64,000 nt of DNA from Macrostomum lignano. Taxonomy: Eukaryota. Location: positions 62,001 to 126,000 of the forward strand of contig NIVC01002528.1 in assembly GCA_002269645.1 (NCBI GenBank), given 5' to 3'. Positions 1-64,000 of the stretch are shown piece after piece (the first letter of the stretch is position 1; each line of letters begins with the position of its first letter). The notes beneath the pieces were generated by a model that saw only the letters and a program-made list of their open reading frames with translations, had not been told where the DNA came from and made no database searches. A program made the position numbers and the translations under genes.

Positions 1-564
1 CCCTTTAATATAATCCCGATTCCCTTTAATATAATCCCGATTCCTTTTGATATAATCCCGATTCCCCTAGCTATAATCCCGATTCCTTCAGCTATAATCC
101 CAATTCCCCTTGCTATAATCCCGATTCCCTCAGTTGTAATCCCGATTCCCCTAGCTATAATCCCGATTCCTTCAGCTATAATCCCAATTCCCCTTGCTAT
201 AATCCCGATTCCCCTAGCTATAATCCCGATTCCCTCAGCTATAATCCCGATTCCCTCAGCTATAATCCCGATTCCTTCAGCTATAATCCCAAATCCCTCA
301 GCTATAATCCCGATTCCTTCAGCTATAATCCCAATTCCCCTTGCTATAATCCCGATTCCCCTAGCTATAATCCCGATTCCCTCAGCTATAATCCCGATTC
401 CCTCAGCTATAATCCCGATTCCTTCAGCTATAATCCCAAATCCCTCAGCTATAATCCCGATTCCTTCAGCTATAATCCCAATTCCCTCTGCTATAATCCC
501 GATTCCCCTAGCTATAATCCCGATTCCCCTAGCTAAAATCCCGATTCCCCTAGCTATAATCCCG
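1..564. repeat. 21-bp minisatellite (CTATAATCCCGATTCCCTCAG) in the PSME4 intron upstream of exon 619
   Basis: Directly visible tandem array. Confidence 0.95.
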
Positions 565-618
565 AAACAGCAAGTAATAAAGTATATGCCAATTCCTATT
601 TAAAATTTCAATTTGCAG

Positions 619-3600
619 TCGGTCGCTTCACTAATCCGCAAGCTGCTCACTAAGCTGGTGCACCGGCTCACAGACGAGCGTCACGGTCATTCGCACAAAG
701 TCTGGTGGCGCCTACCGCCTAAGGAGGCACACATTAGCGACTCGCAAAGATTAGCCCTGTTCAACATGCTACTGGAGCCGGCTTTTATGCTAATCCACGC
801 TCGTGGCTACACTATCAGCATGGCTTCCTGCGCTAATCTGATTTGCCAGTTGAATCCCGGGCCGTTTTTACAGCGGCTGTTTGTTGAATTGCAGCCGGCT
901 CTGATGGATTCCAGTCAGCCTCATCGGCTCTGCGCTCTGTTGCTAATGGCCTCTAGAGTTGGATTGGCTATCGTGCGCTACTCTCCTGAAGAGGTGGTGC
1001 CGCTGTTGCACAGGTGCGTACAGGTGAAATAAATCTGCTAGGATGAAAGTTTCTATTCAAATAACCTGACCGAAGGATCCTCCTGACCTAAATAACCTCC
1101 CGACCTAAAACACCTGACCTAACTGACCTCCTGGCCTAAATGACCTGACCTAAATTACCTGACCTAAATGACTTGACCTAAATGACCTGACCTAAATGAC
1201 CTGACCTAAATGAACTCCTGACCTAAATGACCTGACCTAAATAAACTTCTGACCTAAATGACCTGACCTAAATGACCTCCTGACCTAAATTACCTCCTGA
1301 CCTAAATGACCTGACCTAAATAAACTTCTGACCTAAATGACCTGACCTAAATGACCTGACCTAAATAACCTTCTGACCTAAATGACCTCCTGACCTAAAT
1401 GAACTCCTGATCTAAACTACCTCCTGACGTAAATAATCTGCTGAGTTAGATTACCTCCTAACCTGAATAATCTCCTCACCGAAAGAACCAGACCTAAATG
1501 ATCCTTGATCGAGATAACCTGATTCTTAGTTCTAAAAAGAAATGCTTCCAATTAATTTTAATATATTATATTATTTAAGAAAAAGCCGTTCTTTTTTATC
1601 TTAGTGCGGGCTTGTCACAATACGCAGAGACTGTACCCCCTGTGTGAGCGTGTGTTTGAGTACGTGCCTGCGTGCAGTTTTGGCGCGCTTGCTTGTGCTC
1701 AGGAACGGGCAGAATTGCCATCAGCGTGTGTTGTGTGGAACGATTGATTGCGCCATAAATTTGTTTCTACCATACCAATCAATCCATTCCATCACCGCAG
1801 CGTACTGCCACTGCTCGAGCTGAGCAACCCGCTCCGCTTAGCGGCCGCTCTGTCACTAATTAAAGAACTCATTCACGAGATCTCTCTGGACACCTCGTTG
1901 GAAGAATTCTCCGCCTTATTCATGGACCGAGTCCTAGCCATAGCCGAGTCCCTGCTCACTGGCACCGGTTTTGGCGCCAGTTCAAAATCTGCAGCCGGCC
2001 TGTCTCCTCTGTTAGAGATATTCTACAACATGCTCATGCAAGGCAGCGACGAGATTCAATCTATTTTGATTAACAAGTTCAAGACTTGGTCAGCTGGGGC
2101 TGCTTATGAACCGGAGGGTGCAGCTAAGACCGTGCTGAGGCTGTTTGCCGCTTTCTCCGGCTCTCTGCCAAGCTCTATTGTGCCCTGGTGAGTTAACTTA
2201 CCCCTCATTATTAGGTTATGTTTTAGTGGAAGTCGATTTAAAATAGGTGAGATCTAGATTGCCTTCTTAGGGGTGAGAAGTAGACTGGTGTATTAAAAAT
2301 TGTAAGAAGTTAGTTGGAAATGGGTGAGATTGGAATGAGTGAGAACTGAGAAGTAGACTGTAATAAGTGAGAAGTAGATCGGAATGAGTGAGTGGGAAGT
2401 AGACTGGAATGAGTGAGAAATTGACTGGATTGGGTGAGAAGTAGAGATGGGAATGAGTGAGAAGTAGAGATTGGAATGAGTGAGAAGTAGAGATTGGAAT
2501 AATTGATAAGTAGAGATTGGAATGAGTGAGAAGTAGAGATGGGAATGAGTGAGAAGTAGAGATTGGAATGAGTGAGAAGTAGAGATGGGAATGAGTGAGA
2601 AGTAGAGATGGGAATGAGTGAGAAGTAGTGTTTGGAATGAGTGAGAAGTAGAGATGGGAATGAGTGAGAAGTAGAGATTGGAATGAGTGAGAAGTAGAGA
2701 TTGGATTGAGTGATAAGTAGAGATTGGAATGAGTGATAAGTAGAGATTGGAATGAGTGAGAAGTAGTGTTTGGAATGAGTGAGAAGTAGAGATGGGAATG
2801 AGTGAGAAGTAGAGATTGGAATGAGTGAGAAGTAGTGTTTGGAATGAGTGAGAAGTAGTGTTTGGAATGAGTGAGAAGTAGAGATTGGAATGAGTGAGAA
2901 GTAGAGATTGGAATGAGTGAGAAGTAGAGATTGGATTGAGTGATAAGTAGAGATTGGAATGAGTGAGGAATTGACTGGATTGGGTGAGAAGTAGAGATTG
3001 GAATGAGTGAGAAGTAGTGTTTGGAATGAGTGAGAAGTAGAGATTGGAATGAGTGAGAAGTAGAGATTGGAATGAGTGAGAAGTAGAGATTGGAATGAGT
3101 GAGAAGTAGAGATTGGAATGAGTGATAAGTAGAGATTGGAATGAGTGAGAAGTAGTGTTTGGAATGAGTGAGAAGTAGAGATTGGACTGAGTGAGAAGTA
3201 GAGATGGGAATGGGTGAGAAGTAGAGATTGGAATGAGTGAGAAGTAGAGATGGGAATGAGTGATAAGTAGAGATTGGACTGAGTGATAAGTAGAGATTGG
3301 ACTGAGTGAGAAGTAGAGATTGGACTGAGTGAGAAGTAGAGATGGGAATGGGTGAGAAGTAGAGATTGGACTGAGTGAGAAGTAGAGATTGGACTGAGTG
3401 AGAAGTAGAGATTGGACTGAGTGAGAAGTAGAGACTGGAATGAGTGGGAATGAAGCGAGAAATGGGATGAAGATTAAGATAGCTAGACTACTAAGAAACG
3501 AAATCGTTTAAGTGACAACACATTATTAAAAGTGCCATCGCCTTGGCGACAGAAGTTTTATTCAATATATCAATCGCATCTCTCTCGCCACCCAGGTGCA

Positions 3601-6600
3601 TCGAACAGGCGGTGGCCACATTGGAAGCCGAAGGCGGGCCCGAAGTTGCTCAGGAGGAGCGAGTCAGCTCCAAACTGCTGTGGGACATTGCCGCCCTAGA
3701 GAATGCTGTGTCAAATACTGACACCTTTATTGACAACTGTCTGATAGCTGGCAGAGATCAGCTGGCCTACGTATTGCGCTGCTGTCTGCGGGCTAAAGAT
3801 AAGCGGCTATCGAAATTAGCCCAGCGACTGTTTGTCGAACTGTCCACGGGCGGTCTGCTAGTGGAGCTCTATCCGACCCTGGACTGCCAGGCCTATAGGA
3901 AAATTGGCTGGGGTGAGCGCTGCCGACTGAAGGAGATGACCGTGTCCTGGCATCGGCCGCGTCAGGAGGAGCTCCAGCTGGTGCAATGGATGGCGGACAA
4001 GTTTCTCTGGCCTGAGGTGCAACTGTTGACTGAGCATCTTGACGAGACTAACGTGTTGGAGAAGCAGGTTGGCATTGGTTTAATGAGTTTATTTGTAAAC
4101 ACACCTCATCAATCAGTGTAAACACATCTCATCAATCAGTATAAACACACCTCGTCAATCAGTGTAAACACACCTCGTCAATCAGTGTAAACACATCTCA
4201 TCAATCAGTGTAAACACATCTCATCAATCAGTGTAAACACACCTCATCAATCAGTGTAAACACACCTCATCAATCAGGATAAACACACCTCGTCAATCAG
4301 GAATAAACACACCTCATCATTCAGGATAAACACATCTCATCAATCAGTATAAACACACCTCATCAATCAGTGTAAACACACCTCGTCAATCAGGAATAAA
4401 CACACCTCATCATTCAGGATAAACACATCTCATCAATCAGTATAAACACACCTCATCAATCAGTGTAAACTGTAAACACACCTCATCAATCAGTGTAAAC
4501 ACACCTCATCAATCAGTGTAAACACACCTCATCAATCAGTGTAAACACACCTCATCAATCAGTGTAAACACACCTCATCAATCAGGATAAACACATCTCA
4601 TCAATCAGGATAAACACATCTCATCAATCAGGATAAAAACATCCCATCAATCAGTGTAAACACACCTCATCAATCAGTGTAAACACATCTCATCAATCAG
4701 TGTAAACACATCTCATCAATCAGTGTAAACACACCTCGTCAATCAGTGTAAACACACCTCATCAATCAGTGTAAACACACCTCATCAATCAGTGTAAACA
4801 CACCTCGTCAATCAGGATAAACAGATCTCATCAATCAGTGTAAACACCTCATCAATCAGGTTAAACACATCTCATCAATCAGGATAATCTCATCAGCCAG
4901 TGTAAACACAAAGCTGGCCTCAATCCCCATTCAGGATCTGCTTCGCTGTGTCAGCTGTCTGTCAGCATTCGCTCAATCAGCTTGGCAAGTTCTGTCGCCG
5001 CCGCCAAATGAGGCGGACGATCCCACGGACTCCAACGCTGCTCCACCGTCTGACTATCCGCTATCCGTCAGCCTGCGTCAAGGCCCCAAGCTGCCCAGTC
5101 ACCTGCTGAGAAGAGGCGGCGACTCTGCAGCCCAATTAAGAATTCAACTTGGCAACGAGGGAGAAGAGAAACGCGACGCTCGACAGATTCTGTTGGATTT
5201 GTTTGTCAGACTGGCTAAGGCTATCGCTGCCACCGATTTGAGCGAAATATTGCAACAGGTTTGCTGCTATTCTTTCATTGTAACGACTGAATCTCTAAAG
5301 TATCTTAGAATAGGCCTTAAAGCGTTCCAAAAATGTGGATGAGTCATCCCCATATAATACTTAAGGTATTCCTAAAATCGTCCGTCAGAGCAGTTCAAGA
5401 AACATCCCGAGCTCTATTCCAAGAAACACACCTAAGTCATTCCAAGAAACATACCTAACTCATTCTAAGAAACACTTAGGTCATTCCAAGAAACACACCT
5501 TACTTATTCCAAGAAACACCCCTAACTCATTCCAGGAAACACGCATAATTCATTCCAAGAAACACCCCTAACTCATTCCAAGAAACACCCCTAACTCATT
5601 CCAGGAAACATCCCTAGCTCGTTCCAAGAAACATACCTAACTCTCATTCCAAAAAAACATCCTTAACTCGTTCCAAGAATCAAGAACATTCAAAGAATCG
5701 CTTTCTCAAGGGATATCCCATAAAACAGCAGATTCGAACCCCCGTCTCTCTCAACTGTCAGGCAATCGCCGGCATCACGGCTTTAATGCTGCCTGGTCCT
5801 CGAGTCTCAGTCACCAGCACGTTAGACGTACTCCGACTGCGCGACAACGCCGAGTCCGACTGGCTGCTGGAGCTTGGCCGCGGTCAGGACTCGGCAACAC
5901 GACATCTACGCCGTCTGACAGGTTTCTGTCAGCTGCGCAGTCAGTTAGCCTGGCCCAGAGCTAACAGTCGCCTGCCGGATATTGTTGACCAGTTGATTGG
6001 TCTAGTTGGCAGTCCGTATAGGACCGTGTCAACTGATGCCTCCGTTGCTCTGGTGCGGCTGTGCACTGAACTGGGACCCATTATTAGCGGATTCCGGCTG
6101 CTGGCGCCTGGGCTTGAACGGTTGGCCTCGAGCGATTGCGAGCATCAGGTAGGGCTGGAGGTATTTGTTTTAGATGCATTGAGAATAAGGTGCTTTTTAT
6201 TTGACGTTGCTAAGGTGTTTCTATGGCCTAGTTGCTATGGTGTTTCTATAGAATGGTTGCTATGATGTTTCTATGGCCTGGTTGCTATGGTGTTTCTATG
6301 GCCTGGTTGCTATAGTGGTTCTATGATCTGGTTGATTGGTGGTTCTATGATCTGGTTGCTATGGTGTTTCTATGGCCTGGTTGCTATGCTGTTTCTATAG
6401 AATGGTTGCTATGGTGCTTCTATGTACTGGTTACTATGGTACCATCATCATATGCTCTGGTACGTTGCTATGGAACTATCATAGCGCCTGGTTGTTATTG
6501 AATTTTTCATGGTCAGACAATTTTATGTTGTCGTCATGGCCCGGTTGCTATGTAATATGCAATATTAACTGTATAGCAGCTATTGTTACTGTTTACCTTT

Positions 6601-9600
6601 TTTTATCACTCTTGCAGGTTCTCGGCGCACTAACCCTAATGATTGGCGGCACAGCTCCGGGTTACGCTGCTATCAATCACCTGTTCTACGTGCCAGATTG
6701 GCAAGCTCGTCGGATTTTGTGCCGCTGCCTGGCTACTGTACAGCTCTCTGATCATAGTAACAAGGCCGAGGTATGTACTGTATTGGCTCCTGTGTCTGAC
6801 CCACATTGCCCGAATATGGGTCACGATAAACCGGTCTTTATTTGGAGCCGAGTTCCTGTATGACCCCTAGTCACACCTGATTGTGGGTCACTATGACCCC
6901 TAGTTACACCTGATTGTGGGTCACTCTATAACCCCTAGTTACACCTGATTGTGGGTCACTATGACCCCTAGTTACACCTGATTGTGGGTCACTATGACCC
7001 CTAGTTACACCTGATTGTGGGTCACTCTATAACCCCTAGTTACACCTGATTGTGGGTCACTCTATAACCCCTAGTTACACCTGATTGTGGGTCACTCTAT
7101 AACCCCTAGTCACACCTGATTGTGGGTCACTCTATAACCCCTAGTTACACCTGATTGTGGGTCACTCTATAACCCCTAGTCACACCTGATTGTGGGTCAC
7201 TCTATAACCCCTAGTTACACCTGATTGTGGGTCACTATGACCCCTAGTTACACCTGATTGTGGGTCACTATGACCCCTAGTTACACCTGATTGTGGGTCA
7301 CTCTATAACCCCTAGTTACACCTGATTGTGGGTCACTCTATAACCCCTAGTTACACCTGATTGTGGGTCACTCTATGACCCCTAGTTACACCTGATTGTG
7401 GGTCACTCTATGACCCCTAGTCACACCTGATTGTGGGTCACTCTATAACCCCTAGTTACACCTGATTGTGGGTCACTCTATGACCCCTAGTTACACCTGA
7501 TTGTGGGTCACTCTATAACCCCTAGTTACACCTGATTGTGGGTCACTCTATAACCCCTAGTCACACCTGATTGTGGGTCACTATGACCCCTAGTTACACC
7601 TGATTGTGGGTCACTATGACCCCTAGTTACACCTGATTGTGGGTCACTCTATAACCCCTAGTTACACCTGATTGTGGGTCACTCTATAACCCCTAGTCAC
7701 ACCTGATTGTGGGTCACTCTATAACCCTTGGTTACACCTGATTGAGATCGTCACGGTATGACCCCTGATTACATTGATTGTGTGTCACTCTATGACCCCT
7801 ATTATTACCCTCATCTTAGCCACTGTATGACCGATAATTAGACTTCAATCTACAGTCTCAAATGACGTCATATAGTTACTTAATTATTAGTCCCGATCGC
7901 CTTCATGACGTCACAGTAGTGTGAGTTCAACAAAGCCATTTGCATTCCAGGTGGAGGCCCTCATCCGCTCTTGCGTAGTGCAGATGTCTCGCAACTATCA
8001 CTCATTGGGCACGCACGATCCAGATTTAGCTAACAAGGTTGTCGCCGAACTGGCCGAACTGCAAGACCGCAGCAGCGGTTGGAAGTGCACCCATCTGACT
8101 GTGGACTCTCTGCAGTTCATTCTGCACCCGCGCCACCTGCCCAGTCAGCAATGGGTGCAGTTCTTTCTAAAAATAACTCTAGACGTGAATGTCAGGTGCA
8201 GGGAGCGAGCCTTCGCCTGTCTGGCTGCTTACGTCTGGCGTAGGAAGCGGCGAGCTGGTCGAGTCCTGCTGCCGCCGCCTCAGCCGGCTGGCTCTGCAGT
8301 CTTCACCGATCAATCCTCTTCGATTGTGGTTCACTCTGATTGGTATCGCAACGGCTGCGATCACGTGTTTGGCTTTCCTGACAGCAAGTCTAATGCGGTG
8401 TTTCAAGTGCGCGATCCCAATGCCCCGCCAGATTATGTTGATTGCAAATTGGACGAGAGTTTGCAATTGGTGAGTTGTCCTTCAAATCTTAGATTATTTT
8501 TGCAAGGATCGGTCCAACCATTCTGTCTCTTTAGAATGCCCATGACTTTAAGAATCATCCCTGTCTATTTTAAAATCGCCCCTGTCTGTTTTAGAATCGC
8601 CCCTGTCTGTTTTAGAATCGCCCCTGTCTTTTAGAATCGCCCCTGTCTTTTAGAATCGCCCCTGTCTGTTTTAGAATCGCCCCTGTCTGTTTTAGAATCG
8701 CCCCTGTCTTTTAGAATCGCCCCTGTCTTTTAGAATCGCCCCTTTCTATTTTAGAATCGCCCCTGTCTTTTTAGAATCGCCCCTGTCTTTTAGAATCGCC
8801 CCTGTCTTTTAGAATCGCCCCTTTCTATTTTAGAACCGCCCCTGTCTTTTTAGAATCGCCCCTGTCTTTTAGAATCGCCCCTGTCTGTTTTAGAATCGCC
8901 CCTGTCTGTTTTAGAATCGCCCCTGTCTTTTAGAATCGCCCCTGTCTTTTAGAATCGCCCCTGTCTTTTAGAATCGCCCCCGTCTTTTAGAATCGCCCCT
9001 GTCTTTAAGAATCGCCTCTGTCTTTTAGAATCGCCCCTGTCTATTTTAGAATCGCCCCTGTCTATTTTAGAATCGCCCTGCTTATTTTAGAATCGCTATG
9101 CTTATTTTAGAATCGCCCCTGTCTATTTTAGAATCGCCCTGCTTATTTTAGAATCGCCCCGCTTATTTTAGAATCGCCCCAGTCTATTTTAGAATCGCCC
9201 CTGTCTATTTTAGAATCGCCCCTGTCTTTAAGAATCGCCTGTCTTTTAGAATCGCCCCAGTCTATTTTAGAATCGCCCCTGTCTATTTTAGAATCGCCCC
9301 TGTCTTTAAGAATCGCCTGTCTTTTAGAATCGCCCCTGTCTATTTTAGAATCGCCCCTGTCTATTTTAGAATCGCCCCTGTCTATTTTAGAATCGCCCCT
9401 GTCTATTTTAGAATCGCCCTGCTTATTTTAGAATCGCCCCTGTCTATTTTTGAAACGCCCTGCTTATTTTAGAATCGCCCCGCTTTTTTTAGAATCGCCC
9501 CAGTCTATTTTAGAATCGCCCCTGTCTATTTTAGAATCGCCCCTGTCTGTTTTAGAATCGCCCCTGTCTTTTAGAATCGCCCCTGTCTTTTAGAATCGCC

Positions 9601-12600
9601 CCTGTCTGTTTTAGAATCGCCCCTGTCTGTTTTAGAATCGCCCCTGTCTTTTAGAATCGCCCCTGTCTTTTAGAATCGCCCCTTTCTATTTTAGAATCGC
9701 CCCTGTCTATTTTAGAATCGCCCCTTTCTATTTTAGAATCGCCCCTGTCTTTTTAGAATCGCCCCTGTCTTTTAGAATCGCCCCTGTCTTTTAGAATCGC
9801 CCCTTTCTATTTTAGAACCGCCCCTGTCTTTTTAGAATCGCCCCTGTCTTTTAGAATCGCCCCTGTCTGTTTTAGAATCGCCCCTGTCTGTTTTAGAATC
9901 GCCCCTGTCTTTTAGAATCGCCCCTGTCTTTTAGAATCGCCCCTGTCTTTTAGAATCGCCCCCGTCTTTTTAGAATCGCCCCTGTCTTTAAGAATCGCCT
10001 CTGTCTTTTAGAATCGCCCCTGTCTATTTTAGAATCGCCCCTGTCTATTTTAGAATCGCCCTGCTTATTTTAGAATCGCTATGCTTATTTTAGAATCGCC
10101 CCTGTCTATTTTAGAATCGCCCTGCTTATTTTAGAATCGCCCCGCTTATTTTAGAATCGCCCCAGTCTATTTTAGAATCGCCCCTGTCTATTTTAGAATC
10201 GCCCCTGTCTTTAAGAATCGCCTGTCTTTTAGAATCGCCCCAGTCTATTTAGAATCGCCCCTGTCTATTTTAGAATCGCCCCTGTCTTTAAGAATCGCCT
10301 GTCTTTTAGAATCGCCCCTGTCTATTTTAGAATCGCCCCTGTCTATTTTAGAATCGCCCCTGTCTATTTTAGAATCGCCCCTGTCTATTTTAGAATCGCC
10401 CTGCTTATTTTAGAATCGCCCCTTAGAATCGCCCCTGTCTATTTTTGAAACGCCCTGCTTATTTTAGAATCGCCCCGCTTTTTTAGAATCGCCCCAGTCT
10501 ATTTTAGAATCGCCCCTGTCTATTTTAGAATCGCCCCTGTCTTTAAGAATCGCCTGTCTTTTAGAATCGCCCCTGTCTATTTTAGAATCGCCCCTGTCTA
10601 TTTTAGAATCGCCCTGCTTATTTTATAATCGCTATGCTTATTTTAGAATCGCCCCTGTCTATTTTTGAAACGCCCTGCTTATTTTAGAATCGCCCCGCTT
10701 TTTTTAGAATCGCCCCTGTCTATTTTAGAATCGCCCCTGTCTATTTTAGAATCGCCCCTGTCTATTTTAGAATCGCCCCTGTCTTTTTAGAATCGCCCCT
10801 GTCTTTAAGAATCGCCTCTGTCTTTTAGAATCGCCCCTGTCTATTTTAGAATCGCCCCTGTCTATTTTAGAATCGCTTCTGTCTTTTAGAATCGCCCCTG
10901 TCTTTTAGAATCGCCCCTGTTTTTTAGAGTAGCCCTGTCTTTTAGAATCGCCCCGCTTATTTTAGAATCGCCCTGTCTTTTAGAATCGCCCTCTGCCTTC
11001 TAGAATCGCCATGCTCATGATCATTCCTAATCCGAAATCCCGACCACACGCAGATCCTGGACCACCTGGCTGCACCAGCAACGTGGACCAGCCTGTTAGG
11101 CTACTGCCGCAGCCGCGGTGGCCTTAACGACAATTTCTTAGCCAGCTTCGCTCATTTCGTCACCTGCGTCACCCGAGTCGCCGGGCCCAAAGGTGCCGCC
11201 AGTTTTCGATCGCCTCTGGCGGATCTCCTGGCCGAATCTTCCGACGCTGAAACGCATCAGGCCTGCCACAGTCTGGGGTCTACAATGTGGTTTGCCTTAG
11301 TTGCCGGGACTAAGCACTGGCTGTCAGAGGATAGGAATGAACTGTACCAGACCTGTCTGCTGCCTGCGCTGTTTAATGTGAGCTGTGTATCCCTGTTTTG
11401 ATGCTTAATTCCCTTTAGCATCCTAAAGATTTAGTATGTTTGGATTGACCCAGACTCCTTTCATCATGATCTTATCGCAACCCAGGTTCTCAAATCTCTT
11501 TATCATCCCACTCGAGATTCTCAAATCCCTTTATCAAACCAACCCAGATTCTTTATTCCCTTTATCATCCCAACCCATATTCTCAAATCCCCTCATTATC
11601 CCAACCCATATTCTCAAATCCCCTCATTATCCCAACCCATATTCTCAAATCCCCTCATTATCCCAACCCAGATTCTCAAATCCCCTCATTATCCCAACCC
11701 ATATTCTCAAATCCCTTCATCATGCCAACCCAGATTCTCAAATCCCCTTATAATCCCAACCCATATTCTCACATCCTCTCATAATCCCAACCCATATTCT
11801 CAAATCCCCTCATTATCCCAACCTATAGTCTCAAATCCCGTCATCATCCCAACCCATATTCTCAAATCCCCTCATTATCCCAACCAAGATTCTCAAATCC
11901 CTTCATCATGCCAACCCATATTCTCAAATCCCCTCATTATCCCAACCTATAGTCTCAAATCCCGTCATCATCCCAACCCATATTCTCAAATCCCCTCATT
12001 ATCCCAACCAAGATTCTCAAATCCCTTCATCATGCCAACCCATATTCTCAAATCCCCTCATTATCCCAACCAAGATTCTCAAATCCCTTCATCATGCCAA
12101 CCCATATTCTCAAATCCCCTCATTATCCCAACCTATAGTCTCAAATCCCGTCATCATCCCAACCCATATTCTCAAATCCCCTTATTATCCCAACCCAGAT
12201 TCTCAAATCCCCTCATTTTCCCAACCCAGATTCCCAATGCCCCTCATCACCTCAATCCAGCTTCCTAATCCCCACTCCCAATTACCCAGTGCCAGCCGTC
12301 CACAGACACGTGGGACACGTGGCGCACCAGCTACGTGAACCGGTTCCTGTGCAACAATCTGGACCCGGCCATCCTCTGGCCTCTGGCCGACCCGATCGGC
12401 ACTCGCGTCGCCGGATTTGACGCTGAAAATTTCACGCCGTCGTTGGATGCTTCGACCAATAATTCGTCTGCAACATCGGCTCGGTACTGCCTGCTGTTCA
12501 CCGTGCAGCGCCTGCTGCTGCAGTTCGGCAAGTGGCGCTACCCCAGCCGCATGGAGGCTTTGCTCAACGATCTGCTTAACCAGCGCCAGCTAGCCGGCCC

Positions 12601-15180
12601 CTTCGCCGACTCCGAATCGATTCGGTCTTCTAGGCGAGCCTGTCTCTGTCACTGTCTCGACTGTCTGGGCGACTCGGCTGCTAAAGCATTCTTAGCCGCT
12701 TTGAACGAATCGCCGGTTGAAAGCGCCGCGTTTAAAACTTTGATCTGGGCTCTGGCCAATCATTTGTCGGTGCTGAGGAAGCCGCTGCCCCGACTGGTTT
12801 GCGGCTCCATTGGACCGCTGTGTAGGGCCTTGCAATCTGTCAAGACTGACGACGACAAGGTGAGGGATTTGCTATGAATGAGATTTGTTACAGAATGGAA
12901 TCTGTTACCGAATCCCTAACTGGGGATTCCTAATCCCCCGAATCCCTAGACGGGTATTCCTAATCCCCCGAATCCCTAGACGGGGATTTCTAATCCCCCG
13001 AATCCCTAACTGAGGATTCCTAATCCCCCGAATCCCTAACTCAGGATTCCTAATCCCCCGAATCCCTAACTGAGGATTCCTAATCCCCGAATCCCTAACC
13101 CTAATCCCCCGAATCCCTAACTGAGGATTCCTAATCCCCGAATCCCTAGACGGGATTCCTAATCCCCCGAATCCCTAGACGGGGATTTCTAATCCCCAAA
13201 TCCCTAACTGAAGATTCCTAATCCCCGAATCCCTAACTGAGGATTCCTAATCCCCCGAATCCCTAACTGAGGATTTCTAATCCCCCGAATCCCTAACTGA
13301 GGATTCCTAATCCCCGAATCCCTAACTGAGGATTCCTAATTCCCCGAATACCCAAATGGGATTCCTAATCCCCCAAATCCTGAAGATTCTTTATCCCCCA
13401 GATCCCTGAATGGGGATTCCTAAATCCCTCAAATCCTTAAATGGGATTTCTAATCCCTCGAATCCCTAAAAAGGAATCGTAATCCCTGAATCCCTAAATC
13501 CCTAAATCTCTAACCCCTCTAATCCGTACATGGGATACATAATCCACAGAATCCCTACAAGGGGGTTCCGAAACTTAATCCCTAAAATCCCCAAATCGGA
13601 ATTCCTAATTCACAAAATTACCAAATGGGAAACACAATCTCCTCAAATCCATAAATACGAGTAGCTTTCTAATTTCCCTTCGATTCTCAAAAAAACACAA
13701 ATTTTTAACTGGGTCATTTCAAATTCCAGATAAAAAGCTGTCTCCAACACCTGCCAGCCGTACTAGTCCTAGCCAAGGATTCCGGCCTCCTAGCCGAGTC
13801 CTTGTCGGCCGCTCTGTCCGACACTACCAGATGGCAGGGCCGCAGGGCAGCACTCAACCTGCTACAAGGCCTGGCCTATCACAACGCGTTCCAATTGGAC
13901 CCTGGCAAGCTGCGAGCCCTGGTGCTGGACAGACTGTCCGATCCCACTGTCGAGGTCAGAGAGTGCGCCAGCCAGGCTCTGGGCGGGCTGATGGCCTGCG
14001 GACTGTGCGAATGGACAGATGAACTGTTGCATCAGATGGGCCGGATGACTCAGTCCAAGGACCCGGTTGTCAAGTGAGGCTTTTTTCTTTGGGTTGGTAC
14101 AGTAAAGCTGGTACAGTATCTTCTCATTTGAATCCATCATTCAGACTCTCATACCCTACAAAATCCCATGCCCCACAGAATCCCATATTCTACAGAATCC
14201 CATACCCCACAGACTCCCATACCCTACAGAATCACATACCCTACAGAATCCCATACCCTACAGAATCCCATACCCTACAGAATCACATACCCTACAGAAT
14301 CACATACCCTACAGAATCCCATACCCTACAGAATCACATATCATACAGAATCCCATACCCCACAGAATCACATATCATACAGAATCACATATCATACAGA
14401 ATCACATACCCTACAGAATCCCATACCCCACAGACTCCCATACCCTACAGAATCACATATCATACAGAATCACATACCCCACAGACTCCCATACCCTACA
14501 GAATCACATACCCTACAGAATCACTTACCCTACAGAATCCCATACCCTACAGAATCACATATCATACAGAATCCCATACCCCACAGAATCACATATCATA
14601 CAGAATCACATATCATACAGAATCACATACCCTACAGAATCCCATACCCCACAGACTCCCATACCCTACAGAATCACATATCATACAGAATCCCATACCC
14701 TACAGAATCACATACCCTACAGATTCCCATACCCCACAGACTCCCATACCCTACAGAATCACATATCATACAGAATCCCATACCCTACAGAATCACATAC
14801 CCTACAGAATCCCATACCCCACAGACTCCCATACCCTACAGAATCACATATCATACAGAATCCCATACCCTACAGAATTTAATCTTAAAAATCACCCATC
14901 CCGTCTATCTCCCCCATCCAGGCACGCAGGTGTTCTCGGCCTATGCGCCGCGGTCTCCGCGCACCCGTACACGGTGCCGGATCACCTGCCTGAGCTGGTG
15001 GCCCGCCTCTGCCAGCTGTCTCTGTCAGCCTCCGGTCAAGTCGGTACAGCCGCTAGAAAAGCTGTGAACGATTTCAAGCGTACACACCAGGACGGCTGGG
15101 AGCGGGACAGGGACAAGTTCACGCCAGACCAGCTTTCATTGCTGTCTGACGCTGTTGTTGGTCAGAGCTATTATGCTTGA
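619..15180 (+). CDS. PSME4: Proteasome activator complex subunit 4 (PA200/Blm10), 3' part, 11 exons: 619-1013, 1801-2187, 3596-4067, 4935-5258, 5762-6148, 6618-6770, 7951-8469, 11054-11377, 12290-12859, 13730-14073, 14922-15180. The 5' exons lie upstream of the window.
   Basis: All junctions are GT-AG with matching phases; the joined length is 4134 nt (1377 aa plus stop) with no internal stop. The last exon encodes HAGVLGLCAAVSAHPYTVPDHLP...DFKRTHQDGW...FTPDQLSLLSDAVVGQSYYA*, the characteristic PA200/Blm10 C-terminus with the YYA (HbYX) motif. The preceding exon has a HEAT-like 'D...EVRECASQALGGL'. Confidence 0.93.
1064..1510. repeat. Degenerate 15-18-bp minisatellite (TGACCTAAATGACC[TCC]) in PSME4 intron 1014-1800
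   Basis: Directly visible tandem array. Confidence 0.9.
2330..3450. repeat. 23-bp minisatellite (GAGAAGTAGAGATTGGAATGAGT) in PSME4 intron 2188-3595
   Basis: Directly visible tandem array. Confidence 0.95.
4093..4910. repeat. 23-bp minisatellite (GTAAACACACCTCATCAATCAGT) in PSME4 intron 4068-4934
   Basis: Directly visible tandem array. Confidence 0.95.
5390..5680. repeat. Degenerate 23-bp minisatellite (TTCCAAGAAACACCCCTAACTCA) in PSME4 intron 5259-5761
   Basis: Directly visible tandem array. Confidence 0.9.
6215..6480. repeat. Degenerate 25-bp minisatellite (GTTTCTATGGCCTGGTTGCTATGGT) in PSME4 intron 6149-6617
   Basis: Directly visible tandem array. Confidence 0.85.
6860..7800. repeat. 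33/35-bp minisatellite (ACCCCTAGTTACACCTGATTGTGGGTCACTCTATA) in PSME4 intron 6771-7950
   Basis: Directly visible tandem array with two length variants. Confidence 0.95.
8545..11010. repeat. 19-21-bp minisatellite (TTTTAGAATCGCCCCTGTCTA) in PSME4 intron 8470-11053
   Basis: Directly visible ~2.5-kb tandem array with an internal ~983-bp duplication. Confidence 0.95.
11450..12260. repeat. 31-bp minisatellite (CCCAACCCATATTCTCAAATCCCCTCATTAT) in PSME4 intron 11378-12289
   Basis: Directly visible tandem array. Confidence 0.93.
12910..13620. repeat. ~30-bp minisatellite (CCTAATCCCCCGAATCCCTAACTGAGGATT) in PSME4 intron 12860-13729
   Basis: Directly visible array that degenerates towards its 3' end. 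Confidence 0.9.
14145..14880. repeat. 17-bp minisatellite (CAGAATCCCATACCCTA and variants) in PSME4 intron 14074-14921
   Basis: Directly visible tandem array; it explains the repetitive ORFs 14074..15180 and 14168..15067. Confidence 0.93.
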
Positions 15181-15353
15181 TCACTACTGATAGTAGACTG
15201 GCTAAGTTTCTGTTATTCAATTCATATTAATTATGCATTATGCTGTAACCAATTCATTGATTTTCTGAGCGCGCACGCTTTAAGTGGAGGCTGACGTGTG
15301 ATATAATGATTATGTGTCTGAAGGAACTGAACATGCGTTGGTGTTCTGGGGCG

Positions 15354-15426
<73 letters not shown>

Positions 15427-15467
15427 GTCTGACTGTCTATCTGTGTCTGTCTGTCTGTCTGTCTGAC

Positions 15468-15514
<47 letters not shown>

Positions 15515-15563
15515 GTGTCTGTCTGTCTGTCTGTCTGTCTGACTGTCTGTCTGACTGTCTGAC

Positions 15564-15620
<57 letters not shown>

Positions 15621-15623
15621 GAC

Positions 15624-15686
<63 letters not shown>

Positions 15687-15767
15687 GTGTCTGTCTGTCT
15701 GTCTGTCTGTCTGACTGTCTGTCTGACTGTCTGACTGTCTGTCTGTCTGTCTGTCTGTCTGTCTGAC

Positions 15768-15816
<49 letters not shown>

Positions 15817-15819
15817 GAG

Positions 15820-15856
<37 letters not shown>

Positions 15857-15857
15857 G
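15354..15857. repeat. (GTCT)n/(GACA)n microsatellite
   Basis: Directly visible. Confidence 0.97.
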
Positions 15858-16744
15858 AAGTCTCCATCGCCTGCCCAATATGTGCACTCGCATACCTGTC
15901 AGCACAAACTTCGGCCATGAGCCACCGCATGAAGCAGCGCGGTGTCCCGCTTCACTACTGCTAGTAGTCCGGTCAGTACGCAGCCTTTACGCGCCTATTT
16001 TTTGTTTTATCCAGGCACTCTCCGTCTATCCAGTGTATTTTTCTGGTGCTCAACTGCTAGCAGCCAATTCTTAGTACATGTAGCCGTAATAGTAGTTGCA
16101 GTAGTAGTAGTAAGTATATATCATTTTGCTTAGTAAGGGTTAACCTTTTATATCCCGATGTTTAATCCACCTTTATACCTTAGCAACAAGTTTAAATATT
16201 TTTTAAGCAAATCTTTGGCCCCAAAACATTTCACAGATTTCTAATTTTAACTGCATTATATTCTACTTGGGTTTTATAGTGTGCTACTGATAGTACACAA
16301 GTAGTATGTGGCGGCTCCACGTGTTACTTCAAACTTTAAACCCAGTTGCCAACCCATATATTCTACTTTTGTAAGCCGGCATCTTACTTTTTAATGAATA
16401 AATCTTGTTTGCTTGTAAACTACTTGTTTCTACTTACAGTAGGCTACTAGGTAAGTTCTATTTTAAATTTCCCTTTCTCTGTGTCTTCAATTTAAACCTC
16501 GGTCGCAAATATTTTTCTTCGTTTATAAATTGAAGCTTTTTTATTATTATTCCGCAACAATTGATCTGTCTACTAATAGTATGCTGTTGGTAGAGCACAA
16601 TCATTATTTGCTTGAGTTTGCTGATTTTGTCAACAGAAATAAATAAACAATATTTTGCTTTTAGCCAGAGGAAAATATTGCGCAAGTTCTGTTTGAATTG
16701 TTTCAATGCGTTGCTTGGTGCAATTTTGAAATCTTTTGTCTTTT

Positions 16745-17690
16745 GATCCCATAATCCTAATCCCCAACCAGAATCCCATAATCCTAATCCCCAACCAGAA
16801 TCCCATAATCCTAATCCCCAACCAGAATCCCATAATCCTAATCCCCAACCAGAATCACATAATCCTAATCCTTATCCAGAATCCCATAATCCTAATCCCC
16901 ATTCAGAATCCCATAATCCTAATCCCCATCCAGAATCCCATAATCCTAATCCCCATCCAGAATCCCATAATCCTAATCCTAATCCCCATCCAGAATCCCA
17001 TAATCCTAATCCTTATCCAGAATCCCATAATCCTAATCCCCATCCAGAATCCCATAATCCTAATCCCCATCCAGAATCCCATAATCCTAATCCCCATCCA
17101 GAATCCCATAATCCTAATCCCCATCCAGAATCCCATAATCCTAATCCCCATCCAGAATCCCATAATCCTAATCCTTATCCAGAATCCCATAATCCTAATC
17201 CCCATCCAGAATCCCATAATCCTAATCCCCATCCAGAATCCCATAATCCTTATCCTTATCCAGAATCCCATAATCCTAATCCCCATCCAGAATCCCATAA
17301 TCCTAATCCCCATCCAGAATCCCATAATCCTAATCCCCATCCAGAATCCCATAATCCTAATCCCCAACCAGAATCCCATAATCCTAATCCCCATTCAGAA
17401 TCCCATAATCCTAATCCCCAACCAGAATCCCATAATCCTAATCCCCAACCAGAATCCCATAATCCTAATCCCCATTCAGAATCCCATAATCCTAATCCCC
17501 AACCAGAATCCCATAATCCTAATCCCCAACCAGAATCCCATAATCCTAATCCCCATTCAGAATCCCATAATCCTAATCCCCAACCAGAATCCCATAATCC
17601 TTATCCCCAACCAGAATCCCATAATCCTAATCCTTATCCAGAATCCCATAATCCTAATCCCCATTCAGAATCCCATGATCCCAATCCCAA
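16745..17690. repeat. 27-bp minisatellite (CAGAATCCCATAATCCTAATCCCCATC)
   Basis: Directly visible; it gives the 9-aa periodic ORF 16736..17866. Confidence 0.95.
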
Positions 17691-18544
17691 TTCCCATTCG
17701 GAATCACATAATGTTGATCCTAATCCCCTACCCAGGGGAGGGAATCCCCTCCCCTTCGCGGCGCCTGCGCCCCCCGTCAGTAGTAAGTACCCAGAGTTCC
17801 ATAATCATAATTCCTATCCCAAATCCCGCTATTACAAAATCCCTCTGTTTACAGAGTATTCACTAATTAGTTGCCAACCTGACGTACTTGGCCAGCTCAG
17901 CATCTGCGAGAGCCACTTTCCTTTCGACTTCTCTTGTCTCCAAGCCAATCAGTATAGCTTTATTCCGCTGATGGCATTGTATATATAATCAAGCTGGACA
18001 CGAAAAGTCGAGGGATATTAGCAGTGGGAATCTGCGCAGATCGGATGAATTATCCTTCGCAGTTTAGAAGTTTGAATGAGGGCTTTGCAGACACGATGGC
18101 GGGGGGGGGGTCTTTTTGGCATAAATATTTGGACTAATTTCTAGCGATGAGGATATGAGTTGCGGTGGCGGTGGCGGTGTAAACAGGCCGTGTGCCTCCC
18201 CCGCACTAAGCCTCGTGTGGGGTCTCGAGTGGTGATTTTTTTCCGGTGTAAACTGTGGAAATGGCTTCTCTTCTAGAAGAGAGTGTTGTTGGGTGGTTTC
18301 GGATCAACAAACTGTCAATTGCTGTTGCTGTTGCTGCTGCTGCTGCGACTTCAGTCGGTCGTGACAAGGAAACCTAGGACCGGAGTCTGGAGTTGCGACT
18401 CTTCCCAAAACTCCCAAACCAATTTTTCTACTATTGACTTGATTTCAGTTTGAATTGTTCGTATTTTTGTAAATAATATTTGGCTATACAGTTGAGATTG
18501 GAGAGAGTGGAGGGAGATTTGGAGAGACTGATAGAGATGGGAAA

Positions 18545-19530
18545 GACTAGAGATGGAGTGAGATAGGAGAGAATGAGTGAGACAGGTGAGAGACGGGGTG
18601 AGATAGGAGAGAATGAGTGAGACAGGTGAGAGACTGGGTGAGATAGGAGAGAGACGGGATGAGACAGGAGAGAGACTGAGTGAGATAGGAGAGAGACGGG
18701 GTGCGATAGGAGAGAGACGGGGTGAGATAGGAGAGAGACGGGATGAGACAGGAGAGAGACTGAGTGAGATAGGAGAGAGACGGGTGAGATAGGAGAGAAA
18801 CGGGGTGCGATAGGAGAGAGACGGGGTGAGATAGGAGAGAGACGGGATGAGACAGGAGAGAGACTGAGTGAGATAGGAGAGAGACGGGTGAGATAGGAGA
18901 GAAACGGGGTGCGATAGGAGAGAGACGGGGTGAGATAGGAGAGAGACGGGATGAGACAGGAGAGAGACTGAGTGAGATAGGAGAGAGACGGGTGAGATAG
19001 GAGAGAAACGGGGTGCGATAGGAGAGAGACGGGGTGAGATAGGAGAGAGACGGGATGAGACAGGAGAGAGACTGAGTGAGATAGGAGAGAGACGGGTGAG
19101 ATAGGAGAGAAAAGGGGTGCGATAGGAGAGAGACGGGGTGAGATAGGAGAGAGACGGGATGAGACAGGAGAGAGACTGAGTGAGATAGGAGAGAGACGGG
19201 TGAGATAGGAGAGAAAAGGGGTGCGATAGGAGAGAGACGGGGTGAGATAGGAGAGAGACGGGATGAGACAGGAGAGAGACTGAGTGAGATAGGAGAGAGA
19301 CGGGTGAGATAGGAGAGAAACGGGGTGCGATAGGAGAGAGACGAGGTGAGGCAGGAGAGAGACGGGGTGCGATAGGAGAGAGACGGGGTGAGATAGGAGA
19401 GAATGAGTGAGACAGGTGAGAGACGGGGTGAGATAGGAGAGAGACGGGGTGAGATAGGAGAGAGACGGGATGAGACAGGAAAGAGACTGAGTGAGACAGG
19501 AGAGAGACGAGGTGAGGCAGGAGAGAGATG
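18545..19530. repeat. Purine-rich ~21-bp minisatellite (GGGGTGAGATAGGAGAGAGAC) with a 104-bp higher-order unit
   Basis: The variant monomer GGGATGAGACAGG recurs at 18740, 18844, 18948, 19052, 19156 and 19260. Confidence 0.93.
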
Positions 19531-19989
19531 GGGTGCGATAAGAAAGAACAAGTCAATCAGTTGAAAAACGGCACCACACACTCAGACTACAGTTGTTTGA
19601 AGAACCCGGGGCTTCCTTGCACTCCAGGGTCCTCAGCCTTCTTGACTGCGTTTCTTATGACATTTTTTGTCAAAAATTTTTATCAACCTCTGACTACAGA
19701 GACCCGACTGCTGTCAAAGCCCCCTCTCCAGTCTTTGTAGGTCAGGTTTTGAGTGACCTGTTCAGTACTTCCTCATTGGGTGGTGATGAAGTTTTGCGTT
19801 TTTTTCGGTTGTAAACAAAAATTTCTCCATTCCTTGTGTCTCCACATCTCTGCGTGCTGTCGGTTCAGGAATTCCACTGTGCTGAAAAAAATATACTGAA
19901 ATATCCGGTGACAGGTAGAGGGCGCATACTGCCCAGGGGATTAGCGTGTGTTCTGCAAACTCGCTATCTATTTTTACTGTTTACGAGAG

Positions 19990-20720
19990 GGGAGAGACTG
20001 GATGAGATAGGAGAGAGACTGAGTGGGAAAGGAGAGAGACTGAGTGAGGTGGGAGAGAGACTGAGTGAGATTGGAGGGAGACTGAGTGAGATAGGAGAGA
20101 GACTGAGTGGGAAAGGAGAGAGACTGAGTGAGGTGGGAGAGAGACTGAGTGAGATAGGAGAGAGACTGAGTGAGATTGGAGAGAGACTGAGTGAGATAGG
20201 AGAGAGACTGAGTGGGAAAGGAGAGAGACTGAGTGAGGTGGGAGAGAGACTGAGTGAGATAGGAGAGAGACTGAGTGAGAAAGGAGAGAGACTGAGTGAG
20301 ATAGGAGAGAGACTGAGTGGGAAAGGAGAGAGACTGAGTGAGGTGGGAGAGAGACTGGATAAGATAGGAGAGAGACTGAGTGGGAAAGGAGAGAGACTGA
20401 GTGAGGTGGGAGAGAGACTGAGTGAGATAGGAGAGAGACTGAGTGAGATAGGAGAGAGAATGAGTGAGATAGGAGAGAGAATGAGTGAGAAAGAAGAAAG
20501 AATGAGTGAGATAGGAGAGAGAATGAGTGAGAAAGAAGAAAGAATGAGTGAGATAGGAGAGAGACTGAGTGAGAAAGAAGAGAGAATGAGTGAGAAAGAA
20601 GAGAGAATGAGTGAGATACGAGAGAGACTGAATGAGATAGGAGAGAGACTGGGTGAGATAGGAGAGAGTGAGATAGACTGGGAGATAGGAGAATGAGTGA
20701 GATAGGACAGAGACTGCATG
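19990..20720. repeat. 21-bp minisatellite (GAGTGAGATAGGAGAGAGACT), related to the 18545-19530 array
   Basis: Directly visible. Confidence 0.93.
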
Positions 20721-21449
20721 AGTGAGTTCATCCCGAAGTATTTTCCTGCAGGATTTAACTGAACTCTACCATTTCACCAGTTACGGCATTTCACATCATG
20801 ATGATGTTAATGTGCAGCAACGAATAAGCTACGAGCATAATTAGGAGCAGGACGAACTTTGACTAAATAGCCATATTCGGTGGCACATGCGTGTTTAAAC
20901 TTTATAGAGTCATCATCAATAGAAGTATACAGAGTACGAGACTCCGTCTGTTCAGGAAACATTATATTTTATGTTTTTTTCATTGATGCCTGTTCCAGTC
21001 TCGTGCAGAGGTCTGCTGCCATCAGTTGAGGGAGGAAGGAGAGTCCTTTATTGTAGCGAGTTTTTCATCGAGTCTAATGATGCTATTAGTTTCTGTGACT
21101 AAATTTATATTTATGCTCCTCTTTTGGGTCAGTTAGTCTCGGATGCAGCATGGGTCGTTGCTAAGAGGTGGGGGATCGCTTCGGATTGGTGGGGTAGCAA
21201 CAGCGCCGCAGGTCAGACGAGCTTCTTATTGAGGCAATAAAGTTAGATTTCAAAATATAGATGGGATGGAATGGATGGGAAGAGAGGGCGTTTCCACCCC
21301 CAAGCCCCGAGGAGTATAAAAAATCAGAATACGGTTCTAAAATGACTTTTACTTTGTTTGTTAGTTGATTTTATTGCTTCTGTCTGAGAATGTGGTTTGG
21401 GTTTTTTGTTGAGGAAATAAAACATACAGATGCTTACAGAGGGGGAGAG

Positions 21450-22460
21450 AGGGCAAAGTGAGATGGGAAGAGAGGGAATAGGGAGAGGGCCAGAGAGGGT
21501 ACAGGGAGAGGGAAAGAGATGGTATATAGAGGGGAGAGAGGGTATAGGGAGGGGACGAGAGGGTATAGGGAGGGGACGAGAGGGTATCCAGGGAACGAGA
21601 GGGTATAGGGAGGGGACGAGAGGGTATAGGGAGGGGACGAGAGGGTATAGGGAGGGGACGAGAGGGTATAGGGAGGGGACGAGAGGGTATCCAGGGGACA
21701 AGAGGGTATAGGGAGGGGACGAGAGGGTATCCAGGGGACAAGAGGATATAGGGAGGGGACGAGAGGGTATCCAGGGGACAAGAGGGTATAGGGAGGGGAC
21801 GAGAGGGTATCCAGGGGACGAGAGGGTATAGGGAGGGGACGAGAGGGTATCCAGGGGACGAGAGGGTATCCAGGGGACAAGAGGGTATAGGGAGAAGGGA
21901 AGATATGTTATATGTAGAAGAGAGAGGGTATAGGGAGGGGACGAGAGGGTATAGGAAGAGGGGAAGATAGATTATATGCAGGAGAAGAGAGAGGGTATAG
22001 GGAGGGGACGAGAGGGTATCCAGGGAACGAGAGGGTATAGGGAGGGGACGAGAGGGTATAGGGAGGGGACGAGAGGGTATCCAGGGGACAAGAGGGTATA
22101 GGGAGGGGACGAGAGGGTATCCAGGGGACAAGAGAGTATAGGGAGGGGACGAGAGGGTATCCAGGGGACAAGAGGGTATAGGGAGGGGACGAGAGGGTAT
22201 CCAGGGGACGAGAGGGTATAGGGAGGGGACGAGAGGGTATCCAGGGGACGAGAGGGTATCCAGGGGACAAGAGGGTATAGGGAGAAGGGAAGATATGTTA
22301 TATGTAGAAGAGAGAGGGTATAGGGAGGGGACGAGAGGGTATAGGAAGAGGGGAAGATAGATTATATGCAGGAGAAGAGAGAGGGTATAGGGAGGGGACG
22401 AGAGGGAATAGGGAGAGGTGAAGGTAGGTTATATGCAGGAGAAGAGAGAGGGTATAGAGA
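21450..22460. repeat. ~21-bp G-rich minisatellite (GAGAGGGTATAGGGAGGGGAC / GAGAGGGTATCCAGGGGACAA)
   Basis: Directly visible. Confidence 0.93.
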
Positions 22461-23199
22461 CAGAAAGAACGCATGTGAAATAGGCACACTTTTTTCCATG
22501 ATAATGCAAAAAAGATTTAATAGTATCCTAAAACTATTACATGAATAAATGCATACCTCATTGCAGCTTCAGAATGCAACAATAAATTTCGATGCGGCAT
22601 CCCTAAAAATTCCGTTGCAAGCATATTATGCATGCCAGCTTCACCATTGCAGCCTCTTATTGGCTCCCTGCTGTGTCTTGTCATCCACTGCATGGCAAGC
22701 TGTGCCGCTTCATCAATTGGATGGAGAAAATGTCACGGTACCGCCGGCTGCCGAACTCGCGCACAGGTGGCAAAGTCTGCTTCTCAGGGGCGGCAGCCTT
22801 TCTTTTGTCGAAAAAATACCGAAAATATGCCACAAGAAAACTCGTGTTTTTAAGTGCTTGGCGTTTTACCCGATATGGAGAATAAGTCGGGTCAGCTGGT
22901 CTTGGCAGTTGAAAAATGCAACAGTTGCCTCGCTTGCGGTGTCTTCTGTGCGCCACTCTCTCACTGTCTGTCTGTCTCAACCACCGCTGTTTCAAGCCTC
23001 CCTGTTAGGCCTCCGGTCGCCCTCTTCGGCGAACAAGAAGCAGTTGCCTCTGGACCTGCAGGTCAGGATGTTGTAGCGCAATGGTTTGTGCTGTGTCAAT
23101 TCAGCTCAGTGGCTCCAGATGTTCTTCAACGGAATTGCCATCCATTTTAGCTTATGTTCGGCAAGTCGAGATTAGACATAAGTGAGGAACGAAGAGGTT

Positions 23200-24085
23200 A
23201 ATGAAACCCACAAGTGAAGAATGAAGAACGAAAATCAATAGTAAACTTCACGAGTGAAGAATGGAGAATGAAAATCAATAATGAAATCAACAAATGAAGG
23301 ATGAAAATCAATAATGAAATCAACAAATGAAGGATGAAAATCAATTATGAAATTCACGAGTGAAGAATGAAAACAATAATTAAATCCACAAAGGAAGGAT
23401 GAAAATCAATACTGAAATCCGCAAATGAAGGATGACAAGTGAAGAATGAAGAATGAAAATCAATTATGAAATCCACAAGTGATGATTGAAGAATTAAAAT
23501 CGATTATGAAATCCACAAGCGAAGAATGGAGAATGAAAATCAATAATGAAATCAACAAATGAAGGATGAAAATCAATAATGAAATCCACAAATGAAGGAT
23601 AAAAATCAATAATGAAATCCACAAATGAAGAATGAAAATCAATAATGAAATCCACAAATGAAGAATGAAAATCAATCAATGAAATCCACAAATGAGGAAT
23701 GAAAATCAATAATGAAATCCACAAATGAAGAATGAAAATCAATAATGAAATCCACAAATGAAGAATGAAAATCAATAATGAAATCCACAAATGAAGAATG
23801 AAAATCAATCAATGAAATCCACAAATGAGGAATGAAAATCAATAATGAAATCCACAAATGAGGAATGAAAATCAATAATGAAATCCACAAATGAAGAATG
23901 AAAATCAATAATGAAATCCACAAATGAAGAATGAAAATCAATAATGAAATCCACAAATGAAGGATAAAAATCAATAATGAAATCCACAAATGAAGAATGA
24001 AAATCAATAATGAAATCCACAAATGAAGAATGAAAATCAATAATGAAATCCACAAATGAAGAATGAAAATCAATAATGAAATCGG
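23200..24085. repeat. 33-bp AT-rich minisatellite (AATAATGAAATCCACAAATGAAGAATGAAAATC)
   Basis: Directly visible; it gives the 11-aa periodic ORFs. Confidence 0.93.
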
Positions 24086-24759
24086 CCAGTGAAGAAAAAA
24101 GAAACCAAATAGAACCAAAAATAATGAAGTTAACGTTGAGGGAAAGTCCGGGTATTTGTTTAAGCGTTTAAGCGTCAATCTAGAATATGTTATACCCAAA
24201 CTAATTAAGTTGGCAACCATCGCAAAGTTGTGATTATATTCGCATTGTATATTTATTAATAAAATAGAAGGCTAGCTACAACACTTCAGAATCGAAAAAA
24301 ACCAGCATAGCGGCGGGACCGAAAGAAGAAAAACTGGGGTGGAACAGCAGCCAATAGCAAGCAGACCGCTGCAACCTCCCAACCCCAACCTCCCTTCGCC
24401 CCGAACGCGAGGCTGCGGGCTTTGGACATAAACATCCCCAGAAAAATCTCTCCCCAGAAAAATCTCTAAACTAAAACGGCATCCATCGAGCGGATTTAAG
24501 TTTCTCACTTACAATTGTTTATCTTGGTTTACCTGGCGCGTGCGTAAACTCTCCAAAAACTCTCTCTCTGGACTCTGGACTATCGCCTAAACACAGCGAC
24601 CACACTGTAGTGCATTGAATAGATAGACATTCTGCTTACATTTTAACATATATACACACACACACGCACACACAAACAAATTGAACTATAAGGCCGGAAT
24701 AAACTTTCACTCAGTGGTCTAGTGTATATATATACCCTTATAATCTGAATAGAATAATT

Positions 24760-27700
24760 ATGCAAGGGGCTCAGCTGAGTGCGGTCTCGGCAACAACTAG
24801 CGATGGTTCCGCGGTGTCCATCGAGACAGCGTCTAGCAAGTGCTACTATCTGCAGACTCGGCAGCAGCATGGTGAGCGACTCTTTATAAGTGCCTTCATC
24901 TGTTTAAGACTCGCAGTCTGCACAAATTCTTAATGAATTTAAGTAGATTTTGAGTATCTATGAGAATCTCCAACCCACTAAGACTCTTACCTGTGAGAAT
25001 ATCACCTATTGAGACTCTTACCTGTTAGAATCTCACACCGACTGAGACTCTTGGCTATGAGAATCTCACATCCATGGAGACTCTTACCCTAAAAGAATCT
25101 CACACCCATAGGGACTCTTACCCTAATGAGAATCTCACAGCCATTGAGACTCTCTCATATGAGAATCTCACATCTATTGAGACTCTCCTATGAGAATCTC
25201 ACAATTGAGATTCTTACCAATGAGAACCTCACACTCATTGAGACTCTTACCCCATGAGAATCTCACAGGCCATTGAGACTCTCTCATATGAGAATCTCAC
25301 ATCTATTGAGACTCTCCTATGAGAATCTCACAATTGAGACTCTCCTATGAGAACCTCACAATTGAGACTCTTACCAATGGGAATCTCACACCCATTGAGA
25401 CTCTTACCAATGGGAATCTCACACCCATTGAGACTCTTACCCATGATAACCTTGCCATACAAGAATCTTAAATAGCACATAAACTAAAGCATCACTTAAA
25501 ATTGATTTCTAACCACCTTCAGGCTACGTGCAATCACCTGCAGCTGCAGAAGACGCTGGGCACCACATCTACTGGAACGACACACCGCCACCGCCACCGC
25601 CGCCACCTCTGCTACAGCATCATCAGCATCATCAGCAGCAGCACCAGCTTCAAGCTCCATCGTTGCAGCTGCCGCTGCCTCCTGTCACACCGTCAGCCTC
25701 AACAGGTTCGGCGGTTGCTGCTCACCTGGACAGCAGCGGAGTCGGCGGGGGCAGCAGCTGCGGCCGAAGCTCAGACAGCAGTTTTGGTAGTCAGCATTTT
25801 TGCGACCAGCAGATCCTGGTTCCGCTGCCGCCGGTGCCGCAGCAGCAACAACATCTGGCAGAGCACAAAAACTCAAAGCAGGGTTTCGAACTCGTGGACT
25901 CGATGCACACTGCCGTTGCAGCTCTGCAGGATGACGAGCTGATAGATGAGGCTGAGGATGGGGGCGCACTGCTGTTGGATGAGAAAGACAAAAAATCTGG
26001 TGAGTTGTTGAGACGGTTTAATAGGCTTTGATAGATTGGTGTCTGTAGATGTGGATTGATGTCTGGCTGTAGATGTGGATTGATGTCTTTAGATGTAGAT
26101 TGATGTCTTTAGATGTGGATTAATGTCTGTAGATGTGGATTGATGTCTGTAGATGTGAATTGATGTCTGTAGATGTAGATTGATGTCTGTAGATGTAGAT
26201 TTTTTGTCTGTAGATGTGAATTGATTAACTGATTTCTTAATTGATATCCATAGAGCAGGTAAAGCAGCTGTGGAAATAATTTCAAACTTCTTATCTTGGC
26301 AATAGAAATATTTGTTAAACATTATTCTCATTGGCTAGCCAAAGTCTATAGAGTGCGGAGGACGCTGAGGAGCAGAATTGGCGTCAGCTGTAGTTGTGTT
26401 AAGCTAACATCCTATACGGCATCCATTCAATGAAACTGCGTGTCGTGAAAATCATGTCGAGAATCGATTTGTATACGCTATGCACGATTCCAACGGCATC
26501 TCATTCAGATATATTGACAAGGCAAGGCCAAGGTTCAGTCGACCACTTCCTGCTGAATGAACTCTCATGAATAATTTATTTATAGGGTTGGGAGGCCAAC
26601 TCGGGGGACTATCGAGGGCCCCATGCGGCCCAACAGTTCAGGCTGGTCCAGTGCAATGCAATGAAACTTGAGACTCTTGGGAACCTCGGCTTGTGGCTTG
26701 CGCTTGCGGCTATGCTGTGGCCCGGTGCGCTTTGTAGCCTGCGGCTGGTTGAGCAATGAAATATTTCTGACGGGGATCCGGCCTACGTTGAGGTCATTTA
26801 GATCTGGCGCCTTTCTGTGGGTGCCATTTTAGATCTGGCGCCTCTCTGTGGGTGCCATTTTAGATCTGGCGCCTCTCTGTGGGTGCCATTTTAGATCTGG
26901 CGCCTTTCTGTGGTGCCTTTTTCGATCTGGCGCCTTTCTGTGGTGCCATTTTAGATCTGGCGCCTTTCTGTGGGTGCCATTTTAGATCTGGCGCCTCTCT
27001 GTGGGTGCCATTTTAGATCTGGCGCCTCTCTGTGGGTGCCATTTTAGATCTGGCGCCTCTCTGTGGGTGCCATTTTAGATCTGGCGCCTTTCTGTGGTGC
27101 CTTTTTCGATCTGGCGCCTCTCTGTGGGTGCCATTTTAGATCTGGCGCCTCTTTGTGGGTGCCATTTTAGATCTGGCGCCTTTCTGTGGTGCCTTTTTCG
27201 ATCTGGCGCCTTTCTGTGGTGCCATTTTAGATCTGGCGCCTCCCTGTGGGTGCCATTTTAGATCTGGCGCCTCTCTGTGGGTGCCATTTTAGATCTGGCG
27301 CCTCTCTGTGGGTGCCATTTTAGATCTGGCGCCTCTCTGTGGGTTCCATTTTAGATCTGGCGCCTCCCTGTGGGTGCCATTTTAGATCTGGCGCCTTTCT
27401 GTGGTGCCTTTTTCGATCTGGCGTCTTTCTGTGGTGCCATTTTAGATCTGGCGCCTCCCTGTGGGTGCCATTTTAGATCTGGCGCCTCTCTGTGGGTGCC
27501 ATTTTAGATCTGGCGCCTCTCTGTGGGTGCCATTTTAGATCTGGCGCCTCTCTGTGGGTTCCATTTTAGATCTGGCGCCTCCCTGTGGGTGCCATTTTAG
27601 ATCTGGCGCCTTTCTGTGGTTGCCATTTTAGATCTGGCGCCTCTCTGTGGGTGCCATTTTAAATCTGGCGCCTCTCTGTGGGTGCCAATTTAAAATCTGG

Positions 27701-30700
27701 CGCCTTTCTGTGGTGCCATTTTAGATCTGGCGCCTCTCTGTGGGTGCCATTTTAGATCTGGCAAAAATTTTTCATCGAGTTTTTTCTGCGCTTTTTTGCA
27801 GGGATTTCACATTTTTCTTGCGTTCAGAGAGTCAGGATCATCACTGGATCAGAGGTCCCCGGTAGGCAATTTCGGGGATTTTTAGGATTCTACCTGTCGG
27901 ATGATCCGTATATTCTGCATGGAATGGGACTGCTATTAGATAAAGTCGCCAGCTGCCCCTCCCCTTTCTGGAGGAGCATTGCGTTGCGCTGCATCATTTA
28001 GCTCGCATGCACAAAGCTCTGATGGAGGGATTATTTTATCTGGTCCCGTCTGTTTATACCTCGGTCCTATACCTGCCCGCGCGACCTGTCTTCCCGCGTT
28101 TTAACTCGACCGCTCCGTGTGTGGGGGGAACGTGGTGGGTCCTGCAACTCTATACAGAGGCCGCCCTCCCAAGGCTGGACTGGCTCCTCCATTGAAGTCA
28201 TCCACCTGTGCAGGGGTTCGATTCCAACATTTTTTCCCGACAGTACTGGCGACCGCCGTACCCCCCCGCCCGCAAAACAAAACGGACGGGAAGCCATTTA
28301 TGCAAAAGATAAAAAAGAGGAAAATTTCAAGCATTTCACCGTCAAACTGAACTTGGGGGGGGGGGTTCTAAAATATGTAGATAATTGCAGCCAGATAAGA
28401 ACTGGGGGGACCTCTGAAGCTGGGGACGTCTGGAAAATGGATCTTGGACTGGAGGCAATTTAGTTTCAACTCAGCATTCAGCAGCACTCAGCAACTCAGA
28501 ATAAAACTCAGCATTATAGCGGGGCAGAAGACCGCCTTTTTTATTAGCTTTTAATAGTTGCTTGTAGGAGTAATGATTTTTCGAGTGGGTTTCCAATCCA
28601 AGTTACTCATTATACAGAATATCCCGCAGTGGTCCATGGAGCTTAGTCAGAAATGCTGATAGTGGCAAAAGACATCTGCTGCTTTGACTCCCATCTAATA
28701 GGCCGGGGGGGAGGGGCGGAGTGTGGCGGGAACAGAGAACCGAAATTTGATGGTTAAAACCTGGAAGAAATAAAATAAAATAGAAGAAATAGAAGAAAAA
28801 ATAATAGAAGAAATAAAATACGCTGGTATTTTGTAGTTTCTTATGTAAAGCTTGTGTGATTTCGAGTTTGTGAATATTCGAGTTTGTGAAGATTCGAGTT
28901 TGTCAATTTTCAAGGTTGTGGAGATTCGCCGGTTTTATGTTTGCATTTAACTATGTATTTTTCATGTTTAGCTGTGAAACTTAATGCCTACAGTAAGTCA
29001 GTGGCTTTGTATTGCTAGATGGTTTTAAGGTGATAAAGAATAGCTTTGGTAATACATTTATGCATATTAGCCTTGGCATCGTGTGAGTGAGGGTTTCCGT
29101 AGCAACAAATCGAAGCGACTTTGAGGCTTTGGTCTAAGATTACATGCGGCTGATTAATGAATTGGCGATTAAAAATATCAGATGAGAAGATTAGCAAGAT
29201 GGAAGGATTAGGGAGTTAAGGGAGTCGAAAAGCAAAGAGAGGGAGATGAAGGGGTGAGACAGATGAAGGGGTGAGACAGAGACAGATGAAGGGTGAGACA
29301 GAGACAGATGAAGGGTGAGACAGAGACAGATGAAGGGGTGAGACAGAGACAGATGAAGGGAGAGACAGAGACAGATGAAGGGTGAGACAGAGACAGATGA
29401 AGGGTGAGACAGAGACAGATGAAGGGTGAGACAGAGACAGATAAAGGGGAGAGACAGAGACAGATAAAGGGGAGAGACAGAGACAGATGAAGGGGAGAGA
29501 CAGAGACAGATGAAGGGTGAGACAGAGACAGATGAAGGGTGAGACAGAGACAGATAAAGGGGAGAGACAGAGACAGATGAAGGGGAGAGACAGAGACAGA
29601 TGAAGGGGTGAGACAGAGACAGATAAAGGGGAGAGACAGAGACAGATGAAGGGTGAGACAGAGACAGATGAAGGGGAGAGACAGAGACAGATGAAGGGTG
29701 AGACAGAGACAGATGAAGGGTGAGACAGAGACAGATGAAAGGTGAGACAGAGACAGATGAAGGGTGAGACAGAGACAGATGAAGGGGTGAGACAGAGACA
29801 GATGAAGGGTGAGACAGAGACAGATGAAGGGTGAGACAGAGACAGATGAAGGGTGAGACAGAGACAGATGAAGGGTGAGACAGAGACAGATGAAGGGGAG
29901 AGGCAGAGGACTTCTCTAAGGAAAATAAATAGGAGATCTATATTAAAAATAATTCCTTCAATTGGTTTCCACTCCAACAAAAAACTCCAGTCGCAGGCAT
30001 TCGCCGATCGGAGAAGCCGCCGTACTCCTACATCGCGTTGATCGTGATGGCTATTCAAGCTTCGCCAATGAAACGGTGCACCCTAGCCGAGATCTATCAG
30101 TACCTGCAGGATAATTTCGTTTTCTTTTGCGGCCAATACCAGGGTTGGAAGAACTCTGTCAGACACAATCTGTCCTTGAATGAGTGCTTCATCAAACTGC
30201 CTAAAGGTGAGTAGCACACATTTTTGATGTGATTTTATGAACTTATTGATATTGATGATGTAGATCACTGAGACTGATCCGGGAGTGACTCTCAGGGGCT
30301 GATCATGGAGTGACTCTCAGGGGCTGATTATGGAGTGACTCTCAGGGGCTGATCATGGAGTGACTCTCAGGGGCTGATTATGGAGTGACTCAGTGGTTGA
30401 CCCCGGAGTGACTCTCAGGGGCTGATCATGGATCATGGAGTGACTCTCAGTGGTTGATCCCGGAGTGACTCTTAGTGGTTGACCCCGGAGTGACTCTCCG
30501 GGGCTGATCATGGAGTGACTCTCAGGGACTGATCATGGAGTTCTCAGAGGCCGAGCATGGAGTGACTCTCAGGATGAGCCGAGCTGGAGTGACTCTCAGG
30601 ATGAGCCGAGCTGGAGTGACTCTCAGGATGGGGAGCTTGAGTGACTCTCAGGATGGGGAGCTGGAGTGACTCTCAGGATGGGGAGCTTGAGTGACAGTCA

Positions 30701-31729
30701 GGATGGGGAGCATGGAGTGATTCTCAGGATGGGGAGCTTGAGTGACTGTCAGGATGGGGAGCTTGAGTGACTGTCAGGATGGGGAGCTTGAGTGACTGTC
30801 AGTATGGGCCGAGCTGGAGTGATTCTCAGGATGAGGAACTGGAGTGACTCTCATAGTGAAGATCAGATCTCGAGTGATAAATCAAGAATTCGATGAAGTT
30901 TTCCAGCTTCAAAACTCAGACAGAATACCTTCACCGCTAATTATAGCTTTCAAACTCTTGGATGAACATTTCAAATACTGTAAGAAATTTGTGGGTACCA
31001 ATTAGCTTAGGGTGACTCTGTAAAAAGTTTTAGCCTAAGAGTGAGGATGCCAGAGACAGGGCGGGAAGACACCCGAGGTTGGATACGGGACATCTGGTCC
31101 TTAGTAACGCCCCCCCCCCAGCCCCGAAGCCACAGCCACAACCACAGCTGTTTATTATCCTGGTTCCGACAAAAGAAAAGACTGCTGGAAGTTCTGCTTC
31201 CCAAGAACAGATTTGTATTGGCCTTATTACATTGATTAGCTGTTAAAATAAACAGATTCTGGCGGGAGGGACTTCGGTGTCTAAACGCGTTTTTCCTCAA
31301 ACCGCAACTTCTACCCAGAATCTCTTCCGATGGTTTTGAAGTGGGCTACCTGATTTACTTAAAATGCCAAAAACAAAAATCTCCCGCCGAAAGGGTGGTA
31401 GGTTTCGTTTAGAATCGGGATGGATGGTTCGATACAACTTGAAGAGGTTTTTCAATTCCTCCATTCTATACAGACTGTAGCGGTTCAGTGCTTGCTTTAG
31501 ATTGTAAACAGTTTCCTCTTGTCTAGGAGAATAAGGCCTATAGTGGAGTCTGAACTGTATTGAAATCTGAGTGAATGAATGCTTTCGCCGCCTCCTCCAG
31601 GCATCGGTCGTCCTGGAAAAGGTCACTACTGGACAGTCGACCAGCAGGCGGAGTTCATGTTCGAGGACGGCAGCTACCGACGCAGGCCGCGTGGATTTCG
31701 ACGTAATAAGCCTGGAGCTGCACCTCAAG

Positions 31730-31777
<48 letters not shown>

Positions 31778-32319
31778 TGTTGCAAACTCAATACCAACCT
31801 CAGCAGCAGCACCATCAGCAATACCTGACTTACCCGCCCGTACTGGGACCCTCTGGCGAGTTCAACACTACGGAGCTTCATCATCAAGCTCATCAGCATC
31901 ACCAGGCAGCTCTGACACCAACAGAACCTGGCATGAGTCATCAGCTGGACTGTCACGGCTGCGGCTTGGCCGTAGTGCAACAGTCTTCGTCCTCAGCCAG
32001 CTGGTGCAGTCAGTACCCGGAGCAGCCAGCTGGTGCCGCGGCTGCCGCCGCTGCTGCCGCCGCTGCCAGCAGCTGCTACTTCGGCGTGCACCACCACCAT
32101 CACTACGGATCGGCTGCCGCAGCCGCTGCCGCCGCAGCTGCCGCCGCTGCCAGCACCGGAGCTGCGAGCTACCCCTGGCCTGGAGGCTTCCACCATCACC
32201 AACAGCAACATCAGCTGCAGCATCAGCAGCAACAGCATCACAATTTCCAGGCCTATCATCATCACTCAGAGGCTCTCGTGCCGCCACCGCCACAGCCGCA
32301 TCAAGGCGGCTGCTATTGA
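24760..32319 (+). CDS. FoxF: Forkhead box F transcription factor, 4 exons: 24760-24871, 25523-25999, 29991-30206 (alternative acceptor 29997), 31601-32319; 507 aa
   Basis: The forkhead domain [70 protein letters not shown]|[35 protein letters not shown] is diagnostic of the FoxF class. All three introns are GT-AG in phase 1; the joined length is 1524 nt with no stop. Exon 1 (ATG 24760) is the least certain. Confidence 0.92.
24960..25460. repeat. Degenerate ~30-bp minisatellite (GAGAATCTCACA...ATTGAGACTCTTAC) in FoxF intron 1
   Basis: Directly visible. Confidence 0.85.
26035..26230. repeat. 20-bp minisatellite (TGTAGATGTGGATTGATGTC) in FoxF intron 2
   Basis: Directly visible. Confidence 0.88.
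26808..27762. repeat. 30/31-bp minisatellite (CCATTTTAGATCTGGCGCCTCTCTGTGGGTG) in FoxF intron 2
   Basis: Directly visible. Confidence 0.95.
29240..29905. repeat. 22/23-bp minisatellite (GATGAAGGGTGAGACAGAGACA) in FoxF intron 2
   Basis: Directly visible. Confidence 0.95.
30270..30860. repeat. ~25-bp minisatellite with core GAGTGACTCTCAG and a drifting flank (GGGCTGATCATG changing to GATGGGGAGCTT) in FoxF intron 3
   Basis: Directly visible. Confidence 0.9.
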
Positions 32320-32999
32320 CAACAGAGTGGATAATAAAACCTTGAATTCTGGAGCAATCAGTGCTCGTGTGTCTGGTTTTGTTCGTTAAATTTTATCTTG
32401 AATTCAAATTGGCGCCAAATGGGATACAGTTAAACAATCGTTAAACATCCAAAAAACTTCATTGGGAGTTTCACTTCTTAATAATTAATTTTGGAGTGTT
32501 TAAACGATTATTTATCAGTCTCCCTTTTGAAGTGAATTGAAATTGGATTTAAACAAACAATTTCACCAGACAATATGAAAAACATTCGTTCAGTTTGTTA
32601 TTGCAATCATTTTTGTTTTGAAATTAATTGTTTTGTAAATATAATGCCTTATATTTATGCACTTATTTGTACATTATCTATGCCGCTTTGTCATAGTATA
32701 GAAACGCAAAAAATCATGAAATAAAAACAATCGAACCGTCTTTGCCTTAATAAATTCATGTAATATTAACTATACTCTGTTTTGCAACCTCTCTTATTGA
32801 TATAATACGTTTTGCATCTCAGACAGCGGTACACAGAAGCTTAAATATTCAGTGCGATATGATGTGGCATAATTTACGAGTAAGTAGTAAATCTTGATTG
32901 GATTTGAGCTCTTTATTAAAACTGCTGGTTGTTGGTTGTGCTGCGGAGGGCCACGAAACAGCATTCGAAAATGCTCGTCGGTCAGGTTGAATTTAGCCT

Positions 33000-35210
33000 C
33001 TGGAGCTTGCGCCTCTGGTGCTGGCGCCTCTGGTGCTGGCGCCTCTGGTGCTGGCGCCTCTGGTGCTGGCGCCTCTGGTGCTAAAGCCTCTGGTGCTGGC
33101 GCCTCTGGTGCTGGCGCCTCTGGTGCTGGCGCCTCTGGTGCTGGCGCCTCTGGTGCTGGCGCCTCTGGTGCTGGCGCCTCTGGTGCTGGCGCCTCTGGTG
33201 CTGGCGCCTCTGGTGCTGGCGCCTCTGGTGCTGGCGCCTCTGGTGCTGGCGCCTCTGGTGCTGGCGCCTCTGGTGCTGGCGCCTCTGGTGCTGGCGCCTC
33301 TGGTGCTGGCGCCTCTGGTGCTGGCGCCTCTGGTGCTGGCGCCTGTGGTGCTGGCGCCTCTGGTGCTGGCGCCTCTGGTGCTGGCGCCTCTGGTGCTGGC
33401 GCCTCTGGTGCTGGCGCCTGTGGTGCTGGCGCCTCTGGTGCTGGCGCCTCTGGTGCTAAAGCCTCTGGTGCTAAAGCCTCTGGTGCTAAAGCCTCTGGTG
33501 CTGGCGCCTCTGGTGCTGGCGCCTCTGGTGCTGGCGCCTCTGGTGCTGGCGCCTCTGGTGCTGGCGCCTCTGGTGCTGGCGCCTCTGGTGCTGGCGCCTC
33601 TGGTGCTGGCGCCTCTGGTGCTGGCGCCTCTGGTGCTGGCGCCTCTGGTGCTGGCGCCTCTGGTGCTGGCGCCTCTGGTGCTGGCGCCTCTGGTGCTGGC
33701 GCCTCTGGTGCTGGCGCCTCTGGTGCTGGCGCCTCTGGTGCTGGCGCCTCTGGTGCTGGCGCCTCTGGTGCTGGCGCCTCTGGTGCTGGCGCCTGTGGTG
33801 CTGGCGCCTCTGGTGCTAAAGCCTCTGGTGCTAAAGCCTCTGGTGCTGGCGCCTCTGGTGCTGGCGCCTGTGGTGCTGGCGCCTCTGGTGCTGGCGCCTC
33901 TGGTGCTGGCGCCTCTGGTGCTGGCGCCTCTGGTGCTGGCGCCTCTGGTGCTGGCGCCTCTGGTGCTGGCGCCTCTGGTGCTGGCGCCTCTGGTGCTGGC
34001 GCCTCTGGTGCTGGCGCCTCTGGTGCTGGCGCCTCTGGTGCTGGCGCCTCTGGTGCTGGCGCCTCTGGTGCTGGCGCCTCTGGTGCTGGCGCCTCTGGTG
34101 CTGGCGCCTCTGGTGCTGGCGCCTCTGGTGCTGGCGCCTGTGGTGCTGGCGCCTCTGGTGCTAAAGCCTCTGGTGCTAAAGCCTCTGGTGCTGGCGCCTC
34201 TGGTGCTGGCGCCTGTGGTGCTGGCGCCTCTGGTGCTAAAGCCTCTGGTGCTAAAGCCTCTGGTGCTAAAGCCTCTGGTGCTAAAGCCTCTGGTGCTAAA
34301 GCCTCTGGTGCTGGCGCCTCTGGTGCTGGCGCCTCTGGTGCTGGCGCCTCTGGTGCTGGCGCCTCTGGTGCTGGCGCCTCTGGTGCTGGCGCCTCTGGTG
34401 CTGGCGCCTCTGGTGCTGGCGCCTCTGGTGCTGGCGCCTCTGGTGCTAAAGCCTCTGGTGCTGGCGCCTCTGGTGCTGGCGCCTCTGGTGCTGGCGCCTC
34501 TGGTGCTGGCGCCTCTGGTGCTGGCGCCTCTGGTGCTGGCGCCTCTGGTGCTGGCGCCTCTGGTGCTGGCGCCTCTGGTGCTGGCGCCTCTGGTGCTGGC
34601 GCCTCTGGTGCTGGCGCCTCTGGTGCTGGCGCCTCTGGTGCTGGCGCCTCTGGTGCTGGCGCCTCTGGTGCTGGCGCCTCTGGTGCTGGCGCCTCTGGTG
34701 CTGGCGCCTCTGGTGCTGGCGCCTCTGGTGCTGGCGCCTCTGGTGCTGGCGCCTCTGGTGCTGGCGCCTCTGGTGCTGGCGCCTCTGGTGCTGGCGCCTC
34801 TGGTGCTGGCGCCTCTGGTGCTGGCGCCTGTGGTGCTGGCGCCTCTGGTGCTAAAGCCTCTGGTGCTAAAGCCTCTGGTGCTGGCGCCTCTGGTGCTGGC
34901 GCCTGTGGTGCTGGCGCCTCTGGTGCTAAAGCCTCTGGTGCTAAAGCCTCTGGTGCTAAAGCCTCTGGTGCTAAAGCCTCTGGTGCTAAAGCCTCTGGTG
35001 CTGGCGCCTCTGGTGCTGGCGCCTCTGGTGCTGGCGCCTCTGGTGCTGGCGCCTCTGGTGCTGGCGCCTCTGGTGCTGGCGCCTCTGGTGCTGGCGCCTC
35101 TGGTGCTGGCGCCTCTGGTGCTGGCGCCTCTGGTGCTAAAGCCTCTGGTGCTGGCGCCTCTGGTGCTAAAGCCTCTGGTGCTAAAGCCTCTGGTGCTAAA
35201 GCCTCTGGTG
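33000..35210. repeat. 15-bp minisatellite (GCCTCTGGTGCTGGC; variants CTAAA and GCCTG), ~2.2 kb, downstream of FoxF
   Basis: Directly visible near-perfect array; the diagnostic variants recur at a 690-bp offset (34140/34830, 34215/34905). Confidence 0.97.
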
Positions 35211-37237
35211 ATGAAAGCAAATAATACAATATAAAAACATAAAAATTCCTAATGATTATCCCAAATAGATTTTTAACACATGTATTTTCCTTTCACCCCT
35301 TGATTGAAGCTTCCACACAATGCCATTTCAAGGCAACTTCATTCTACTCCAATTTCAGGACAAATAAAATGGCCATAACACCAATTTGAAGCGGTAAGCA
35401 GTTTTAAGAACCCAAATCCAGTTTAACAGACAGGCCCACCCATACTGTAATTTCGGCATTTAAGCGGTTTTGGTTGGTTATAAAGGCTTTAAGGATTACG
35501 GCGTTCTGTGCGCGATTAAACTTTTGTTGGTGTTTATGTCACAGCACTGAAGCGTAAATTCTTTAAGTGTATATAGGCTGCGGCTTTGCTGACTGTGCAG
35601 TCTACCTTGGCATCTTATATTGTATTTAACTAGTCCGACCAGAGACAAGCTCAAGGTAAATTGCGCGCGTCCTTTATATCATATAACTGGTTGGGGTGAA
35701 GCTGTTGAAGTTGTCTAACGGCGCAAGACCCAGATATTTGACGCTAATTTCTGCTTGCTTGCTTTTATAGATAGTCCTCCATTCGGGTCGTTGAAGCGCT
35801 TTTGAAAGTGGAGCGCGCTGTTGCTATTAAATAAACTGTTACGCAGGTAAACGGCTGCAGCCTGTTGTTGTGAAACAATTTGAAAATTTTCTCTACTTGA
35901 CGCATGCACAGGTCCCACCTCTCTATATTAGCTGTGAAATCTGGCAACTAATATTCCCTCTTTAATGGTTAAAAACCCTCATTTTGCTACTATTAGTAGG
36001 ACAGTATAGTAGGAGATTAGAAGACAATGGAAAGTCAGGCATGGAGATTCTGGATTAAAAAGGAAGTGACAAGAATCTGCGGAATGGAGAATCTCCCCTA
36101 TAGTGTTGAAATGTCAAATCTGAAAGTTAAGAAGGTTGGAACGAAAAAGAACTACTATTTTGCAAACAGAACAGAAGACTCCACTTCAGATGAAGTGAAT
36201 AAAGAATTCGAAGGAGCTTGCGGTGAATGGGAGAAAAGATGGTACGATTTAGTATTGTACGTATTTCATATATTTTTGCTTTGAACGGCATCACCCATAG
36301 ACCTTGGCCTTACGCTCTTCTCTCTGTGGCCTGAATGCCCTCAAAATCCGTAGACCATATAGGCAACTATCCCCATCAAATCGAGATAAAGTCAATCTAA
36401 ATGAGTCAGAATTCATGGATTAGCTGATCCATTACTTTTTTTCTTTCTCAACTTCTTTTTTTTCAAGCAGATTTTGTTAACATGGTTGTTCCAATTGGTC
36501 ATCACTACTTTATACATAAAAGTCATCACTACGAGTACATTGTAATAATATAGACGAAATACTTACGACTAAAATTAGCACCATTAATTGATAGCAAATA
36601 TACATGTAGACACCTGTAGATTGCTTGAATTGAAGATTAAAAACGCATAATGATATTTGTACAACCATTCAATAAAAACAAATATTTGGCATATTGTACA
36701 TTTAGAGTTGAACATTTAGTAAACACAAGCAATCAGCGACCACCATTGGGGAGCCAACAAAGAATGAAATACATTTTTTAATAAACTACGTACACGTAGC
36801 TTCTGACCTTAGCCTCAACATCTCAGCAATTCCCCCGTGAGCCTTGGTTACAGCCAACCTGCATTTTTCTCAAGAAAATTAAATTTGAGTTGCTACTTTT
36901 TAAGGGCCCCCTATAGGGGGCGTAAACTACTAGTCTAATATACTAACAATATAGCTGCACGCATGAGCTACATGTACTACACGTGAAAATTATATGTTCA
37001 GTGTAACAAACACCGAAACCGCCTACTAAAAGTAGCAAACAGTGAATTTCGTCGAACATAAAATAAATGAGCTTTCATTAGAAAATCATTAAATAAAACA
37101 CGAATGCATTCCGTGTTGAGTTGAAGCAAAATTAAAATCGACCAATTCAAAATTAACAATTCCTTAAAAAACGCATTCAAAAACAAATCAGAAACTAACA
37201 AAAGTCCTCATCAGAAAATATTGAGCTTTTCGTTAAC

Positions 37238-40200
37238 TTAAAAAATCAGCGAGAAATCCGACAAATCTTCCACCATCTCTTTTCGCAATTTCTCAAAGCT
37301 GTGCCTCTTTGCGGTTATCTTGTACCAGGTGTCTCGGTTCAGATACTCATCGCTGTTGTCTCCCACGGCGCACAGCTCAGATTCCAGCAGCTTCTTACTG
37401 AAGTTAAAATGCTTTTGATCAAAATTGGCCGAGGTTATAACCGCTTGAACTGGCTCGCTTACGTCGTCTGGAGGGCAGTAGGCCAGAATCTTCGAGTGGC
37501 AGTAGTATAGCCTCTGCTTGAGAGACCCTTGACTCATCTCCTGCCAGTGAACCTCCACTGACTTGAGCTCGGACGCTAATTTGACGAAGAGTTCCGGTTT
37601 ATCGCGGTAGCACAGAGTCAGCTTGACTCTGGAGCCTTCAGCGTCGCGTTGTTTCAAGATGTTTGCCAGGTAAACAGCGTTGAGATTCCGCTTGGGATTA
37701 AAGAAATTCTTTTGCGAATTAAAGAATGGCGACAAGATGAAAACTTCGCCTCCGAGAGGCTGGCTGAACCACTCGAGTAGAGTAGCGTCCAGCAGGTGGA
37801 TGAGCTGGTCGGATGTGAATTGTAAATCATCCAGCTCGATTATAATTAATGAGCTGTCAGGCTTTCCCGACGATTTGTTCTCCTTCACTATTGGACTGCT
37901 AGTACATGGTGCACTTGCAAAGTGGCCGGTCGATGGTTGAACGTCTGAGACAATGGACCAATGTATATGTGGTATGCGCGAGTGAACAAACAATAAGTAC
38001 ACGAGCTCATACGGTAATAATGGTCTGTGCTCGTTTGCTTAGACAGGGTCCCCTGGACGAGAACTTGAGATACTACATGAGAATCTCTAGATGGGTGTGT
38101 CTACCCGTACAACAATCCGACGTCGCACCGACCTCTGAACCGACGTCGTACGACGTCTATGTAACATTACGTGTTTCCTATTGGTCGGACGTCGGGCCGA
38201 CGTCGAAGTCGTAGTCCAAAAATTTATTTCGCGCTTCTTTAACATTTATTTTCGCGGGATGAACTGGCAAGCAATACTGTTATGCTTAATTTAATTATTT
38301 AAGGCGAATAACGTGAATTAAGGCGAATTTAATTTTTCGACTACGACTTCGACGTCAGCCCGACGTCCGACCAATAGGAAACACGTAATGTTACATAGAC
38401 GTCGTACGACGTCGGTCAGATACGTCGGATTGTTGTACGGGCTAGGACCTATAGATGGGTGTGTCTAGAATCTCTAGATGGGTGTGTCTAGGATCTATAG
38501 ATGGGTGTGTCTAGAATCTCTAGATGGGTGTGTCTAGGATCTATAGATGGGTGTGTCTATGATCTATAGATGGGTGTGTCTAGGATCTCTAGATAGGTGT
38601 GTCCTATGATCTCTATATAGGTGTGTCTAGGATCTATAGATGGGTGTGCAGGATCTCTAGATGGGTATGCAGGATCTCTAGATGGGTGTGTCTAGGATCT
38701 ATAGATGGGTGTGCAGGATCTCTAGATGGGTATGCAGGATCTCTAGATGGGTGTGTCTATGATCTCTAGATGGGTGTGTCTAGGATCTATAGATGGGTGT
38801 GTCTATGTTCTCTAGATGGGTGTGTCTAGGATCTCTAGATGTGTGTGTCTAGGATCTCTAGATGGGTGTGTCTATGATCTCTAGATAGGTGTGTCCTATG
38901 ATCTCTATATAGGTGTGTCTAGGATCTATAGATGGGTGTGCAGGATCTCTAGATGGGTATGCAGGATCTCTAGATGGGTGTGCAGGATCTCTAGATGGGT
39001 GTGCAGGATCTATAAATGGGTAGGCAGCATCTATAGATAAATGCCAGGTTCTGTAGATATGTGGTTTCCAGGGGCCTCTGGTTCTCTAAAAGTCTGGGAT
39101 GAGATCCATGAAATTCTGGCGGGATTTACTCTGCCCGAGCGGTAATTCCAATAAAACTATAAACTTAGATAAATGTGAACATTATTTAACTATTTATTAA
39201 TCTGCCCAACAAGGCCAGAACAGATATCTCATAACTTACCAGTTCGCATCAATTTAGTTGGAGTGGCGTATTCTTTGAGTATGTTCCATTCAATATCGTC
39301 ATAGCTACTCATGGTTGCTGCGCGTTTACGAGCAGAGACAGTGGCATTGTCATTCGACTCAGGTGACCAGGTTGTTCCGGTGAGCTCGGTCCTCTGCACC
39401 AGCTGATTGACTAAGCTGTTCGAATCTAAATTGTAATAATTCATTTATTCATGTAAGGATTGTTTGATTTATTGAATAATCTTTCAGTTTACTAGTACTA
39501 ATTCCTTTATTGATTGTTTATCCCTTCATTGATTACTTCATATACCAATTGATCGATCGATTGATTAATTGCTAGACTGATTGATTGATTGATAGATTGA
39601 TTGCTGGGTTTCATTAATTGATTGACTGATTGATTGATTGATTGATTGATTGACTGATTGATTGATTGACTGATTGATTGCTGGGTTGATTGATTGATTG
39701 CTGGGTTTCATTGATTAATTGCTGGGTTTCATTGATTGATTGACTGATTGATTGATTGACTGATTGATTGACTGACTGATTGATTGACTGATTGATTGAT
39801 TGACTGATTGATTGCTGGGTTGATTGATTGATTGCTGGGTTTCATTGATTAATTGCTGGGTTTCATTGATTGATTGACTGATTGATTGATTGATTGATTG
39901 ACTGATTGATTGATTGACTGATTGATTGCTGGGTTGATTGATTGATTGATTGATTGATTGACTGATTGATTGATTGCTGGGTTTCATTGATTGATTGCTG
40001 GGTTTCATTGATTGATTGACTGATTGATTGATTGACTGATTGATTGATTGACTGATTGATTGACTGACTGACTGATTGATTGACTGATTGATTGATTGAC
40101 TGATTGATTGCTGGGTTGATTGATTGATTGATTGATTGATTGACTGATTGATTGATTGCTGGGTTTCATTGATTGATTGACTGATTGATTGACTGACTGA

Positions 40201-41111
40201 TTGATTGATTGCTTGATTGCTGGTCTGATTGATTGCTTGATTCATTTACTCGTTAATTCATTCATTGCTTGCCTGAAAGGAACCGATATCATTTCAAAGA
40301 GCTAACGTTTGGAACAAAATTTCGAGAGGCATCGAGAATCCCTAATTAAACATTGGAACCGAGAAAAATATTTTTTTGTACACGACGGCAAAAATTTCGA
40401 GTGACCTTATAGCCTGGTAAAGTACCGGTCATTTATAAAATGCTACTTAGAAGTAGAGTAATACAAACACTCGCTGTATAACAAAATAATAAATCGTTAT
40501 GAAAAAACAATCAAACAATTAATAAACAACGAATTACCGAAAGTAGAGTTACAGCTAGGCTAGGCTGCTTATTAAAAAACCAATTTCCGTTGAATTTTTA
40601 GTTCCGATACCCCTAAGAGGTTTATTGATTTGATTATTGATTGAACCTAATCACGATACCCTAGACGCCTAGAGTAACAGGATTTAGTTACTCAGTTATT
40701 CAGATTCAGTTATTCAGAGAAAGATGCCCTTTCTGGAGGACCTAATTGGTATTATGGTAAATTGATAACATTATTAGACCGCATCCTAGTTGTGTTTTCG
40801 AACTTTCGAGCTCGGGTAATAGTAAAAGCTCCCACGAATTGAATTGTTTTGTATAAACTACAGTTGCTCTTGTAAGTACGGAGTCTGTAACCATAAGTGA
40901 TCACTAAAATTTGTTCTCAGACTTGCGGTCTAAAGTCTCTCCTCTCTCACTCTCTCTGTCTCTCTCCTCTCTCTTTCTCTCTCCCCTCTCTCTCTCTCTG
41001 TCTCCCTCTCTAATGTAATAATTCACATCAAAATTGACAAATAAAAAAGCAAGCAATCAACAACACTTTACCTGTCGAATTGTCCAGATTTTCCCGTCGA
41101 GTTTGAGACAT
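37238..41111 (-). CDS. Uncharacterised protein with a putative single phospholipase-D/nuclease (HKD-like) domain; 3 exons 41111-41072, 39425-39240, 37944-37238; ~310 aa
   Basis: Both introns are GT-AG in phase 1 (ACA G|gtaaag...atttag|AT TCG; ACT G|gtaagt...tctcag|AC GTT), and both contain tandem arrays like the other genes' introns. The 235-codon last exon is non-repetitive and has EVFILSPFF ... YCHSKILAY ... QAVITSANF, which match the PLD-superfamily pattern (I-x-SP; HxK; [GT]SxN). The fold call is from motif recognition only. Confidence 0.62.
38075..39040. repeat. 21/23-bp minisatellite (TCTAGATGGGTGTGTCTAGGATC) in intron 2 of the PLD-like gene
   Basis: Directly visible; interrupted near its start by a MITE. 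Confidence 0.92.
38104..38441. mobile_element. 338-bp non-autonomous DNA transposon (MITE) with ~115-bp TIRs (CCCGTACAACAATCCGACGT...) and a 3-bp TSD, CTA
   Basis: The arms are near-perfect reverse complements apart from one ~10-bp indel. CTA occurs at 38101-38103 and 38442-38444. Removing the element and one CTA approximately restores a minisatellite unit (GTGTGT-CTA-GGACCTATAGATGGG). Confidence 0.88.
39545..40250. repeat. (TGAT)n-based microsatellite with GCTGGGTTTC interruptions, intron 1 of the PLD-like gene
   Basis: Directly visible. Confidence 0.93.
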
Positions 41112-41825
41112 GCTTCTTTTAAAACAGAGGAACAAGAAAAGTAGAAGATTAACGGAGAACAAGCGAAGAGCCGGCTTGCAAGAAGTTTCTTGAACAGAGA
41201 GGAGCGTCTGGCTTATCCTTATATACCTGGAATTAAGGCATTCCTTCACTGGGGGGGGGGGCGGGTGGATCCAGAGAGGGAGAGAGAAAATGGGATTGAC
41301 AATGTACATATCAATAGAACTTGCTGGCTCCTGCATGTGCTGCTTCAGGACTGTATCCGCAAACTGTCAAGGTAGGCCCCCACACCCTCCTGAGATAGAC
41401 ACGGAGTCACCCTCCACCCATGCGATGACTCATAATTTTTTCGAATATAAATCTGTGCACACACGGTGGATCTGCTCGCTATAACGCTGGGCCCGCATCA
41501 CCATTTGTTAGAACTGTCTGAGTCATAACCCCAACCTTCCAACACTTCCAATGGTAGATTAGATAACACTGCCCCGGAGTCGTGAAATGGCTGAATATGA
41601 ATAAGGGATGAGGCCCATATTAGTTTAGCTAATTTTAGACATCTATAATGAAATAACCATGGCTTAGAAATTTTCCAGAGACTCCAGGAGCGATCAGCGA
41701 TTTCAGGCATCTTGGTCTCCTCCCTTCGGTGCCTCCGATTTTAGCTTAAAATTAGCTTAAAAATTAATTTTTTTAAACAGCTCATCTGAAAAATAACGGC
41801 CAGACGGTTCTCTAAAAAATCATTT

Positions 41826-42502
<677 letters not shown>

Positions 42503-42830
42503 GAACGCAAAATTAGTATATAGAAGATTTAGTATATTTAGAGGTGTGTTATATCAATAATTATAGTTGTATAGTTAGTCATTTGGTTTTAAGTTTTTTG
42601 TCTAATGAATTGCATGTAAATGAAATTTTATTAAGTAATCCACATATACTAAATATCTAAAGTCTGTTAAGTAATATTAGCTAAACTTCAAATATTTAAC
42701 GACAACTAAGATATGAAAAAATGTTTGAATAATAACAGACGTTACGATTTTGGTACAACAAGCATTCATCTACGCGTACCAGTTTAGTAACAAAGCAAAA
42801 CATTTCTTCCTACTAAGACTAACCCTAACT

Positions 42831-42970
42831 CAGGGGCGTCGCCACCAGGAAGGACAGGGCGGACATTCCCTGCCCCCCCCCCCCAGTAAAGCTATGGGGG
42901 GGCATGTCAATGCTTTGTCCCCCCGCGCCCCACCTTGCGACCCGTTATGGAAATCAAAAAGTTTGCCTCA
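42831..42970 (+). mobile_element. Fragment of a dispersed repeat (probable MITE end, CAGGGGCG...), homologous to 52235-52356 in the opposite orientation
   Basis: Shared strings CCCAGTAAA(A)GCTATGGGGGG, ATGCTTTGTCCCCC and CGTTATGGAAATCAA. Confidence 0.65.
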
Positions 42971-43150
42971 TGGCGCAAAATGAGTAACTGTGGGGCTGGA
43001 TGTGGGATAATATCGCCGAAGGCGGCGTTGCGCCAGGATGCCGGCAGAACTGCAACTATTTTCATTAATATTATTGTTATAGTTATAGCCTCAGGTCGTG
43101 GCCTCAGTGCTTTTACCCCTGAGCTACTCTGCTTCCACATAATGTGTTAA

Positions 43151-49297
<6,147 letters not shown>

Positions 49298-49678
49298 GGC
49301 TTGAGCTTAGCTATATCGATTTCTAGATGATACTTTGCAGGTTTGAAGAATCCTGATTTTCGCTGGGCCTGATCCGAGATTAAATATATAGACTTCAATT
49401 TCAATGCAAATGATACATCTGCAGGGTTGGTTGCGTTGGTCAACCTGTCATCATGCAGAATTATACGGCTTTATTTAATGGCTTGCAGCTTAGATTTACT
49501 TCCAATTAAGTATAAGTTTCCCTTGATCAAGAATCAGAGATCGTCACGGATATCACGTCAAATACTGTAAAGTGCATGATGGGCATTAATAGTTCCAAAT
49601 TCGATCTCATTAAATGCTACAGTACTTAACTTACTCTTGCCTACTATAAATCAATATTGCTTAGTCTATATCCTTCTA

Positions 49679-51100
49679 TACCTTTTTACGTTCTATTTGA
49701 TAAAAACTGCAACCAATTTGGCCACGGCTCAGCCTGACCATAGACATAGAATTTTCCATAGACAGCCACCGCCAGCGGCAACCAATCTGGTAAAAACTGC
49801 GAGCTATTTTGCCAGCTTGAAGATAGCAGCTGCTCTGATGGCGAATCGTGGGCCGTACCAAAAGATAAGTCAGCTGGATCGAGAGCGAATCGTGAGAGCG
49901 TACAGGAGTGGCGACGACTGGGGAGAGCTTGGCAGAATGATGGGGATGAAGAAACCGACAGTGAGGAACATCGTGACCACGTATGAACGAACTGGTAGAG
50001 TTGGCACTCTGCCAAAAGGAGGAGTGAAGAGGATGGCGCTGACGGAGGCTATGGTGGACACCATTGTTCAATTCGTCGAAGGTCAACCTACTGCGACGCT
50101 GCAACAAATGAGAGAGCACCTGCTGCACCAACACAATGACGTTGCCAACGTGAGTCTGACCACTATCAGTCGTGCTCTGGATGGTCGCCTCATCACCCTG
50201 AAGTTACTGCGCCAGGTACCTGTGAACTGGAACATGCCTGTTACAAAGGAGGCGCGAAGGATGCACGTTGAATGGATGCTGGACGAGGGAAGCCAGGTGA
50301 ACACCATCTTCATGGACGAGTTTGGGGTGAACATCTGGACGGCGAGGACTCAAGGCCGCTCAGCGAAGGGGCTCCCAGCTGTGACTGTCGTCAGCGGACA
50401 GCGTGGGCAGAATCTCACCATCTGCCTGGCCATCTCGCAACTCGGCCTGATTCACAGCACTCTCGTCGAAGGAGGCTTTAAGAACGAGCACTTCATGGAA
50501 TTCCTCTCTGAGATCGATGTTCTGATGGAAGAGGAGTTTGTGCTACTGTCCGATGGGGCTCGCACTCACCTAGGTGTCCCTGGGATGTCTGAAGGTCATG
50601 CTCACCGATTCCTGCCTCCATACTCGCCGTTCATCAACCCGGCGGAGTACGCAGGCTCAGCGCTGAAGGCCAAGCTGAAAACGCAATTGCAATCACCTGC
50701 CATTCAGCTCGAGGTGGCAGATACTGGACTGGCTGCTGCAGCAGGTGCGACACTGCATCAGCACAGGATGCGCATTCTGAAGAGAGAAGTGCAGCAAGCA
50801 CTGAACTGCATCACGCCTCTCAAGTGCCTGCGCTGGATCAACCATTCCCAGACGTACTTCAATCGGTGCTTGAATGCTGAGGACATAATGTTCTGACTTC
50901 GTGCATGTATTGTTAACATTCTTTATCGTTATTGTTATGCTATTGAGCTGCTATCTTCAAGCTGGCAAAATAGCTCGCAGTTTTTACCAAATTGGTTGCC
51001 GCTATAGCGGTGGCTGTCTATGGAAAATTCTATGTCTATGGTCAGGCTGAGCCGTGGCCAAATTGGTTGCAGTTTTTATCAAATAGAACGTAAAAAGGAA
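49679..51100 (+). mobile_element. Full-length IS630/Tc1/mariner DNA transposon, 1422 bp, with ~150-bp TIRs (about 49679-49831 and 50946-51100) and TA flanks
   Basis: The left end ...CCTTTTTACGTTCTATTTGATAAAAACTGC... is the reverse complement of the right end ...GCAGTTTTTATCAAATAGAACGTAAAAAGG, with only a few substitutions and one small indel across the TIR. TA occurs at 49677-49678 and 51101-51102. The element contains one intact transposase ORF. Confidence 0.92.
49838..50896 (+). CDS. DDE_3-type (IS630/Tc1) transposase, 352 aa, catalytic triad D...D-x30-E
   Basis: ATG at 49838 (MANRGPY...). N-terminal paired-like HTH pattern (RERIVRAY...TVRNIV...TGRV...GG), IFMDE, GQRGQNLT, LLSDGARTH, FLPPYSPFINPAE. 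No stops or frameshifts. Confidence 0.92.
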   Translation: MANRGPYQKISQLDRERIVRAYRSGDDWGELGRMMGMKKPTVRNIVTTYERTGRVGTLPKGGVKRMALTEAMVDTIVQFVEGQPTATLQQMREHLLHQHNDVANVSLTTISRALDGRLITLKLLRQVPVNWNMPVTKEARRMHVEWMLDEGSQVNTIFMDEFGVNIWTARTQGRSAKGLPAVTVVSGQRGQNLTICLAISQLGLIHSTLVEGGFKNEHFMEFLSEIDVLMEEEFVLLSDGARTHLGVPGMSEGHAHRFLPPYSPFINPAEYAGSALKAKLKTQLQSPAIQLEVADTGLAAAAGATLHQHRMRILKREVQQALNCITPLKCLRWINHSQTYFNRCLNAEDIMF

Positions 51101-51364
51101 TATTATTAATCTGGTAATAGGAACACCATAAGCATACGTGCGCTTCCAAAGTTCCAATCAACAGTCTATATGGCTGTCAAAGCTCGTATGCACAGTAAAT
51201 TATGTTTGGAAAAGCAAAATCATTTTTCACCCCCAGACTGATTTGATCGAAGACTCATTCGATGTGTCTGTGAAATTAAGCTTGTCAGTCAAGATGCAGT
51301 GTAGTAGACTAGAATAGTAGAGATGTCTATTACACATGCGCCGCACTTATTTTAGCACCGCAGC

Positions 51365-52200
51365 TAGAACTCATTTTGGCGCCAGACACTCATTTTGGCG
51401 CCACAGACACTTTTTCTGGCCGCAAACACTCATTTTGGCGCCGTACTCATTTTAGCGCCACAGACACTCATTTTAGCGCCACAGACACTCATTTTAGCGC
51501 CACAGACACTCATTTTAGCGCCGCAGACAGACACTCATTTTGGCGCCACAGACACTTTTTCTGGCCGCAAACACTCATTTTGGCGCCGTACTCATTTTAG
51601 CGCCACAGACACTCATTTTAGCGCCGCAGACAAACACTAATTTTGGCGCCGCAGTCATTTTGGCGCCGCAGTCATTTTGGCGCCGCAGACAGACACTCAT
51701 TTTGGCGCCGCAGACAGACACACATTTTGGCGCCGCAGACAGACACTCATTTTGGCGCCGCAGTCATTATAGCGCCGCAGACAGACACTCATTTTGGCGC
51801 CGCAGACAGACACTCATTTTGGCGCCGCAGTCATTTTGGCGCCGCAGACAGACACACATTTTGGCGCCGCAGTCATTTTGGCGCCGCAGTCATTTTGGCA
51901 CCGCAGACAGACACTCATTTTGGCGCCGCAGACAGACACTCATTTTGGCGCCGCAGTCATTTTGGCGCCGCAGACAGACGCACATTTTGGCGCCGCAGAC
52001 AGACACTCATTTTGGCGCCGCAGTCATTATAGCGCCGCAGACAGACACTCATTTTGGCGCCGCAGACAGACACTCATTTTGGCGCCGCAGACAGACACTC
52101 ATTTTGGCGCCGCAGACAGACACTCATTTTGGCGCCGCAGTCATTTTAGCGCCGCAGACAGACACTCATTTTGGCGCCACATATATACTCATTATGGCGC
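51365..52200. repeat. 17/25-bp minisatellite (CATTTTGGCGCCGCAG[ACAGACACT]) between the SLC16 and Rab6 starts
   Basis: Directly visible. Confidence 0.93.
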
Positions 52201-52234
52201 CGAGAGCGCTATATATTTTGGGGCCCTGAAGCAT

Positions 52235-52356
52235 AAATTATTGATTTCCATAACGAGTCACAAGGGTAGGGTGAGGGGGACAAAGCATTTGCATGTCCCC
52301 CCATAGCTTTTACTGGGATAGGACACCCCCATGTCCCCCTAGTGGCTTTGCCACTG
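52235..52356 (-). mobile_element. Second copy of the dispersed repeat at 42831-42970; ends in GCCACTG (reverse complement CAGTGGC, an hAT-like terminus)
   Basis: Sequence similarity to 42831-42970 on the opposite strand. No TSD identified. Confidence 0.6.
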
Positions 52357-53327
52357 ATAGTGCAGCTATACAGACAAAGTGGTACTTGAATTAGTCGTGC
52401 CAAATGTATAATCAGAACACATAATCCATCGATCACGTCGCCTGACTGCCAAATGTGGTATTTTTACATCCACCAACGTTCAGCCTTCCCCAACTGACTC
52501 GCTGTACATTGCATGGGGTCTTCATTTGCTACTGATTTTCTGGATGCATACATGATCGATCATGCACCACACGTTTTGTAGAGTTCGTATTACATATAGC
52601 CAAGGACCAATCGACTACGTGGTCCTTGCATATAGCTTTATATAATTACAGTGTATTACGCATAACATAGTCACCAAGAAGATTTAAATCAGTTAAAGCA
52701 ATAAGTTCTGAAGATTTCTGTTTTTAAACTAATATTTAATAAAATATTAAAATATAGGATTCCACAATTTCGGTAAATTTCGGTAAAGATCGAGCTTACC
52801 AATTCGGAAAGTAATTGGCTGATTTGCTATAATTTCTAGTCGGATGGTTGCAACTGAATAACAATAACAAAATGAAAGCGTAGTGAGCTAAGTGTCATGA
52901 ATGTGTGAATGAAGCTTATATTATTTTTCGCGTTAATCGGCGGAATTTCATTGGCTGACTGGCACACAGTGATGCAAAAATCGGCACTTATTAAAAAAGT
53001 GTCATTTTATAATTTTTAAAAAAATTACAGAGATCAACTAAATTCTCTGTACTTAGATAAAAAGTCTAACTACAGCATTTTTTACATAAAAGTTTTGTTA
53101 TGTAATGCAGTGATAGCTAACGTAGTTCTTTAAAAATTACAAACTGATATTTTCTATAAAACGGAGAAGTTTTCCAAGTTGAGGACTTGAGGCCAAGCGT
53201 AGCCTAGCCTACTAGTTCGATTGGCAAAAAAGTGTTTTTCCTAAGCTGGAAAAATCTGTGAATTGAATTTATATAATTAACACGTTCATCAACTTATAAC
53301 GCTGATTTTTTAATTATCAAAACTACA

Positions 53328-58816
<5,489 letters not shown>

Positions 58817-58929
58817 TAACTACGAGCTACTTGTCTTGTCAAGACGTTTGAAGTCTTATTTGAGAGAGGAGATGTGAGAGAGGAGCGATTAGCGATGCCA
58901 GAGAGGAGAGAAGAGGGGAGTGAGGCGGG

Positions 58930-58960
<31 letters not shown>

Positions 58961-59900
58961 GTCACAGCGTGTTAAATTTTTTATTTGAATATAGGCTACC
59001 GGTGTCCGTCTTAAAAGAATCTGCGTTGTTTTATTAGTCTTAAAATATTCCGACAAAATTGCAAGTAGACAATAAATTATTACTGCAAAGTGCATTTCAA
59101 CAAAAAGACAATGACAATCCAGAACTGAATGAATTGTACTCGTACACAAAATTAATTAATCCACTTTATAAGAGCCTAAAATTAACTCTTAAAATATTAT
59201 ATTATTATATAATATAATATATAATATTATAATCTTGGAATAATATTATAATTAGTATTACCAGAATAATATTAATCTGGTATTTTAGCGATTTAAATTA
59301 AATTAAGTTGAGTAAAGTATTTCGCGAGAGAGTCAGGAGATTTGACTGCATTTCGCGGGGTACACTGCCAGTCTGCTACAGCAAGCTTTGATTAGCAGGA
59401 AGCATTTGCTCCACGGTGCAAACGGTGCTAAGGCTAAACATCGGCAATAAAAGGAATGAACTTATACGAGCGTATTTACTGGTCTCAACCTGTCTTACCT
59501 CCTCCCCTTAGTCTTACAGTACTCGGTCCCTCTCCTATATTCTAATCTCTCTTTGTATCTGGCTCCCTACCACCCTTACAATGATGCGTATTGAATACTC
59601 GCAACTACTACCAGTGATGGAAAGTATAAACGTACTTAATGTTCGGTATAAGGTAAAGTTAAAGTTAATGAACAACAGCTGTCAATAGCGGAGTCTGAGT
59701 CGCTGGACACTATCGCGGACGCATTTGCGGCCGTATTCTTTCTCTTGCGAGTTTTTTTTGCCGCCGCTGCCCAACTTCTCCGGTGCTCACTGCTCCGTCT
59801 CCGGGTCTCATCGAAGCATATTTGTACGGCCTTGTTAATTTCGAATGATTTACGTACAGTGAAACAAGGGACGCATCATTGTCTCAAACATGCAAAAAGT

Positions 59901-61276
59901 TCAGTCTGCTTGATCCGACACTAAATTGTTGGGGATGATGTTGAAGGTACAGTTTTCGAACTTGCAGTTGCCAAACAAATTGGGTGCTTCGCCAACTGGA
60001 TTGCTAATGGCTATCATACAGTTCGAAACAGAATTCGAACCAGCATCAGATGCAGAAGTAGCCAATGCAGTATTCGTACTACTGCAAGCAACTGCAGGAA
60101 CACGTTGGCCAACCGGCTCAGTCTCAGATGGTAAAGCCAACCGACGACTGATGGCGTGAGACAGATCTACTTGGAGAACTTGATTCTCTTGGTGTAACGC
60201 TCTACGCTCTCTGCTTGCTTGTGGCCCGTTACGACTTGGATATTGGCTGTGCTTACACCATCTGCCAGGTTGGTGACAACCGATGCTCGAATGCAATGGT
60301 TCGTATGACTGCGGCAGCCAAGTCCAGCCAAATCACAAAGCCGTTTCATGAAGTCATTGAGTGAATTCTTACCTAGCACGAGTGTCTTGTGGTACCAGAA
60401 GCCTTCGTGATCCACACGGTTCAATGGCTTGGGCCAGAGACATTCGACGCCAGGTGGAATGGTAGATAGGTTAGAGTTTAACGGCTCGTACAGGACACGA
60501 CGCTGCATCTTCTAGAGACTCCGCCAGGATGATGCACTTGGATGTCGTTGGGTTGTTGGCAGACACAGTCTTCTCAACAGACGACTTAATAAGATCAACG
60601 TAGCGCACACTATCAAACTCGAAAATATTCACGTCCTTCTTTTTCAGTCCACGAAGCCACTCTCGGCCACGAAATCCGAATCCGTAGACCAATTTGAACA
60701 GAACCTCCATTTGTAGTCTAGTTGGAGTAGACCGATCAAAGTACTCGAGTAGGCGATTGAAATCAGCGTCTTCAATTGCACAATATTTAGGTGTAGAAGA
60801 AACGCTTTTCTTCTGTTCCAGTGCCTTGAAAAGCATCGCTTTGTAGGTCCTGTCAAAGGACACAAATTGATCGTTGCCTATTAGTTTCAGATTACGTTTT
60901 ACGTTACGTTACGTTACCTTTGAATATGTTATTCCGTCTGCTTGACAGTTGACTTTCGTTTGCTGTCCTCCTCTGCCTGTCGCAGAAGATCTTGTTCTTC
61001 AGAGGTCAAATCACGCAACAGAGAAATGTCGTCAACGTTGGTTGGGTCACGCAGCTCCTCATCGATGAGCCGTTCCTCAGTAAGCCGGTTCTCAGTAAGG
61101 CCTGTCCATTGACCGATTGAGACGGCATCCTCGCGGTTTACAAGACGAACGACAAAATCCAACTCATCGCCAGTCAAACCGCCTATTTCGTTTTCGCGTA
61201 TTTTGTCGTAGCGCAACGTGATGCAAAAACGTAAAAAATACTGTAGTGAAAGTGGAGAAATAATCCAGGCATGCAC
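59901..61276 (-). mobile_element. Defective Crypton-type DNA transposon (tyrosine recombinase, DUF3504-like) inside Rab6 intron 5, antisense
   Basis: The fragments join into one YR protein: ...KSTVKQTE; AIEDADFNRLLEYF; GFGFRGREWLR (catalytic R); SCPV; LGKNSLNDFMK; HTNHCIRASVVT (HxxR); VTGHKQAESVERY (H, Y); C-terminal FGNCKFENCTFNI. Frameshifts near 60470 and 60190, an in-frame stop at 60929-60931, and a probable deletion near 60900. Confidence 0.78.
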
Positions 61277-62899
61277 GCTAGTATATAGTAGCGGTCCTTA
61301 GTACGAAATTTTACCATAGACAGCAACAGCGGGCGCGAAATGAAGTCATTCTTATTTGATCCAGCGTGCAAGAATGCTTTGGAAGTCGCCATATGCGTGC
61401 AGAAATGCAAGCGTCTATGGTAAAAGCACCTTGAATTTACATGTGCACTCCGTGCAGGAATGTCAATCGTGCAAGAATGTAATGCGCAATGTTTCTATAT
61501 TTAGCAAAACAGCCATAGACTACAAGCATATTCTTCTTTCAATCGTGCAAGAATGTTCAGACTAGCTCGCGCATATTTTGTCTATGGTTCAAGTCTAACT
61601 CCACACTCCCAGCTCCACCCTTGTCTACTTTACCCACACATGTTGGATCAAATAAGAATGGGAATCAAGCACTTTGACTTGTGCGTCTATGGCAAAAACC
61701 CTCGTGCGCTACGCGCACTCGTGTTTCAGCCATTGACGCACTCGTCAGCGTGCTAGATTCCTCCAATCTATAGAAGTGAAGGCGTGCATTTCGTGCCCGC
61801 TATAGTTGCTGGCTCTGTTATGCCATAATAATAATATGGATAGGCTGCTTAGGGCAAAAATGAGCGAATCGGCCTCGGCGCGGAATATATTATTTAATAT
61901 GTATACATGTACAATTTGTATACGATGTATACATGTAAAGAATTTTTCCATAGACAAGACCGTTAATAAACACGGTGCGCAATCTACGTAAATGAGTAAT
62001 CTACAACTTATCCTCAGCAACCTGACCGAAGTACTTGTCGTAGGATCCTTACCGCCAGTGCGATTGAAGCGAGGCTGAAAATCCCGGCCGATCAGCTCGC
62101 TCATTATGCTTCTAATCGTCTTCTTTATGGAGAGTCACAGGCACCTACGCTTCAGAAAGTCGACTTGCGAAGTGATGAATGTGGTTATAGTTACAAGGTT
62201 AACCCTAATTTATACAAAAAAGATCCAAAACAGAATTATATTGTATTTAAAAACTATAGCTTAGATTTTGATGGGTCTATTAATGACTTTTACTTATAAA
62301 AATAGCAGTTCGGTCGGTTGCTACCCGGGGAAAGCGATATTGGACACAATGGACAGATAGGCGGTGTTTATACTATGGACAACAATTTACACTAAATAAT
62401 CTAAGGCAACCAGTTTAGCGTACCAATGTACGCCTAGCTTCGTTATTTGAACTGAGTCGTACGCTGAACGCTTGCAGACATTCTTCATCTCGAATAGGAA
62501 ACTGCGGAAGCCGAGAGACAACCACTGCATTGTCAGAAGCGACTATCTCCTTTTTCAAGAAAGTCTCGAGTTCACAAACTTGAAGAGTAGGACTTTGACA
62601 CTTTTTCCACGGCCCTATGGGCTATGGCCCGAATCAACTGTTCAAACTCCGTCCGTTGTGGGCTACTCCTCACCCCACTCAATTATAAATAACTACGCAT
62701 TGTTTCCAAGGCGAAAATTTCAGAGAAAATCAAGGCATGAATAGAATCTAACTTATGTAAGACAGAACTTATGTAACATATGTAACTTATGTAACACTTA
62801 TCAGACACTGCCCTAAATCTGCTCTGACTCCTTGACATAGCAGAAGTATGCTGCAGCTGTATCTAAATATAAATAAGTTTAATAGCAGGCAATGTCATT

Positions 62900-64000
62900 A
62901 TAGTGCACATAACAAAATGAGACAATGCTTAATTTTCAAGTGGTAAGGTTAACAGAACATACACTTTCAGCATTCGAATTTTCACTAGATGTCGTATACT
63001 GATCCATTGGTCGTACACGCTGTCTTCGATTAGAACAAACCTTTTCTGTGATTACTTTTGTCAAAAGGACATCCACGCCATAGTTCTTTAAACTAATGAA
63101 ACTTCGCAAGAGCTTTACAGTCTCCGTGGTGTCATCATCACTAGCCACGACTTGTAGAATTACGGCAGGCTCCCATTGATCCCATACTTGGCTTGAATCT
63201 CAATACGCTTATGGAGTTCAACTTGCCTCCAATCATCAATTTCATAATTGGAGTAAAGTCCTAAATTACAACTTCTCTTGTAGATTTCAATCACTTGGTG
63301 ATCGTTCAAAAAGTAGATTATAAACTTAAATTTCATTTTGAAGCTGCAGCATGTAATATACATGTGATATATGAGTAATATAATAATATACAAGAATAAA
63401 ATCAAACAAAACAAGATAAAGGAAGACTTTTAGTTTCAGTCAAAGCATGGAATGACAAGGTACTCTGAGCCAGAGTCAGTTGGAATAAGAATTGCCTTTT
63501 GTAGAGGTGTAACTTTAGAGATATGTGACTTTGTCATTTGATAAAAACCAATACCAATACTTTTTGATGGATAGGGATAGTCATAAAGATTACGGCTAAA
63601 CTCAAGAAGATAGCAACTGATATGTTCAATAATCACAATAATAACAGCACCCATTTCAATCATAGCAAAATTGTTTGGACATTGATTAGAGAAGCTAATA
63701 CTAGGTTTTTGATTAGATGAATACAAGTATCGAACATTCAAAAGTTGATTAACAGATCGTGAAAATAGGTCTAGTACAACGAATTCTTTTCTTAATAAGG
63801 TGCAAGTAATTTTCGAATGGTAAAGCAGAAAAATTGTCAAATATCCCATAAATGCTAACAAACTCTGGCAAATGAAGAAGTGCATGAAAATTAAAAGTTA
63901 TTAAATGTCAGCATAGTATAGCTTTAACGCCTATGAAACAAATCGTTGAATGCATGCCTTTGCAGCATTGTGGTAGAGCTCATTGTTGCAATATTTTGGT
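62900..64000 (-). pseudogene. Degenerate EnSpm/CACTA-like transposase C-terminus plus a possible second ORF; the element continues beyond the window
   Basis: A minus-strand frame near 63900-63750 reads TFNFHALLHLPEFVSIYGIFDNFSALPFENYLHLIKKRIR (the HxxxHL...G.xDNFS..PFEN motif of animal EnSpm transposases). It is followed after frameshifts by LYDYPYPSKSIGIG...KAILIP...YLVIP. Stops are present upstream. Confidence 0.62.

What the first reader, a model, noticed from the sequence alone, without database searches (positions are those of the whole stretch)
37238..41111. Orphan spliced gene encoding a stand-alone PLD/HKD-like domain (candidate nuclease or phosphodiesterase)
Seen: three exons join in phase to give ~310 aa, with a low-complexity S/T-rich N-terminus and a compact alpha/beta C-terminal region containing EVFILSPFF, YYCHSKILAYC and QAVITSANF. 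Established: PLD-superfamily catalytic half-sites are HxK(x4)D followed by G/T-S-x-N. Single-motif members (Zucchini/PLD6, bacterial Nuc, BfiI) act as homodimeric nucleases, and TDP1 uses HxK...TSAN without the Asp. Here the +7 position is Cys rather than Asp, there is only one motif, and I see no N-terminal transmembrane anchor like PLD6 and no second domain like TDP1. Inference: an uncharacterised animal PLD-fold family, possibly a dimeric nuclease acting in small-RNA or transposon defence or in DNA end repair, in a repeat- and TE-dense genome. A strong acceptor just before the ATG (…ctgttttaaaag|aag|c ATG) allows an in-frame upstream exon (41710-41502, weak GTGATG donor).
Basis: partly seen in the sequence, partly recalled or inferred. 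Interest (0 to 1): 0.7.

Follow-up and report, generated by a model that had tools for sequence, protein, structure and literature searches.

The report
Flatworm orphan gene with PLD-like motif
This is a real three-exon gene of the flatworm Macrostomum lignano whose 310-residue protein has no detectable relatives and carries one short motif like the catalytic half-site of TDP1 and other phospholipase-D-type enzymes, but I could not confirm the fold, so an enzyme role is plausible and unproven.

Summary
Exons 41111-41072, 39425-39240 and 37944-37238 on the minus strand join in phase through GT/AG sites to give 310 aa. All quoted peptides are present.

The only relative among 5.8 and 1.84 billion proteins is a 98%-identical Macrostomum lignano UniProt entry, A0A1I8G658. 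It has the same exon junctions and an automatic name, 'Tyrosyl-DNA phosphodiesterase'. The gene is therefore modelled already, low-copy and lineage-restricted.

The protein has a disordered S/T-rich N-terminus of about 105 aa and an alpha/beta domain of about 200 aa. The domain carries one H225-S-K227...T246-S-A-N249 site.

Evidence for a PLD fold is consistent but weak:
- Pfam TDP1 and NgoFVII-PLD models hit the motif at 12-13 bits, below their cut-offs. Ten shuffles that kept only the six motif residues gave no such hit.
- My TDP1 profile finds no similarity outside a 31-aa segment.
- AlphaFold2 models are of low confidence (pLDDT 38 and 56), and Foldseek finds no PLD structure.

My best reading, at about 0.45, is a highly diverged single-site PLD-superfamily phosphodiesterase or nuclease that must dimerise. 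It is not a TDP1 family member, because it lacks the second site. The main rival is a coincidental motif in an orphan alpha/beta protein.

The proposed upstream exon is not supported. Interest is modest.

The parts
41072..41111 (-). Exon 1, coding part: ATG at 41111-41109, residues 1-13 plus one base. Donor CAG|gtaaag. ATG context aagaagcATGt, with A at -3.
   Evidence: tblastn of the spliced protein
39426..41071 (-). Intron 1 (1646 nt). It holds an (ATTG)n array at 39548-40246 and a (TC)n tract at 40936-41011.
39240..39425 (-). Exon 2 (186 nt), residues 14-75. Acceptor tttag|, donor CTG|gtaagt.
37945..39239 (-). Intron 2 (1295 nt). It holds a 23-bp minisatellite at 38442-39038 and a 338-bp palindromic MITE-like element at 38104-38441.
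37238..37944 (-). Exon 3 (707 nt), residues 76-310 plus the TAA stop at 37240-37238. Acceptor ctcag|.
37271..37855 (-). Predicted alpha/beta domain, residues 106-300. The AF2 domain-only model shows b-a-b-a-b-a-b in its first half at pLDDT 60-83.
37424..37498 (-). The single HKN-type half-site: H225 (37498-37496), K227, C232 in place of Asp, and T246-S247-A248-N249 (N249 at 37426-37424).
37721..37738 (-). ILSPFF (residues 145-150), a strand-plus-SPFF element. By eye it resembles the 'I-x-(T/S)-P-Y-F' strand of PLDc_2-type domains. This resemblance was not tested statistically.
   Evidence: resemblance from my own knowledge only
41218..41225 (-). TATATAAG, a TATA-box-like site 114 nt upstream of the ATG. 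It is one of only 5 TATAWAAG sites on both strands of the 64-kb window.
41502..41710 (-). I judge it NOT part of the gene. It has a weak GTGATG donor, is in frame only with the second AG, lies upstream of the TATA-like site, and is absent from the UniProt model.

Best explanation
This is a real, low-copy, Macrostomum-restricted protein-coding gene. It has its own TATA-type promoter, three coding exons and a 310-aa product.

The protein has a disordered, S/T-rich N-terminal region of about 105 residues and an alpha/beta domain of about 200 residues. I read that domain as a very diverged single copy of the phospholipase-D-superfamily domain.

The domain carries one 'HKN'-type half-site: His225-x-Lys227, then a loop, then Thr-Ser-Ala-Asn249, with no Asp. 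This is the variant otherwise typical of TDP1.

One PLD active site needs two half-sites. The protein would therefore have to pair, most simply as a homodimer like Nuc, Zucchini and BfiI.

By analogy it would cut a phosphodiester bond in two steps. One His225 attacks the phosphorus to form a covalent phospho-histidine intermediate. The partner His225' acts as general acid and base. Lys227 and Asn249 hold the phosphate. The likely substrate is a nucleic-acid backbone or a 3'-end adduct.

Shown: the gene structure, the motif, the lack of relatives, and the sub-threshold PLD-clan profile hits. Inferred: the fold, dimerisation, catalysis and substrate.
For: Gene:
- Canonical in-phase splice sites.
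- A 235-codon non-repetitive open frame with P about 4e-6.
- The same junctions in an independent UniProt model of a 98%-identical copy.
- A TATA-like site 114 nt upstream of the ATG.

Low copy and lineage-restricted:
- One hit only in 5.8e9 proteins and in 1.84e9 representatives.
- The hit's cluster has one member.
- There is no paralogue in the window.

PLD-like site:
- There is one H-x-K and one TSAN, 24 residues from His to Asn, against 20 and 23 in human TDP1 (PMC5778467).
- The motif with hydrophobic flanks occurs in about 1e-4 of random 310-aa sequences. The bare motif occurs in 0.35-0.96%.
- Pfam hits fall on this region in 9 of the 14 fragments tested, always to PLD-clan models. They are PF09565 in 8 fragments (11.5-12.8 bits) and PF06087 in 1 (12 bits, profile 309-374 of 445, the second HKN site).
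- Ten shuffles with only the six motif residues fixed gave 0 PLD hits and 4 unrelated chance hits.
- The 31-aa motif segment scores z = 5.2 and 5.8 against the two halves of a vertebrate-plus-fungal TDP1 profile.
- The whole domain scores z about 3 against each half. That is more than mouse PLD6, a true PLD member, reaches.

Other:
- UniProt's automatic name for the near-identical copy is 'Tyrosyl-DNA phosphodiesterase'.
- The order of secondary-structure elements in the AF2 models is compatible with a Nuc-like single PLD domain, by eye.
Against: - No profile hit reaches a curated cut-off: 12-12.8 bits against 22 and 23.8. The full-length protein hits nothing in Pfam, NCBIfam or PADLOC, and PHROGs gives only one chance-level match to a family of unknown function.
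- phmmer against all PDB sequences finds no PLD protein.
- hhalign probabilities against TDP1 and Nuc/PLD6 profiles are below 1%.
- A Nuc/PLD6/NucT HMM finds nothing, z = -0.7.
- Outside the 31-aa motif segment there is no similarity to TDP1. Upstream z is -0.5. Downstream z is 0.7 for the C half and 2.4 for the N half.
- With the six residues fixed, the native context adds z = 0.4 for the C half and 2.3 for the N half.
- AF2 confidence is low: pLDDT 38 for the full length and 56 for the domain. The better model draws the HSK segment as a helix, not the strand a PLD fold needs. Foldseek against PDB gives only generic Rossmann-like matches at E >= 0.02, with no PLD or TDP1 in the top 50.
- The profile hits are not independent of the motif that caused the finding to be picked.
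Confidence: 0.45

Rival explanations
1. This is an orphan alpha/beta protein of a different, Rossmann-like or novel fold. The HSK...TSAN resemblance is coincidental, and UniProt's name is an over-prediction keyed on the same few residues. The function would then be unrelated to phosphodiester hydrolysis.
For: - All similarity to TDP1 sits in six residues and their immediate flanks.
- Every profile hit is below threshold.
- Equally weak hits to unrelated families appear for the real protein: SL4P at E 0.03-0.1, and NYN at E 0.16. They also appear for shuffles.
- The AF2 domain model is a parallel b-a-b sandwich with a helix over the HSK segment. Its best Foldseek matches are generic Rossmann-like domains.
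- The bare motif arises in 0.35-0.96% of random sequences.
Against: - With hydrophobic flanks, the motif's chance frequency falls to about 1e-4.
- Sub-threshold hits fall repeatedly on two models of the same clan at the same site. They vanish when the context is shuffled.
- An independent pipeline named the protein a TDP.
- The AF2 model is too weak to contradict a PLD fold.
Confidence: 0.3
2. The gene is a remnant or offshoot of a TDP1-type gene that kept only one half-domain. It is now either a non-catalytic PLD-like scaffold, as in FAM83-type pseudo-enzymes, or a decaying duplicate.
For: - The motif is the TDP1-specific HKN/TSAN variant.
- The Pfam TDP1 model aligns residues 186-250 to its second site.
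- UniProt gives it a TDP name.
- M. lignano is a recent hidden polyploid with many duplicates (PMC10468722, abstract seen).
- The protein has half the size of a TDP1 catalytic region.
Against: - No similarity to either TDP1 half exists outside the motif, so any split from TDP1 would be ancient.
- Both copies keep an intact frame with only 6 substitutions in 298 residues.
- His, Lys and Asn are all retained, which pseudo-enzymes often lose.
- No second half lies anywhere in the 64-kb window.
Confidence: 0.15
3. This is not a functional gene. It is a fortuitous or transposon-derived open reading frame that gene predictors stitched into a model.
For: - No transcript evidence could be examined here. 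Look-ups of the exact proteins found no assembled contig.
- The surroundings are dense in repeats and transposons.
- No AATAAA lies close to the stop. The first ATTAAA is about 450 nt downstream.
Against: - The 235-codon complex open frame has P about 4e-6.
- Three exons join in phase through consensus sites.
- A TATA-like site sits at the expected distance upstream.
- The frame is intact in a second copy.
- Only one related protein exists in the databases, so this is not a multi-copy element.
Confidence: 0.05
4. The gene was acquired horizontally from a bacterial or viral PLD nuclease of the Nuc, NgoFVII or BfiI type and has since gained introns.
For: The most frequent sub-threshold Pfam hit is to a bacterial restriction-enzyme PLD domain, PF09565.
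Against: - No prokaryotic or viral relative exists among 1.84e9 representatives.
- tblastn against 72,556 plasmids gave only chance matches. The best was a Shewanella hypothetical protein with no HKD motif.
- Scans of IMG/VR and JGI metagenome contigs found none.
- The N-terminal third of the protein is encoded across two introns.
Confidence: 0.03

Closest known systems
TDP1, tyrosyl-DNA phosphodiesterase 1 (Pfam PF06087; human 1JY1, yeast 1Q32)
   Same: - It shares the HKN variant of the PLD site: His-x-Lys, no Asp, and Thr-Ser-Ala-Asn. Compare human HIKTYMR...VTSANL, yeast HSKFYMH...YTSANL, and this protein's HSKILAY...ITSANF.
- The His-to-Asn spacing is 24 here, against 20 and 23 in human TDP1.
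- The Pfam TDP1 model aligns its second site to residues 186-250.
- Both proteins have a disordered Ser-rich N-terminus.
- UniProt gives the near-identical copy a TDP name.
   Different: - TDP1 has two HKN sites in one chain and works as a monomer (PMC5778467). This protein has one site and about half the catalytic size.
- There is no second half in the window.
- It scores 12 bits against a gathering cut-off of 22.
- There is no similarity outside the motif.
Single-HKD PLD nucleases: Nuc (1BYR), Zucchini/PLD6 (4GGJ), NucT (6EHI)
   Same: They share the architecture: one half-site per chain in a compact alpha/beta domain of 150-200 residues, which has to dimerise. By eye, the order of secondary-structure elements is the same.
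   Different: - Those proteins have the canonical HxKxxxxD...GSxN motif with 17-residue spacing. Here Cys replaces the Asp, Thr replaces the Gly, and an 8-residue loop is inserted.
- There is no profile similarity. HMMER finds no hit, hhalign gives P 0.26, and z is -0.7.
- There is no N-terminal membrane anchor like that of PLD6.
PLD-type restriction endonuclease domains (NgoFVII, PF09565; BfiI)
   Same: This is the most reproducible Pfam hit, at 11.5-12.8 bits in 8 fragments. It covers residues from about 202 to 277, the motif plus about 28 residues beyond it. BfiI is a dimer with one active site at the interface (PMC2853115, abstract seen).
   Different: The hit is below the gathering cut-off of 23.8 bits. 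Those enzymes are bacterial and carry a DNA-recognition domain, and no such domain is present here. No bacterial homologue was found.
FAM83 DUF1669 pseudo-PLD domains (from my own knowledge; seen as a weak Nuc relative)
   Same: They are animal proteins, restricted to particular lineages, with a single diverged PLD-like domain used without a partner half-site.
   Different: FAM83 proteins mostly lack the catalytic His and act as scaffolds. This protein keeps the His, Lys and Asn. I made no sequence comparison with FAM83.

Membership tests
PLD superfamily (Pfam clan of PLDc, PLDc_2, Tyr-DNA_phospho, RE_NgoFVII and related families) | Catalytic motif HxK(x)4D(x)6G(S/T)xN, or its HKN variant | tested here: inconclusive
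   H225-S-K227 and T246-S-A-N249 are present once each. Cys232 replaces the Asp, and the His-to-Asn spacing is 24. The chance frequency is 0.35-0.96% for the bare motif and about 1e-4 with hydrophobic flanks.
PLD superfamily | Significant match to a profile of a member family | tested here: not met
   The best scores are PF09565 at 12.8 bits (cut-off 23.8) and PF06087 at 12.0 bits (cut-off 22), on fragments only. The full-length protein gives no hit. hhalign probabilities are below 1%. In a control, shuffles keeping the six motif residues gave 0 of 10 PLD hits.
PLD superfamily | PLD alpha/beta sandwich fold, with the HxK and GSxN segments on adjacent antiparallel strands | tested here: inconclusive
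   The AF2 models have pLDDT 38 and 56. The HSK segment is modelled as a helix at pLDDT about 60. Foldseek against PDB finds no PLD or TDP1 match and nothing better than E 0.02. The models are too weak to decide.
PLD superfamily | Two half-sites per active site, from an internal duplication or a homodimer | not testable with these tools
   There is one half-site per chain. No multimer prediction or biochemistry was available.
TDP1 family (PF06087 / 'tyrosyl-DNA phosphodiesterase family') | Two HKN motifs in one chain, in N- and C-terminal domains, forming the active site of a monomer (PMC5778467) | tested here: not met
   There is one motif only, in a domain of about 200 residues. tblastn with human TDP1 and with the protein itself finds no second half in the window.
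TDP1 family | Sequence similarity across the catalytic domain, not only at the motif | tested here: not met
   I compared it with a profile of 22 vertebrate and 54 fungal TDP1 sequences. HMMER gives P about 0.02 per half. Upstream of the motif z is -0.5. Downstream z is 0.7 and 2.4. With the motif residues fixed, the context adds z = 0.4 and 2.3.
TDP1 family | Named as such by a curated or automatic source | tested here: inconclusive
   UniRef names A0A1I8G658 'Tyrosyl-DNA phosphodiesterase', but no Pfam domain is on record for it. I could not identify the signature behind the name.
Zucchini/PLD6-type nucleases | N-terminal mitochondrial membrane anchor plus a single canonical HKD domain | tested here: not met
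   There is no hydrophobic segment in residues 1-105 (maximum KD19 of 0.28). The Asp is absent. There is no similarity to a Nuc/PLD6/NucT profile.

The most novel reading that the evidence does not exclude
The protein is a stand-alone 'half-TDP1'. It would be an animal enzyme with a single HKN site that builds a TDP1-like active site by homodimerisation. That would make it a living analogue of the pre-duplication ancestor of TDP1, or a new PLD family that converged on the HKN chemistry. It would be confined to Macrostomum flatworms and act on DNA or RNA ends.
Probability: 0.2. Interest if true: 0.6.

Novelty: new variant of a known kind. Interest (0 to 1): 0.3.

Why it matters
If the PLD reading is right, this is the first single-site protein with the TDP1-type HKN chemistry. 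It would show that this chemistry can work, or once worked, in a homodimer. It would also add a lineage-specific nucleic-acid-processing enzyme to a regeneration and stem-cell model that already has RNAi and transgenesis.

If the reading is wrong, the case is a useful caution. A six-residue motif and an automatic database name can make an orphan protein look like an enzyme.

Either way, the gene is one ordinary taxonomically restricted gene among many in this genome. Nothing here ties it to transposon or small-RNA biology.

Tried and rejected
Searches and tests that found nothing useful:
- The full-length protein against Pfam, NCBIfam, PADLOC and PHROGs gave no relevant hit.
- phmmer against all PDB sequences gave nothing, or one chance hit to 3nm7 at E = 1.
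- A vertebrate-only TDP1 HMM and hhalign gave nothing.
- Adding 54 fungal TDP1 sequences improved the result only to P about 0.02, at the motif.
- A Nuc/PLD6/NucT profile gave nothing.
- AF2 on the full-length single sequence was unusable at pLDDT 38, and its Foldseek hits to ribosomal protein eS7 are meaningless.
- AF2 on the domain alone was still weak at pLDDT 56, and Foldseek returned only generic matches.
- I chose not to spend the last AF2 job on an alignment padded with TDP1 rows. That would have imposed the answer.
- tblastn against plasmids gave chance hits. The best, a Shewanella hypothetical protein, has no HKD motif.
- Scans of metagenome and viral contigs found no relative.
- Exact-sequence look-ups for encoding contigs found nothing, and the look-up of the spliced product was not accepted.
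- Literature searches for Macrostomum with TDP1 or 'tyrosyl-DNA phosphodiesterase' found no paper.

Ideas I rejected:
- A hidden second TDP1 half downstream of the stop or elsewhere in the window.
- The upstream exon 41710-41502.
- The AG just before the ATG as a spliced-leader acceptor. It does not fit the [T/C]TNCAG motif reported for M. lignano, and by my own arithmetic the leader's terminal ATG would be out of frame.
- A multi-copy transposon ORF.
- The sub-threshold SL4P and NYN Pfam hits. They are of the same strength as hits that shuffled sequences give.


Full report
1. What is in the sequence

Read on the minus strand, the region has an ATG at 41111. A 40-nt coding stretch ends at CAG|gtaaag (41072). 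A 186-nt exon runs from 39425 to 39240, bounded by tttag| and CTG|gtaagt. A 707-nt exon runs from 37944 to 37238, entered through ctcag| and closed by TAA.

A scripted join gives 933 nt, in phase, and 310 residues. The splice sites fit the GT[G/A]AG and CAG consensus described for Macrostomum lignano (PMC8629364).

The last exon lies in a 254-codon open frame of non-repetitive sequence. Stops occur at 0.0515 per codon in this window, so 235 stop-free codons have a chance of about 4e-6 per start. Most other long 'ORFs' of the window are tandem-repeat artefacts.

There is one H-x-K (H225) and one [GST]-S-x-N (T246-N249). Cys232 sits at +7, and there is no hydrophobic anchor in the first 105 residues, which are 27% Ser+Thr.

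2. Whose gene it is

A word-indexed search of 5.8 billion proteins returned one hit. An exhaustive phmmer scan of 1.84 billion cluster representatives returned the same one. It is UniRef A0A1I8G658 of Macrostomum lignano, 298 aa and 98% identical.

That model has the same start Met and the same two exon junctions, with 6 substitutions over 298 residues. It stops 12 residues short of this copy. Its cluster has a single member, and the window's exact product is not in the collection.

The window is therefore M. lignano, or something very close to it. M. lignano is a recent hidden polyploid (PMC10468722, abstract seen), which explains a 98% twin.

The gene is low-copy, so it is not a transposon ORF. 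It has no paralogue in the window. It has no detectable relative in any other organism, prokaryote or virus.

'Orphan' is correct for homology but not for annotation. A gene model exists, and UniProt names it automatically 'Tyrosyl-DNA phosphodiesterase'.

3. Ends of the gene

TATATAAG lies at 41225-41218, 114 nt upstream of the ATG on the coding strand. Only five TATAWAAG sites occur on both strands of the 64 kb. By my own estimate, the chance of one falling in a 200-nt upstream stretch on the right strand is below 1%. The ATG has A at -3.

It is in frame only if the second AG (exon start 41112) is used, and the first AG gives TGA. It lies upstream of the TATA-like site and is absent from the UniProt model. 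I do not count it as part of the gene.

M. lignano does use spliced-leader trans-splicing. The AG before the ATG does not fit the reported [T/C]TNCAG acceptor, so I leave that idea aside.

No AATAAA follows the stop closely. The first ATTAAA is about 450 nt downstream. I could not examine any transcript data.

4. Is the domain a PLD/HKD domain?

Direct tests were negative or below threshold.
- The full-length protein hits nothing in Pfam, NCBIfam, PADLOC or the PDB sequences. PHROGs gives only one chance-level match, at E 0.13, to a family of unknown function.
- I tested 14 fragments against Pfam. Nine gave a hit on the motif region, always to a PLD-clan model.
- PF09565, the NgoFVII restriction endonuclease PLD domain, hit in 8 fragments at 11.5-12.8 bits (E 0.075-0.19).
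- PF06087, Tyr-DNA_phospho, hit in 1 fragment at 12.0 bits (E 0.092). It aligned residues 186-250 to profile 309-374 of 445, the second HKN site.
- Both models score below their gathering cut-offs of 23.8 and 22 bits.
- Equally weak hits to unrelated families (SL4P, NYN) also appear.

As a control, I shuffled fragment 176-300 ten times with only H225, K227 and T246-N249 held in place. None of the ten gave a PLD-clan hit, and four gave unrelated hits of the same strength. The PLD hits therefore need the native context, not just six residues. Ten shuffles is a small number.

5. Is it a TDP1?

I collected 120 vertebrate TDP1 sequences and 57 fungal ones. The yeast query was verified against 1Q32.

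- The vertebrate-only profile found nothing.
- The combined profile of 22 vertebrate and 54 fungal sequences aligned HSK...TSAN to either TDP1 HKN site, but only at P about 0.02. hhalign probabilities stayed below 1%.
- A PSSM alignment with shuffle statistics gave z = 2.7 and 3.0 for the whole domain against the C and N halves.
- The signal sits entirely in the 31-residue motif segment, at z = 5.2 and 5.8. The 120 residues upstream score z = -0.5. The 60 residues downstream score z = 0.7 and 2.4.
- With the six motif residues fixed, the context adds z = 0.4 for the C half and 2.3 for the N half.

The method has little power across PLD families. Nuc reaches z = 5.4 against the TDP1 N half but -0.3 against the C half. 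Mouse PLD6 reaches 1.2 and -0.3. A null result outside the motif is therefore what one sees between true but distant PLD members.

TDP1 is defined by two HKN motifs in one monomeric chain (PMC5778467). This protein has one, and no second half exists in the window. It is not a TDP1 family member, whatever the automatic name says. At most it shares the HKN variant of the site.

6. Structure prediction

AlphaFold2 on the full-length single sequence gave pLDDT 38. Its Foldseek hits are noise.

The domain alone, with its twin as the only alignment row, gave pLDDT 56 and pTM 0.55. It shows a b-a-b-a-b-a-b first half at pLDDT 60-83. The HSK segment is drawn as a helix at pLDDT about 60.

Foldseek against PDB found only generic Rossmann-like domains at E >= 0.02, with no PLD or TDP1 in the top 50. 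This does not support the PLD fold. It is also too weak to refute it. The first half of a PLD domain is itself a b-a-b-a-b unit, a point from my own knowledge of Nuc (1BYR).

7. Weighing the evidence

The bare motif arises in 0.35-0.96% of random 310-aa sequences. With hydrophobic flanks it arises in about 1e-4. Those patterns were written after seeing the sequence, and real proteins cluster hydrophobic residues more than random strings do.

PLD-fold proteins are perhaps one in a thousand animal genes (my own estimate). The motif alone therefore gives odds around even to a few to one in favour. The clan-specific sub-threshold hits, the shuffle control and the independent database name push the odds up. 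The AF2 helix and the lack of any extra-motif similarity push them down.

I put a genuine PLD-superfamily domain at roughly 0.6. This covers the catalytic reading at 0.45 and the diverged or non-catalytic TDP1-derived reading at 0.15. A coincidental motif in another fold gets 0.3, and the remainder goes to a non-gene or horizontal transfer.

8. Mechanism I commit to

The steps here are inferred, not shown.

One half-site per chain means the protein must pair, as Nuc, Zucchini and BfiI do (BfiI: PMC2853115). One His225 would attack the phosphorus to form a phospho-histidine intermediate. The partner His225' would protonate the leaving group and then activate water. Lys227 and Asn249 would bind the phosphate. 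This is the scheme established for TDP1 and the PLD superfamily (PMC5778467).

The substrate would be a nucleic-acid phosphodiester or 3' adduct. The disordered Ser/Thr-rich N-terminus, which contains an ARKRAA stretch, would be a regulatory or localisation tail.

Nothing here speaks to small-RNA or transposon defence.

9. Verdict

The gene and the motif are real. The homology-orphan status is real. The PLD interpretation is plausible and unproven. TDP1 membership fails its defining test. The upstream exon is unlikely.

This is a lineage-restricted variant of a known kind of domain, already modelled and auto-named in UniProt, and of modest interest. Orthologue sequences from other Macrostomum species would settle most of the open questions quickly.

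Noticed in passing
window 613-15180 (+): A multi-exon gene for a PSME4/PA200-like proteasome activator. Pfam gives HEAT_PSME4_mid on the exons at 613-1032 and 3543-4121, and PSME4_C at E 1.5e-29 on the last exon, about 14800-15180. A tandem repeat sits inside the long ORF 14074-15180.
   Followed up: partly
window 49637-50896 (+): An apparently intact 419-aa Tc1/mariner-type transposase ORF, with HTH_32, HTH_SB and DDE_3 hits (E 1.9e-14). I did not look for terminal inverted repeats.
   Followed up: partly
window 38104-38441: A 338-bp palindromic MITE-like element lies in intron 2 of the gene. It has perfect 20-nt outer inverted repeats and 94-nt inner arms that are 96% complementary. It sits within or at the edge of a 23-bp minisatellite (38442-39038), whose unit resumes on the other side.
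   Followed up: partly
window 39548-40246, 40936-41011, 41826-42500, 32794-35229 and many others: The window is very dense in micro- and minisatellites, such as (ATTG)n, (TC)n, (ACAG)n and a 15-bp unit open in three frames. These produce most of the long mechanical ORFs in the window. They are not genes.
   Followed up: partly
window 31579-32319 (+): This ORF begins with GKGHYWTVD...RRRPRGFRR, which by eye is the C-terminal end of a forkhead domain. Long polyQ, polyA and polyH tracts follow. Pfam was silent on this exon, so the call rests on my own reading only.
   Followed up: partly
window 47514-48346 (-): These are MFS-transporter-like exons (MFS_1, E 0.0018, below cut-off), upstream of the gene on the same strand. 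One is interrupted in its ORF by a (TDRQ)n repeat. At about 6 kb away, with repeats in between, it is too far to suggest an operon with the gene studied.
   Followed up: no
P0001 (UniRef A0A1I8G658) versus the window product: The database twin ends at residue 298 (...FEKLRKE), whereas the window copy continues MVEDLSDFSLIF to the stop. I could not check whether that reflects a real difference, a truncated contig or a different gene model.
   Followed up: no
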